Shown: one piece after another, positions 1-64,000 of the stretch | How positions within the stretch are numbered: the stretch's first letter is position 1 | Layout: every line of letters starts with the position of its first letter | Source: Mytilus trossulus | Taxonomy: Eukaryota | Assembly: GCF_036588685.1 (NCBI RefSeq) | Contig: NC_086383.1 | Span: 20,708,001-20,772,000 of the forward strand | Direction of reading: 5' to 3' | DNA length: 64,000 bases | Notes under the pieces: generated by a model | Told to the model about the DNA's origin: nothing | What the model saw: the letters and a program-made list of their open reading frames with translations, nothing else | The model's database searches: none | Translations under genes and position numbers: made by a program

Positions 1-245
1 AAACTTAGGCTAAATGAGTTTCAGAGTATCTAGTAATTTAATATTTTATTTCCTTGTATGTCAAGAAACATAGCTCATATGGCTAAAATAGAACATAGGA
101 GAAAATGATTATCTTTTTTGGCTTTTGAAGAAAATAGGACGATTCTAAGAACATTTAAATAAATTGAAAAGCCAAAATAATCATTGATTAGAGATTTAAC
201 AAAAAATATTAAGGTGAGCGATTCAGGCTCTTGAGAGCCTCTTGT
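1..245. mobile_element. End of a non-autonomous Helentron-associated (HINE/pearl-like) element
   Basis: Terminal GGTGAGCGATTC followed by the short hairpin AGGCTC-TTGA-GAGCCT and CTTGTT; it truncates the adjacent LINE fragment. Confidence 0.4.
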
Positions 246-823
246 TTCTCAAATTCTTCATATGCGAATAATGTATTATTATCTGACACCAGATCATTGA
301 TAAAAAATATGCAATTTTCAATATATTTACCCTTCAAAATCATCTTGCCATCCATTTTGATGTCTGGATTTAGCCATATGGACTGGGCCAGAATATCGGT
401 GTTGTTTTCAACTTTCAATTTATTTTTCAATTTCGGAAAATTAACCAGGATATTAGCCAAAAGGGATTTTTTTGCTAAATAAAGCAATCCTCCCTTACTT
501 AAATGTAAAATGTTGTCCCCCCCCCCCCCCCCCCCAAATTTTTGTATATAACTAAGCAGCAAAACTTTCCAAGGAGAGTAATTTTGAGGGTCTAGTAATT
601 TATACAGCCAAGACATTTTTACGTTATAACAAAAATAGTAAATTTTAGGCATCTTAAGACCGCCATCACAGTGTTCAAACATAACCACTGTTCTTTTCAC
701 TTTATCTGGTTTTCCTTTCCATAAAAAATTGCAAAATATATTTTGAATCTCCTTTAAAACCCCATCTGGGGGGTTAGGGAGGACAGTCAGAACTTGAACC
801 AAAATGGGAAGTGTAATGGACAT
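246..823 (-). mobile_element. L1/Tx1-like non-LTR retrotransposon ORF2 fragment (region downstream of RT)
   Basis: Translation FLWKGKPDKVKR...GGLKMP...KMSWLYKLLD...W...IWLNPDIK is typical of Tx1/L1 ORF2. Confidence 0.8.
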
Positions 824-957
824 ATTTAATCATAAGACTCACACGACGATATTGATCGCTAGAAAGAAGTTAATGCAGTTGGTGCGTTTCTCTAACTGTT
901 TAGTTTATACGAAGTTTTGTCAGACCGTACAGAAATACAGAAATACAAACATAATAC

Positions 958-1206
958 AAAAAAGAAGATGTGGTATGATTGCCAATGAGACAACTATCCA
1001 CAAAAGACTAAAATGACACAAACATTAACAAATATAGGTCACCGTACGGCCTTCAACAATGAACAAAGCCCACACCGCATAGTCAGCTATAAAAGGCCCC
1101 GATAAGTCAATGTTAAACAATTCAAACGAGAAAACTAACGACCTTATTTATGTAAAAATTAACAAAAACAAATATGTAACACATAAACAAATGACAACCA
1201 CTGAAT
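958..1206 (+). repeat. Abundant dispersed repeat (AGAAGATGTGGTATGATTGCCAATGAGACAACT family)
   Basis: Related copies at ~7068, ~7592, ~23593, ~32212-32375 (minus) and ~37085 (minus). Confidence 0.75.
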
Positions 1207-2589
1207 GTATAACTCGTTAAAATAAGCTATACAACACAATGAATGACCAACTGCACTGTCTTAGATATATGTAAGCTACTATATTCTTGAAGAAATAACT
1301 GCAACATTTGCAGATTATCTCGTATTCCTAGCCAATCTTATAAAATGAGAAAGGATTTTAGCCATTTATACGCTTCAAACATACCTGCTAGAAAGAAAAA
1401 CACAAAAAGCCAATGATCAATACCTATTAAAGACTGCATTTCTTTAAGGGTAACTTTTTTTCAATAGAATATATCTGATCGCTCAGTTTTACAATTCTAT
1501 CATCTAGTAGTTTGACCAATATTCATCTAAATCAATTATCAAACCTAAAATTCAAGTTTTGTGCGAGGAACCTTAAGTCTTTTACAAATTCAGACAAGAT
1601 AACTCTAGTCTAGCAGACGATAATCTCAATTCATAAAATCGATTTAATACTCAATGAATCTTATAACCTTTAAATTGTTTAAAAAAATTACCTGTGACAA
1701 ATACATTGATTGAAAATGCATATTCTATAAATATTTCCTTGTAATGAGTTTTAAATAGATTGAAAGACGAAGAACATAAAAAGGTTGGTTCATTTTCAAT
1801 GTATCTATGCTTATCTGCTTTAAAGTGAGACAAAATGTTTAATTGTTAATTAACAGATATTAAATTTGTACGGCATATCTTTACGTAACCTCCTCCAGAG
1901 TGTTTCTGAAGAAAGTACAGATATGCACTTCAGACGCATAACATTCATACAGGGTTATGTTTTTATTGACAGTAGGCTTACAATTTGTTAAGCTATATAT
2001 TGCAGGTATAAACATACACAGCATTTATAATCATTTCAACTATAATTTAGTGTCGGATCATATCTAACATGCATTGCATCTAAGGTATGATACATGGTTA
2101 GAAAACTTTGGGGGACACTCATCTGAGATAAATATTTATGGAAGCGTTAATATCGTGGATGTGTTTGTAAATATGGAAAGGCGATCATTCCTTAGTGGCT
2201 TGAATCGATGTTGATTTACTTCTGAGGTTTTGACCATGTTTGCCTATTGTCACAGATTTACAACTTCGCACAGTTTCTGGTTTTGTAATACTACAGGTTT
2301 TTGTTTACCATGAAAAAAAACCTTCTCTGAACCTCATCTTATTTTACTAAATTAAGTGCTTACAATGTGTATAAACCGGTTATTCTAAACTGTTTAACAA
2401 TTATGTTTTACCTTTAAATTGTGTTAAACACTGACGTATGCATATATGGATTTCTAAAGATGTGTCCTTGTAATACAGTTTTAAATAGATTGTCAAACAA
2501 AAACCACATAACGGTTGGTTGATTGTTGAATTATGTTTATTTGTTTTAAAAGGATATTACCAATCTTATTTCAACTGATCGAGCGGATA

Positions 2590-3018
2590 AACTCATCATA
2601 GATACAAGGAATAAAATTGCATATTTACGCCAGACGAGGGTTTCGACTACAAAAGACTCATCAGTGATCTCGAATAAAAAAATGTAAAAGGCCAAATAAA
2701 GTACGAAGTTGAAGAGCATTGAGGACCAAAAACCCTAAACGTTTTGCCAAAGACAGCTAAGCCAATCTATTCCTGAGGTAGAAAGGTCCTATTTTTTTTT
2801 AGAATATTTAAAGTTTTGTTAAACAGTTAATTTATTATTATGAACATATTAATGATAACTCAAGTCAACAGCGAAGTGCTGACTACTGGGCTGGTGATAC
2901 CCTCGGGGTAATATATCTCCACCAGCAATGGCATCGACCCATGCCATGCCAGTGGTTGCAACAAAACTCATTATAGATACAAGGAATAAAATTTAAGATT
3001 TAAGCCAGACGCGCGTTT
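2590..3018 (-). mobile_element. Retrozyme-like repeat (about 1.1 units) with a degenerate hammerhead at 2628-2669
   Basis: Reverse complement reads CTGATGA-GTCT...GAAAC...GTC-TGGCG. The unit restarts about 375 bp later (AAACTCAT.ATAGATACAAGGAATAAAATT occurs twice). Confidence 0.75.
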
Positions 3019-4108
3019 TAATTTACATACGGACAGTCTATTTGAAGATTTGTGTGATAAGGATGATTGCCGTTATAACTATTATTGATTTCTAATCACC
3101 TACTAGTGTCATCAAACTATTTTACAAAAGAGAGAGACGTTGTAATCATCCTACTCGCTCCACACACTTAAAAGACTAAAAAACAGGGAGAAAGAGAGAA
3201 AAACGTTCGACAAAACATATATATATATGGTTTAGAACGAAAGATATTCTGATAATTCTGGTGGTGATTTATTAGCATTTGTTACTTAAATCTTTTAATT
3301 TCCTTAAATCAAATATGCATTAAACGAAATCTTTATGGAAATTTTTCAAAGAAAATTCTTCTTGCTGTCCAATAAAGGAAATCAATAGAGTGGAAGTACC
3401 ATTTGCAAGTTATCTTACTGCCCCCAGCCCAGCGTAAAAACAAAACAATATTCGGATTAAAGGGAATAAAAGGGTACATCAAAATGCTGTAGAATTACGA
3501 TATATGCCTATTTTGCATTTGCCGTTGTCATAGTTATATTTTAATACCCGCAACTTCAAAAGTGTAATAATTATAACATGTCCTTTAACTCCGTGTTGCA
3601 ACGGTTATGTCTAACTATTTTTTTGCGGAAAGACATAAAAATATTACAGTGTTTATCTTTTTAACCGGATCAGTGACAATAACTGGACACTTCATTGCGG
3701 AGTTTATCCCAAAACACCTATTTATAGATTGACTGGTCTGTGATGAGCGAACCGGTTAAACTCCACCCGTTCAAGTAAATTAAATCAAGTAATTCCAATA
3801 TGTTATCACACATTTGTAGCTTAAGAATGGTTGAGCTTATATTAGACGGAGTGCTTATATTTTCTTATATTCCAGTAAACCCTTCTGCGATAATAGGCAA
3901 AAGGTTTACACTACAAATAGTTTTTTTTTAATTCGTTTTCATGTGACTTCAATTTGAACCCTTGGCTTGAGTTGGAATACGCATGCATTATGCCTGTTCA
4001 GTTTTTTAAAGTAAAAGAATGTCAACATTGAAAGTGAAACAACAGTTATTCGTTTGATTGACTGATTTGATTCTCAAAAACTCATTCTTATACAAGGAAA
4101 ATGATAAA

Positions 4109-4660
4109 GGTGGCTCGCGGGTCTAAATCAAAATTTTATTTAATATAGGATTTCGCTATATTTTTCAACAAATGAACTTTATTTTATACTTAATCGAAAA
4201 ATGAAATAAAAAGATGAGGTCACCGTTCATCTAAGCTCACAATCTGCCTTCGAAAGAAGCATACATTTTTGTAAAGTAACTTTTTTTTTGTTGAGCTAAT
4301 AGAAAAAAAAAGGTAAGATCGAAATAAAAAAGAACAAAATTACATAAATTGCTCAATTTTACAAATGTTTAGTTTGAATACAGCTTGTTTGAAAATAATA
4401 ATATAAAATATAGATCACCGATGAGTTGAACAATATATTTCAATTTTAATGCCAAAAGTTTGCATTTTTGCACAAAACGTAGATACTTTGGAGTTTTCCC
4501 ACCGATATCAACATTTTAAAAGCCATCTGGGATTAACACAAATTGACTTTTTTAATAATTTGTGTACCGTATGAAAAAATAACAACTAATAAAGGTAATG
4601 GATAAAATTTGTAATGAAAAATAGTTTTTTTTCTCGAAATTTTTAGACCCTCGAGCCTCC
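4109..4660. mobile_element. MITE with TIRs and TTAA-like flanks (Kolobok-like)
   Basis: Left TAAA|GGTGGCTCGCGGGTCTAAA; right TTTAGACCCTCGAGCCTCC|TTAA (19-bp imperfect inverted repeats). Confidence 0.7.
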
Positions 4661-7067
4661 TTAACATGCATTTTTCATCTTTAGTTCGAAATGAGACAGA
4701 CCTAAGAAATTAATTTGCTCAAGTTGCTATCTATTTAAATTAATTAGATGGCGTCTGATTAAAATACACGCGATACGGTGATACATATTATCGAGCCCTT
4801 GCCTTGTATATTGGTTATGTCTAAATAAGAAAAAGACTAACAGACAAACATCTGTACACATACCACAACACAGTAAACTGAAGACTCAACAACCTAAACC
4901 AAATCAAAAACTGTTGGTGATCTTAGGTGGTCCTGAATGGTAAGCAGGTCCTGCTTAAAGCGAAGTCTTGAAAATATACAATATAAATAAAAAAAAACAT
5001 AACTAAGTATCCTTTTAAAATCAATAAAATTATACCTTATACCGTTAATGCATGACTGGCGTATAAAATGTTCATTGTGGTGTCCAGGATACATTAATTC
5101 TAAGAGATTTTCCTCGTTACTTATGTATAAAAAAAAGTTTATCATAATTCATAGGTAATATATCCACACCGTCGTAAATATTTAGTTATCAGTCATTGAT
5201 TAGTTTTGCATATTGTGTTGCACCTTTCCTGATTATTTTAATTGAAATCACTTTAAGAGAGTTGTATGAGATAACATGCTACTGACTTGGGATATGCCCA
5301 TATAAAATTCGGGTGCTATTTAATCGGTTAAAGTAAACCGCATCTCAAGGACACATGGATTTAAATATCAACCTATAATCATTTGATACGTACGCTTTTT
5401 CGTCAATAACACTGACACATATATTCATTGAAAAATACCAATATAAAAATTATTTTTGTAATGCAATGTTGAAGACGATACGCGTTAAAATGAGGAGAAA
5501 AAAATATGACAGGCAATATCATATAAATGTCAAATAAAGTGGAGATCATGTTACTTCAAAATTTAAAATAAAAAAAATATGGTTCACCAAGATTTTCAGG
5601 AATACTGATTTTACATGTTGTGCAAAGATTTTTTGATTTTTACGCGCCTTTATTTAAATAATATAACAGAGAGAAAAAAATGAAAATTAACATACAGGGT
5701 CACTGAAGAAAGGGTCACCGTACCGGTTTTCTTGGTACACCAAAACATGTTATTATCTATTTATAGATATGATTACAATTAGTATTGTCAAATCCTACAG
5801 TTTTGCCAAACCGGATTCTCAGATAATCGTTCTACCGATTAACAGGTTAACCGGTAGTTTAGTTTGATTTTTGAGGACCTTGTCTATAGCTCCCCACACA
5901 TGTACGTTTTTTTTATTCTGATACGATGAATTGAAATTTGTCCTTTCACATTACAAGGTTTTTTTGTGAGGATCCCATAAACCTTGCCTAAAATGGCGTT
6001 TTGTTATAATTTTAGATTAAAATTTAAAATATGATTCTTTATCTCGTCAAATTGAAAATGTCATAAAACAATGATTCTTTTATTTTCTCTTGATGCCCCA
6101 GAAAATAATGTGCAGTGTTTCAATTTGAAATGATTTAGCCTGATACTTGTTAAAATAAAGTATATACAATAGTTACACCAACGTTGATTTGCATTTCACA
6201 ATTTTGGGGTAGACATTTCGTTTAAAGTACGACAACGCCTTGCATGGTCCATTCAGATGTAGTTCTACGCCATATTAGAATAAATATAAAGAAGTAAATC
6301 GTAAAATTAAATAGGATTACTTATTTAAAGTTACTATTTGAAATAAAACCCGTGTATACTAATTACGTTTACTCAATATTTTGTCCTGATCTAATAGACG
6401 AGTTGTCTAAGTTTTAATGAAGTTTGTGTTTTTTGTTTAACAATAGCAATTAGTATACTGGACAAAAGGTCGGTCAAATTAATTACGACGATATTTTTAT
6501 ATAGATCAAAAATTTTCTCCACGTAGCGGGGATACGCTAATATAACCACTACACAACGGCTTTCCTTTGTCAGCCTAAATTCCATTAGCCATGGAGTGTT
6601 GATAGTGCTAATTGATTTTGAAAGAAAAAAATTAATGAACAAAATCATTTTACAACTGTTATGACAAAGTCTAATTATTTAATTCAAATGGAAATGAAAC
6701 GAACATATATATATTTAAAGAAAACATAGTCGCATCATCTCACCTTTTGACCCGTTCTCCATGATTCTGTGGTGAATTTTTTTATACAGAGCACGGTCTG
6801 TCAACTTCGAAAACAAACCTGAAAGTTCCAAAGTCTGTTGTTTCGTTGTATTCCCCTTATATTTGATGTGTTCCCTCGGTTTTAGTTTGTATCCCGGATT
6901 TGTTTTCTCTCTATCGATGTATGACTTTCGAACAGCGGTATAATACTGTTGCCTTTATTTCTTCAACAATCACTTAATGATCACTTGATGATATAATTAT
7001 TCGACTGTGCGTAATGGAATCATAATAAATGTAAAGAACGGTACACAGAAAATACATACCTTATAAA

Positions 7068-7420
7068 CAGAAGATGTAGTATGATTGCCAACTCTCAACA
7101 AGATACAAAAATGACACAGATATCAACAACTATAGGTCACAGTACGGCCTTCAACAATGAGCAAAACCAAAACCGTATAATCAACTATAAAAGACCACGA
7201 AATAACAATGTAAAACAAATATGTAACATACATACAAACGAAAATCACTGAGAGTGTGGTGGGGTTAAACATGTTAGCGGACCCCAGTCTCCCCTAATCC
7301 GGGACAGTGGTGTTACAGTACAACATAAGAACAAACTTAACAATAAGTTAAAAAGGCTTAACCCACCAGAGGAATAACAAGAAAGATACTACAAATAGGT
7401 GGACGTGGCCGGGTACTTGT
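7068..7420 (+). repeat. Copy of the dispersed AGAAGATGTGGTATG repeat family
   Basis: Colinear similarity to 958-1206 and to ~23593-23830. Confidence 0.65.
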
Positions 7421-8023
7421 AATTCAGACGCAAGCATAACTTACATGACACTATGTGTACATAATACAATAGTAATACAAAGTTAGACCCTATTTGAATA
7501 ATTTCACCACAAAAGCTCTTGATGACTGGCTTGAAATTTGGGTATTGACATGCATGAGTTTAAGTTATGTATTATCGGTGACTTTGGTTATAAAAAAGAT
7601 GATGTGGTATGTTTGCCGATGAGACAACTCTCCACAAGAGACCAAAATGACACAGAAATTACAACTATAGGTCACTGTACGGCGTTCAATGATTCTTACA
7701 TGTGATTAAAATTCACAAGTAAAAAATATGTGTAAAATATTTAAATGTTGTCATTTTAACTGTGCAATCACCGTAAATAATTGTTATAAATGAAAGATCT
7801 AACAGTTAGAGTTAATTGCATTGCTAACTAACAACTATACTTTACAATCTCATGTTCCTACAATTTTTCAGTTTGCATTTAGTCTGAAAAGGGCCTCCTG
7901 TTCACTTTCGTCTATATTGTTTGATATTCTTAATGATCTAAATATGTTTCTTTACAGATACGATTTTCCCAGGGCTGTTATCATTTATTGACCATCGTTT
8001 TCTAAGGTATTTTAGAAAATAAA

Positions 8024-8371
8024 ATGCTGCTGGAAAAAGAATTATCTGATTTTAATTCCGATATGTATTTGAACTTAATAATGGAATTTAACAATGATAT
8101 TGAATTCGGTGAACTCAATAAATTTTCTGAAGAAGAAGATTTGAAAACTTTAGATGTTGACCAGCTGATGAATCGTTTAGAAAAAAGCTTGTCAGTGTCC
8201 CTTGATAAAGTAGAAAAAATGTTACACAAGAAACTTGAGGCTTGTGATTTAATTCGGTTGTGTCATATTGGAATAGAGATAGCCAATGCTAAATTTGAAT
8301 CCAGTAAGAAACAAAGGTCAGCTGAATGTGACGGAAGTACACCAAATAAAAAGAAATTAATGGAAATCAGA
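8024..8371 (+). CDS. Putative first coding exon of the STAND-ankyrin gene (acidic helical, death-effector-domain-like)
   Basis: Open frame from ATG 8024; donor AGA|GTAGGT at 8372 (phase 0) matches the next exon. The start codon is uncertain: there is an acceptor TTTACAG at 7957 and an in-frame stop at 8003. Confidence 0.55.
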
Positions 8372-11300
8372 GTAGGTTAAGATTTATACAAGAAGTGTTT
8401 CAGTTCATTATTTCATGTACACTGGTTGAATTCATGACACAGTTGTCCATTGATCTAATATAGATATGATGTTTTACGATCATGATATATTTTTTGAAAG
8501 ATACGCAGCGTAAAGTTAGGGTAATGGAAAGTAAAATCACTCAAAAAAATGAACTATAAGGAAATTTAAATTGGAAAGCCCCTTACTAATTGGCAAAAAT
8601 AAAAGCTCAAACACATCAAACGAATGTATAACAGCTGTCATATTCCTGACTTGATATTAAGATGTTTAGTTATGTTTGAAAATATCTGACAGTTATTCAG
8701 CTTATGTATTCTTCCTTATAGTCTAAAGGTAAAATCAAATATTGTTTTTTTTCTTAAGAAAATAAGAAGTCTTTTTTCCTCGGTTATACAATTAAATAGT
8801 CAATAAAGTTAACTGAACAATAAGCAGAGAAATCCATATTATAATTTGAAAATTAAAGTATATTGACAAAAAATTATCTTAACTGTTGTTAACAAGATTC
8901 CAAAATCAACCATAAGAAATGTGTATCTGACGCAAATGTTACTTTCATCAGTAAAGTAAAGTAATAAAATCAGACAGGGGGTAGCATCCGTCCATTTCCA
9001 TGCAATTACTTTCGTACATTCATAATGAAAATTTAACATTTGATTTGACAACTTGATGGTGAATTATTTCATTGCACTAAAACTAAGTTGAAATGCCGCG
9101 AAATCAATCAGCTGATATTTAGCAGCTGTTGTACATAAAAATTTAAAATATTTTTCCTTCAGATTTTAAACCCGATACAGAATGCCATTCCGATCGATTT
9201 AGAGAGAAGATTAACCGAAATGGAATATTCGTCACATACAGGTAAGTCAAATTACCTCATTTCAATATTGAGTGTTGCCTAATTTATTTTGATATTTACA
9301 AAATGAAAGCAGGTAGTGATTGTATGTGCACAATATTTCAACATCAAATTCATTTAGAAAACCTACTTAAATAGTGCTTTTATTGAATAATATACAATAT
9401 TAGTCTTTTAAAGCTGTAAAAATGTAGTTTGATTGACTTCAGAAAAAAGTGATGTTCAGCATAAACGATGGCAATAACACCACAAGTAAATAATTTCAAC
9501 TGTATACCTTAACAAAGACAGCACACATGTTATCATAGCCATGAATGTTAACTTGACCTTTGACTTGACTTATGGTTGTATATGACATTTAGCTCAGCGA
9601 AACTCACAGTAAGTCGTTTCTTTAGACAGGAAGTGACATTTTGCTCGTTGGATATTATTCTAAAACATTTTCTACATGAATACGCTGTTTTTTCAAATTT
9701 AAATTCAATAAGTTAAACTCACTACACCAACACATATAAAGTATAACTTAATAAAGACAACGGTTGCATACCGCTATTTAAAAGCCATATTTCGATGAAG
9801 CGATACACATCTGCATAACATACTTAAACCGAGGGAACACATCAACTATAAAAGGAAAACATTTCCGCGACAATCCTTACTTCAAGTAAGTGTAAACGTA
9901 GTTTATGCTGAGACTGTACGATCGTTGAGAATGTAATAAAATAATCAATAACGATAGTACAAAATCTGTATCAGGTCCACCAGGAGATTTGGATGATAAC
10001 AAGAAAAGATGGCTCGTGGTTGGAATAGGTTTGCATAGTATCTTATCGCCAGCCTTACGAAAGTATGTGGAGCCTGTTCTTACCAACTTCTACAAAGCAC
10101 TCAAGCTATCTGATCAAATCGACAAACAATCTCATCCGAGATATCTTCGGACAAATGGCGTCAGAAATGTGTACCTTAATTATGAAGCAATCAATATGAA
10201 TAAGACAACGCATGGTTATCGACAACAACTTTATGATTACAAGGTACAGAATGCTGTTGACTTGTCGAAGTTGTTCCTCCCGACACACATGACACATTAC
10301 TCAGCGTTTGATGAATCATGTGATTCATCGGCTTTGCTTGGCTTGATCGACAAAATAGACAAGTTTCCTGGAAATGTGCGAACGGCTGCAAACGATGTAA
10401 GTTCTCATATGTCGAAAATTATTTTAATATACTTAATTCGGACAATTAGAGTTTTTGGATGGATAATATGTAGATGTATATGAATAAACACTATAAAGCC
10501 ACTTGAGTTAAAAAATAAATAAAACAAAGGACACAATTTACGATATTTATATTGAGTATCTGTGCTATGGAAATACAACAAAGTATATTCCCCAAAAACG
10601 TTGTTAAGTCCCTTTACGAATAAAATGATGAAATTTCCTTTCGATGCTTCCTCTTACATTTTCTACCTTTTTAGTTAGTTATTAATACATTGATTTCTAT
10701 AAGTATTTATCCCAATCTTTTTTTTTTACAATCTTTCACCCAAATGTCACACTTAACTAAGATGACCGAAATGCTAATGAAAACTGTTAATCAGCATTAC
10801 TGTTGGATTGGCTCATCATGATGAAATTTGAAATATAAAGTGTAAATTTCAAATTTTGTGTTACAGTGTAACCTTACTATCAGGATACAAGATTTTGCTA
10901 GAAATTTTCTATATGTACATTCTTAGAAGTTTACAAATTCTAACACCAATTCACAAGTTTTAAAAGAAGATATGTCAGATTTAACGCTTACTAGATGTAA
11001 AATACGAAGTACTATTTACGTTTAAAACTATGTATACTCTACTTTCTATTGAATTATGACAAAGCAATTAATATGATATAAAAAAATCCTTAAATCTCAA
11101 GCGTAAAGTTCTAGTTAACGTCCAACAACTACATTTGTTAAACATTACTGTGCCCATTTCAACAATATATATTCGTTACATGAAGATTGGAATGTTGGCA
11201 ATAAAAAAATCTCATATTTTTCTAGACAATGCACATGCATCGCATGCATATACTCACCAAACAGATATCAATTTATATTACATGTGTACTTCAGGTCAGA

Positions 11301-14300
11301 ACGACTATTAGAAATGAATGGGCTCACTGTAATTTCACAGTCTGGGATGATGCGAAGTATGTCCAGTCATTACAGCTAATTGAACATGTCATTTATCTTC
11401 TGAATTTAAATGCAGTTGAGAAAAAGCGAATGATTGAGGAACTAGATAAATGGAGAAAGAATGGTAATTAACTGTACTTTGGTTTATTTAAAAATATATC
11501 GATTACTCCTTGTATAACTGTTAACCAATTCATAAGCCATTTCGCTATTAACATTAACAAAATGAAAAAAAAATACACATACTTATTAAATATATCTAAC
11601 AAGTGTGGACACATATAATAGTGGATAATGGTTGTAAGGAAGTAGTTACTGAGCTTGAGTCATGATACATTTGGGCTGCTGAACTGTTTTAAGCATTATA
11701 TGAAAAAAGTGCAGGTGTTTTAAGCTTAACTACATTGTATAGTTTTGTTGGTGCTTACCACCCTAGTAGTACCTTTTGTACATGCTATGATTTGAATATT
11801 TATATTAGTTTTGATAATAGGCTGATTGTCCTGATAAGGACTAACTTTGCAATTTAGATTGTAATAAATGATTATTAAACTTTGTTAATGAACACAGAAT
11901 AAAATTAAACTGATCACAGATCGTAAATCAACACAAATCATTAAACTGATTAAATTGATTAAAAATGATACAGATTCAGAACCAATATGTATGATAACCG
12001 AATTTCAAATTTGGCCCAAAAATTACTGCAAATTTAAAAGTTATCATACATATTTTTAAATTACTGAAAACTTGACTAAGGAATAAGGTACTAAGAAAAA
12101 CAAGACAAATTTGACATCGAACAAGTTACCATGGCAATGAATCATGACCTAATTTGCATATTTTGTTAAATTTCGTGATTTTCCTTGTTTTTTCATCAAA
12201 TTTTAAGTATATTTAAGATTGAAAAAGTATGTGTGCACCCAAGAAACAACTTTATATTTGGTGAGATTATGCCAATAGTTATAATAAAGCTTCTGTTAAA
12301 TTATTTTGTTGTTTCTCAGCTGCGCAGGATGTTTCCTCAAAGGAAATAATGATAGAAAACTGCATAAATTCTATATTTTTCATCGTTTTTGTGAAAAAAA
12401 TACATATTATGACGTAATTGTGACGTCAGCAGATAAAAATCTTTCCGTTTTTAATTTATATTTCTTGACCCTATGCATTTCTAAACATTATGTGCCAATT
12501 TGAAATGGTTATCAAACATTTTATTTTCTTGGGCCAAAACTAGGCCTTAATGCCCCTACTCCTTTGTATCAACTACACATCAAGAATGAATATACTGGTA
12601 AAAATTCTTTTATTTCTCATTTACATACTCACAAAAGGAACAAGTTTCTTGCAAGGATACACCATTAGCTTTGAATTAGTCAATGAAATCAGTCAGAAGA
12701 TACAGATACTTGTGGAATATACTGAAGTTATATCCAAGACTGCTGATAAAGAATTTGGAAAAGTACATGAAGCTCTGATAGATATAGGGGAAACGCTCAG
12801 CCAGTATGACGAAAGAATATCAACGCTTGAAAATGTAAGTTACACACGAATAAGATCATACACAACATGATATGGTATTATTATTTTGTGCAGTTGGTTG
12901 TACATTTGTATGAACAAGGAATGTCTCTTAAAGGGTCTGAGCTTTTTATTTATCAATGTAGAGTTTTATTAACAGAAACGGTCATATTATAATATAAATA
13001 TTGTCACACGACATCATTGTACTAGTGTAATCATAACTCACATTAGTGTCAACGAACACTGTACACTCTCAGCAAATTGCTATTTGCACTTTATAAGTCA
13101 AAAAGTCCTATTCAAATATTTAGTACATTTGCGCATTTGATAGTGTTTATTTCGTCAATAGGGAATAGATTACCTGCCCTGGTTGTACAACGCGTCTTCC
13201 TTGCAAATTATCATTCTATATGTGTATGTTAGACACATGTATTGTCTAGATAAGTCTCATGCGTAAACGTATATGTTCGCTGTATAAGACAATTGAAAAC
13301 AAGAATTTCTTAAATATTTGATCAAATACGCATATTGCCTTCAATGTCAGGGTCAGTAAAATCTTTGCACTTTCAATAAAAGAGGGATAAAAGGTACCAG
13401 AGGGACAGTCCAAACTCATTGATGAAAATAAACTTACAACGCTATGGCTAAAAATAAAAAGACAATAGAAAAATAATAGTACAGAAGACAAAACATAGAA
13501 AACTAAAGACACGCACTCCACAAACACTCGGGGTGATCTTATGTGCTCTGGAAAGGTAGGCAGATCCTGCACCACATTTGTCACCCATCATATTGCTTAT
13601 GTTATTACAAATCCGGTAAAAAGTCTAATTCGGTATGTCACAATCATGAAAAAGGAAGGGTATTTTAGTAACGACATAAGGAACATATCTCATATCATCT
13701 GTGAAACAGTTATCCACAACGGTCAAACAACTAGTAATGGCGTCCGTAAAATTTACGTAGGGATGATTTCAACATCACCATTTGGAACTCTTGCTTAAAT
13801 AGCTTCCTTGTGATCAGCAATCCTATATCAAGGAAACATGATAGGAAATACAAGCCCAGGAATTTCCTTAGAACTGGAAAGTTGACAATTGGGAAGCTGA
13901 AATCATCTCTTTTAAAGTTTTGTTTTCAATGGACCATCATTGTCAATTTCTAGATGGAAGTCAAGATATGACGCAGACTCAATTTTATCTGAAGTATCCT
14001 TTATCTCTGGTTCGATGGGATAGATTCAATCAATAAAGTCACATAAAAGAGCGTACCTACCAAGACATGTTAGTGGTCTCGATCCTAAGGATTTCCTTGT
14101 AACTATGTATAGTTTGTTGTATGTTGTAGGATTTTGTGATATCGTTAAAAGGGTTTGAATTGGTTTGTGTGTCTTTTACCGAAGGGCAATTTATTTTACA
14201 AAAGGGTTCATACATGTATCTTAATAAAAACACTATACTCAAACAAAGGGTATTCACAGCACATAGAAGTTTATTCTATACTGTACACTCTCAGCAAATA

Positions 14301-17300
14301 AACATAGATATCAGAATTGACAATTTTTTAATTGCACCAAACGCCCGTTTCTTCCACAAAAGACCCACCAGTGACGCTCGAATTAAAAATATCCAAATAA
14401 AATTACGTAGTTAAAGAGCATTGAGGACCAAATTTTCATTAACATTATGCCGCATGCAATTAAGGTTACCTGTGCCCTAGTTCTTTAAAAAATAAAAAAA
14501 AAGTTTTGTAAACGGTCAATTTATAATTATGATCATACCAACGATAATTTATAATTATGACCATACCAACGATAATTCATGTCAATTCATAAATGCTGAA
14601 TACTAGGCTGGTGATACCCTTTGGGAATTAAGACCCGATCACCAGTGGGTATAAATAACCGTTACTCACTCTGTATATGTCAAATCACATTTTAAGTGTG
14701 AGTGCGTATTTAAAATTGTTTCTTTGACAAAGCTCGAATAGATAACCGCCTATTACTATACTGACTATGTTTATAAAAAGTCAGATAAGGATGCGATCAA
14801 ATAAATTTGCTCAACAGTTTATTTGTTAAGCAGTAAATTTTAATTGAAAATGATCTATCAGAGAAGGAAAATTTCTCTCTCAGATACTTTTACAGCGTTT
14901 CTTTCTTCCGAAATCAGTATTTTGGAATTAAAGTTAAGGAAGTACACCTCTCAGAAGACAAACATTTCTAGAATTGATTTTTTTTCCAAACCGGATTTTT
15001 GGGTTTATATGACTGTGAAACAAATAATTAGAGAAGAAAAAATCAGTTAATGGTGCACTTCATTTTTTGCTACGGCCATTTGAAAGTAACAAATTATGAT
15101 TAGTTTTCCATGTTTCATCAGTTCTACTTATTTTGGGGCTTTTATGGTGAAAAAACAAACCACAGTTCCACCATTCCCCCATCCTTTCAATTAAGACGAC
15201 GAAGACTAATCTGAACTAATTTAACTAATAAAAACTATAGTAGGTGTTAAAATAAGTAGTTTTGTCACATGTTGATGCTTTTTGTGTCAAATTTACAATG
15301 CTGTCAATTTTGTAAATTTGTGATTTTTCTCAGTTTTAAGAACAAAATCTAAGTTAGTTCAACCTATTTGTTATGAATTATTTAAAACATAAAGGTACCA
15401 GGATTATAATTTAATACGCAAGACGCGCGTTTCGTCTACATAAGACCCATCAGTGACACTCACATAAAAAAAGGTTATAAAGCAAAACAAGTACAAAGTT
15501 GAAGAGCATTAATGAGGACTCAAATTCCAAAAAGTTAAATCTATTACCGGGATAAAACAATCCTTAGTTTTTACCCAAAAAAATCAAAGATTTGCAAACA
15601 GGAAAGACATTTGAAAGTGATAAGGGACGTACATGATTTTGGTAAAATCATTTCTTGTGTTCTTTGTCCATTTTATAAAGAAACTGGGCTAAAAAGATTG
15701 ACTTGATTTGCAGTACAATTTGGACAAATTTATTACAAAACACATTCTTATTGTAGATACACTTTTTTTTACAAATTTGAGACTGATTATAACATTTAAA
15801 AAATTCGTTGATAGTTTCCACTTGTATCACATGTTTTGGAAATCATCCTCGAACAATATTTCAACAAGACTTAAACGTCAGAAGAATACATCCTTAAGCT
15901 TCCTACTTTTTTCTTTATCAAGAATTTGCTACAGATTGATGACGTCAAAGAAATATTTTTGGCAGAAAAATAAAATCAAACACCACATGCTTATAAATTG
16001 GTACGCTAAATTCACGTCTAGATGAGTCTCGTGATAACATGTACTTTGTATAAGATAATTCAAAGCTAGAAGATGTAGAATTGATAAAAGGTTGGGTCAA
16101 ATTTAAATGTATGCATAATGCTTATAGTGTCAGGAGTAGAAAAACCTTTAGTAATTTCAATACTTATTCATTTTATATACAATTCATTTAAATAAAATTT
16201 ATGATTTATTGCTACATTTATATTTATTGTCAGCACACAAAAGTGGACTATTTGGCTCATAAGACCTTTGAGGCCGGATTGTCCACCAACATTAGCACCC
16301 ACCAGTAGTCGTTACAACAGATACTATGTTTGTAATCTGTGCCGCATGACGCGTGTTTGGTTATACATGACTAACATGTGGCAGTCCAATCAAAGTTGAA
16401 GTTGAAGACAACTGACCGCCGAAAATTTCGAAACGAAGTCTCCATTCATTAGGCTAATCAATAACTAATCACAGCTAATAATCCTAATTTTCATTGACCA
16501 GATTCATAAAATCATACTACGTACAAGGATACCTTGGTAATCTCGAATATGACGCAAAGGTTCTTGGAAATGTCAAGTATATGTCGTCATGAAGTGCAGC
16601 TAAAATGCCTCTTTAATCTTTTCCAGAGAGTAGCTGTACAAGGAAACGCATTAAAGGAATATGGATCTTTATATGGTATGTTTCATCGCAAAACAACGAT
16701 CCTGCAATTAACTTTCTATTTCTTGAATATTAATACAGTTATGTTAAACATTGTTACGGTAAAAGATATTTGAGTTTTTGCAAACTGCTGAGTAGATTTC
16801 ATTACCAGTGCACTCTTCGCCACCGATGGCATTATCAGCATTAAGGTAAGAACTACTGTATTAACACGAGGTATTGTTGATGTGTTCTGTACACTCACTC
16901 TTCCAGCAACTGTTAATTTACCCGCAACAAAACAGTTTTTTGTGTTATCCATATCCATATCCATATGTCGTCTGTTTTTTTGTTTTGTTTAAATTATTTC
17001 GTTGTTGATGCTGTCGCGTAAAGTTTGAAAAGAGATTTCATTGAGAATACTCAGCATTTGACTGAGGACTAGAAATGTCGAATGTAGAATAAATTCTGAT
17101 AATTAAATACTACCACTTGATTGTTGTCACTGCTGGTTGACATATGTTTTCACATGGTTTTATAACTGAAGTAGTTTGAATTTGTGTGTTCACATACAAT
17201 ATCTTTAATGTTATCATGTTTTGTAGTTTTACTGTATAAAATACTGATATTGAAGTTAATAGGCCTAATTAATTTAATCTTCCAACTGTTTTGATTCGAC

Positions 17301-20300
17301 CGATTTCTTTTTTATTCTAAATGCACTAAGTTCAGGTCTAAAGGAAATATTTACCTTGTGTCTTCGTTTTTTATTATTCCAATCTCTTTTTTCTCTTTTC
17401 AGACTCTGATGTACACGAAATCAAGCTATGGAAGCAGGACAGTAAATATTTTATTAAAACAGACATAGTACCAGATATATTAAGAATATTAGAAGACAAG
17501 CATTGCGTGCTTCTGACTGGAGTTTCCGGAATAGGGAAAACACTGACCGCACAGAATATAGCATTGAAGTTATTACATGAATTTCAATATAGCATTGTGC
17601 CATGCGTGTCTCTTCACGATATTGCAACACGCTATAAAGAACATGTGCGTCAAGTATTTGTCGTCGATGATATATGTGGAAAATATATAGCAAATATCAA
17701 TATAATTGAAAACTGGAGAAACATTACGAATAGGGTAAAAAGTATTCTTGATAAGGGCATTACAAAAATATTGGCCACCTGTCGTACTGAGGTTTCAAAA
17801 GAAAAGATTTTTCAGCAAGCATTTGATTTATTCCATAAGAATGCGTACAATTTATCTGACAACTATTCATTAAAGGACAAATTAGTCATTGCTAGCAAAC
17901 ACCTTGAACATTATGACAAAATGTTACCAGACATTACAAATATTATTAACAAAAAAACGTTTTCCCCATTAATGTGCTTCCTATGCTCTAGACACAAAAA
18001 CTTTGATATCAATGAGTTTCTCAACAGTCCGTTCGATACATTTTGTAAAGAATGGGATGATTTGAAGTCCTTTGACAAAGAGAAATTTTGTGTTTTATTA
18101 CTATGTGTTATTCATAATGGAACAATTAATGATGACTTTTTTGATATTTCAAAAGATTTAGAAAAAGATGAAAAAAAGAAACTAAAAGACATTTTTGAAT
18201 GGTGCAGTTTAAACCGTGGCACATCTCGGTCAGCACTTCAATCCAAAATGAATGTCTGTATTGACACTTATTTTAGAAAAGTCAACAAGGAATTCAAAGT
18301 TTTACATGATAAAATGTTTGACTTTTTGTGTTCTTTCTTCGGGAAAACACTCCTCGACCCTATTCTCAAATATGCACATGATAAGGTCATATGCGAGCGT
18401 GTACAACTGGAGTCTTTACAGGAAGCACATGGATATTTTACAATTATGGTTTCGAAACATGATGAACACAAGTACAATGATAGGATAAAAGCTGACCTTG
18501 AAAACGGAAAGATACATTGGTGTTTGAACAATTCACAAATGAAATTTAAGGAATACAGGATTAAGATTCGAGATATCATAAAAGATTTAGAGATTAACTT
18601 AATAAGAAATTTGATCAACATCAAGGACGACAATGGGATTAACTCCTTCATTATTGCATGTTTACGTGGTTATGATGAACTTGTTGATTTTTTTATTTCT
18701 GTTGGAGCTGATGTTGACGGTCAGATTGGATTTTTCACACCATTAACAGCTGCGTGCCATGATGGACACTTGAAGACGGTTGAAATTCTACTTAAAGGAG
18801 GATCAAACATAGACAATGCTAATTCTCAAGGTGAAACACCACTGTATACTGCTTGTGTTGGAGGCCATTATAGTTTAGTACAACTGCTCATAGAAAAAGA
18901 TGCTGACATTAACAAACAAAATAAATATAGTCGCACACCTTTGTACACTTCGTGTATGTTGGATCATGCAACCATAGTTAGTCTTTTGATTGATAAAGGG
19001 GCGAATGTTTACCAATATAAGGATGTAATAATAGCTGCCACTCTAGGAGGAAACGATAAAATTGTCGAAAAACTAATTACAAATGACTGCTGTTTAAATA
19101 GTGTCGACATTGAAGGAAAAACCGCTTTATTCATTGCATGCGAAGAAGGTTATATTAAGATAGTAAAGTTGCTTATTGATAACAATGCTGACATTTATAA
19201 AGTTGATAGTCATGGCAATACGCCACTGCATGCCACGTGTTGCGCTGGAAACTATGATATAGTCAGTATGTTAATTTGCAAAGGTTCAGATATAAATATG
19301 ATCGATGTAGACTTAGAGACTCCTTTGCACAAAGCATGTAGGAAAGGCTCTCTAGGTGTAATACAAAAACTGTTGGATTTTGGGGCAGATATAAACAAGG
19401 CAAATGGAGATGTACACACTCCTGCACATATTGCAAAATCCGAGGGTGCAATTATGGATGAACACATTTTGAAATCTCTAGAGGAAAACAAAACAGAACC
19501 AACTGAACAGCAAAATTTAACAAATAGTAACAGAAAAATAGTTACCAACAATTTGATAAGGTTTGGGTGGACTCCTTTATATGAAGCTTGTATTAATGGA
19601 GACATAGAAACAGTCACATCACTCATCAGAAACAGAGCAAATGTGAACATGAAAACTGACTCTGGTGAAATGCCTTTGGTTGCTGTTTGTCAACAAGGCC
19701 ATGGGTTCTTATTACAAGTGTTGCTAGACAAGGGAGCTGACGTTGATGAAGCATTGTGTTGTGCTGTTCAGAAAGGTTACATTAGAACGATTAATATGCT
19801 TTTATATAAAGGCGGAGATGTTAGCTATAAAGGAGTTGATGGGAAATCCCTCTTGACATTGGCATGTGAACAAGGTTCAGTTGAGATAGTCAAAATTCTT
19901 TTAGGAAAAGGAGCCGATTTAAATGATGTAAATGGACAAACATTGATACACATTGTATGCAAAACAGATGATGATGATTTACTCAAGCTCTTACTAGATA
20001 TGGGTTTAGATCTGACCATACATGATGAAAACGGAAGATATCCACTTTTTGTGTCACTGGATAAGGGGTTTGATAATTTGTCAAAACATTTAATAAAACA
20101 AAGTTGTTCTATAGCAATATCAGAGAGAGACAAAAAAACAGCTTTGATATCAGCATTTGAAAGCGGAAATATGGAACTTTCAAAGTCACTTGTATTGAAC
20201 GGTTATGCAGAAAACTTATCGCAGTTTAATGAAATTATGTTATATCATGCGTGTAGGTTAGGACTGCGTGAAAACGTTGAGATTCTGCATAGAAATGGAA

Positions 20301-21547
20301 CTGATAATAAGACAATATATAAGTTTAAATATACTCTCATGATATTAGCAGACATTGGCGGAAATGATGATTTATCGGAGTATCTACAAAATTCAATCAC
20401 TTCCTCTCTCACAAATACGGAAAGACTGCGTATAGGAAGGCCAATTAATAATTATTGTTTAAGCTATGGTAATTATGAAGTTCAAATCCAAGCATGTATG
20501 AACGGAGAAATAAAATTGGAAAGGACCAAAAGAAACTTTTTTGATATATTCATCGAACAAAATGAATCTATTTGGTTTGAACAAACACCCTTATGTCTTG
20601 AAATTAGAAGGGGTCAATCGGATAGAGTTAAATTCCTAATAAAACATGGCGTAAATGTAAATTTGACTTTCGAAGATAGAAGTTTTGATGCCCCCTTTTT
20701 ATTGTTTTCCATGGCTGTTAAGTATGGATATACTCCGTTGTTTGCAGCATGTCAACGAAAATGTAATGAAATAGTTATTATGCTTTTGGAAAATGGAGCA
20801 AATGTAAACAAGGCGTTGTATGACGCATGCAGGGAAGGTTATTTGGACACTGTTCAATTTCTTCTACAAAAAGGAGCGGATGTTAATTCAATTGGTCGGT
20901 TTGGTCAGACAGCTTTGTATGCTGCTTGTATCGGCGGATACTCTACAATTGTAAAATATCTGATCGATCAAGGGTCTGTTATTGATACAAAAGTTAAATG
21001 CGAAAGATTTATTCACGAACCTACATGCCTACATGCTGCATATCAGAGAAATAATTATAAAACAGTACAACTTTTAATAAAGAGAGGGGCTTCTATTGAT
21101 ACGGTTGATAACTTTAATCGAACTATGCTAAATAAAGCGTGTTGGGACGGAAACTATAAAATTGTTGAAATACTTATGAATAAAGGGGTTGATATAAATG
21201 CCTCTGACTCGTATGGTGCTACACCTCTCGTATTAAGTGTATTACAAACAATTGAGGATAAACATGAAGAAAATGCCTATATTCGTGAAATGAGAAACGA
21301 TTATTCTTTTGATGTACATTTTTTTAATCAAGAGTATGTTACTGGATGGAATACATATAGTAAATTAGACTTCGAATCCAATATCAATAACCACTTTGAA
21401 GTGATTCAACTGCTTGTTGGAAACGGGGCCGATATTAATAAGGCTGATACGGAAGGCAGAACACCATTGTCATTAGCCAAGGAGATTGGGAATATGCAAC
21501 TAACTGAAATATTGTTACATAAAGTCCTTTTACAATGCAAAATGTGA
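8024..21547 (+). CDS. Multi-exon gene: DED-like + HEPN (RNEWAH) + coiled coil + nSTAND3-type NTPase + ~25 ankyrin repeats, ~1802 aa. Proposed join(8024..8371,9163..9241,9975..10396,11295..11463,12638..12834,16627..16675,17403..21547)
   Basis: All six introns are GT-AG with matching phases (0,1,0,1,0,1). The joined length is 5409 nt (1802 codons plus stop) with no internal stop. Walker A GVSGIGKT (17519-17542), Walker B VFVVDD, R-x4-H motif at 11310-11327, and ankyrin consensus TPLxxAC...G...V..LL..GA.VN repeated from ~18620 to ~21520. Confidence 0.8.
9163..9241 (+). CDS. Internal exon (ILNPIQNAIPIDLERRLTEMEYSSHT-G)
   Basis: Acceptor TTTTTCCTTCAG|, donor CAG|GTAAGT, open in phase 0 to 1; too short for the ORF track. 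Confidence 0.75.
9975..10396 (+). CDS. Exon encoding the N-terminal part of the HEPN-like domain
   Basis: ORF 9989-10483 (DDNKKRWLVVGIGLHS...FDESCDSSALLGL...AAND); donor GAT|GTAAGT at 10397. An alternative same-phase acceptor exists at 9984. Confidence 0.85.
11295..11463 (+). CDS. Exon with the HEPN catalytic motif (VRTTIRNEWAHCN...)
   Basis: Acceptor ACTTCAG|, donor G|GTAATT, phase 0 to 1; R-N-x3-H motif. Confidence 0.85.
12638..12834 (+). CDS. Exon encoding a coiled-coil linker
   Basis: Phase 1 acceptor (AAAG|, weak), donor AAT|GTAAGT at 12835; heptad-like LSQYDERISTLEN. Confidence 0.75.
13375..14060 (-). mobile_element. Penelope-like (Naiad/Chlamys-type) retroelement 3' fragment in intron 5
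   Basis: Minus-strand remnants IYPIEPEIKDT...SASYLD...KRDDFSFPIVNFP and LKSSLRKFYGRH, followed by a non-coding tail. Confidence 0.7.
14305..14650 (-). mobile_element. Degenerate retrozyme-like unit in intron 5
   Basis: Similar to 2590-2960; decayed hammerhead at ~14336-14377. Confidence 0.6.
15395..15602 (-). mobile_element. Retrozyme-like fragment in intron 5 with a near-intact hammerhead (15417-15458)
   Basis: Reverse complement TGTCA-CTGATGG-GTCT TATGT AGAC-GAAAC GCGC GTC-TTGCG; one core substitution. Confidence 0.7.
16627..16675 (+). CDS. 49-bp mini-exon (RVAVQGNALKEYGSLY-D)
   Basis: Acceptor CTTTTCCAG|, donor G|GTATGT. It supplies exactly the phase 0 to 1 change needed between the flanking exons. 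Confidence 0.65.
17403..21547 (+). CDS. Large terminal exon: nSTAND3-type NTPase plus ankyrin repeats
   Basis: Long polypyrimidine tract and AG at 17401-17402; the frame is open upstream of the ORF-track start (HEIKLWKQDSKYFIKT...). 1346-aa ORF with Walker A/B and ankyrin repeats; AATAAA at ~21703. Confidence 0.92.
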
Positions 21548-21780
21548 CAAAATATATTACTGAACGAAATGCATTCGAGGTAACGTTAGTGAACTTAACT
21601 TTTCATTTGTATTTATTTTACATGTAAACATCAGTTATCATGTGTGAAATATGCATCCATATGTCTTTTATTATAATGATTGCATTACAAAAAAACAAAA
21701 CAAAATAAAACTCTTGATTAAACCTAAAAAATATCAAAGTTTGTTTTTATTTAATTTTTTAAACGTTTGTTTAATATATT

Positions 21781-23060
21781 ATAAAATTGAGAATGAAAAT
21801 GGGGAATGTATCAAAGAGACAACAACCCGACCATAGAAAAAACAACAGCAGAAGGTCACCAACAGGTCTTCAATGTAACGAGAAATTCCCGCACCCGGAG
21901 GTGTCCTTCAGCTGGCCCCTAAACAAATATATACTAGTTCAGTGATAATGAACGCCATACTAATTTGTCATGCCAACAACTGTTTTTGAAAAAAATTGTT
22001 TAGCTCCGATGCAGAGACCCTATAAGTGAATCAATATTAGCGCCAAAATATGCAATCTTTAATGACCTCACAACAGTATCGTAACTACATGTATATCCGT
22101 TCTTAATAAGTCTATTTAAAGGTTTTGTTAGTTTCTGTGGTGAATACTGAAAGTTTTGTGCTTTATAAAGAATATTTCCATAAAATATTGGATGTGAAAT
22201 ACCTAAACGTATAAGCAGTCAGCATGTTGAGCTATATTTACGAATGATGTCCTTATACCGATGATACAATTTAGTAAATGTTTTGACTAGTTTGTGATAT
22301 CGAAAACCCTGGTGTAATAATTTTTCAGTAATACATAAATTTCTCTCGTTAAAATATTAAACATTGTTACATACACGAGCGAATCGTACAGATATATAAA
22401 CACCGTAAGATGGTGACAAGGGAACGTCACCATCTAAAAATGGATAATTAACGATAGGAAATGAAAAATCATCTCTTTTATCATAAATTTTAGTATTTAG
22501 CTTTCCGTTAGTGATATATGTATATATCAAGATCGAGGAAAGGGCAGTGGTCATTGTTGTATTAGCTTTATTTAAAATAAGTTCAACTGGATAAATTTCT
22601 TTAGTATACATACTGAAGTCGTCATTATTGAGAGCCAAAATGTCATCCAAATATCAAAAAGTATTATTAGATTTGTTTATAAGATGTTGTTTCCATGGGT
22701 CTTTGCTGATTATTGTCATAAATTATAGCAATACAAAAACAGGTCCGCAATAAGTGGTGCACAGTTAGTCCCCATTGGAATTCCGATAACCTGACGATAT
22801 ACGGAATCTCCAAAGCAAACAAAAACGTTATCTAGTTAAAATTCAAGGGCATATATATCAAAGCATGTCCAATTGCCATAGTTTTTTTTTTGTATTGCTA
22901 CTAAAAAATGACCTAAAAGAGTTTGAACATATATATTCACATTCTGACTTTTTAAATGCCCATTTGATTAGGTGGGTGAATTTTTCTTAATGAGAATGTG
23001 AGACAATGTGGTATACAGGGTTGAAAAAATCAAAACTTTGAACAGATTTGAAATCACCAA
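21781..23060 (-). mobile_element. Penelope-like (Naiad/Chlamys-type) RT pseudogene fragment with 3' tail
   Basis: YRQVIGIPMGTNCAPLIADLFLYCY, DDILALNN, and KIYDKRDDFSFPIVNYPFLDGDVPLSPSYGVYIS, with frameshifts. Confidence 0.8.
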
Positions 23061-25099
23061 TATATACATGTTATACACATTCACAAAATTAAACTAAGAA
23101 AACCTCTTGTACAAAAGATATATATTTTTGCTAAAAATATCTTTGTAAACTATACCAGACTACCAGAATAGTACGTCAGAGCTGTGCTCGAAAAAAACCA
23201 GTTTGAATGTATGTTGAAACAAAATAACTATTTTGCTAAAGTTATAAATCATATTAAAAAATAAATTATGATGAATAAAAATCAGACTAATTTGCTTTTA
23301 ATACAATTTTTATTGTGTTTGTATTTACTTTGACCTTTGATGTCAATTAGTGTTTAATATATAAAATATAAATGTTCTTGGGTGATCAAACACACATATT
23401 TGTATGGATAAAGGTGTTTTCCATAATCAGTCACTTATACATGTATCTAGATTTGATTTTTTTTTCATTCTTAGTCTTTCGGGTCATTTGTCCTCTTCAT
23501 CTTTGTATATTTTAGTTGGCATTTTAATTTCTGTGATTCCAGCTTCACATGTAGAGTTAACATGAATTCAAAGTTATTTAGTTTATAAAAGATTAGGTAT
23601 ATCTGCCAATAAGACAATAAAAAAAATTAACAATAACAGGTCATCGTCAGTTCATCGTTCCTACACTCCCCTTACCCTTAGCAGTGGTGTAATAGTACAA
23701 CATAACATCAAATTATAATGGAAAATAGCTGAAAAAGGATCAACTCATCAGATGGATACAATAAGAAATACACCAAACCAAAATATAAAGTAGACGTGGT
23801 AGGGTAACTTTACATCCCAACAATAAAAGATACAAAGTACAGATATGAGAGTACTCACAGTTAAATGGACTGACACCTTCATCAAATCTAATAACAATTT
23901 ATAATAAAATAAATAATGTAACTCAGACAAAATTATCAAGCAGTACACATCCAACATCCAATGCTTTGTGTGCAAGGACGTGATCAACAGTAAGATAAAA
24001 AAAAACAAAAAAAACAAAAAAAAACACATAACCTTGTGCAATGCAAAGTTACAGATATCAACAGATTGAAAATCCATGAAAACGCATATGAATGTAAGAA
24101 TAATATCTAGTTTGCTTTCAATTTCTTGATAACAAAATCTATATCAATAACATTAAAATCAATATTGAAAGATCTACTTAAAGTGATGAATAAGTAACTT
24201 TTTATAATAACCGACAAGTTTACAAAGAGCGTTTTTAAATTTCCGAGCCGAGTATGGTAAATAACATCTCCGTAAAAATGATAATGTGCTAAGCCGTTTG
24301 AAATCAGTTTTTACAGGTATAACCAAACATAAAAACCAAAACTTTATATTTAATTCCGGTATCTTTGAAGAGCTGGTTTTTTTTTCTGAAACTGTGCAAT
24401 GTTGGTTTTTTTTTCTTTTATTTTGTATTGTGTATTATTGTATATTCATATTCGTCCCTATACGTTTTTCTAATTCATACTATGATTTTTGATTTTAAAT
24501 ATTTACTTTTTAATTCTAATATTCATCTATTTTTTAATACATATAAACGTTTCATTCCTAAATATTTCTTGTATACAATTACCTTAGTCGTCCAGGGACA
24601 CGACTACGGGTCGCTGTTTACAAAATGAACCATCTATCCAGGGGACATAACAGGCAACAAAAATGTAGTCCACCTTTTATCTTGAATTCACAATTAGTGT
24701 AAAAATTATATCCATATAATGTTAAAAGCATCTAACAGTTCTATACTAATTTTAAAATAGTAAGTGCATGTAAATGATAAGATACCCACACAAAAGATGT
24801 GAATTTACTACAATAAACATGATAGTTAAACTTTTTTATCATTTTATTTTATATTTATATAAATTGTTAAAATCGATATTCTTATACGATAAATCATTAA
24901 AAAAAATGCACTTTGACTCAAGCTTATACTATATTTACTGTCTAAATTTTCATTTTTGCCGACTTCAATTTTGTCTTATCAATGATGTCAACGCCTTTCA
25001 AAAGAAGAACAAATTTTAGATTATTTTTCAAATTTTGTTTATGAATATCTTGCGTTGCCTTAGGCATTTTGTTAAATTTTATTGAAGTCCTAATTTTCC

Positions 25100-26620
25100 A
25101 TAGTGTCCATTTAAAATATATGATAATTATGTTTAAAAAATTATCATTTTTTAGTTCTCCTGTGCTTTTAACTAACATAATGTTCTTTTCACCAAAGGAA
25201 TAATTTATTCCTATGTTTGATTTGATTAATATTTGTCGAAGATTTTTTTTTTATAAATAACTGTGATGTGCTGCAACTTCAGGGTTTCTATATTACTAAT
25301 TATAGAAACATGGCATTTTCCATTTGAAATTTTAATTTTTTAATCTTTCTTCAATATATAAAATAATATGCATGGGTCTCCATTGAAATTCTATTACTTT
25401 ATTTTCAAGTTTCAAATGTTTGAGTCCCGACCACATATTTTCCCAAGGTATAATTGTTTCAAAAATTTCCTCCCACTTAATTTGATATTTTGGAGATACA
25501 TCTTTATTTTAAACCGTACGAATATATTTGAGTTTTAACTTTGATGGTTGGATTGTTTTGATGTTCAAGTTAATGATCTCAAGGTCATTTGACATCTTTA
25601 ATTTACTTCGTAATGTAAATTCTAGTTTCCGCAAGAATTCAAAATTTACACGAAATCTTTAGGAATGGCCTGTTTAATTTTTTAAAATTCAGATATACAA
25701 TTTCTCCGATAAATTAGCTTCCTATAGAAAAAAAAGTACAGCTAATAAAATTTGTAGTTTCTGAATTCCAAATGTCCTGAATAGTTATGATATCACTTTT
25801 TAAAAAAGATGCGTAAAACAAAGGTTTATTTTTGAAACGAAAAGAAGAGTTTCCAAATATTCTCGTATTTAAAATGTCCTTTTTATTTGAAAATGTCACT
25901 TTTATTTGAAGCTGTACCAACATTTTGAATGAATCCTGCCCACGTATTTATAATTTTCTGATAAACTTTTTGGTTCACATCTAAACCAATTAAATTTGAA
26001 CACATACAAAAAAGGCATCATTATATTTTTCATCAAATTTCCGCAGTCAAGACTTACCGATCGCATTTTAGCTTTTTTATGGCTCCTGAATTGATTGATA
26101 TACAATTTTTGTTAGTTTACTTTTTATGAACGTATCTATACTTACCATTCCCATCCCCTTTTTTTATTTAATTCAAACTTTTCCGTCCCATATAAAATTA
26201 CAAGTTATATGATTTAGCTCTTTAGTATATTTATCTTGAATTCCTCGTATTTCGATCTCGTATCAACAGAGAGAAAGTATCATATTGTTCACTCTAACTG
26301 TTTTACCTGTAAATGTAAGCTTCCTACTTTTCCATACGTGTATACAATTTTTACCTTTTCTATCATTTTTCTCCAAATATCATCGCTATCATTTTAATAA
26401 CCATGACAAACCCTAATGTTTAAACATTGCCTGTGATCCATTTGATTATTATCAAATTTAAATCATTTTCTTTTAGAAGCCCCCAAAAGTAAGCCATTTG
26501 TTTTGTCAAACTATGGTTTGATAAATCTGTATTTGCTAATTTGTTTAAATAGCCTCAACAGTTTCAAATGCATTTAAAACTTTGGGGAAAAAATGCGTTA
26601 AATGTAATGATCGATTTTTA
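25100..26620 (-). mobile_element. Heavily degraded L1/Tx1-like ORF2 3' fragment
   Basis: Fragments such as IFGNSSFRFKNKPLFYASFLKSDIITIQDIWN and KWEEIFETIIPWENMW; many stops. Boundaries are approximate. Confidence 0.55.
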
Positions 26621-26634
26621 ACAAAACTTCAATC

Positions 26635-27210
26635 ATTGAAATACTAAGGCTTTTCTTCCTCTTGAGTAGATTTACTTGAGCTGTTTTTGGCAAAACCTTT
26701 GGGAATTTTTGGTCCTCAAAGCTCTTCAACTTCGTACCTTTTTTGGCCTTTTTACATTTTTATTCGAGCGTAACTGGTGAGTCTTATGTAAACGAAACAC
26801 GCGTCTGGCGTTAATATAACATATCAATCCTGGTATCTATGATTAGTTTATTTACAACCACTGGGTTGATGCCACTGCTGGTAGATATTTATTTCCCCCC
26901 CGCGGGTTTCACAAGCCCAGTAGTCAGCACTTCGGTGTTGACTTTAGTAATCATTGATATGTTCATAATTATAAATTAACTGTTAAATTTCTTTTGAATT
27001 ATTGAAATACTAAGGATTTTCTTCTTTAGGAATAGATTACCTTAGCTGTATTTGGCCAAACTTTTAGAAATGTTTGGTCCTCAATGCTCTTCAACTTCGT
27101 ACTTTTAACATTTTTATATTCGAGCGTCACTGATGAGTCTTTTGTAGACGAAACGCGCGTCTGGCGTTTATATAAAATTTCAATCCTGGTATCTATGATA
27201 AGTTTATTTA
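26635..27210 (+). mobile_element. Tandem retrozyme-like repeat, 356-bp period, two hammerheads (26769-26810 mutated, 27125-27166 intact)
   Basis: Direct repeat of TTGAAATACTAAGG...TCCTGGTATCTATGAT, with hammerhead cores 356 bp apart. Confidence 0.85.
27125..27166 (+). ncRNA. Minimal type I hammerhead ribozyme (intact core)
   Basis: Stem I CGUCA/UGGCG, core CUGAUGA, stem II GUCU-UUUGU-AGAC, GAAAC, palindromic GCGC loop III, and GUC cleavage triplet (cut after 27161). Confidence 0.88.
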
Positions 27211-27693
27211 ATAGCATTCAAGATTTTCATTTTGGGGAAAATGCTTCTAAAATAAGGAACTTTTTTTGGCCCCCTCTTCAAATGACTTAATATTCAATCC
27301 ATCATTACTATTTGCGATTATTTGGTTGCCTAGCAACGGGTTTTATAAATGAACCATAATATCAATCTGTAATTCAAGTGCCCTAGAAAAATACTTCTAA
27401 CTATATTAAAATGAAAGGTAACGTGTTACCAAACACTAGAATATTTATTATTGTTACATCTTTACTTTTGAGAAGTTTTAAATAGCAACCTAGCAACCAC
27501 AATATTGCCTATTGATCACAAAAACGGACCATGTTATCCGAAAAAAAAAGAAAAAAGAAAATGGTTTCATAAAACTTATATTAAATCGACTCCTATATTA
27601 GTTTATTTAGTAACCATGTTTGCATTAAATAACAATTTGACTTTGTATCTGTATAACCCTTCATATCAACTCGAGATTTCCTAAGCAACGTAA

Positions 27694-27903
27694 ACTGTGG
27701 ATTCATTTATTTTCGTGGGTACCAATTTTCGTGGATTAGGAAAAACTTGCATATTCGTGGATATTCAATTTCGTGGTTTTGCTGAAGTCTGCATACAAAC
27801 TTATAGAATAATAATCATTCGTTAAATATTTAATTTCGTGGTATGACTGTGCCCACGAAATCCACGAAAATTGGTATCCAACGAATAATAATGAATCCAC
27901 ATG
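27694..27903. mobile_element. ~210-bp MITE with TIRs and internal TTTCGTGG repeats
   Basis: TGTGGATTCATT...AATGAATCCACA termini; repeated TTTCGTGG/CCACGAAA motifs in inverted arrangement. Confidence 0.7.
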
Positions 27904-30900
27904 GTTAGTTTTAAGTTAACAGTTTAAGAACATTTCAAAGGTTTTTTTAGTATCATTGAATGTAATCTGTAAGCTTGAAACGTGGAACGTGGAACTAAAG
28001 GATATGCATCAGTATCTTGAGTGTAGATGTGCAATTTTAGCATAATTCTTATTTCAATGTTTCCAAGGTAACACGAAATGTATCCATGATATAATATTTT
28101 GCTTAGCAACCATAGTAAATCAGATTCATATTAATATTAATATATTTTTAAGTATGTATTTTCATATAAAAGAGAGACAGCAGATATCTATTTTTTAGTT
28201 ATGTATACTGTATAATAATCTAAGATTCTTGGCTTCCAACAACGTCTAAAACGAAATTCTCTACATGATTACTTTTTTCTAGTCTAACAAATGTTCATAA
28301 CTCCCAAATAAGCACACATTGTGGGTTTATGATCTTCAGTGTGACGAATGGATGGGTCTCCAAAAGTTATATTAACTTGTTTGGACTTTATTACACTTGT
28401 AATCAGCTCTTTTATGCTGACACAATTGCATTTGCCGTTCATAACAGAAATAAATAATAAAAACAATTATATTATCAGGTGGTGTATATTACCTTATTCG
28501 TATTTGACATAACTTTTTGGAAAACTCGGTTCATATAATGATATCATTTTTTTTTAAATTTTAATTGGCTATCCCAACTGTTTTGAACGAAACCACATCA
28601 CCGTTATTAAATTAAGCCTGCTATCTTTGGTGTGTTTTTACAACCAATAGACCGTAGCACATGTTTGCTGACATAAATTATTGATGAGAATGTTTGGTTT
28701 CTTTAAATTTTCTGTTTACATGTATGAACTACGAATTATTTAAACCTGCAGTATTGTTAATAACACTTTATAAGTTCAATATTTCGACCATTTAGGTGTA
28801 AAACATGAAACACATTGCTAGTAATGATGCTTATGTACACTTTTGAATCTGAAGCCATTTAATCCTTTATGGTCGACATTCCTAAATAGCCGCCCAGCAG
28901 TCAAGAGTCTAATTCCAATACATTGGTATAGTAGACATCTTTAGAGTATTTGCGTGACACTTTCTGCAGTGTTAGTTATGGTAATAATGAACATTTAAGT
29001 ATATTAGGACATTGATGAAAGTCCTTAGGAAGTTTCTGTACCCAGGTAAATGCTTTTTATCTGGAATACAATGTTTGGTCAGGCTTTTCACATGATTCCA
29101 TATCCCAAAACGTTTATTATCATCATACCTAGCAACATGCAAAGCTTCGTGCTTTTCCCATAAAGTGATCAATTGTACCAGAATATTGGATTAAGTCGCT
29201 AGACTAATACACGTAACAATCGTTCCATATACCAAATGTAGTTGATTGTTCGCTAATATTGTAAGGAAAACCAAAATCCAAAATCAATGTTAAGCAATGA
29301 ACCGTCGAAATGAGTTCAAGGTCAAATAAAAAATGCCAGACTGACATGTATATCGAAAAAAAATCTAATACACCAAATACACTAGTAGTTGATTATTAAA
29401 TCCATAAAAGAACAGACAAAAACTTTTATCTTTAACCACTGAACCATTAAAATGAAGTGAGTGTCAGCCGACACTTTCCAGATAGACATATACAACTCAC
29501 AAGTCAACCAATATATACACCATCTAGAATATGAGATATGGACTTAACTCCAAAACTGTCTGACGGGTAAGATGACCTTGCAAGTAATGCACATATCAAA
29601 TATAGTTATCATATTACTCATAATCAGAAATTAAAAATGCTAAAAACTATTAAAGTTTAATCAAGTTGTAACTGAACCATGAAAATGAAGTGAAGACAGA
29701 AACTTCATAACATAAAAAACTCTATTTACAAAGTATGAAGAATTCAGGTTACTAAAATATTACCCTCTAAAGAGGTCGCCGAGGCCGGATTGTTATCCCT
29801 ATGTCAAGCTTTTTGTGACAGAAGTCGCAGGCCCGACAAAGTTTTGGTTAAAATTATTAGAAAACATATAGAATATTTTTTTATGCTCTCCATATCTCTA
29901 TTATTTACCAAATACGAATGTAGCTGGTGTATGCACTAGACACCAAACTATTATGTCTGTATCCAACATTCTGCTCAAATGCGATGCTTAATCTATTTAC
30001 AATCTTAACGTATGTGCAAGTATTTGGTCTTTGACGCCAAGAAAAAGGGGCTTTCTTAAGTAAGGAAATAAACCGAAAAACGAGTCAATTGAGACCCATT
30101 TAAAATGTAAAACATGGGTTCTTCTTTAAAAGGTGTATTTAGTTTGAAAAAGGTAATATGCTCATAAGACAAAAACTGCATACCCCTTAGGAAATAATAA
30201 AACCGTAGAGATATCTCCTTGTTCAGCTTTCAAATTGCGAATCTGCAAAATGGAATTTAAATATATTATGTGAAATATTAAATAACAAACCGTAAATAAA
30301 AATTGGATGGACTAAATCCCTAAAATAAAAAAAATAGCTCTCCAGTACAATTTTTCTCCTTAATCTCTTTAGGGATACGAGCCCCAAATGGGTCAAGTAT
30401 ACTAGAAATACATTTGGAAACGTGACTAACTAGGAAAATTCTCCCAAACTTTATTTAGTAACTCGAGTCTCTAATTTGGATTAAAAACAGGGGGTGACTT
30501 ATAGAAACCCTGTAAGGATATACATTGTATATGTATATACCATTACTTTTGCTTAATCGGTGGATCAATCTCATCTAGAAACTCCTCTGTTGCAATTTAC
30601 TGTTGTGACATCTTGGACCATCTTGGATTTCCTTGCACTGATAATTTATTCTCGACATCGGATCTCACAACAATACGCCTTTCCTGAATTGGCTTCTGTG
30701 TCTTGGTGAAACTCAGCATGATTATTGGTTTTTGAATGGAAACATTACACTTAGTTCTGCTTGTATTCCAGCTACATTGGGTAGAAGAAGTATAGCCATC
30801 ACATCAATGTTCTTATTCGCACGAGGTGCCATGAGGCATTGTGTCTATTAGTCTTTTTCGATTCGAAATTGTCTTTTTTCCTAAGCGATACCATAACTTT

Positions 30901-32211
30901 ATATTAATTTGTCTATAACTCTTTTGAGGCTTCACCACATTTCGGGATGGAACTGGATTGTTTAAAGATTAAAGCAAGCTCTGTTGTCGAACTTTTTCAA
31001 ATGCTAAACGTGACGTATGTATGATGGTGACGTCACACAGTGAAAAGATCGCACACTCGTACAAGGTTAAGAATACGTAAAAATAGGGACTCAAGAAGAA
31101 ATACGGAATTTAAACTTTTAATAAACTGTTTTATCAGTAAACTGATAAACATTTATATCGTATGTAATTTTACTCCAGAGAAAAACGGCCTCTACTTGAA
31201 ATGTGTATCTATTTAATAAAATAACACAGTAACCAGACATCATATAAATAAGGAGATTTAGTGAGTGGGGTCGCAATCAAACAACTATCCGTCCAAGCCT
31301 GAGTTCACACATAGAGAATATAACCAATTGTGGGCAGCTGTACGGCCTTCAATTATAGACCGGATATTTTTTTCAAATCGTTAATAAAACTGCTGACTTT
31401 GTTTCCTCAATTTGGAATACAAAGGATTTAAACTTGATAATTGCTGAAGATTGCCGAAGGATCAGGGCATCAGGAAGAAATTGAAGACCAGTCTGTTCGG
31501 AGTTCAAAAATGCGTTTGGTATGGTGACATGTACATGTATTTATGTGGTTTGTGACATGTTCAAAAAACAGCAAACCAATTACACAAAAAAAGACATTTC
31601 ACATAACCGCTGGGCAGTTAACAAGGTATTTGGGGCATTTACCTAACAATTTGTGTATATATCTTATAAACAGTATGAAAGATAAAAATAAACATATACA
31701 ATAGAAAATGCTTTTGTCTACAAAACAATGTATCAGTGTGAACCGAATCAAACCATTTGGAAAGCCAATTCTCTTACAAAATTAAAAGCATTGAAATAAA
31801 TCATTACAAAAGTTATAAGCCACATCAGACCATTCAAGGATGAAAAATTCTTACTATTTCGAAGGATTTTGATTATTGGGAAAATTATTTTACAGATAAA
31901 TCGACACTTACATGGCCTTTTCCAAAAAACATATTACAATATATTTGATCGGTAATGGTAAAATCTATAAATATTTTCAGCATAGCCTTGTTATCAATCC
32001 AAGAGGTTACAGACCAAATGTGCACTCGTCCCAAAAATTTAAATATCAAAAGTCTGAGATTATTCAAATTCAAATTGGACATATAACGCTTTTAGACACT
32101 AACAACAAACAACGAGTATTGATCACTTCAAAGAAATGAATGCAGTTTGTGCGTTTCTTTAGTTGTTTAATATATACAAAGTCTGTCAGACCGTATAGAA
32201 AAACATATATT

Positions 32212-32375
32212 CCCGTTTGAATAGTAATTTGGGGCCCTTTATAGCTTGTTGTTCGGTGTGAGCCAAGGCTCCGTGTTGAAGGCCGTACTTTAACCTATAA
32301 TTGTTTACTTTTTAAATTGTTATTTGGATAGAGAGTTGTCTCATTGGCACTCACACCACATCTTCCTATATCTAT
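32212..32375 (-). repeat. Inverted copy of the AGAAGATGTGGTATG repeat family
   Basis: GTTGTCTCATTGGCACTCACACCACATCTTC is the reverse complement of the family head. Confidence 0.65.
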
Positions 32376-34302
32376 AAGTCTTACTGAATATTCTATCACA
32401 GGATATGTAACAAAGGACAGGGGGACAACGTATAGGCACGATGGCAATCAATGCAAATATGAAACCAGTTTAAAGGGACCAGTTTGATGATATAACTTTA
32501 AATGTATGTTATCTATTTATCTTATGTTTGTTTGTTGTAACTTTAAGTTTGTCCGATTGGTTATCGTCTTTAACATATTTTACAATTAAAACAAAAGGCA
32601 ATTATTTAATTTAAATATTTCAAATATTGTACAGTGTATTGAGACTTAAGATGAGCTTTACTTGTAAGTTCGTAGACATATTATATATTTTTTCGTTTAT
32701 AGTCTTAATGTATCATTTCTTTTTTTTATGAATTAAACTCATAATAGTAATGTATATTGAATGAAATCAAGAAATAGAATCTGTAATCGTTCATAAGAAA
32801 CGATTTTATTATGTTTAAGTCAGTCTTTCAGTTAGTAGTAGGTGTAATAAAGGATTATTTTGACAATTTCCAGTTCAATTAATTTGATTCGATTTAAAAG
32901 CTTTCTTCTTATTCAATAATTGAATGTTGGACTATTAATTGAATAATTTAAAGGACACATTATAACGGACATCAAAAAATACATGGGGAGCACTTTAATT
33001 TCAAAGTCTCGTGAAACATCAATTATAACAAAACAATGAATGCGTTTTAGTTACTGAAATGACTGAGTTTTACTATAAACACGTTTACATAAGGTTTCCT
33101 TTGAAAGAACATCTTTGATTCTGTCAAAATCTTGTTATACTGCTTATAAATAATTGTCGTTCGTAACTCTGTTCGACGACATGTATTCCTTATACAGATA
33201 CCTTAACCATGACGATAAAAGAGACAGAAAAATTATTGAAATTATCAATTGTACCAATATCCAGTATTATTTTTGCAAATGTTTACATAACTTTTTTTTG
33301 CGTAGAAAAGTATTTTTACAGTAATATTTTCCATTAATCAACTTTTTTAATGCATAATTTTATAAGATTTTTACCCAATTTTATAGTATTTCATGTTTCA
33401 TAGTTAAAACACATCTTTTTTAAAATAAGAATTATTTATATTTTAAGCTACTTGTTCCATTTTGATATAACTTTTATGAGATTATTTACCACTTTAAATA
33501 GTATATTTTTGTATATATTTTGGTTTTAAGGATCAGTGTCTCATAAGTCATTTTTGTTTGGCTGGATATTGATAGTTGTTTGTATGTATATGAATATTGT
33601 GTGAATGCCTTGTTTCAATGAAGATGTGACAATATAATAAACAATTTTATTCTATTCTTATTCATAACAACTCTCGTAAGAAATTAAAGAAAAATCATGT
33701 TTTTTGTGTGAATTATATGTCATCGTTATATTCAGTGAAACATTCATACGAGGATAGTAAAACACAAACTTGGGAGTCTTTGATTTATGGCTTTTCTCTC
33801 AATGTCCATCACCCCTTGAAGCAAAAGTCTTGATATCCAAATCCCTTCGGAAGGTGATTAGGTTGAAATCTCGCAAAGAAATATTGACCCCATTTCAATA
33901 ATGCGCCTGTCTTAAGTCAGATGCCGATACCTTGTATGCGTGTCTTGTATTTGTATATTTAACAATGACACTCAATTGTGCGTTTTTTTAATTTTTTTTA
34001 TTGTTGTTAGATATACTAACCATGAGATATTGAATATTGATTTGGCATAATTTTGCCCCAAGATGTCTTTTTTTTTGTATTTTTTTTACTTTGGATTGAT
34101 GTCTCATATAAGTTAACCCCTTTTCGAAAGAAGTATTATGTTAACGTCGTTACAAAACTTTGAGTTTTTGAAAAACTAAGGCTTTTCTACTTCAGGAATA
34201 GATTGCCTTAGCTGTATTCGGCAAAACTTTTATGAATTTTTGGTCCACAATGCTCTTCAACTTCGTACCTTATTAGACCCTTAAAACATTTTTTTATTCG
34301 AA

Positions 34303-34344
34303 CGTCACTGATGAGCCTTTTTGAGACGAAACGCGCGTTTGGCG
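34303..34344 (+). ncRNA. Hammerhead ribozyme motif in a retrozyme fragment (~34155-34385)
   Basis: CGTCA-CTGATGA-GCCT TTTTG AGAC-GAAAC GCGC GTT-TGGCG; one stem II mismatch, GUU triplet. Confidence 0.65.
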
Positions 34345-34677
34345 TAATCATAGAATTTTAATCCAGATATCTATGATGATTTTATTCATAAAGTTAATGT
34401 CCATTGTAGATAATAACACAAAAATCAGATTCATTGAATTTTGAAAAAAAGTACATTTTCATAGTACGAAAAAAAATCATTAATTAGATATAAGAATATT
34501 TGGTATGAGTGCCAATGAGACGTCTCTCCATTACTGTCACACTTATTGAAAGTAAACCACTACATTTAAGGTATAGGTACTGTTTTAAACCCAGAACCAT
34601 TAAACATGTGTTACGAGATATAATGGACATTTTGTCAATATCAAAGCCTTTTTTTTTATCTTGTATGCAGGTATTTA

Positions 34678-37600
34678 ATGAGTCTTGGTAAGTTGGATGG
34701 TATTTTCAAGAAGAAATCAAACGATATATTTTCAAAAAAAGTCATCGACGTATTTGAGAACAAATCAGACAACGATATACTAGCACATAAAAGTGGCGGC
34801 ATAGATGTCTTTGAGACGAAAGAAGATATCTTTGAAAACCCAGGCTATCAAGCTAACATTTTCCCCGGAGACAAGGAGACAGAATATCATGAACCAACAG
34901 TAAAAGATAAACCACTTCAGGTAAATATACTTACTAGAATAAACCCCTTCATGTGTATGTACTTTCTAGAATAAACCCCTTCAGGTGTATGTACTTACTA
35001 GAATAAAACCATTCAGGTGTATGTACTTACTAGAATAAACCCCTTCAGGTGTATGTACTTACTAGAATAAACCCCTTCAGATATATGTACTTACTAGAAT
35101 AAACCCCTTCAGGTGTATGTACCTACTAGAATAAACCCCTTCATGTGTATGTACTTACTAGAATAAACCCCTACAGGCATATGTACTAATTAGAATAAAC
35201 CACTTCAGGTATATGTACTTACTAGAATTAACCCCTCCAGGTGCATTTACTAATTAGAATAAACCACTTCAGGTGTATGTACTTACTAGAATAAACCCCT
35301 TCGGGTGTATGTACTTACAAGAATTAACCCCTTCAGATATATGTACTTACTAGAATTAACCCCTCCAGGTGCATGTACTTATTAGAATAAACCTCTTCAG
35401 GTGTATGTACTTACTAGAATAAACCTCTTCAGGTGTATGTACTTACTAGAATAAACCTCTTCAGGTGTATGTACTTACTAGAATAAACTACTCCAGGCAG
35501 GGTTTCCGCTGGCGCCATTTTCGCAATTTGCGAAAAAAATAATAATTGTATCGATAAAAATTCGTCATTTGCGAAAGAATATGGCGAAAGAAATGTATAG
35601 AACGATTTATTTTCCTCCATCTTGTTTATTTACTTTTTTCGAGTTTCTCGGACTTTACCCGATCAGACAATACTCGGAAATCACCTTGACCTCATTAACG
35701 TCTGGACAGAAAATGAATAATCAGCTGATTACATTTTATTTCTATCGACAACAAAGGACTATATTAATAAAGGTGTTGATTGAATTGTTTGACAAAATGA
35801 TATGGTTAAATGGCTTCTGCTAAATGTCACATATAGTATTTATTTACCACTTTGCGACGCACGTGTTTGAAGCAAACTTTTGACTTCTCCTCTGCTTTTA
35901 AAGATAGTTTAGAAAAGAAAGCTGTTGTTGTGACGAAAAATGTCCAAAAGCTTGAAACACGTGCGTCACTCAAACGACTTTAAAAACGTCTTCCTAATCA
36001 ATTACCGATATTTAAGTCAAAGGATAATTAAAGTTTTAAAGTTTTAAATCCGAGATTTTTCTTGCTTTTGGACATTTTTCGTCACAACAACAGCTTCAAA
36101 CACGTGCGTCGCAAAGTGGTAAATAAATTCTATATCGATAGAAATAAAATGTAATCAGCTGATTATTTATTTTCTGTCCAGACGTTAATGAGGTCAAGGT
36201 CATTTCCGAGTATTGTCTGATCGGGTAAAGTCCGAGAAACTCGAAAAAAGTAAATAAACAAGATGGAGGAAAATTAATCGTTCTATATATTTCTTTCGCC
36301 AAATTCTTTCGCAAATGACGATTTTTTATCGCCACAATTATTATTTTTTTCGCAAATTGCGAAAATGGCGACCGCCAGCGGAAACCCTGCCTGAGTAGTT
36401 TATTCTAGTAAGTACACACACCTGAAGAGGTTTATTCTAATTAGTACATGCACCTGGAGGGGTTAATTCTAGTAAGTACATATATCTGAAGGGGTTAATT
36501 CTAGTAAGTACATACACCCGAAGGGGTTTATTCTAGTAAGTTCATATACCTGGAGTCAGGGTTTCCCCATGGTCTATTATTTTTTTCGCCACCTCTTTCG
36601 CCAAAACAATATATTTTTCGCCACATTATTATTTTTTTCGCCAAATAACATAACTATATTTTTTGTTTAAAATTTTTATTTTTTTCTACCACCCCCCCCC
36701 CCCCCTTCCCCCTTTCACTTAAATAAGATGATTTTGCCCATTGTGTCTATGATTATGCTTTCAAACTTATTTTTTAATTTAAAAGGGAAAACTATTCATT
36801 GCATTTTAAACAACTTTTCTAATTGATTGGGCCACTATACTTTTAATAATAAAGAATATATACGTCCTGGAATATAACAAATTATTGGACATGTTTTGAT
36901 AATATAATACCAGTATATTTCGTAGGGAAAGTTTCTTTAAAAGAAAAATACTGATGTTCCCTTTCGTACTAAGAAGGTTTTTTTACAACGATTAGAATAA
37001 ACCACTCCAGGTATATGTACTTACTAGAATAATCCCCATCAGGTGTATGAACTAATTAGAATAAACCACTTTGAGTATATGTACGGTAGCCTATAATTGT
37101 TAATGTCTGTGTCATATTGGTCTCTTGTGGACAGTTTTGTCATTGGTAATTATACCACATCTTCTTTTTAATATTACCAGAATAAAACCCTTCAGGTATT
37201 TGTACTTACTTAAACAAACTACTCAATGTATATGTACTCACTAGATTTGACTGTTTAGGTGTGTTGTTTCGATTGATATCTTATACTGAGTATATGCTGG
37301 AGACAGGACCTGTTTGTACGGAAGCCGGTAAGTGTCAGGGTAGAGTTTTATTTTTAAGTTGATATAACGACTTAGCTAACGTGGTTTAACAACTTAGCTA
37401 ACGTGGTTTAACAACTTAGCTAAGTTGTTTTAACGACTTAGCATATTTATCTTGTTTAACAACTTGGCTAACTTGTTATAACGACTTAGCTTACTTGTTT
37501 AAACAACTTAGCTAACTCGTTTAAACAACTTAGCTTACTCGTTAAAACGACTTAGGTTACTTGTTATAACGGCTTAGCTGATTTAACTCGTTATAACAAC

Positions 37601-38280
37601 TAAGCTAACTCGTTATTACGACTTAGCTAAGTCGTTTAAACAACTAAGCTATCTCGTTAAAACAACTTAGCTAGGTCGTTATAACGAGTTACCTAAGTTG
37701 TTATAACGAGTTTAATTAGCTTATTAGTTAAAACAAGTTAGCTTAATTGTTTAAATAAGTAAGCTAAGTTGTTTTAACAAGTTAGCTAAGTCGTTTACAC
37801 AAGTAAGCTAAGTCGTTATAACAAGTTAGCTAAGTTTTTATAACAAGATAAATATGTTAAGTCGATATAACAACTTAGATAAGTCGCTATAACGACTTAA
37901 ATATAAAACTCCACCCTGACACTAACCGGCTTCCGTACATTTCCGTTGAACTTCAGATCACCCCAATTTTTGGCATGGGGTTCGTGTTTTGTCAGTATTT
38001 AGTTTGTTCTGTGACCTAAACTTGTTATTTTCTGTGTCATCTGGGCTCGTGTTGAAAGTTGTCTCATTGACAATTATACCTATATCTTCTTATTTTGTAT
38101 TTATTCTTACAGGTTGCAGATATACTATGCCATGGGAAATTCCGAAAGAACAGATGTCATGCCAAGGTCATACAGAGGACGCTTGAACTTTATATGAAAG
38201 GAGAAGATAAAAACTTAAAAAAGAAACTGACTGCAGTTAAACCAAAGAGAGTGACAATTAAGGATGATTTAGTGAGGTAG
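34678..38280 (+). CDS. Putative small two-exon orphan gene, join(34678..34920,38113..38280), 136 aa
   Basis: Acceptor TTGTATGCAG| at 34670, ATG 34678, donor CAG|GTAAAT (phase 0), acceptor TTCTTACAG| at 38112 (phase 0), stop TAG. Repeated D[IV]F motifs followed by a basic C-terminus. No recognised family. Confidence 0.5.
34909..35497 (+). repeat. 32-bp minisatellite (TTCAGGTGTATGTACTTACTAGAATAAACCCC), ~18 units
   Basis: Direct tandem repeats; inverted units at 36390-36556 and more units at ~36991-37250. Confidence 0.95.
35498..36990. mobile_element. Rearranged hAT-like non-autonomous element ends (CAGGGTTTCC termini) forming a foldback
   Basis: CAGGGTTTCC at 35498, its inverse ending at 36389, and again at 36557. 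Each end abuts ACTCCAGG/CCTGGAGT (candidate 8-bp TSD; clearest in copy 2). Subterminal TTCGCC/TTCGCA repeats. Confidence 0.6.
37319..37935. mobile_element. MITE with TA flanks and internal ~21-bp tandem repeats in two inverted halves
   Basis: TA|CGGAAGCCGGTAAGTGTCAGGGTAGAGTTTTAT ... ATAAAACTCCACCCTGACACTAACCGGCTTCCG|TA; internal AACAACTTAGCTAACTTGTT-like units. Confidence 0.85.
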
Positions 38281-38906
38281 GGATAAATTCTGAACTAAGA
38301 ACAGTTATCCATAAATGAAAGACACCATTCAAGTGCAACTTTGCTGCATTCGATCCAAGCAGTGCGAGGTGAAAAATAAAGAAATCTTTGCAGTCGAGAT
38401 AATTATCAACCGTTTTGTCAAAAGTCGGAAAAGTACTGTGTGGTTCCGATTGCTCCGTTCAGTGAATGCGAAAATAATTCAAAAGGAACCAGTGTGATTT
38501 GTTTATTCATAAAAGGTGTTTTATTCTATTGACTGTTTGCTTAATCCATGGTTTGTTTACGTATTCCAAGGTGAAAAGCTAACGGAGTGCCACCCATAAT
38601 TCTTGATGCCACGCTTCTGTGTTTATTTAGCATTACTGGTTCCCTTGAAATGTTTAGAAGATGAAAACTGTGAGGTATCATGAAAAATATATGACTTTTG
38701 GAAGAGTGTCCGACTATGAAAAAACGGTTAAGCCCTCACGTAACAATCTGTGTTTCGTAGTACAAATGTAGTTATATTCTAATTCGTCACCTCAAACGCA
38801 TATAAAGTATTTATAAAATAAAAACAAACACTTGTTACATAGGAATATCTCGCCAGCATGTGCAGCTATTTTCGACTAAACAAAGAAAGGCGCAATTGTG
38901 TGCTTT

Positions 38907-39692
38907 TTAAATTCCTAAATTTTTAGTTACTGTTAGACGTTCACTGATGTTATCTTTGACATATCCGTCCTTAGCCCGATCTGATTTCCAGCGACCATGT
39001 TTTTTGAAGATTCTATCTTCCACATGCGCATTTGCAGCAGCAGTGGCGCCTCCGGACCTCAAACTATGCAAACCAAAATACTTTTTGTCTAAACCAATAG
39101 ATGTTAAAGTAGATAACAGAATGTCTCTTGCAGTAGTATAAGAAAGCTTACCATTTCTTAATTTGTAACCATTTACAGATTTACAAAAAGAAAAAGGACG
39201 AAAAATCAAATCATTACTGTCCGACTTGATGTTTGCTAAATCTAAATATTTCATCAACATTTTAACGGGACATGTAATTTTGTCCGTTTTTGAAATGAGT
39301 ACATCTCTACCCTCACGGTAAATATCAGTTTTACTACTATCTATCAGTAAACTGATGTACGAATCATGAAAAACAATATTATTTCTTGTCAGATTTGCTA
39401 ATTCTGAATACCTCAAAAATCCAGCAAAACTTATAAGGCACATACATGCTATTCTAACATCTTTCAGATTAGATTTATCGTTACCATAAAGCATAAAGAT
39501 TTGATACAAAATTTCTGGTGTTATAGGTTCTTTCTTAACCACAATGTGTCCAATAGATCTCAAAGATCCTTCCTTCACAGAAATAACCAAATCCGATTTA
39601 CACGGATTTTCAACTCCGGCTAATCTATGAGCCCAACTTATAGCATAAAAAGCTTCATTTATGCTGCTAGTAGATTTACCAATATAAGTCAA
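38907..39692 (-). CDS. Tyrosine recombinase catalytic domain (copy 1); the N-terminal extension to ~39925 is frameshifted
   Basis: GFLRYSE (R), SKTD (K), HSLRSGGAT (HxxR), HGRWKS...GY (H, Y). Confidence 0.88.
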   Translation of the reverse strand: MTYIGKSTSSINEAFYAISWAHRLAGVENPCKSDLVISVKEGSLRSIGHIVVKKEPITPEILYQIFMLYGNDKSNLKDVRIACMCLISFAGFLRYSELANLTRNNIVFHDSYISLLIDSSKTDIYREGRDVLISKTDKITCPVKMLMKYLDLANIKSDSNDLIFRPFSFCKSVNGYKLRNGKLSYTTARDILLSTLTSIGLDKKYFGLHSLRSGGATAAANAHVEDRIFKKHGRWKSDRAKDGYVKDNISERLTVTKNLGI

Positions 39693-40184
39693 ATAAACTA
39701 AATACGATGCGACAGAAATAACTGAAGCAGGTAACGTGTTTGAAAAATTAATAGATAAACACTACTTACAAAAAGCGTTGAAAACATATCTATACTGTCG
39801 TTGAGTGTTAGCTGCTCTAGATGACAAACAAAGGAAGGTATCTGGTCTACCAGGTGCTGCATGGCTGGAGATTGAGACTGACGAAAAGAACCAATATCAT
39901 TCCATCTTCTGGTTTTGAAAACATCTGAAAAATGTGTTACCCAATCAAGGAGAATTAAACAAGTATTCATATAAATTATTATAATAAAATGCATATGACA
40001 TTAAACAATCAACCATGCCTACTACAATATCATACTACAACATATGATACTAGGGCCATGTCGCTAAACATACTTCATCTTTACATTCTCCACTGAGTAA
40101 TATGTACAAAGTAAAATCTCATTCACCATGTCTCTGCAATACCAAAATTGATATCAGGACCATGTCATTGTGAAACATCACAGA

Positions 40185-42130
40185 CTAGCGTCTAATCTAA
40201 CTGCGAGAACAGTTGATAAAAAAATTTCAGTTCCAAAGATACACTTCGGACTACTTCCTTTTGAATAGATTCTATTCTTTTCTTTAAATTCTAGCACATC
40301 TTTAACATAAGCTTTGTAAGTCAAGTTTTTATTAAAAATATATGACCAGAATGGCGCAGATACCCATCTTGGAACAATTAAAGACCCTTTAGCCTTACAG
40401 TAAATCAGATGTTTAATTGTGCGTATAACTGAATAAATAGGGGGGACAAGCCAATTATTTTCTCCTTTTCAATTTTGTGTAAACGCATCTACAGCTTCTG
40501 CGTTCGGATTCCAGAAAAGTGAGTTAAACCTTTTTGTCTTGTTATTCATCACGCTAGCAAACCTGTCAACAGTAAAAGGTCCCCATAAACTTTCTAAAAA
40601 TTCAAAAAATTCATTTGAAATTTGCCATTCCTCATGATCACTCATTTTGCTAATGTAATCTGCCTTTGAATTCAATGTGCGGGGAATCCATTGTAATTCA
40701 ATTAATATATTATGCTCTTTACAAATACAAAAAATAGAACAGGCAAGATTTTGTAAATCCTCCTTCATACTTCCAGCTTGTACTATACGTACACAATTTT
40801 GGTTATCAGTAAACCATTTTAAACTTTTGACCATAAATAGAGTACTAAACAACAAAAGGGCCTGTTCGATTGCTCTCATCTCTCTCCAGGTGGAGCTTTT
40901 ACATCTCTCTAATTCGTTCCACATTTTGTGAAAAATCTTATTTTCCAATTCTACAGTATAAGCCCCACAGGCTACATTACTAGCATCTGAAAATATTACT
41001 ATCGAAGAAGGGCTGTACATAGCCAATTTCCTTTTATTCAAAGTAATCACATTGGATTTCCAGAACTTAAGCTCATTCAAAATCTCAGCTGGATAAACTA
41101 TTTGTAATAATTTATCCCAGCTCAATCTTTGCACGATGCACAAGTAACAATATCTTGTCATTAATCTAGTCAAATTTCCGAACACGGGTGATAAAGAAAT
41201 GATCTTACCAGTCACTTGAGCTAATTGCATAGCAGAGAAAAACAAACATCTGTCTAAAATTTCATCTATAGACTGTAACAAATCATTTAATCTTCTTTCG
41301 GGAATAGAAATGCAGAATTGAGCAGAATCCCAAGTGATTCCTAACCATTCTAACTTTTGGGTAGGTTCAAAAACAGATTTTTCTACATTGACTAAAAAAA
41401 CAGCCTCTTTTAGTGATTTTTTGACAAAGTCGGAATCTTTTCGACATAATTTGCAATCCGAAGCCATTCCAAAACCATCATCTAAATACAAAACAATATC
41501 AATCGAATTTTGTCTCCAATATTTGACCATAGATCTCAAACATTTCGTAAATAAGTAAGGGCTAGAAGCTAGACCAAAAACTAAAACTGAAAAACAGTAA
41601 TACTTGTTATTCCAGGAAAAACCAAGAAACGTTTGTTGCTGAGGACAAATGTCGTAATGATGATAACCAGACTTTAAATCGAACTTAAACAGACAAGAAC
41701 TTTTTTGAAAAATTGATTATCTGTTTTCCAGTCTTCAAATTTAAATCTCTCTTTTTTGACGAATTTATTTAAAATTGAAAGATCCAATATTAACCTCTTT
41801 TTTCCGGACTTATTGGTGGCAACTGATAAAGGATTAACAATATAAGGCGTAAAGGGAACTTCATATGCACATCCAGAATCAACTAATTCTAAAACGGCTT
41901 TTTCCACAAATTCTGAGTTAGAAACAGCAGATTTATTGTTTTTTGTGCATACTAGGGGGAGGCAATAAAAATGGGATTACATAACCGTTTTTAATTGTAT
42001 CTAAAACAAAACATTAGCTCCAATCTTAACCCAAAAATCGTAATGTTTTGCAAGCCTGCCTTTAACACCTTTAAAGTTATGACTAGCAGAAAACTCTAAT
42101 TTTTCAAGAAATTGAACTTGTGACATAAAT
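40185..42130 (-). pseudogene. pol (RT, RNase H, methyltransferase-like) of copy 1, disrupted
   Basis: Split ORFs 41674-41907 and 40469-41539; 1-bp deletion near 41700 and a premature TGA at 40469 relative to copy 2. Confidence 0.85.
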
Positions 42131-42160
42131 TCGTCAAGTTCGTCGTTATTGCATTCAAAG

Positions 42161-42263
42161 CACAGGCACTTGTCTCAGAATTTTTTTCCCTATATACCTT
42201 ATTATAACACTGTGTTATAATAAGGTATATAGGGAAAAAAAAATTCGGAGACAAGTGCCTGTG
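42161..42263. mobile_element. 103-bp fully palindromic MITE with an 8-bp TSD (ATTCAAAG), inserted in the 5' part of pol
   Basis: ATTCAAAG|CACAGGCACTTGTCTC...GAGACAAGTGCCTGTG|ATTCAAAG; ~50-bp arms with a 1-nt loop. Confidence 0.85.
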
Positions 42264-42322
42264 ATTCAAAGCTAGAAGATAATAAACTTATATCTAGATA
42301 CTTATCATTAACAGTAACTGTA

Positions 42323-43105
42323 TCATTGCTGTTTGGATGGCTGGTAACTAGGTGAAGAAGCTGTGGCTGACTTGAAGTTGAGTGGGCAGTTTCTTTTCCA
42401 GTGACCATACTGCTTGCAGTAGTGACAGATGTCCATGGGGCACGGCTCACGCCGTGCAGTGCTGGTACGAAAGGGCTGTTGATATCGACTGAAGTCGTAA
42501 GCTGGAGGAGGAGCAGTGGCAGTAGCGATACTCCCAACTGCTGGAGAAGGTCTAGCTGTATACGGCTGTGGGCGGGTCTTTTTCTCCTTAATAGTTTTGA
42601 GGGCTCTAGTCTCAGCCTGGCGAATCTTTTTCTCGTCCTCGTCATTTTCAGCGATATCGTTACTTTCATATTCTCTAACCGTAGCCCATCCCCCAGTGGA
42701 GTTATCAGCGACCCTGATGAGTTTGTTTCTTTCTTTAAGTTTACATACCAAATCACCAGTAATAGAAGAAAAGGGAGAAGCAACAGATACGAGATCCTTG
42801 TGGATTTTGTTAAGGCCATCCAAAATGTTCTCATTAAATCGAAACTGAATACGGTTCCCTTCTGATTTGAACTTAATATTAGCCTCATCTCTGAATTTCT
42901 TAGATAAATTGTCTTGTTCTGACAGAATGTCGGACTTCAAATCAACAAGTTTCTTATCCAAATAGTCTTTAAAAAGGCCAAAAGTGTCTACTAAGTCACG
43001 GTTTTGATTAGCTTGTGAATTTGAAGCATTAAGACGTTCGGGTTGACCATGTAAGGGGTCCCTTAACAAATCTTCTTCATTCAGATCGAGCACTGGTTCG
43101 GACAT
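42323..43105 (-). CDS. gag of the YR retrotransposon, copy 1
   Basis: ATG at 43105 (MSEPVLD); FKSEGNRIQFRFN, LKERNKLIRVAD..GGWATVREY, and CHYCKQYGHWKRNC zinc knuckle. Confidence 0.85.
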   Translation of the reverse strand: MSEPVLDLNEEDLLRDPLHGQPERLNASNSQANQNRDLVDTFGLFKDYLDKKLVDLKSDILSEQDNLSKKFRDEANIKFKSEGNRIQFRFNENILDGLNKIHKDLVSVASPFSSITGDLVCKLKERNKLIRVADNSTGGWATVREYESNDIAENDEDEKKIRQAETRALKTIKEKKTRPQPYTARPSPAVGSIATATAPPPAYDFSRYQQPFRTSTARREPCPMDICHYCKQYGHWKRNCPLNFKSATASSPSYQPSKQQ

Positions 43106-43507
43106 ATCTTTACCTAAACTAAGCTGCCATACCTTGTATGCGTGTCTTGTATTTGTATATTTAACAATGGCACTCAATTGTGCGATTTTTTATTTTTTTT
43201 TTTATTGTTGTTAGATATACTAACCATGAGATATTGAATATTGATTTGGCATAATTTTGCCCCTAGATGTCTTTTTTTTTTGTATTTTTTTTACTTTGGA
43301 TTGATGTCTCATATAAGTCAACCCCTTTTCGAAAGAAGTATTATGTTAACGTCGTTACAAAACTTTGAGTTTTTGAAAAACTAAGGCTTTTCTACCTCAG
43401 GAATAGATTGCCTTAGCTGTATTTGGCTAAACTTTTATGAATTTTTGGTCCACAATACTCTTTAACTTCGTACCTTATTAGACCCTTAAAACATTTTTTT
43501 ATTCGAA

Positions 43508-43549
43508 CGTCACTGATGAGCCTTTTTGAGACGAAACGTGCGTCTGGCG
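43508..43549 (+). ncRNA. Hammerhead ribozyme motif (segmental copy 2)
   Basis: CGTCA-CTGATGA-GCCT TTTTG AGAC-GAAAC GTGC GTC-TGGCG. Confidence 0.65.
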
Positions 43550-44116
43550 TAATCATAGAATTTTAATCCAGATATCTATGATGATTTTATTCATAAAGTT
43601 AATGTCCATTGTAGATAATAACACAAAAATCAGATTCATTGAATTTTGAAAAAAAGTACATTTTCATAGTACGAAAAAAAATCATTAATTAGATATAAGA
43701 ATATTTGGTATGAGTGCCAATGAGACATCTCTCCATTACTGTCACACTTATTGAAAGTAAACCACTACATTTTAGGTATAGGTACTGTTTTAAACCCAGA
43801 ACCATTAAACATGTGTTACGAGATATAATGGACATTTTGTCAATATCAAAGCCTATTTTTTTTATCTTGTATGCAAGTATTTAATGAGTCTTGGTGAAGA
43901 TGGATGGTATTTTCAAGAAGAAATCAAACGATATATTTTCAAAAAAAGTCATCGACGTATTTGAGAACAAATCAGACAACGATATACTAGCACATAAAAG
44001 TGGCGGCATAGATGTCTTTGAGACGAAAGAAGATATCTTTGAAAACCCAGGCTATCAAGCTAACATTTTCCCCGGAGACAAAGAGACAGAATATCATGAA
44101 CCAACAGTAAAAGATA

Positions 44117-44671
44117 AACCACTTCAGGTAAATATACTTACTAGAATAAACCCCTTCATGTGTATGTACTTTTTAGAATAAACCCCTTCAGGAGTATGTA
44201 CTTACTAGAATAAAACCCTTCAGGTGTATGTACTTACTAGAATAAACCCCTTCAGGTGTATGTACTTACTAGAATAAACCCCTTCAGATATATGTACTTA
44301 CTAGAATAAACCCCTTCAGGTGTATGTACTTACTAGAATAAACCCCTTCAGGTGTATGTACTTACTAGAATAAACCCCTACAGGTATATGTACTAATTAG
44401 AATAAACCACTTCAGGTATATGTACTTACTAGAATTAACCCCTCCAGGTGCATGTACTAATTAGAATAAACCACTTCAGGTGTATGTACTTACTAGAATA
44501 AACCCCTTCGGGTGTATGTACTTACTAGAATTAACCCCTTCAGATATATGTACTTACTAGAATTAACCCCTCCAGGTGCATGTACTAATTAGAATAAACC
44601 TCTTCAGGTGTATGTACTTACTAAAATAAACCTCTTCAGGTGTATGTACTTACTAGAATAAACTACTCCAG
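44117..44671 (+). repeat. 32-bp minisatellite, ~17 units (copy 2)
   Basis: Same unit as 34909-35497. Confidence 0.95.
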
Positions 44672-46335
44672 GCAGGGTTTCCGCTGGCGCCATTTTTGCA
44701 ATTTGCGAAAAAAATAATAATTGTGGCGATAAAATTTCGTCATTTGCGAAAGAATTTGGCGAAAGAAATATAAAGAACGATTTATTTTCCTCCATCTTGT
44801 TTATTTACTTTTTTCGAGTTTCTCGGACTTTACCCGATCAGACAATACTCGGAAATCACCTTGACCTCATTAACGTCTGGACAGAAAATGAATAATCAGC
44901 TGATTACATTTTATTTCTATCGACAACAAAGGACTATATTAATAAAGGTGCTGATTGAATTGTTTGACAAAATGATATGATTAAATGGCTTCTGCTAAAT
45001 TCATTTTCTGTCCAGACGTTAATGAGGTCAAGGTGATTTCCGAGTATTGTCTGATCGGGTAAAGTCCGAGAAACTCGAAAAAAGTAAATAAACAAGATGG
45101 AGGAAAATAAATCGTTTTATATATTTCTTTCGCCAAATTCTTTCGCAAATGACGAATTTTTATCGCCACAATTATTATTTTTTTCGCAAATTGCGAAAAT
45201 GGCGACCGCCAGCGGAAACCCTGCCTGGAGTAGTTTATTCTAGTAAGTACATACACCTGAAGAGGTTTATTGTAGTAAGTACATACACCTGAAGAGGTTT
45301 ATTCTAATTAGTACATGCACCTGGAGGGGTTAATTCTAGTAAGTACATATATCTGAAGGGGTTAATTCTAGTAAGTACATACACCCGAAGGGGTTTATTC
45401 TAGTAAGTTCATATACCTGGAGTCAGGGTTTCCCCATGGTCTATTATTTTTTTCGCCACCTCTTTCGCCAAAACAATATATTTTTCGCCACATTATTATT
45501 TTTTTCGCCAAATAACATAACTATATTTTTTGTTTAAAATTTTAATTTTTTTCTACCCCCCCCCCCCCCTTTCCCCCTTTCACTTAAATAAGATGATTTT
45601 GCCCATTGTGTCTATGATTATGCTCTCAAACTTATTTTTTAATTTAAAAGGGAAAACTATTCATTGTATTTTAAACAACTTTTGTAATTGATTGGGCCAC
45701 TATACTTTTAATAATAAAGAATATATACGTCCTGGAATATAACAAATTATTGGACATGTTTTGATTATATAATACCAGTATATTTCGTAGGGAAAGTTTC
45801 TTTAAAAGAAAAATACTGATGTTCCCTTTCGTACTAAGAAGTTTTTTTACAACGAAACAAAAGCTTTTATCACATGAAATTGATCCCTCGTTTCATGTGT
45901 AGTCATTTCATCGAAGGGCTGTTCTCAATCGAGCCAACCTTTTGGATAGATTTCTTCATAACGACAGTTTTCTTTTTTTTCTTGACCATCGTAAATGAAA
46001 CTTACTAATTAGAATAAACCACTCCAGGTATATGTACTTACTAGAATAGTCCCCATCAGGTGTATGAACTAATTAGAATAAACCACTTTGAGTATATGTA
46101 CGGTAGCCTATAATTGTTAATGTCTGTGTCATATTGGTCTCTTGTGGACAGTTTTGTCATTGGTAATTATACCACATCTTCTTTTTAATATTACCAGAAT
46201 AAAACCCTTCAGGTATTTGTACTTACTTAAACAAACCACTCAATGTATATGTACTCACCAGATTTGACTGTTTAGGTGTGTTGTTTCGATTGATATCTTA
46301 TACTGAGTATATGCTGGAGACAGGACCTGTTTGTA

Positions 46336-46996
46336 CGGAAGCCGGTAAGTGTCAGGGTAGAGTTTTATTTTTAAGTTGATATAACGACTTAGCTAACGTG
46401 GTTTAACAACTTAGCTAACGTGGTTTAACAACTTAGCTAAGTTGTTTTAACGACTTAGCATATTTATCTTGTTTAACAACTTGGCTAACTTGTTATAACG
46501 ACTTAGCTTACTTGTTTAAACAACTTAGCTAACTCGTTTAAACAACTTAGCTTACTCGTTAAAACGACTTAGGTTACTTGTTATAACGGCTTAGCTGATT
46601 TAACTCGTTATAACAACTAAGCTAACTCGTTATTACGACTTAGCTAAGTCGTTTAAACAACTAAGCTATCTCGTTAAAACAACTTAGCTAAGTTGTTTAA
46701 ACGAAATAGCAAATTTGTTTAAACGACTTAGCTAGGTCGTTATAACGAGTTACCTAAGTTGTTATAACGAGTTTAATTAGCTTATTAGTTAAAACAAGAT
46801 AGCTTAATTGTTTAAATAAGTAAGCTAAGTTGTTTTAACAAGTTAGCTAAGTCGTTTACACAAATAAGCTAAGTCGTTATAACAAGTTAGCTAAGTTTTT
46901 ATAACAAGATAAATATGTTAAGTCGATATAACAACTTAGATAAGTCGCTATAACGACTTAAATATAAAACTCCACCCTGACACTAACCGGCTTCCG
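46336..46996. mobile_element. Same TA-flanked MITE (copy 2, 44 bp longer)
   Basis: Identical TIRs with extra internal repeat units. Confidence 0.85.
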
Positions 46997-48600
46997 TACA
47001 TTTCCGTTGAACTTCAGATCACCCCAATTTTTGGCATGGGGTTCGTGTTTTGTCAGTATTTAGTTTGTTCTGTGACCTAAACTTGTTATTTTCTGTGTCA
47101 TCTGGGCTCGTGTTGAAAGTTGTCTCATTGACAATTATACCTATATCTTCTTTTTTTGTATTTATTCTTACAGGTTGCAGATATACTATGCCATGGGAAA
47201 TTCCGAAAGAACAGATGTCATGCCAAGGTCATACAGAGGACGCTTGAACTTTATATGAAAGGAGAAGATAAAAACTTAAAAAAGAAACTGACTGCAGTTA
47301 AACCAAAGAGAGTGACAATTAAGGATGATTTAGAGTGGTAGGGATAAATTCTGAACTTAGAACAGTTATCCATAAATGAAAGACACCATTCAAGTGCAAC
47401 TTTGCTGGATTCGATCCAAGCAGTGCAAGGTGAAAAATAAAGAAATCTTTGCAGTCGGGATAATTATCAACCGTTTTGTCAAAAGTCGGAAAAGTACTGT
47501 GTGGTTCCGATTGCTCCGTTCAGTGAATGCGAAAATAATTCATAAGGAACCAGTGTGATTTGTTTATTCATAAAAAGGTGTTTTATTCTATTGACTGTTT
47601 GCTTAATCCATGGTTTGTTTACGTATTCCAAGATGAAAAGCTAACGGAGTGCCACCCATAATTCTTGATGCCACGCTTCTGTGTTTATTTAGCATTACTG
47701 GTTCCCTTGAAATGTTTAGAAGATGAAAACTGTGAGGTATCATGAAAAATATATGACTTTTGGAAGAGTGTCCGACTATGAAAAAACGGTTAAGCCCTCA
47801 CGTAACAATCTGTGTTTCGTAGTACAAATGTAGTTATATTCTTATTCGTCACCTCAAACGCATATAAAGTATTTATAAAATAAAAACAAACACTTGTTAC
47901 ATAGGAATAGCTCGCCAGCATGTGCAGCTTACTGTTAAATTTTATTAAATCAAAATATTGAGTCCCGATGTCATGATATCGGTCACACCGCTGCGTAGTA
48001 CACGACAGCCTACAAAATAGAAGAACAAAATCAGAAATCATATATACATATAAATCTTAATAATCAAACAAACAATGTCCTACTGATAGTATAAATATCT
48101 TTCTATCTATGCGTGAAAACATTTCAAATATACAAGCATCTTAATCCGGGAGGGGGGGGTCTTTACCTAAACTAAGTTGCCTTACTGAACGGTATACGAG
48201 CTTCGAATGACCATATATCTTAAATTACTTAAACAAGACAACTATTCGCGCTTTAAAAATCCCGTGCTATTTACATAACAAATATCATACTCAATATATT
48301 TACGCAATGCGATAAATATTGACCAATCCGAAATATCATATATTTAAAACACAAACCTGTTTATCCAATATAAACACCAATAGATGACCACTATGCGGAC
48401 ACACAATCACGTGTGATTGTTTACATAATAGAAAACACGTTTATGCTCAACTTTAATAAATACATTTATATTCTAATTCGTCACCACAAACGCATATAAA
48501 GTATTTATAAAATAAAAACAAACACTTGTTACATAGGAATAGCTCGCCAGCATGTGCAGCTATTTTCGACTAAACAAAGAAAGGCGCAATTGTGTGCTTT

Positions 48601-49386
48601 TTAAATTCCTAAATTTTTAGTTACTGTTAGACGTTCACTGATGTTATCTTTGACATATCCGTCCTTAGCCCGATCTGATTTCCAGCGACCATGTTTTTTG
48701 AAGATTCTATCTTCCACATGCGCATTTGCAGCAGCAGTGGCGCCTCCGGACCTCAAACTATGCAAACCAAAATACTTTTTGTCTAAACCAATAGATGTTA
48801 AAGTAGATAACAGAATGTCTCTTGCAGTAGTATAAGAAAGCTTACCATTTCTTAATTTGTAACCATTTACAGATTTACAAAAAGAAAAAGGACGAAAAAT
48901 CAAACCATTACTGTCCGACTTGATGTTTGCTAAATCTAAATATTTCATCAACATTTGAACGGGACATGTAATTTTGTCCGTTTTTTAAATGAGTACATCT
49001 CTACCCTCACGGTAAATATCAGTTTTACTACTCTCTATCAGTAAACTGATGTACGAATCATGAAAAACAATATTATTTCTTGTCAGATTTGCTAATTCTG
49101 AATACCTCAAAAATCCAGCAAAACTTATAAGGCACATACATGCTATTCTAACATCTTTCAGATTAGATTTATCGTTACCATAAAGCATAAAGATTTGATA
49201 CAAAATTTCTGGTGTTATAGGTTCTTTCTTAACCACAATGTGTCCAACAGATCTCAAAGATCCTTCCTTCACAGAAATAACCAAATCTGATTTACACGGA
49301 TTTTCAACTCCGGCTAATCTATGAGCACAACTTATAGCATAAAAAGCTTCATTTATGCTGATAGTAGATTTACCAATATTAGTCAA
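48601..49386 (-). pseudogene. Tyrosine recombinase of copy 2 with a premature stop at 48985
   Basis: TCA changed to TAA relative to copy 1, splitting the ORF into 48985-49386 and 48601-48954. Confidence 0.85.
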
Positions 49387-49989
49387 ATAAACTAAATACG
49401 ATGCGACAGAAATAACTGAAGCAGGTAACGTGTTTGAAAAATTAATAGATAAACACTACTTACAAAAAGCGTTGAAAACATATCTATACTGTACTGTCGT
49501 TGAGTGTTAGCTGCTCTAGATGACAAACAAAGGAAGGTATCTGGTCTACCAGGTGCTGCATGGCTGGAGATTGAGACTGACGAAAAGAACCAATATCATT
49601 CCATCTTCTGGTTTTGAAAACATCTGAAAATGTGTTACCCAATCAAGGAGAATTAAACAAGTATTCATATAAATTATTATAATAAAATGCATATGACATT
49701 AAACAATCAACCATGCCTACTACAATATCCTACTTCAACATATGATACTAGGGCCATGTCGCTAAACATACTTCATCTTTACATTCTCCACTGAGTAATA
49801 TGTACAACGTAAAATCTCCTTCACCATGTCTCTGTAATACCAAAATTGATATCAGAACCATGTCATTGTGAAACATCACAGACTAGCGTCTAATCTAACT
49901 GCGAGAACAGTTGATAAAAAAATTTTCAGTTCCAAAGATACACTTCGGACTACTTCCTTTTGAATAGATTCTATTCGTTTCTTTAAATT

Positions 49990-51612
49990 CTAGCACATCA
50001 CATCTTTAACATAAGCTTTGTAAGTCAAGTTTTTATTAAAAATATATGACCAGAATGGCGCAGATACCCATCTTGGAACAATTAAAGACCCTTTAGCCTT
50101 ACAGTAAATCAGATGTTTAATTGTGCGTATAACTGAATAAATAGGGGGGACAAGCCAATTATTTTCTCCATTCCAATTTTGTGTAAACGCATCTACAGCT
50201 TCTGCGTTCGGATTCCAGAAAAGTGAGTTAAACCTTTTTGTCTTGTTATTCATCACGCTAGCAACCCAATCAACAGTAAAAGGTCCCCATAAACTTTCTA
50301 AAAATTCAAAAAATTCATTTGAAATTTGCCATTCCTCATGATCACTCATTTTGCTAATGTAATCTGCCTTTGAATTCAATGTGCGGGGAATCCATTGTAA
50401 TTCAATTAATATATTATGCTCTTTACAAATACAAAAAATAGAATAGGCAAGATTTTGTAAATCTTCCTTCATACTTCCAGCTTGTACTATACGTACACAA
50501 TTTTGGTTATCAGTAAACCATTTTAAACTTTTGCCCATAAATAGAGTACTAAACAACAAAAGGGCCTGTTCGATTGCTCTCATCTCTCTCCAGGTGGAGC
50601 TTTTACATCTCTCTAATTCGTTCCACATTTTGTGAAAAATCTTATTTTCCAATTCTACAGTATTAGCCCCACAGGCTACACTACTAGCATCTGAAAATAT
50701 TACTATCGAAGAAGGGCTGTACATAGCCAATTTCTTTTTATTCAAAGTAATCACATTGGTTTTCCAGAACTTAAGCTCATTCAAAATCTCAGCTGGATAA
50801 ACTATTTGTAATAATTTATCCCAGCTCAATCTTTGCACGATGCACAAGTAGCAATATCTTGTCATCAATCTAGTCAAATTTCCGAACACGGGTGATAAAG
50901 AAATGATCTTACCAGTCACTTGAGCTAATTGCATAGCAGAGAAAAACAAACATATGTCTAAAATTTCATCTATAGACTGTAACAAATCATTTAATCTTCT
51001 TTCGGGAATAGAAATGCAGAATTGAGCAGAATCCCAAGTGATTCCTAACCATTCTAACTTTTGGGTAGGTTCAAAAACAGATTTTTCTACATTGACTAAA
51101 AAAACAGCCTCTTTTAGTGATTTTTTGACAAAGTCTGAATCTTTCCGACATAATTCGTAATCCGAAGCCATTCCAAAACCATCATCTAAATACAAAACAA
51201 TATCAATCGAATTTTGTCTCCAATATTTGACCATAGATCTCAAACATTTCGTAAATAAGTAAGGGCTAGAAGCTAGACCAAAAACTAAAACTGAAAAACA
51301 GTAATACTTGTTATTCCAGGAAAAACCAAGAAACGTTTGTTGCTGAGGACAAATGTCGTAATGATGATAACCAGACTTTAAATCGAACTTAAACAGACAA
51401 GAACCTTTTTTGAAAAATTGAATATCTGTTTTCCAGTCTTCAAATTTAAATCTCTCTTTTTTGACGGATTTATTTAAAATTGAAAGATCCAATATTAACC
51501 TCTTTTTTCCGGACTTATTGGTGGCAACTGATAAAGGATTAACAATATAAGGCGTAAAGGGAACTTCATATGCACATCCAGAATCAACTAATTCTAAAAC
51601 GGCTTTTTCCAC
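49990..51612 (-). CDS. pol (RT, RNase H, methyltransferase-like) of copy 2, main open part
   Basis: KKRLILDLS, FDLKSGYHH, FGLASSP, YLDDG; RNase H FSDAS...WREMRA...TDN...N.KAD; MT-like VDAFTQNW...WLVPP. Frameshifts at both ends. Confidence 0.88.
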   Translation of the reverse strand: MEKAVLELVDSGCAYEVPFTPYIVNPLSVATNKSGKKRLILDLSILNKSVKKERFKFEDWKTDIQFFKKGSCLFKFDLKSGYHHYDICPQQQTFLGFSWNNKYYCFSVLVFGLASSPYLFTKCLRSMVKYWRQNSIDIVLYLDDGFGMASDYELCRKDSDFVKKSLKEAVFLVNVEKSVFEPTQKLEWLGITWDSAQFCISIPERRLNDLLQSIDEILDICLFFSAMQLAQVTGKIISLSPVFGNLTRLMTRYCYLCIVQRLSWDKLLQIVYPAEILNELKFWKTNVITLNKKKLAMYSPSSIVIFSDASSVACGANTVELENKIFHKMWNELERCKSSTWREMRAIEQALLLFSTLFMGKSLKWFTDNQNCVRIVQAGSMKEDLQNLAYSIFCICKEHNILIELQWIPRTLNSKADYISKMSDHEEWQISNEFFEFLESLWGPFTVDWVASVMNNKTKRFNSLFWNPNAEAVDAFTQNWNGENNWLVPPIYSVIRTIKHLIYCKAKGSLIVPRWVSAPFWSYIFNKNLTYKAYVKDVMC

Positions 51613-51866
51613 AAATTCTGAGTTAGAAACAGCAGATTTATTGTTTTTTGTGCATACTAGGGGGAGGCACTAAAAATGGGATTACATAACCGTTTTTAAT
51701 TGTATCTAAAACAAAATCATTAGCTCCAATCTTAACCCAAAAATCGTAATGTTTTGCAAGCCTGCCTTTAACACCTTTAAAGTTATGACTAGCAGAAAAC
51801 TCTAATTTTTCAAGAAATTGAACTTGTGACATAAATTCGTCAAGTTCGTCGTTATTGCATTCAAAG

Positions 51867-51921
51867 CACAGCCACTTGTCTCAGAATTTTTTCCCTAAAA
51901 TTTCGGAGACAAGTGCCTGTG
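51867..51921. mobile_element. Shorter (55-bp) version of the palindromic MITE, same TSD
   Basis: Same termini and ATTCAAAG flanks; the hairpin tip is absent. Confidence 0.8.
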
Positions 51922-51980
51922 ATTCAAAGCTAGAAGATGAAAAACTTATATCTAGATACTTATCATTAACAGTAACTGTA

Positions 51981-52763
51981 TCATTGCTGTTTGGATGTCT
52001 GGTAACTAGGTGCAGAAGCTGTGGCTGACTTGAAGTTGAGTGGGCAGTTTCTTTTCCAGTGACCATACTGCTTGCAGTAGTGACAGATGTCCATGGGGCA
52101 CGGCTCACGCCGTGCAGTGCTGGTACGAAAGGGCTGTTGATATCGACTGAAGTCGTAAGCTGGAGGAGGAGCAGTGGCAGTAGCGATACTCCCAACTGCT
52201 GGAGAAGGTCTAGCTGTATACGGCTGTGGGCGGGTCTTTTTCTCCTTAATAGTTTTGAGGGCTCTAGTCTCAGCCTGGCGAATCTTTTTCTCGTCCTCGT
52301 CATTTTCAGCGATATCGTTACTTTCATATTCTCTAACCGTAGCCCATCCCCCAGTGGAGTTATCAGCGACCCTGATGAGTTTGTTTCTTTCTTTAAGTTT
52401 ACATACCAAATCACCAGTAATAGAAGAAAAGGGAGAAGCAACAGATACGAGATCCTTGTGGATTTTGTTAAGGCCATCCAAAATGTTCTCATTAAATCGA
52501 AACTGAATACGGTTCCCTTCTGATTTGAACTTAATATTAGCCTCATTTCTGAATTTCTTAGATAAATTGTCTTGTTCTGACAGAATGTCGGACTTCAAAT
52601 CAACAAGTTTCTTATCCAAATAGTCTTTAAAAAGGCCAAAAGTGTCTACTAAGTCACGGTTTTGATTAGCTTGTGAATTTGAAGCATTAAGACGTTCGGG
52701 TTGACCATGTAAGGGGTCCTTTAACAAATCTTCTTCATTCAGATCGAGCACTGGTTCGGACAT
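51981..52763 (-). CDS. gag of the YR retrotransposon, copy 2
   Basis: Near-identical to copy 1; CCHC knuckle. Confidence 0.85.
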   Translation of the reverse strand: MSEPVLDLNEEDLLKDPLHGQPERLNASNSQANQNRDLVDTFGLFKDYLDKKLVDLKSDILSEQDNLSKKFRNEANIKFKSEGNRIQFRFNENILDGLNKIHKDLVSVASPFSSITGDLVCKLKERNKLIRVADNSTGGWATVREYESNDIAENDEDEKKIRQAETRALKTIKEKKTRPQPYTARPSPAVGSIATATAPPPAYDFSRYQQPFRTSTARREPCPMDICHYCKQYGHWKRNCPLNFKSATASAPSYQTSKQQ

Positions 52764-53163
52764 ATCTTTACCTAAACTAAGCTGCCATACCTTGTATGCG
52801 TGTCTTGTATTTGTATATTTAACAATGGCACTCAATTGTGCGTTTTTTTAATTTTTTTTTATTGTTGTTAGATATACTAACCATGAGATATTGAATATTG
52901 ATTTGGCATAATTTTGCCCCTAGATGTCTTTTTTTTTGTATTTTTTTTACTTTGGATTGATGTCTCATATAAGTCAACCCCTTTTCGAAAGAAGTATTAT
53001 GTTAACGTCGTTACAAAACTTTGAGTTTTTGAAAAACTAAGGCTTTTCTACCTCAGGAATAGATTGCCTTAGCTGTATTTGGCTAAACTTTTTTGAATTT
53101 TTGGTCCACAATACTCTTTAACTTCGTACCTTATTAGACCCTTAAAACATTTTTTTATTCGAA

Positions 53164-53205
53164 CGTCACTGATGAGCCTTTTTGAGACGAAACGTGCGTC
53201 TGGCG
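53164..53205 (+). ncRNA. Hammerhead ribozyme motif (segmental copy 3)
   Basis: Same sequence as 43508-43549. Confidence 0.65.
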
Positions 53206-53540
53206 TAATCATAGAATTTTAATCCAGATATCTATGATGATTTTATTCATAAAGTTAATGTCCATTGTAGATAATAACACAAAAATCAGATTCATTGAAT
53301 TTTGAAAAAAAGTACATTTTCATAGTACGAAAAAAAATCATTAATTAGATATAAGAATATTTGGTATGAGTGCCAATGAGACATCTCTCCATTATTGTCA
53401 CACTTATTGAAAGTAAACCACTACATTTTAGGTATAGGTACTGTTTTAAACCCAGAACCATTAAACATGTGTTACGAGATATAATGGACATTTTGTCAAT
53501 ATCAAAGCCTATTTTTTTTTATCTTGTATGCAGGTATTTA

Positions 53541-53762
53541 ATGAGTCTTGGTGAAGATGGATGGTATTTTCAAGAAGAAATCAAACGACATATTTTCAAA
53601 AAAAGTCATCGACGTATTTGAGAACAAATCAGACAACGGCGGCATAGATGTCTTTAAGACGAAAGAAGATATCTTTGAAAACCCAGGCTGTCAAGCTAAC
53701 ATTTCCCAGGAGACAAAGAGACAGAATATCATGAACCAACAGTAAAAGATAAACCACTTCAG
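53541..53762 (+). pseudogene. Disrupted first exon of the small orphan gene (copy 3)
   Basis: Same extra base, a 21-bp deletion and a further frameshift; no second exon. Confidence 0.45.
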
Positions 53763-53986
53763 GTAAATATACTTACTAGAATAAACCCCTTCATGTGTAT
53801 GTACTTTCTAGAATAAACCCCTTCAGGTGTATGTACTTACTAGAATAAAACCCTTCAGGTGTATGTACTTACTAGAATTAACCCCTCCAGGTGCATGTAC
53901 TAATTAGAATAAACCTCTTCAGGTGTATGTACTTACTAGAATAAACCTCTTCAGGTGTATGTACTTACTAGAATAAACTACTCCGG
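53751..53986 (+). repeat. 32-bp minisatellite, ~7 units (copy 3)
   Basis: Same unit, shorter array. Confidence 0.9.
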
Positions 53987-54575
53987 GCAGGGTTTCCTCT
54001 GGCGCCATTTTCGCAATTTGCGAAAAAAATAATAATTGTGGCGATAAAAGTTCGTCATTTGCGAAAGAATTTGGCGAAAGAAATATATAGAACGATTTAT
54101 TTTCCTCCATCTTGTTTATTTACTTTTTTCGAGTTTCTCGGATTTTACCCGATCAGACAATACTCGGAAATCACCTTGACCTCATTAACGTCTGGACAGA
54201 AAATGAATAATCAGCTGATTACATTTTATTTCTATCGACAACAAAGGACTATATTAATAAAGGTGTTGATTGAATTGTTTGACAAAATGATATGGTTAAA
54301 TGGCTTCTGCTAAATGTCACATATAGAATTTATTTACCACTTTGCGACGCACGTGTTTGAAGCAAACTTTTGACTTCTCCTCTGCTTTTAAAGATAGTTT
54401 AGAAGAGAAAGCTGTTGTTGTGACGAAAAATGTCCAAAAGCTTGAAACACGTGCGTCACTCAAACGACTTTAAAAACGTCTTCCTAATCAATTACCGATA
54501 TTTAAGTCAAAGGATAATTAAATTTTTAAAGTTTTAAATCCGAGATATTTCTTGCTTTTGGACATTTTTCGTCAC

Positions 54576-57500
54576 ATATTACAGGACTTAAATGTCGAAA
54601 TACGCGTGAAAGTTAAGAAATAGCCAATTTTGAATAATGAAATGGACTGCCGCGACCTTTTAGCCCCTTATTATAAATAAACTTTATACCTCATTCGAAA
54701 TCGTATAACAAGAGGAACAAAATGTATATAGTCAACATATTCCGCAACGCATATTAGAGGACTTAAATGTCGAAATACGCGTGGAAGTTAAGAAATAGCC
54801 AATTTTGAATAATGAAATGGATATTTTGAATAATGAAATGGACTGCCGCGACCTTTTAGTCCCTAATTATAGATAAACTTTATACCTCATTCGAAAGCTT
54901 TTTTTTTGGGAGGAACAAAATGTATATAGTCAACGTGTTCCGCAACGCATATTAGAGGACTTAAATGTCGAAATACGTGTGAAAGTTAAGAAATAGCCAA
55001 TTTTGAATAATGAAATGGATATTTTGAATAGTGGAATAGACTGCTGCGACCCTTTAGCCCCTAATTATAGATAGATTTTATACCTCATTCGAAATCTTAT
55101 AACGAGAGATACAAAATGTATATAGTCAGCATGTTCCGCAACGCATATTACAGGACTCAAATGTCGAAATACGCGTGAAAGTTAAGAAATAACCAATTTT
55201 GAATAATGAAATGGATATTTTGAATAATGGAATGGACTGCTGCGACCCTTTAACCCCTAATTATAGATAAACCTTATACCTCTTTCGAAAGCTTATCACG
55301 AGAGGAACAAAATGTTTATAGTCAACATGTTCCGCAACGCATATTAGAGGACTTAAATGTCGAAATACGCGTGAAAATTAGGAAATAGCCAATTTTGAAT
55401 AATGAAATGGATATTTTGAATAATGGAATGGACTGCTGCGACCTTTTAGCTCCTAATTATAGATAAACTTTATACCTCATTCGAAAGCTTATTTTGGGAG
55501 AAACAAAAAGTATATAGTCAACATGTTCCGCAAATTATATTACAGGACTTACATGTCGAAATACGCGAGAAAATTAAGAAATAGCCAATTTTGAATAATG
55601 AAATGGATATTTTGAATAAGGGAATGGACTGCTGCGACCTTTTAGTCCCTAATTGTAGATAAAATTTATACCTAATTCGAAAGCTTATAACGATAGGAAC
55701 AAAATGTTTATAGTCAACATGTTCCGCAATGCATATTACAGGACTTAAATGTCGAAATACGCGTGAAAATTAAGAAATAACCAATTTTGAATAATGAAAT
55801 GGATATTTTAAATGATGGAATGGACTGCTGCGACCCTTCAGCCCCTAATTATAGATAAACTTTATACCTCATTCGAAAGCTTATAACAAGAGGAACAAAA
55901 TGTATATAGTCAACATGTTCTGCAACGCATATTAAAGGACTTAAAAATGTTGAAATACGCGTGAAAATTAAGAAATAGCCAATTTTGAATAATGAAATGG
56001 ATATTTTGAATAATGAAATGGACTGCTGCGACCCTTTAGCCCCTAATTATAGATAAACTTTATACCTCATTCGAAAGCTTATAACAAGAGAAACAAAATG
56101 TAAATAGTCAACATGTTCCGCAACGCATATTAAAGGACTTAAATGTTGAAATACGCGTGAAAGTAAAGAAATAGCCAATTTTGAATAATGAAATGGATAT
56201 TTTGAATATTGGAATGGACTGCTGCGACCCTTTAGCCCCTAATTATAGATAAAATTTATACCTAATTCGAAAGCTTATAACGATAGGAACAAAATGTTTA
56301 TAGTCAACATGTTCCGCAACGCATATTACAGGACTTAAATGTCGAAATACGCGTGAAAGTTAAGAAATAGCCAATTTTGAATAATGAAATGGATATTTTG
56401 AATAATGGAATGGAATGCTGCGACCCTTTAGCCCCTAATTATAGATAAACTTCATACCTTATTCGAAAGATTATAACAAGAGGAACAAAATGTTTATAGT
56501 CAACATGTTCAGCAACGCATATTACAGGGCATAAATGTCGAAATACGCGTGAAAATTAAGAAATAGCCAATTTTGAATAATGAAATGGATATTTTGAATA
56601 ATGGAATGGACTGCCGTGACCTTTTAACCCCTAATTATAGATAAATTTTATACCTCATTCGAAAGCTTATTTTGGGAGGAACAAAATGTATATAGTCAAC
56701 ATGTTCCGCAACGCATATTAGAGGACTTAAATATCGAAATACGTGTGAAAGTTAAGAAATTGCCAATTTTGAATAATGAAATGGATATTTTGAATAATGG
56801 AATGGACTGCTGCGACCCTTTAGCCCCTACTGAAAGATAGACTTTATTCCTCAATCGAAAGCTTATAACGAGAGTAACAAAATGTTTATAGTCAACATGT
56901 TCCGCAACGCATATTACAGGACTCAAATGTCGAAATACGCGTGAAAGTTAAGAAATAGCCAATTTTGAATAATGAAATGGATATTTTGAATAATGGAATG
57001 GACTGCCACGACCCTTTAACCCCTAATTATAGATAAACCTTATACTTCATTCGAAAGCTTATCACGAGAGGAACAAAATGTTTATAGTCAACATGTTCCG
57101 CAACGCATATTAGAGGACTTAAATGTCGAAATACGCGTGAAAATTAGGAAATAGCCAATTTTGAATAATGAAATGGATATTTTGAATAATGGAATGGACT
57201 GCTGCGACCTTTTAGCCCCTTATTATAGATTTACTTTATACCTCATTCGAAAGCTTATTTTGGGAGGAACAAAATGTATATAGTCAACATGTTCCGCAAA
57301 TTATTTTACAGGTTTTTTATGTCGAAATACGCGTGAAAATTAAGAAATAGCCAATTTTGAATAATGAAATGGATATTTTGAATAATGGAATGGACTGCTG
57401 CGACCTTTTAGCCCCTTATTATAGATATACTTTATATCTCATTCGAAAGCTTATTTTGGGAGGAACAAAATGTATATAGTCAACATGTTCCGCAATGCAT

Positions 57501-60030
57501 AATAGGGGACTTAAATGTCGAAATACGCGTGAAAGTTAAAAAATAGCCAATTTTGAATAATGAAATGGATATTTTGAATAATGGAATGGACTGCTGCGAC
57601 CCTTTAGCCCCTAATTATAGATAAAATTTATACCTAATTCGAAAGCTTATAACGATAGGAACAAAATGTTTATAGTCAACATGTTCCGCAACGCATATTA
57701 CAGGACTTAAATGTCAAAATACGCGTGAAAGTTAAGAAATAGCCAATTTTGAATAATGAAATGGATATTTTGAATAATGGAATGGAATGCTGCGACCCTT
57801 TAGCCCCTAATTATAGATAAACTTCATACCTCATTCGAGAGTTTATAACAAGAGGAACAAAATGTTTAAAGTCAACATGTTCAGCAACGCATATTACAGG
57901 ACATAAATGTCGAAATACGCGTGAAAATTAAGAAATAGCCAATTTTGAATAATGAAATGGATATTTTGAACAATGGAATGGACTGCCGCGACCTTTAAGC
58001 CCCTAATTAAAGATAAATTTTATACCTCATTCGAAAGCTTATTTTGGGAGGAACAAAATGTATATAGTCAACATGTTCCGCAACGCATATTAGAGGACTT
58101 AAATATCGAAATACGCGTGAAAGTTAAGAAATTGCCAATTTTGAATAATGAACTGGATATTTTGAATAATGGAATGGACTGCTGCGACCCTTTAGCCCCT
58201 ACTGAAAGATAGACTTTATACCTCAATCGAAAGCTTATAACGAGAGTAACAAAATGTTTATAGTCAAAATGTTCCGCAACGCATATTACAGGACTCAAAT
58301 GTCGAAATACGCGTGAAAGTTAAGAAATAGCCAATTTTGAATAATGAAATGGATATTTTGAATAATGGAATGGACTGCCACGACCCTTTAACCCCTAATT
58401 ATAGATAAACCTTATACTTCATTCGAAAGCTTATCACGAGAGGAACAAAATGTTTATAGTCAACATGTTCCGCAAATTATATTACAGGACTTACATGTCG
58501 AAATACGCGTGAAAATTTAGAAATAACCAATTTTGAATAATGAAATGGATATTTTGAATAATGGAATGGACTGCTGCGACCCTTTTAGCCCCTAATTATA
58601 GATAAACTTTATATCTCATTCGAAAGCTTATTACGAGAGGAACAAAATGTATATAGTCAACATTTTCCGCAACGCATATTAGAGGACTCAAATGTCGAAA
58701 TACGCGTGAAAATTAAGAAATAGCCAATTTTGAATAATGAAATGGATATTTTGAATAATGGAATGGACTGCTGCGACCCTTAAGCCACTAATTATAGATA
58801 AACTTTATACCTTATTCGAAAGCTTATAAAAAGAGAAACAAAATGTATATAGTCATATGTTCCACAACGCATATTAGAGGACTAAAATGTCGAAATACGC
58901 GTGAAAATTAGGAAATAGCCAATTTTGAATAATGAAATGGATATTTTGAATAATGAAATGGACTGCTGCGACCTTTTAGCCCCTAATTATAGATATACTT
59001 TATATCTCATTCGAAAGCTTATTTTGGGAGGAACAAAATGTATATAGTCAACATGTTCCGCAAATTATATTACAGGACTTACATGTCGAAATACGCGTGA
59101 AAATTTAGAAATAACCAATTTTGAATAATGAAATGGATATTTTGAATAATGGAATGGACTGCTGCGACCCTTTTAGCCCCTAATTATAGATAAACTTTAT
59201 ATCTCATTCGAAAGCTTATTACGAGAGGAACAAAATGTATATAGTCAACATTTTCCGCAACGCATATTAGAGGACTCAAATGTCGAAATACGCGTGAAAA
59301 TTAAGAAATAGCCAATTTTGAATAATGAAATGGATATTTTGAATAATGGAATGGACTGCTGCGACCCTTAAGCCACTAATTATAGATAAACTTTATACCT
59401 TATTCGAAAGCTTATAAAAAGAGAAACAAAATGTAGATAGTCATATGTTCCACAACGCATATTAGAGGACTAAAATGTCGAAATACGCGTGAAAGTTAAG
59501 AAATAGCCAATTTTGAATAATGAAATGGATATTTTGAATAATGGAATGGACTGCCGCGACCTGTTAGCGCCTAATTATAGATAAACCTTATACCTCGTTC
59601 GAAAGCTTATTACGAGAGAAACAAAATGTATATAGTCAACATTTTCCGCAACGCATATTAGAGGACTCAAATGTCGAAATATGTTGCGACCCTTTAGCAT
59701 CTAATTATAGATAAACTTTTTACCTCATTCGAAAGCTTATTTCGAGAGGAAAAACATATTTATAGTCAACAAGTTCCACAACGCATATTAGAGAAGTAAC
59801 GAACGACCTAAATATCGAAATACGCTTGAACATTAAGAAATAGCTTATTTTGATTAATGGAATGGACTACTACAGCCCTTCAGCCCTTAAATTTTATACT
59901 CCAAATTAAAGCGTATTGATAGAGGAATAACTTGGGTATAAATGATATGTGCCGCAATGACCATTAGAGGGGTTACGGAGGACCTACATGCCAAAATACG
60001 CATGAAAATAAAGAAATAGCCAATTTTGAA
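54576..60030 (+). repeat. Satellite array, 196-bp monomer, ~28 units, with higher-order repeats
   Basis: Equivalent positions at 54960, 55156, 55352 and 55548; internal 21-bp duplication ATTTTGAATAATGRAATGGA; diagnostic variants recur at 1372 bp and ~588 bp. Confidence 0.95.
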
Positions 60031-60759
60031 ATCGTTTCTCGATTTTCTTATTTCTTATAAGGATTGTAGGATCAAAAGTGTTCGAATATATATGTTTTGT
60101 AGGCCCGAAAACTGGGTCTAAACAGGAAATTTGGAATGGTGGTTTTGGGGTGACCTAAATTGATTTGTTTTGTTATGATAAAGACATTGATCCAATAGTG
60201 AACATGGAGTTAGTAGTTGAAAACGTCAAATAAAGCCAAAATGAACCACCTTCGAGGGTAATCCCGGTTGAGAGTTGATAGAAACGAAGACAAATCTTAA
60301 AATTCATCGTCGTCCCAAACCCTACACGAGGAGATTGTCAGGCAAAACAACTTGGGTTGAAAGGGGTTAGCAGGCTGATCGACTGCTAAAGAAGGTTCAG
60401 GAAAAGATTTTAGAAGATAGGAAAGCCATTGCGGATAAAATTGAGGTATATTCGACGAAAAAAACGTTTAAAGATTTATTTACTACCTGGAATATGACCC
60501 CGCTTATTGACATGGACGTGCATACCTCCCTTATGGTCTCTCTGATGTCACGGATGGAAGTAAAAGACGATTGGGCGTTTTAAGGGGCAAAACAATGTGA
60601 TCATGCACTATATGTACCTTTGTAAATATTAATCCAACAGGTAAGGCGGATGATGAGAACGAGGGATACTTTCACTCGGGAAACTAGATTTTCACCGCGG
60701 CCACAGACTTTGTTGAAACCCTTGAGGAGATGGATAAAAAGATCGTAGAAGGCCAATTG

Positions 60760-61395
60760 GACATATGACAAAACTAGGGAAATGGTGAATACTTCCTCGG
60801 TCCAGCGGGGGTGTATTCCTTCTCGAAAGTACCTTTCTTCTTCGGAAATTCGCGGTGGTTGAATGGGAGGGAAAGGTTCCAATACAAATTGTTTTTCATG
60901 CTCCTTATGACTTACGGCAACAGGGACCATCTTGATAGCGGTGTTTGTTGGTATTGTACTGGCGAACAAGATCGTCCAGGACATCGATATAGGTGCGTGT
61001 GGAGTTGGCTGAAAAGTTTCGAACGTTTGACAATACTCGAATACTCTTCGTTCCCGCTGAAGTAGATATCGATAACTTACTTTTGAATCAGCTGATTTAT
61101 GTGGTTGTTGTAAAATTTTTGCCTTTGTCTGTCGATAGCTTCTTGGGCACACCGCTTGGAATGCATTCCGCACCGTCACCCCTTCTTTTTCTTGAGTGGT
61201 ATAATCCATCCATATTTGGAAAATACATCGATAATGCTCAGGATAAATTCATGTACCTTGTCCCTGGAAAAGTCACTCATATCAAAAAGGTCACCCGGCC
61301 AGGTCTCATTCACACCACCCACCGCTACACAGCGTTTATGAAACTAGCGTCCAACTGGTTTGTGAACCCCTCAGCTAGCTCATCGGTCCAGCGAA
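60760..61395 (-). pseudogene. Polinton-type retroviral-like integrase remnant
   Basis: Across frameshifts: WTDELAE..HKPV, ETWPGDLFDM, LSIIDVFSKYGWIIPLK, IKMVP, FREGIHPRWTEEVFTI. Confidence 0.8.
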
Positions 61396-61399
61396 CATT

Positions 61400-61860
61400 T
61401 TTTTTAACACCCAAAACGAATCTAACTTTGTTACTGAGGATGGGTCCGACGATGCTGCAGTCCAAGTGTTAAGCGAGGCTACATTGTAGCATAGCTTCGT
61501 GAACGATGGAGTTGTGTGCGGATGAATCATTGTACTGGGCATAACAAAGATCGTGGTGATATGCTGCCTCGTCAACTTGATTAATGGGTTTTGACCAAGC
61601 CTTCAGGGTGTCGTCGGGAAGTTATCGCTTTCTAAGTTAAGTCCCTGACCTGGTGAAGTTATGTCCGGGTAGATGCATTTCCATGGGTAATCGGTTGGTT
61701 AGATTGTTCATGAACCCTGTACCGGTTGTAGCAACAAACTCAGACATCTTGGCATCGCACACCTTGCAGTTGCCAATCTTCCACCGTCACCCGTTGCTGG
61801 TCATTACCTCGCTGGTGTCACCTGTGTCCATCTCCCTACGACTTTCACACAGAAAATCAT
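61400..61860 (-). pseudogene. Zinc-ribbon plus parvovirus-type phospholipase A2-like ORF remnant
   Basis: GNCKVCDAKMSEFV...EMHLPGHNFTRSGT*LRKR*LPDDTLKAWSKPINQVDEAAYHHDLCY (DxxAxxHDxxY motif). Confidence 0.75.
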
Positions 61861-61904
61861 CGCTATTTTATTTAATAAATGAACATTAAGGACATTGCAT
61901 AGAG

Positions 61905-62680
61905 TGCCAACGCCCACACGAGGAGTAATCACTACCTCCTACCTCAATGATCGACAAGACGGTCGATCATTGGGAAGTCGGACTGTGGTAAGACGACGCA
62001 GCTAAACAACCTATTCGTTTGCGATGGATGGCTCCGACTACAATCAATTGTTCGTCTTCGGACAATCCATTCACCAACCTATCTACCAGCTGTTGGAGCA
62101 AGCGCTGGAATAAAGCTTCCTCAAAGAAGATATCCGAGACCTCCTACAGTGCAGGGCAAGTCACCTTTCTCGTTGATCGATGTGGTCAACACCTTACTAC
62201 CACCACGACACCCAAGTATCGACACTTTTTTCTTCGAACAAGGAAGTGATGAACTATACCCCCGAGATTTAGGTATAAAGAATATCTGGACACAGTTCGA
62301 ATGGCCAATCGAATGCAATTTTGAGTGGATTCCAGTCGATATGAGGAGCATATTTTGAAAATGCGGTGGCGTGAATCTTCACCAGATCTAAAGCGGTGGA
62401 GGTGATTTCTACGCAAGGACCTCCACCATTATGGTAAGGTGGAGCAATTTTCTCAATCCCAATGCCCTGCCAAGACGATTTGAGGCCATCAGTGCACATA
62501 CCCATGACACGTGAATCTATCGAAGAAAAGGGATCCGTATCAGCTGTGTAATACCTTCATGTGCAACTCATAAATTAGGGCGTTCACACAAACGCTTAGG
62601 GTCGTGCAACAGCATTCGATCTATTAGATAAAGGACGTAAGTAGCAAGACACCAAACGGAAGTTTCAATCCAGTTATATG
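61905..62680 (+). pseudogene. Polinton packaging ATPase remnant
   Basis: IIGKSDCGKTT (Walker A, 61972-61998), then DYNQLFVFGQSIHQPIYQLL; multiple stops and frameshifts. Confidence 0.7.
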
Positions 62681-62779
62681 CAGCATCGTCTCGACAAGAC
62701 TGAACTTAGCTGGGACCTTTAAAAGGCGTTCAAGCCTGTGGTTGAGGCTCAGCGAGAGGCAGCTTCACAGATCATCGAA

Positions 62780-63270
62780 AATATGGTAGACCTTCCTACA
62801 GACAAACGCCAGTGGAACTGTAAGTTTGGAATAACACTTGTAGAATCACACTGTCGTATTCGGAAACCACAATCGATCTTACTCTTTCTCTGGATGGTCT
62901 TGTACAACCGCAGTTTTGTTTTCATCGGAAGGAAGGAAGGACATGCAGTAGCAGGATGGCATTGTAGTACGATCAGACTCAAAATACAATCGTGTTCGAC
63001 CACTGCCAGTTGCGAACTATCTACGTCACTCTCATCTCAGAACGCTACCCGGCGGTAGACTTCAATGCGAGTTTCACCCTAAGTGCAACGACGACTCTCG
63101 CCAGACTCTATCAACGTTGTCAATAGCATCAACACAGTCTTGGGATTCAAATGGCAGATTTACACGTTCGGTTTGATCACAAACGGCTATACAAGACGGG
63201 GAGCTCATTGTAAATATCATAAGAATCAACAGCATTCTTGGGAATAGTGATTTTAGTGCGGCGGCTACAC
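62780..63270 (+). pseudogene. Possible Polinton minor capsid (penton) remnant
   Basis: NSINTVLGF...IY and IVNIIRINSILGNSD resemble conserved blocks of Polinton minor capsid proteins. Confidence 0.5.
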
Positions 63271-64000
63271 GTATATTTTAGACGATTTGTACACATCCTG
63301 TTACACGCATGATATTTGGCATAGACCTTCCTCAACTACTAATATTACTCTTTCATATCAGAAACGGAGACATCTGCAAAAAATGTCTCACTTCCGGTAA
63401 AATCCAAAATTGCGGTTATCATACTTAAATTCGCCCTATATCGAAGGCTACTATGTGAAAAGGTATTATTATCATGCTACTAATATAAAATTAAGTACCA
63501 ACCTTTGTTATCTACTACCTTTGGCTAAATGATAGAGATTAATTGTCTTCAAAAACCCTACTTCTGGTATAGTCCAACATGGCGCACATACTACTAGAAT
63601 AAGCTAATTATTAGTGAGGGTAAATAAAATGTGTTTGAATGTATTGCTACTATCATTATATTGTGCAGAAAACCTTTCTTTTGTGTCTCTCGTGGATACA
63701 ATGTATAAGACATATCTCTTTAAAAACATTACTTCCGGTAATATCCCAAATTGTGAACATCGAAATATCCATTTTCTATTTCAACATTCAACTTTTTTCA
63801 AAATAAAAAGAAAACGCTTTTGTTGTGGGTTTTGTTTTCTAGTTCTCCACTAATTATTCTGATCTAAATTTTTAAATAACACTTCCTGTAAAAAAACATA
63901 TGGCGTAGTTTAAGAAATGAGTCCCCAAACCACATCTTTGATTTAAAGTTTTATATAGATTGATTAAAACAAAATAAAATTACTAAAACACTAAAAAAAT

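Follow-up and report, generated by a model that had tools for sequence, protein, structure and literature searches.

A transcribed seven-exon gene of Mytilus trossulus encoding a putative NLR-like STAND protein with a HEPN-like domain and ankyrin repeats

A seven-exon gene with an intact reading frame

The window is a 64,000-nucleotide stretch of Mytilus trossulus DNA (contig NC_086383.1, positions 20,708,001 to 20,772,000). It holds a plus-strand gene of seven exons (Table 1), and the six introns, checked by hand on the sequence, all run from GT to AG and have compatible phases. The spliced length was 5409 nt, corresponding to 1802 codons and a stop, in agreement with the preliminary description, which had joined seven exons into one intact frame of ~1802 amino acids. 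All six exon junctions were in phase. Three codons are split between exons (GGT, GGA, and GAC), and thus no stop arises at these junctions. Introns 5 and 6 were 3.8 and 0.7 kb long, respectively, and rich in repeats.

Two junctions, E5-E6 (12834->16627) and E6-E7 (16675->17403), were found exactly as predicted in spliced transcript contigs of the public runs X15, X16, and X1; the contigs came from three runs of two studies, and two of them had no mismatches. The large ORF is thereby connected with the upstream module. Read depth was absent from the unique intron bins, and one X16 contig (record 20) ceased to follow the genome precisely at the acceptor of E5. The junctions from E1 to E5 were placed by splice signals, phase, and full-length RefSeq models with the same exons in M. 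galloprovincialis, where paralogs or orthologs encode 1799 aa (P0021) and 1828 aa (P0007). The locus is a real, expressed seven-exon gene for an 1802-aa protein and an intact member of its family. An alternative joint (16669->17405, eight extra letters) occurred in an X16 contig with six mismatches and was attributed to a paralog. In one raw RNA-seq run (X24), no reads fell on the exons.

The protein on record at the locus (P0033, 1099 aa) is a fragment containing only the ankyrin part. The earlier expectation that the gene would be annotated only as an ankyrin protein held for this record; however, the RefSeq models of the sister species include the upstream exons.

Table 1. Exons and sequence features of the gene (positions in the window).
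Feature	Position	Strand	Length	Content and basis
Exon 1 (E1)	8024-8371	+	348 nt	Start codon; N-terminal domain (~90 aa, conserved, fold unknown) followed by basic/Ser-rich linker; phase 0 -> 0; donor AGA/GTAGGT; tblastn of P0021 and P0007
Exon 2 (E2)	9163-9241	+	79 nt	Linker segment; acceptor ...CCTTCAG/ATT, donor ACAG/GTAAGT; tblastn identity 83-84%
Exon 3 (E3)	9975-10396	+	422 nt	N-terminal three quarters of HEPN-like domain: long helix 1, insert, helix 2 bearing FDESCDSSALL
FDESCDSSALL	10307-10339			In exon 3
Exon 4 (E4)	11295-11463	+	169 nt	End of helix 3 with R-N-E-W-A-H, then helices 4 and 5 (HEPN-like domain)
RNEWAH	11310-11327			In exon 4
Exon 5 (E5)	12638-12834	+	197 nt	Long coiled-coil helix; spliced contigs
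Exon 6 (E6)	16627-16675	+	49 nt	Linker from coiled coil to STAND module; both joints in contigs
Exon 7 (E7)	17403-21547	+	4145 nt including stop	1380 codons and stop
nSTAND3 Pfam match	~17510-17911			In exon 7
Walker A GVSGIGKT	17519-17542			In exon 7
Walker B VFVVDD	17654-17671			In exon 7
Helical STAND extension	to ~18617			In exon 7
Ankyrin repeats	to ~21520			In exon 7

Domain content of the predicted protein

Both Pfam families expected for exon 7 were found. The match to nSTAND3 (PF20720) had an E-value of 1.4e-19 and scored 70.7 bits (cut-off 27.2), and the ankyrin models Ank_2 and Ank were matched with E-values of 7e-126 and 6e-111 (16 stretches), respectively; these two assignments are certain. 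Counting LLxxGAxx/GxTPL motifs gave ~23-25 ankyrin units, close to the ~25 first estimated, and the Walker A and B motifs, the FDESCDSSALL block, and the R-x4-H motif were present at the positions in Table 1. The NACHT model stayed below its cut-off (E 0.06, 13.6 bits against 26.7), and no LRR was matched by Pfam in the exons of the protein; judged from these profiles, the protein is not a canonical NLR (NACHT-LRR) and is NLR-like in layout only. In PADLOC, the NTPase was matched by the candidate model PDC-S73 (E 9.6e-12), the other matches came only from ankyrin-based models, and none of the Avs models matched the protein. The coiled coil of exon 5 appeared as a single helix (residues 234-295) in the AF2 model of the homolog P0040, and the matches to it in the PDB were all coiled coils. 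The architecture first described, in which a single transcript encodes an N-terminal R-x4-H domain followed by a coiled coil, nSTAND3, and ankyrins, was supported.

The ~90-aa domain of exon 1 was conserved in the alignment of homologs, and 16 exon-1-like copies were present in the genome, many with stops. A Death-fold (DED) identity found no support in profile searches of this domain: the Death-fold families (DED, Death, CARD, and Pyrin) gave no Pfam match at E<=10, and the atlas provided no usable match or neighbor.

The domain bearing RNEWAH falls into an unnamed family for which phmmer, with exon 3 as the query, retrieved at least 288 clusters from bivalves and cnidarians. In alignments of 43 and 22 relatives, the R, N, W, and H of R-N-x-W-[AG]-H were invariant, although the relatives had been fetched with exon 3 alone, i.e., without the motif, which sits directly downstream. 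The invariance of R, N, and H extended to relatives of ~30% identity in two phyla, and the window keeps every invariant position of the family. In the C-D-x-S block, D was conserved in at least 90% and S was invariant; the block lies at the start of helix 112-121 in the AF2 model of the homolog P0078.

Among the Pfam families, DUF4559 (PF15112) was the nearest. It aligned with the RNxW[AG]H family in hhalign with an E-value of 8.4e-6 and a probability of 83%, with R-N...H aligned to RIRN...H. Exon 3 of the window matched DUF4559 over its whole length with an E-value of 0.015 and 15.2 bits, below the 27-bit gathering threshold, and the relative P0053 passed the gathering score (28.8 against 27 bits). 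As exon 3 remains under the threshold while hhalign points to homology, the family is, by the curated rule, a sister of DUF4559 and not a member. HEPN_Swt1 was the next nearest; it matched 21 of the 43 relatives at E<=1 (best 1.3e-5) on the motif region, all below the gathering score, and P0183 reached 24.4 bits (gathering 27.5) over profile positions 47-112 of 115, the motif included. HEPN_DZIP3 was weakly matched by one relative. When the window was searched exon by exon, none of its exons matched a Pfam HEPN model, and the HEPN_Swt1 profile gave zero matches in six frames across the genome, which is expected because the domain is split and divergent. The DZIP3-like HEPN identity anticipated in the preliminary description was rejected, as PF18738 was matched by none of the window's exons and the nearest families were the two above. 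When the PDB was searched by sequence using profiles of the family, nothing came up beyond coiled-coil noise and a spurious match to the USP7 MATH domain.

The AF2 models used for the fold were those of the homologs P0040 (pLDDT 87.3) and P0078 (pLDDT 93.7), which are 66% and 45% identical to exon 3 of the window and stand in for its own spliced protein; both were all-alpha. The P0078 model consisted of helices 5-44, 112-121, 127-145, and 154-170 with an insert at 45-111, and its motif (141-146) was located at the end of helix 127-145 (helix 3), running into the next loop. A long insert preceded the D-x-S helix in the models. As a helix-end motif and a long insert before the D-x-S helix match the published description of HEPN (PMC3710099), the modeled positions point to this fold.

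The HEPN of yeast Swt1 (4pqz) ranked first of 48,161 chains in one structure search (Z 7.3, alignment over 126 of 136 residues) and fifteenth in a second search with a domain-only model (Z 6.8, 118 of 136 aligned), and helical bundles can attain VIA Z scores of 6.8-7.3 by chance. Three further HEPN structures, 5yep_B, 6vrc_A (Cas13), and 2hsb_A (Z 5.9-6.2), were among the first 50 matches of the second search. Foldseek found nothing in the PDB at E<=0.001 for either AF2 model. The structure searches are thus compatible with HEPN and are not decisive. Taken with the invariant motif, the homology to DUF4559, the sub-threshold HEPN_Swt1 matches, and the modeled topology, a HEPN identity is probable for the RNEWAH domain, as proposed at the outset; however, no exon of the window reaches a curated HEPN threshold.

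A lineage-expanded gene family

The locus is one copy of a large, lineage-expanded, immune-receptor-like mussel family. At least 58 copies of exon 3 were found in this genome, and 55 of these contained no stop. The similarity among paralogs was mosaic, and the ankyrin part was the most divergent segment, with a full-length identity of at most 59%, whereas the best match of the STAND or HEPN part reached 90-91%. In mussels and cnidarians, relatives of the HEPN-like module were fused to NACHT-like NTPases, Roc-COR, Death, GIY-YIG, and PARP14-type RRM domains. Some relatives are named in RefSeq as 'ankyrin repeat domain-containing protein 50-like' or 'phosphatase 6 regulatory ankyrin repeat subunit-like'. 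Lineage expansion, pseudogenized copies, fast-diverging repeats, and module shuffling are hallmarks of conflict systems (PMC3710099, PMC8195603). Receptors resembling NLRs with HEPN effectors have already been published for bivalves (PMC3710099, PMC9646362, PMC8195603), and the gene is a variant of this published HEPN-NACHT-repeat kind.

Proposed working model and comparison with known systems

Beyond the gene model, expression, domain content, and family expansion, which were observed here, we infer how the protein works from established knowledge of STAND proteins and HEPN RNases. We consider it moderately probable that the gene encodes a cytoplasmic STAND (NLR-like) receptor with a Swt1/DUF4559-like HEPN RNase as its output and ligand-triggered oligomerization as its switch. 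The predicted protein would be arranged as a ~90-aa N-terminal domain, a HEPN-like domain, a coiled coil, an nSTAND3 P-loop NTPase, and ~24 ankyrin repeats. The fast-diverging ankyrin solenoid may keep the NTPase off until a non-self or danger ligand binds. NTP-dependent oligomerization would then gather the N-terminal HEPN domains, which could already be paired or spaced by the coiled coil, and their dimer arrangement would create a composite R-N-x3-H active site. RNA would be cut without metal, and viral or host translation would be shut down in the affected cell. Both the RNase activity and the ligand-triggered oligomerization are proposed for the mussel protein by analogy.

The same architecture could instead carry a non-catalytic RNEWAH domain, a sensor that binds RNA or an adaptor for homotypic contacts, as has been suggested for the HEPN of yeast Swt1, with the output provided by, for example, the exon-1 domain or recruited partners. 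This would fit the Swt1 HEPN, regarded as inactive (PMC3710099), being the best structural and Pfam neighbor, as well as the existence of a separate conserved N-terminal domain. However, HEPN domains that are inactive have typically lost this motif (PMC3710099), whereas R, N, and H are invariant across the two phyla and are also retained in the sister family DUF4559, and we regard a non-catalytic domain as unlikely.

It is quite improbable that the protein is a housekeeping scaffold, i.e., a STAND ATPase with ankyrins comparable to the ANKRD50, TANC, or NPHP3 types, and not an immune receptor. The RefSeq names of some relatives would agree with such a role, as would the apparently low expression, which was undetected in one RNA-seq run. 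The large lineage-specific expansion with pseudogenized copies, the mosaic similarity of paralogs, the fast divergence of the repeats, and the shuffling of the HEPN-like module onto Death, GIY-YIG, Roc-COR, and NACHT-like partners argue against it. That the upstream exons belong to a gene other than the ankyrin ORF, so that the 1802-aa frame would be coincidental, is suggested by the ankyrin-only protein on record and by the long, repeat-filled introns 5 and 6, but it is already contradicted by contigs crossing both of these GT..AG introns in three runs, by the in-phase junctions, and by the layout shared with the RefSeq homologs, and it has hardly any probability left.

The preferred reading of an RNase-bearing receptor can be extended to a wider proposal, which we advance tentatively and rate a little short of even. 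The RNxW[AG]H domain and DUF4559 may together form an unnamed, catalytically active HEPN clade, deployed in bivalves and cnidarians as a proximity-activated RNase warhead on nSTAND3, NACHT-like, Roc-COR, and Death switches. On this view, the mussel protein would correspond, in animals, to the Avs5-type STAND defense of bacteria, with an RNase L-like output.

STAND receptors with HEPN effectors are abundant in bivalve and cnidarian genomes, and their function has been assigned by prediction; this locus provides a clean, intact, and transcribed example. Because its effector family is not labeled HEPN (the nearest Pfam family being DUF4559), Pfam-based counts miss part of the repertoire. The nSTAND3 domain ties an animal receptor to the NTPase family of bacterial Avs5, which bears on how far bacteria and animals have antiviral STAND modules in common.

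The closest known systems are the HEPN-NACHT-repeat proteins of bivalves and cnidarians (Anantharaman 2013, PMC3710099; Takeuchi 2022, PMC9646362), predicted to be RNA-degrading innate immune receptors. They likewise have an N-terminal HEPN-type domain in whose R-x4-H motif N follows R, a STAND NTPase in the center, C-terminal repeats, and large lineage-specific expansions in bivalves. They differ in having a DZIP3/hRUL138-like HEPN (PF18738), whereas the mussel domain is unmatched by this model and groups with the DUF4559 and Swt1-like families; the mussel protein also has nSTAND3 in place of NACHT, a coiled coil between the effector and the NTPase, and ankyrin repeats. DUF4559 proteins resemble the mussel family in the domain and the helical region following it, with R-N-x3-4-H at the equivalent place. 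However, the DUF4559 genes of this genome are intronless ORFs of ~300 aa that contain a Cys-rich insert (C..C..W) and end in a hydrophobic C-terminus, and unlike the window protein, they are unfused to STAND or ankyrin modules. The Swt1-like HEPN (PF18731; the C-terminal domain of yeast Swt1, 4pqz) was the best structural match in one search and gave recurrent sub-threshold Pfam matches. The yeast HEPN has no catalytic motif, is regarded as inactive (PMC3710099), and is joined to a PIN domain outside any STAND context; active expansions of the Swt1 family are described in Daphnia (PMC3710099).

Avs5 (SIR2-nSTAND3-TPR; bioRxiv 10.1101/2025.07.08.663546) shares the effector-STAND-repeat layout and the Pfam NTPase family nSTAND3 with the mussel protein, but it is a prokaryotic anti-phage system whose effector is SIR2 instead of HEPN and whose repeats are TPR, Sel1, or PPR. 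RNase L resembles the proposed mechanism in having an ankyrin ligand sensor and an antiviral RNase of the HEPN superfamily that is activated by dimerization (PMC3710099). Its domains (ankyrin repeats, pseudokinase, and KEN/HEPN RNase) are in the opposite order to those of the mussel protein, a pseudokinase takes the place of the STAND NTPase as its switch, and its KEN domain is a circularly permuted HEPN.

Gene model and transcript evidence

The stretch examined is AT-rich (about 32% G+C), contains no N, and corresponds to C11:20,708,001-20,772,000 of the genome searched (G000; 1.30 Gb in 541 contigs). To locate exons, two full-length RefSeq homologues from M. galloprovincialis, P0021 (1799 aa) and P0007 (1828 aa), served as tblastn queries and marked six collinear segments on the plus strand; the seventh, a 49-nt exon (E6), was spotted by eye in the ORF list. 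When the boundaries were read on the sequence, every intron was GT..AG, the cumulative exon phases were 0, 1, 0, 1, 0, 1, and 0, and the three split codons were GGT, GGA, and GAC. The summed exons amounted to 5409 nt (1802 codons and TGA), confirming the intact ORF of about 1802 aa from seven in-phase exons given in the preliminary description.

Features of the locus, its surroundings, and related loci (window positions unless a contig is named)
Feature	Position	Strand	Basis or remark
E1	8024-8371	+	tblastn and boundary reading
E2	9163-9241	+	tblastn and boundary reading
E3	9975-10396	+	tblastn and boundary reading
E4	11295-11463	+	tblastn and boundary reading
E5	12638-12834	+	tblastn and boundary reading
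E6	16627-16675	+	ORF list and boundary reading
E7	17403-21547	+	tblastn and boundary reading
Walker A GVSGIGKT	17519-17542	+	motif reading
Walker B VFVVDD	17654-17671	+	motif reading
P0033	18248-21547		protein on record
Divergent X16 joint	16669-17405		one contig
Intron 5 repeats	13458-13845, 15398-15591		very high copy
DIRS-like retrotransposon	38907-43177, 48985-52835	-	two near-identical copies
ORF, 204 aa	209-823	-	no Pfam match at E<=0.001
Nearest paralogue	C11:20182339-20184402	-	outside the window
DUF4559 ORFs (among loci L017-L022)	C2:38513643-38514284, C2:47022519-47023205, C9:34210587-34211267		genome search

The sole protein on record here, P0033 (1099 aa), is 100% identical to the large ORF, begins at an internal Met of E7, and has Pfam matches to ankyrin families only; thus, the public gene call omits the STAND and HEPN parts of the locus. 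Annotation as a mere ankyrin protein, which had been anticipated, therefore applies to this locus but not to M. galloprovincialis, for which the RefSeq models P0021 and P0007 are full-length. The close homologues of the large-ORF protein in the protein search were from Mytilus in every case.

Four public sequencing runs were compared with window positions 12100-17900, two of them (X15 and X16) from one study and a third (X1) from a different study with a second species label. The kind of run is unrecorded for these three, which we infer to be RNA because unique intron bins had zero depth while the exons were covered, intron depth being confined to repeats. Contigs of X15, X16, and X1 carried the joints 12834 to 16627 and 16675 to 17403, both GT..AG, with zero mismatches in X15 record 14 (346 nt) and X16 record 20 (456 nt). 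The latter ceases to follow the genome at the E5 acceptor (12637), and its 82 further letters fit a continuation into E4. The possibility that the upstream exons form a separate gene thus fails for the decisive E5-E6-E7 link, and the basis for the E1-E5 junctions is their splice signals and phase together with the RefSeq models of homologues. The fourth run (X24, raw RNA-seq, 2026) had zero reads on the exons within 12100-17900. One X16 contig with 6 mismatches was joined differently, 8 additional letters separating the two sides, and most likely represents a transcribed paralogue.

The high-copy repeats in intron 5 are probably short interspersed elements; the downstream one reached a summed contig depth of 4,000-13,000 in three runs and was also hit by X24 reads. 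Elsewhere in the window, each DIRS-like tyrosine-recombinase element combines a gag-like ORF bearing a CCHC knuckle, a phage-integrase-family ORF, and an RT/RNase H-like ORF containing a Dam-like methyltransferase region.

Sequence family and fold of the RNEWAH domain

None of the exons matched a Pfam HEPN model when searched one by one, and the Pfam search of E1 gave no profile support for a Death-effector fold in its domain. E3 aligned over its entire length with profile positions 1-139 of DUF4559 (E 0.015). A complete HMMER scan (1.84 billion representatives, E<=1e-3) with E3 alone, which is free of the motif, returned relatives in 288 clusters, and R-N-x-W-[AG]-H lay a few residues past the matched region in almost all sufficiently long ones. 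In two alignments of these relatives (A1, 43 sequences; A2, 22 sequences), the R, N, W, and H of the motif, a W six residues on, and a few structural residues were invariant; all of the invariant positions are retained in the window, as are 13 of the 15 nearly invariant ones.

Scanned singly, 21 of the 43 A1 members matched HEPN_Swt1 (best E 1.3e-5) and 11 matched DUF4559 (best 1.8e-7). The relative P0183 matched HEPN_Swt1 over positions 47-112 of its 115 with a score of 24.4 bits, which is below the cut-off of 27.5; P0152 matched HEPN_DZIP3 weakly, and P0053, an M. trossulus protein, exceeded the DUF4559 threshold. The expected HEPN assignment is upheld as probable, but not the expected DZIP3-like type; the HEPN_Swt1 matches in relatives are all sub-threshold. 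This genome also carries at least 18 bona fide DUF4559 genes. These ORFs lack introns, are about 300 aa long, and share an R-[IV]-R-N-x3-4-H motif, a conserved C..C..W within a Cys-rich insert, and a hydrophobic C-terminus, features which suggest that DUF4559 itself may be a membrane-anchored HEPN family. Comparison of A2 with six of these genes by hhalign gave a probability of 83% (E 8.4e-6, 159 columns) with the motifs aligned.

The fold was assessed on confident AlphaFold2 models of a pair of natural homologues, P0040 (pLDDT 87.3; 66% identical to E3) and P0078 (pLDDT 93.7). Both run from a long helix 1 through an insert of about 65 residues to a short helix starting at a conserved D-x-S, a helix with the R...H motif at its end, and two more helices; in P0040, E5 has its counterpart in a coiled-coil helix some 60 residues long. 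In the published description of HEPN domains, helix 3 ends in the motif, an insert separates helix 2 from helix 3, and helix 2 bears an acidic residue (Anantharaman et al., PMC3710099); the predicted models match this description.

In structure searches, the yeast Swt1 HEPN domain (4pqz) ranked first among 48,161 chains with the first model (Z 7.3, rmsd 3.9, 126 of 136 residues). With the domain-only model, it ranked 15th (Z 6.8, 118 of 136 residues) below generic helical bundles, and three further HEPN structures scored Z 5.9-6.2. Foldseek against the PDB found nothing at E<=0.001 with either homologue model. These searches are compatible with HEPN and no more; membership of the RNEWAH domain in HEPN is nevertheless judged likely because the independent HEPN_Swt1 signal agrees with the top structural match, and not because of the Z values. 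Catalytic competence is considered somewhat less probable than membership, and the function of the protein is what we infer from these assignments.

Paralogues and possible module exchange

At least 58 E3-like segments were found in the genome, of which 55 were stop-free; four share the contig of this gene and are no more than about 650 kb away from it, and many are on contig C13. E1-like segments were fewer (16) and often contained stops. This includes the nearest paralogue, whose E3 is open and 88% identical, while its E1 (93% identical) has two in-frame TAA stops; it is likely a pseudogene or a copy with another start. In relatives from Mytilus, octocorals, and sea anemones, the domain is fused to nSTAND3, NPHP3_N/NACHT-like NTPase, Roc-COR, Death, GIY-YIG, or PARP14-type RRM modules. 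The best match of the HEPN exons is P0021 (91% in E3), that of the STAND part is another database protein, P0001 (90%), and nothing exceeds 59% identity across the whole ankyrin region, a mosaic that would fit a fast-evolving sensor and paralogue exchange.

NTPase, putative ankyrin sensor, and known systems

The Walker motifs and about 25 ankyrin repeats noted earlier were borne out: nSTAND3 was matched at the start of E7 (Pfam, E 1.4e-19, 70.7 bits), ankyrin families gave very strong Pfam matches in E7, and about 23-25 units were counted by motif. NACHT stayed below the Pfam threshold in E7. PADLOC returned the candidate PDC-S73 alone for the NTPase (E 9.6e-12), and none of its Avs models was matched. 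PF20720 (nSTAND3) is found in SIR2-nSTAND3-TPR proteins in a preprint on Avs5 (bioRxiv 10.1101/2025.07.08.663546), which resembles the mussel protein in NTPase family and layout; the proposed likeness to Avs is thus apt in these two respects, but not as membership.

The concept of HEPN-STAND-repeat receptors in bivalves is already known, since such architectures have been described. DZIP3-type HEPN domains are fused to NACHT, ankyrin, Death, and LRR modules and expanded in oyster and Nematostella, and Daphnia has expansions of active Swt1-family HEPN (PMC3710099). One pearl oyster has more than 50 HEPN-NACHT-repeat genes, proposed to act in pathogen sensing and RNA degradation (PMC9646362), and bivalve expansions contain HEPN, STAND, and ankyrin modules (PMC8195603). 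Compared with the published bivalve and cnidarian HEPN-NACHT-repeat proteins, the mussel protein differs in belonging to an unnamed HEPN subfamily whose nearest neighbours are DUF4559 and Swt1-like domains, and in combining an nSTAND3 NTPase, an intervening coiled coil, and a putative ankyrin sensor.

Follow-up and report, generated by a model that had tools for sequence, protein, structure and literature searches.

An old retrozyme insertion in the mussel Mytilus trossulus and a stem-loop shared with Naiad elements as a likely signal for reverse transcription

Features of the locus

The window analysed here is the whole 64,000-nt stretch of Mytilus trossulus contig NC_086383.1 (positions 20,708,001 to 20,772,000), and coordinates given without a locus name refer to it. 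It contains a 593-bp insertion with two hammerhead ribozyme (HHR) motifs, one damaged (HHR1) and one intact (HHR2), together with fragments of Penelope-like elements (PLEs) (Table 1). Sequence comparison confirmed the earlier assignment of the insertion to the published mussel-type non-LTR retrozymes, as judged from its type I HHR, its 356-nt unit of 35% GC (metazoan non-LTR retrozymes having short tandem units of 150-450 bp with a GC under 45-50%), its lack of coding capacity and the 14,466 copies of its ribozyme core in the genome.

Further retrozyme copies or fragments, belonging to families 1 and 2 and including one that is very decayed, lie on the minus strand at 2587-3029, 14303-14648, 15393-15536 and about 16050-16312, and the copy at 2587-3029 has the same 3' end. 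A single 235-bp retrozyme insertion with identical flanks occurs three times (34152-34386, 43357-43591 and 53013-53247, all +) as it lies in a block of 9.2-9.7 kb whose tandem repeats are about 97-98% identical. Two DIRS-like retrotransposons lie in this repeated block (38907-43189 and 48601-52847, minus strand), with matches to a zinc knuckle, reverse transcriptase (RT), RNase H, a Dam-like methyltransferase and a tyrosine recombinase; this combination identifies the large RT ORFs of the window as DIRS-like and not as PLEs, and they were rejected as a partner of the retrozyme. A single 1401-aa open frame (17342-21547, +) encodes an nSTAND3 NTPase with numerous ankyrin repeats, an arrangement like that of innate-immune STAND receptors. 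Satellites are present as a 196-bp repeat (26 copies, 54627-59681) and as 32-bp and 22-bp minisatellites (34907-35488 and 37355-37899).

Table 1. Retrozyme and Naiad features located in the window
Feature	Position	Strand	Basis
Whole retrozyme insertion, 593 bp, about 1.6 units	26618..27210	+	mapped by blastn onto a natural two-unit reference
HHR1, damaged type I hammerhead	26768..26811	+	motif comparison; predicted cut after 26805
Cut-to-cut monomer (would-be circle), 356 nt, 35% GC	26806..27161	+	family spacing 363-370 bp
Predicted bulged stem-loop common to retrozyme and Naiad 5' UTR	26854..26923	+	covariance model R1, 54.2 bits, E 8.8e-12; pair table, folds
Predicted small UUCG hairpin after the shared element, outside the Naiad match	26924..26941	+	this monomer and a family-2 unit folded as circles
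HHR2, intact type I hammerhead of canonical geometry	27124..27167	+	Rfam RF00163, 32.5 bits; 12/12 helix pairs form; predicted cut after 27161
Tail from cut site to fixed 3' end, 49 nt	27162..27210	+	29/30 loci end 42-54 nt past the cut site
Left flank resembling right flank (about 27206-27267); may be a long, decayed target-site duplication	26545..26619		flank comparison
Naiad terminal (pLTR) fragment, stops 6 nt before the shared element	8528..8656	-	blastn to L156 3543-3671
Broken RT fragment, second Naiad-type PLE family	22195..23039	-	tblastn, 39-41% aa identity to L156 RT

One intact and one damaged hammerhead ribozyme

The HHR1 core (CUGGUGA) begins at 26774 and the HHR2 core (CUGAUGA) at 27130, which places the two motifs 356 bp apart, as the first-pass annotation, made from the letters alone, had stated. 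Its description of the second motif as perfect also held: HHR2 has all six pairs of helix I, four of helix II and two of helix III, and helix III with its loop forms an 8-nt palindrome. The altered core and the stem II mismatch described for the first motif were both seen, along with a mismatch in helix I and a broken loop III palindrome. The core change in HHR1 replaces A6 with G, and A6 of the hammerhead core is needed for catalysis. The cut-site half of HHR1 (GUC, then the 3' strand of helix I) is intact and able to pair with the catalytic half of unit 2 over 6/6 positions of helix I and 7/8 of helix III, so that unit 2 might release a monomer by cutting the site in unit 1. The covariance check proposed earlier came out in favour of HHR2 only in part: its match to Rfam RF00163 (32.5 bits, E 3.4e-4) falls slightly short of the gathering score of 34, and HHR1 was absent among the 25 Rfam matches at E<=10.

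The consulted part of Cervera and de la Pena 2014 (PMC4209133) describes a canonical metazoan HHR as having a helix I of 6 bp, a helix II of 4 bp and a helix III of 1-2 bp with a palindromic loop, whereas minimal HHRs have no helix III, a helix II of 7-8 bp, a helix I of 4-5 bp and an unpaired base before helix II. By this definition HHR2, with helices of 6, 4 and 2 bp, is a canonical type I HHR with an intact core, and the earlier label of a minimal hammerhead has to be dropped. HHR2 does share its type I topology and palindromic helix III region with the minimal PLE hammerheads treated there, but it has neither their missing helix III nor their long helix II nor their extra base. The earlier statement that such ribozymes depend on dimers is likewise at odds with the consulted sections of PMC7229834, in which a cloned mussel HHR monomer cleaves alone at about 0.1/min and the RNA in tissues is mostly circular. 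The mussel HHRs reported in those sections are without most of the conserved loop 1-loop 2 contact bases.

Extent and age of the insertion

Mapping by blastn to a natural two-unit stretch (locus L033) places the start of the insertion at unit position 175 and its end at position 49 past the cut site, which moves the start from the earlier 26635 to near 26618. The 5' end is thus of the variable type, and the 3' end is typical of the family. The tail closes in a T-rich run, at the point where the shared element described below would begin. The two copies around the motifs (227 and 217 bp) are 82.8% identical (E 2e-62), and the 356-bp spacing results from 9-10 nt missing in unit 2, the family spacing being 363-370 bp. 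As such, the earlier wording of a tandem 356-bp retrozyme is right for the presence of two motif-bearing copies and for their spacing here, and has to be amended to about 1.6 units, short of a full tandem, of a family unit of about 365 bp. No ORF of at least 100 aa overlaps the insertion in the ORF list, in agreement with its earlier description as non-coding and absent from the ORF track. A reading as an LTR-type element, with two 227-bp LTRs around a spacer, was ruled out: the 5' ends vary, so the repeat-spacer-repeat appearance is that of a partial tandem.

The two units of the window copy share only four sites that differ from the family majority, versus 8 and 19 private ones, which weakly supports a single copying event for both units. 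Their closeness is 0.865 within the locus versus 0.855 to units of other loci, and this slight margin, taken with the few shared differences, indicates that the copy is old. By its sequence, the window copy is an old, decayed retrozyme insertion, ordinary as a locus, and it is likely dead or weak, as HHR1 and the inner stems of the shared element are damaged.

The likeness of the two flanks of the window copy has p = 0.002 against random window pairs and p = 0.03 against the flanks of other insertions, with 2 of 37 loci at p<0.05, which is the chance level. Exact or long target-site duplications were rejected as a feature of the family: no signal was found in the 37 insertions, where the mean exact repeat was 4.7 nt versus 4.5 nt in controls.

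Retrozyme families and their transcription

Across the searched genome (1.30 Gb, 541 contigs), a 32-nt core pattern with one position W had 14,466 exact matches versus 0 for the reversed control. Together with the 82.8% identity of the two window copies, this shows that the motifs are not due to chance. The 356-bp unit as a query returned 6125 candidates, of which 40 were scored; apart from the self-match of the window they were 81-88% identical, with many in arrays. The family thus occurs both as arrays and as solo copies. In ten arrays the HHR spacing was 363-370 bp or multiples of this, and among 103 units from 35 loci, units were closer within a locus than between loci in 18 of the 22 multi-unit loci. 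Arrays of dozens of units exist, and one of them (L031) has alternating variants, a sign of DNA-level duplication. A third family, reached via L156 1659-1707, has 349-352-bp units and a different hammerhead but the same shared element. More than 60 family-2 units, spaced 355 bp apart, form an array near a contig end (C1:269295-292329).

The retrozyme family is transcribed, and the reads that fall on the window copy come mainly from other copies. Over 26300-27500, three RNA runs gave 1878, 2382 and 1451 reads at 90% likeness, many of them of family-2 type, and 93-98% of these reads run on into unlike sequence; at a likeness of at least 99%, only 14, 35 and 16 reads remained, and no read in the three runs covered 26546-26627. 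No pile-up of read ends was found at the cut site in these short reads, to which a circle and a tandem transcript look alike, and a joint in the RNA reads from 27167 to 26857 fits both equally.

A fixed 3' end beyond the cut site

A 72-nt HHR query ending at +29 was used to find where inserted copies end. Among the best 30 of 40 scored loci (700 candidates), 29 end 42-54 nt past the cut site and not at the cut site itself; leaving out the window and one duplicated locus, the count is 27 of 28. The 5' ends of the same 30 loci vary between unit positions 10 and 330. A spacer query gave 23 independent loci, 11 with their end at +42 to +54 and 12 with it elsewhere, and in family 3 the copies stop before the element in 14 of the 21 loci inspected by eye from a set of 25. 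One fixed and one ragged end in the dispersed copies is, as a sequence pattern, a mark of reverse transcription. The cut site is not the end of any of the 30 central copies, which argues against a cleaved linear monomer, copied from its 3' end, as the usual template. In a set picked partly by the spacer query, 16 of 37 two-ended insertions exceed 413 bp and thus span two cut sites.

An intact Naiad element and its terminus

A search for GIY-YIG endonucleases, in which 150 of 615 candidates were scored, returned many open frames of 1056 aa, and 16 loci were fetched; PLE ORFs with the endonuclease first (EN-first) and last (EN-last) were both present among them. The L156 ORF is EN-first, 1011 aa long from its first Met and free of stops, with an N-terminal GIY-YIG, CxC, DKA and YIDD; its RT domain matches RVT_1 only at E 0.045, with YIDD present. 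Its N-terminus is, by eye, nearly that of Naiad_Mgal in the consulted supplement of PMC8557442. On these features L156 is an intact Naiad PLE. It stands in a tandem of 4276 bp with copies 99.95% identical, and a search for a relaxed HHR core inside the L156 element found none. Intact PLE ORFs of the order RT then GIY-YIG (831-911 aa) are also present in the genome.

The stretch that resembles the retrozyme lies upstream of the L156 start codon (element 3677-3760, ATG at 3769), ending 8 nt before it, and Naiad copies break off at its start. In the first 30 loci with a pLTR 21-mer, the end falls within -5 to +3 nt of the element start in 23 and 8-22 nt earlier in 7, and no copy runs through. The 21-mer just upstream of the Naiad element has 3,924 exact matches versus 56 for the 20-mer at the element start. 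Loci that do contain the element have the pLTR end directly upstream in 30/30 cases and the ORF-start motif downstream in 27/30. Naiad RNA depth in four runs falls from about 100-240-fold to about 1-fold at the element start, with loose read ends piled at L156 3672-3677, and the few reads that cover the element and the ORF are mostly of one orientation.

The PLE fragments noted earlier in the window are indeed there and are Naiad-type pieces, comprising the two in Table 1 and a further RT fragment found with tblastn at 13719-14046. Loci of the second Naiad-type family carry an N-terminal GIY-YIG.

A stem-loop shared by three retrozyme families and Naiad

The resemblance covers retrozyme positions +49 to +115 and corresponds to a predicted 65-nt stem-loop that lies directly past the point where inserted copies end. 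Families 1, 2 and 3 and Naiad, folded separately, give the same outer stems of 7 and 6 bp, with z-scores of -1.9 to -4.1. The window copy folds more weakly (z -1.7), with its outer 7-bp stem intact and its inner stems broken. The two outer stems keep all of their 13 pairs in Naiad and in each of the three retrozyme families. Naiad differs from family 1 at 9 of 26 paired positions, in three pairs on both sides, and no pair is broken; the chance of this is about 1e-4 if any change is allowed and about 0.03 if only transitions are. All nine differences are transitions and the comparison covers four lineages in one genome, which makes the covariation modest. In 14 retrozyme copies picked by regular expression, 99% of cells pair and only 1 of 22 pairs changes on both sides. 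Because the joint MAFFT alignment misplaced an extra Naiad hairpin, the pairs were read from an anchored comparison and a model built from retrozymes only. Taken together, the paired changes suggest an RNA fold.

That covariance model (R1) had 10 matches in 271 kb, namely four Naiad 5' UTRs and six retrozyme copies or fragments. The Naiad matches (L156 twice, L158 and L160) score 26.5-26.6 bits (E 3e-4). R1 had no match beside canonical PLE ORFs at the loci tested, where the sampled 5' ends of other PLE families may be truncated, and none at the ORF start of the second Naiad-type family (L277-L282), whose 5' end may also be truncated; the match in L278 is a retrozyme copy. Outside the element, blastn of Naiad against the retrozyme unit found no further similarity. 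A core pattern of the element has 8,983 exact matches in the genome. The stem-loop is likely an RT recognition or initiation element, and the earlier suggestion that PLEs mobilise the family can be graded likely on the basis of this shared stem-loop and the end that the retrozyme has in common with Naiad. In the family-2 element of L103, the apical stem and part of the element's own hammerhead are complementary and may act as a switch; the predicted optimal circle fold does not contain this pairing.

Comparison with known elements

The M. galloprovincialis retrozyme described in the consulted part of Cervera and de la Pena 2020 (PMC7229834) has the same type I HHR, low-GC tandem units of 350-390 bp and more than one ribozyme family, and it likewise co-occurs with PLEs and has no LTR, PBS or PPT. 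That paper reports about 5000 HHRs in two families, while we find a third family and count 14,466 exact matches to a single core pattern. It proposes a general link between PLEs and retrozymes, and its main text, as consulted, names no partner and no fixed 3' end. According to a 2020 review (PMC7761336), no conserved motif in metazoan retrozymes points to the retrotransposon that they use.

Naiad_Mgal and Naiad_Mcor (Craig et al. 2021, PMC8557442, in the sections consulted) form 5'-truncated partial tandems with a fixed end, as the retrozyme does, and the 65-85-nt element and its place relative to the terminus are alike in Naiad and retrozyme. Naiads differ in being autonomous and without canonical HHRs, and their element has an extra 22-nt hairpin.

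The closest biochemical precedent is the Anolis PLE Poseidon (Frangieh et al. 2024, PMC11167929, in the part consulted), whose genomic copies end at a fixed site downstream of the HHR cut, at an AC-rich stem-loop, much like the copies here. Poseidon starts internally, downstream of its HHR, with genomic ends that match the start sites; its binding region reaches 3' of the start, as we propose for the stem-loop, and uncut RNA is its main substrate. Poseidon differs in that it is autonomous, carries an HHR in its own pLTR, belongs to a different clade and was studied in vitro, whereas the Naiad case is inferred. The Xenopus retrozymes of Li et al. (bioRxiv 10.64898/2026.07.22.740005) are also non-autonomous and share terminal sequence with PLE partners, but there the shared part is the HHR-bearing pLTR, whereas the partner proposed here has no HHR; in the part of the preprint consulted, no mollusc is sampled and no Naiad partner, structured signal or fixed end is described. 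The repeat itself is already known; a Naiad-retrozyme link or a fixed end was not found in the openly accessible literature searched, which for PMC7229834 and the 2026 preprint was the main text.

Proposed mechanism and alternative explanations

We interpret the window copy as an old, 5'-truncated retrozyme insertion of about 1.6 units, from a family in which copies break off about 48 nt beyond the cut site, immediately ahead of a stem-loop that likely recruits the Naiad RT and sets its start; we put the probability of this reading at roughly 0.7. Tandem retrozyme copies are transcribed, as the family reads attest. Hammerheads would cut out monomers of 350-370 nt that are ligated into circles, as reported by others for a mussel clone and extended here to the family. 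A Naiad protein would then bind the stem-loop, nick the target DNA and begin cDNA synthesis immediately 5' of the stem-loop, a step that we infer from the shared ends and the Poseidon precedent. As the first base copied would lie upstream of the signal, a cDNA would have to extend more than part of the way round a circle, or along an uncut multimer, to regain it, and this rule would account for the fixed 3' end, the ragged 5' ends and the partial tandems. Long arrays would then likely have been enlarged at the DNA level. We lean slightly towards the circle, as opposed to the uncut multimer, as the template.

An alternative would be that the shared stretch is an internal promoter or an element for translation or RNA stability, with the fixed end arising simply where a linear transcript stops in the T-rich run and is then reverse-transcribed by ordinary target priming. 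A T-rich run does end both retrozyme and Naiad, and the position of the Naiad element 8 nt before the start codon is one where a promoter or translation signal could sit. Nevertheless, tandem copies have to be read through that same run, the 16 of 37 insertions longer than 413 bp span two cut sites, the retrozyme has no ORF to translate and the paired changes point to an RNA fold, which together make this explanation unlikely. Somewhat less probable still is movement by an HHR-bearing canonical PLE or a LINE, with the Naiad-like stretch as an ancestral relic. Intact canonical PLE ORFs of 831-911 aa exist in the genome, and the Xenopus retrozymes resemble the pLTRs of annotated PLEs in the part of that preprint consulted; however, R1 had no match in the canonical-PLE ORF flanks of the loci tested, and a relic would not be expected to be kept in three families that differ in their other sequence and in their ribozymes, nor at both termini.

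The first reading of the locus, in which minimal, dimer-only hammerheads at the window copy itself produce a 356-nt circle, now appears very improbable. In its favour are the palindromic helix III, the pairing of the unit 2 catalytic half with the unit 1 cut-site half (6/6 and 7/8), which might release a monomer, and the co-folding of two HHR2 copies, which is 8.4 kcal/mol better than folding alone, although the fold obtained is not the active one. Against this reading stand the canonical geometry by PMC4209133 and the monomer cleavage in PMC7229834 (both consulted in part), an active HHR2 fold 7.4 kcal/mol above the predicted optimum in context, and, for a circle from this locus, the zero reads over 26546-26627 and the small counts at a likeness of at least 99%. 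Spread by DNA-level mechanisms only, with the hammerhead as a passenger of a satellite, suits the arrays of dozens of units and the alternating variants of L031, but for the dispersed copies it is contradicted by one fixed end and one ragged one, and we consider it scarcely credible as a general account.

Returning to the stem-loop as the start signal of a Naiad RT, a broader proposal, which we judge a little better than evenly balanced, is that mussel retrozymes are circular-RNA parasites of the ribozyme-less Naiad that have in common with it only the folded RT-start signal, located downstream of the first copied base, with hammerhead circles letting the cDNA regain that signal. This would separate two jobs, ribozyme and RT signal, that other PLEs keep in one pLTR. 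If true, an invertebrate retrozyme would for the first time have a named RT partner and cis-signal, the Naiad clade would have its first defined initiation element, and a portable tag of 65 nt would be available for copying circular RNA by target priming. A structured element that retrozyme and Naiad both have at their common terminus names a candidate enzyme and a small, mutable RNA, which makes it testable what moves animal retrozymes and how Naiad-type RTs choose their template and start site.

Two further kinds of repeat touch on these elements. A tandem family with units of 548-552 bp and a different hammerhead-like core lies beside EN-last PLE ORFs (L163 380-1476 and L171 7882-8434); it has no match to R1 and may be a retrozyme that uses a different partner. 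At C12:27544243-27545048, the start of the Naiad element occurs seven times at intervals of 131 bp, which may represent a very small non-autonomous Naiad derivative.
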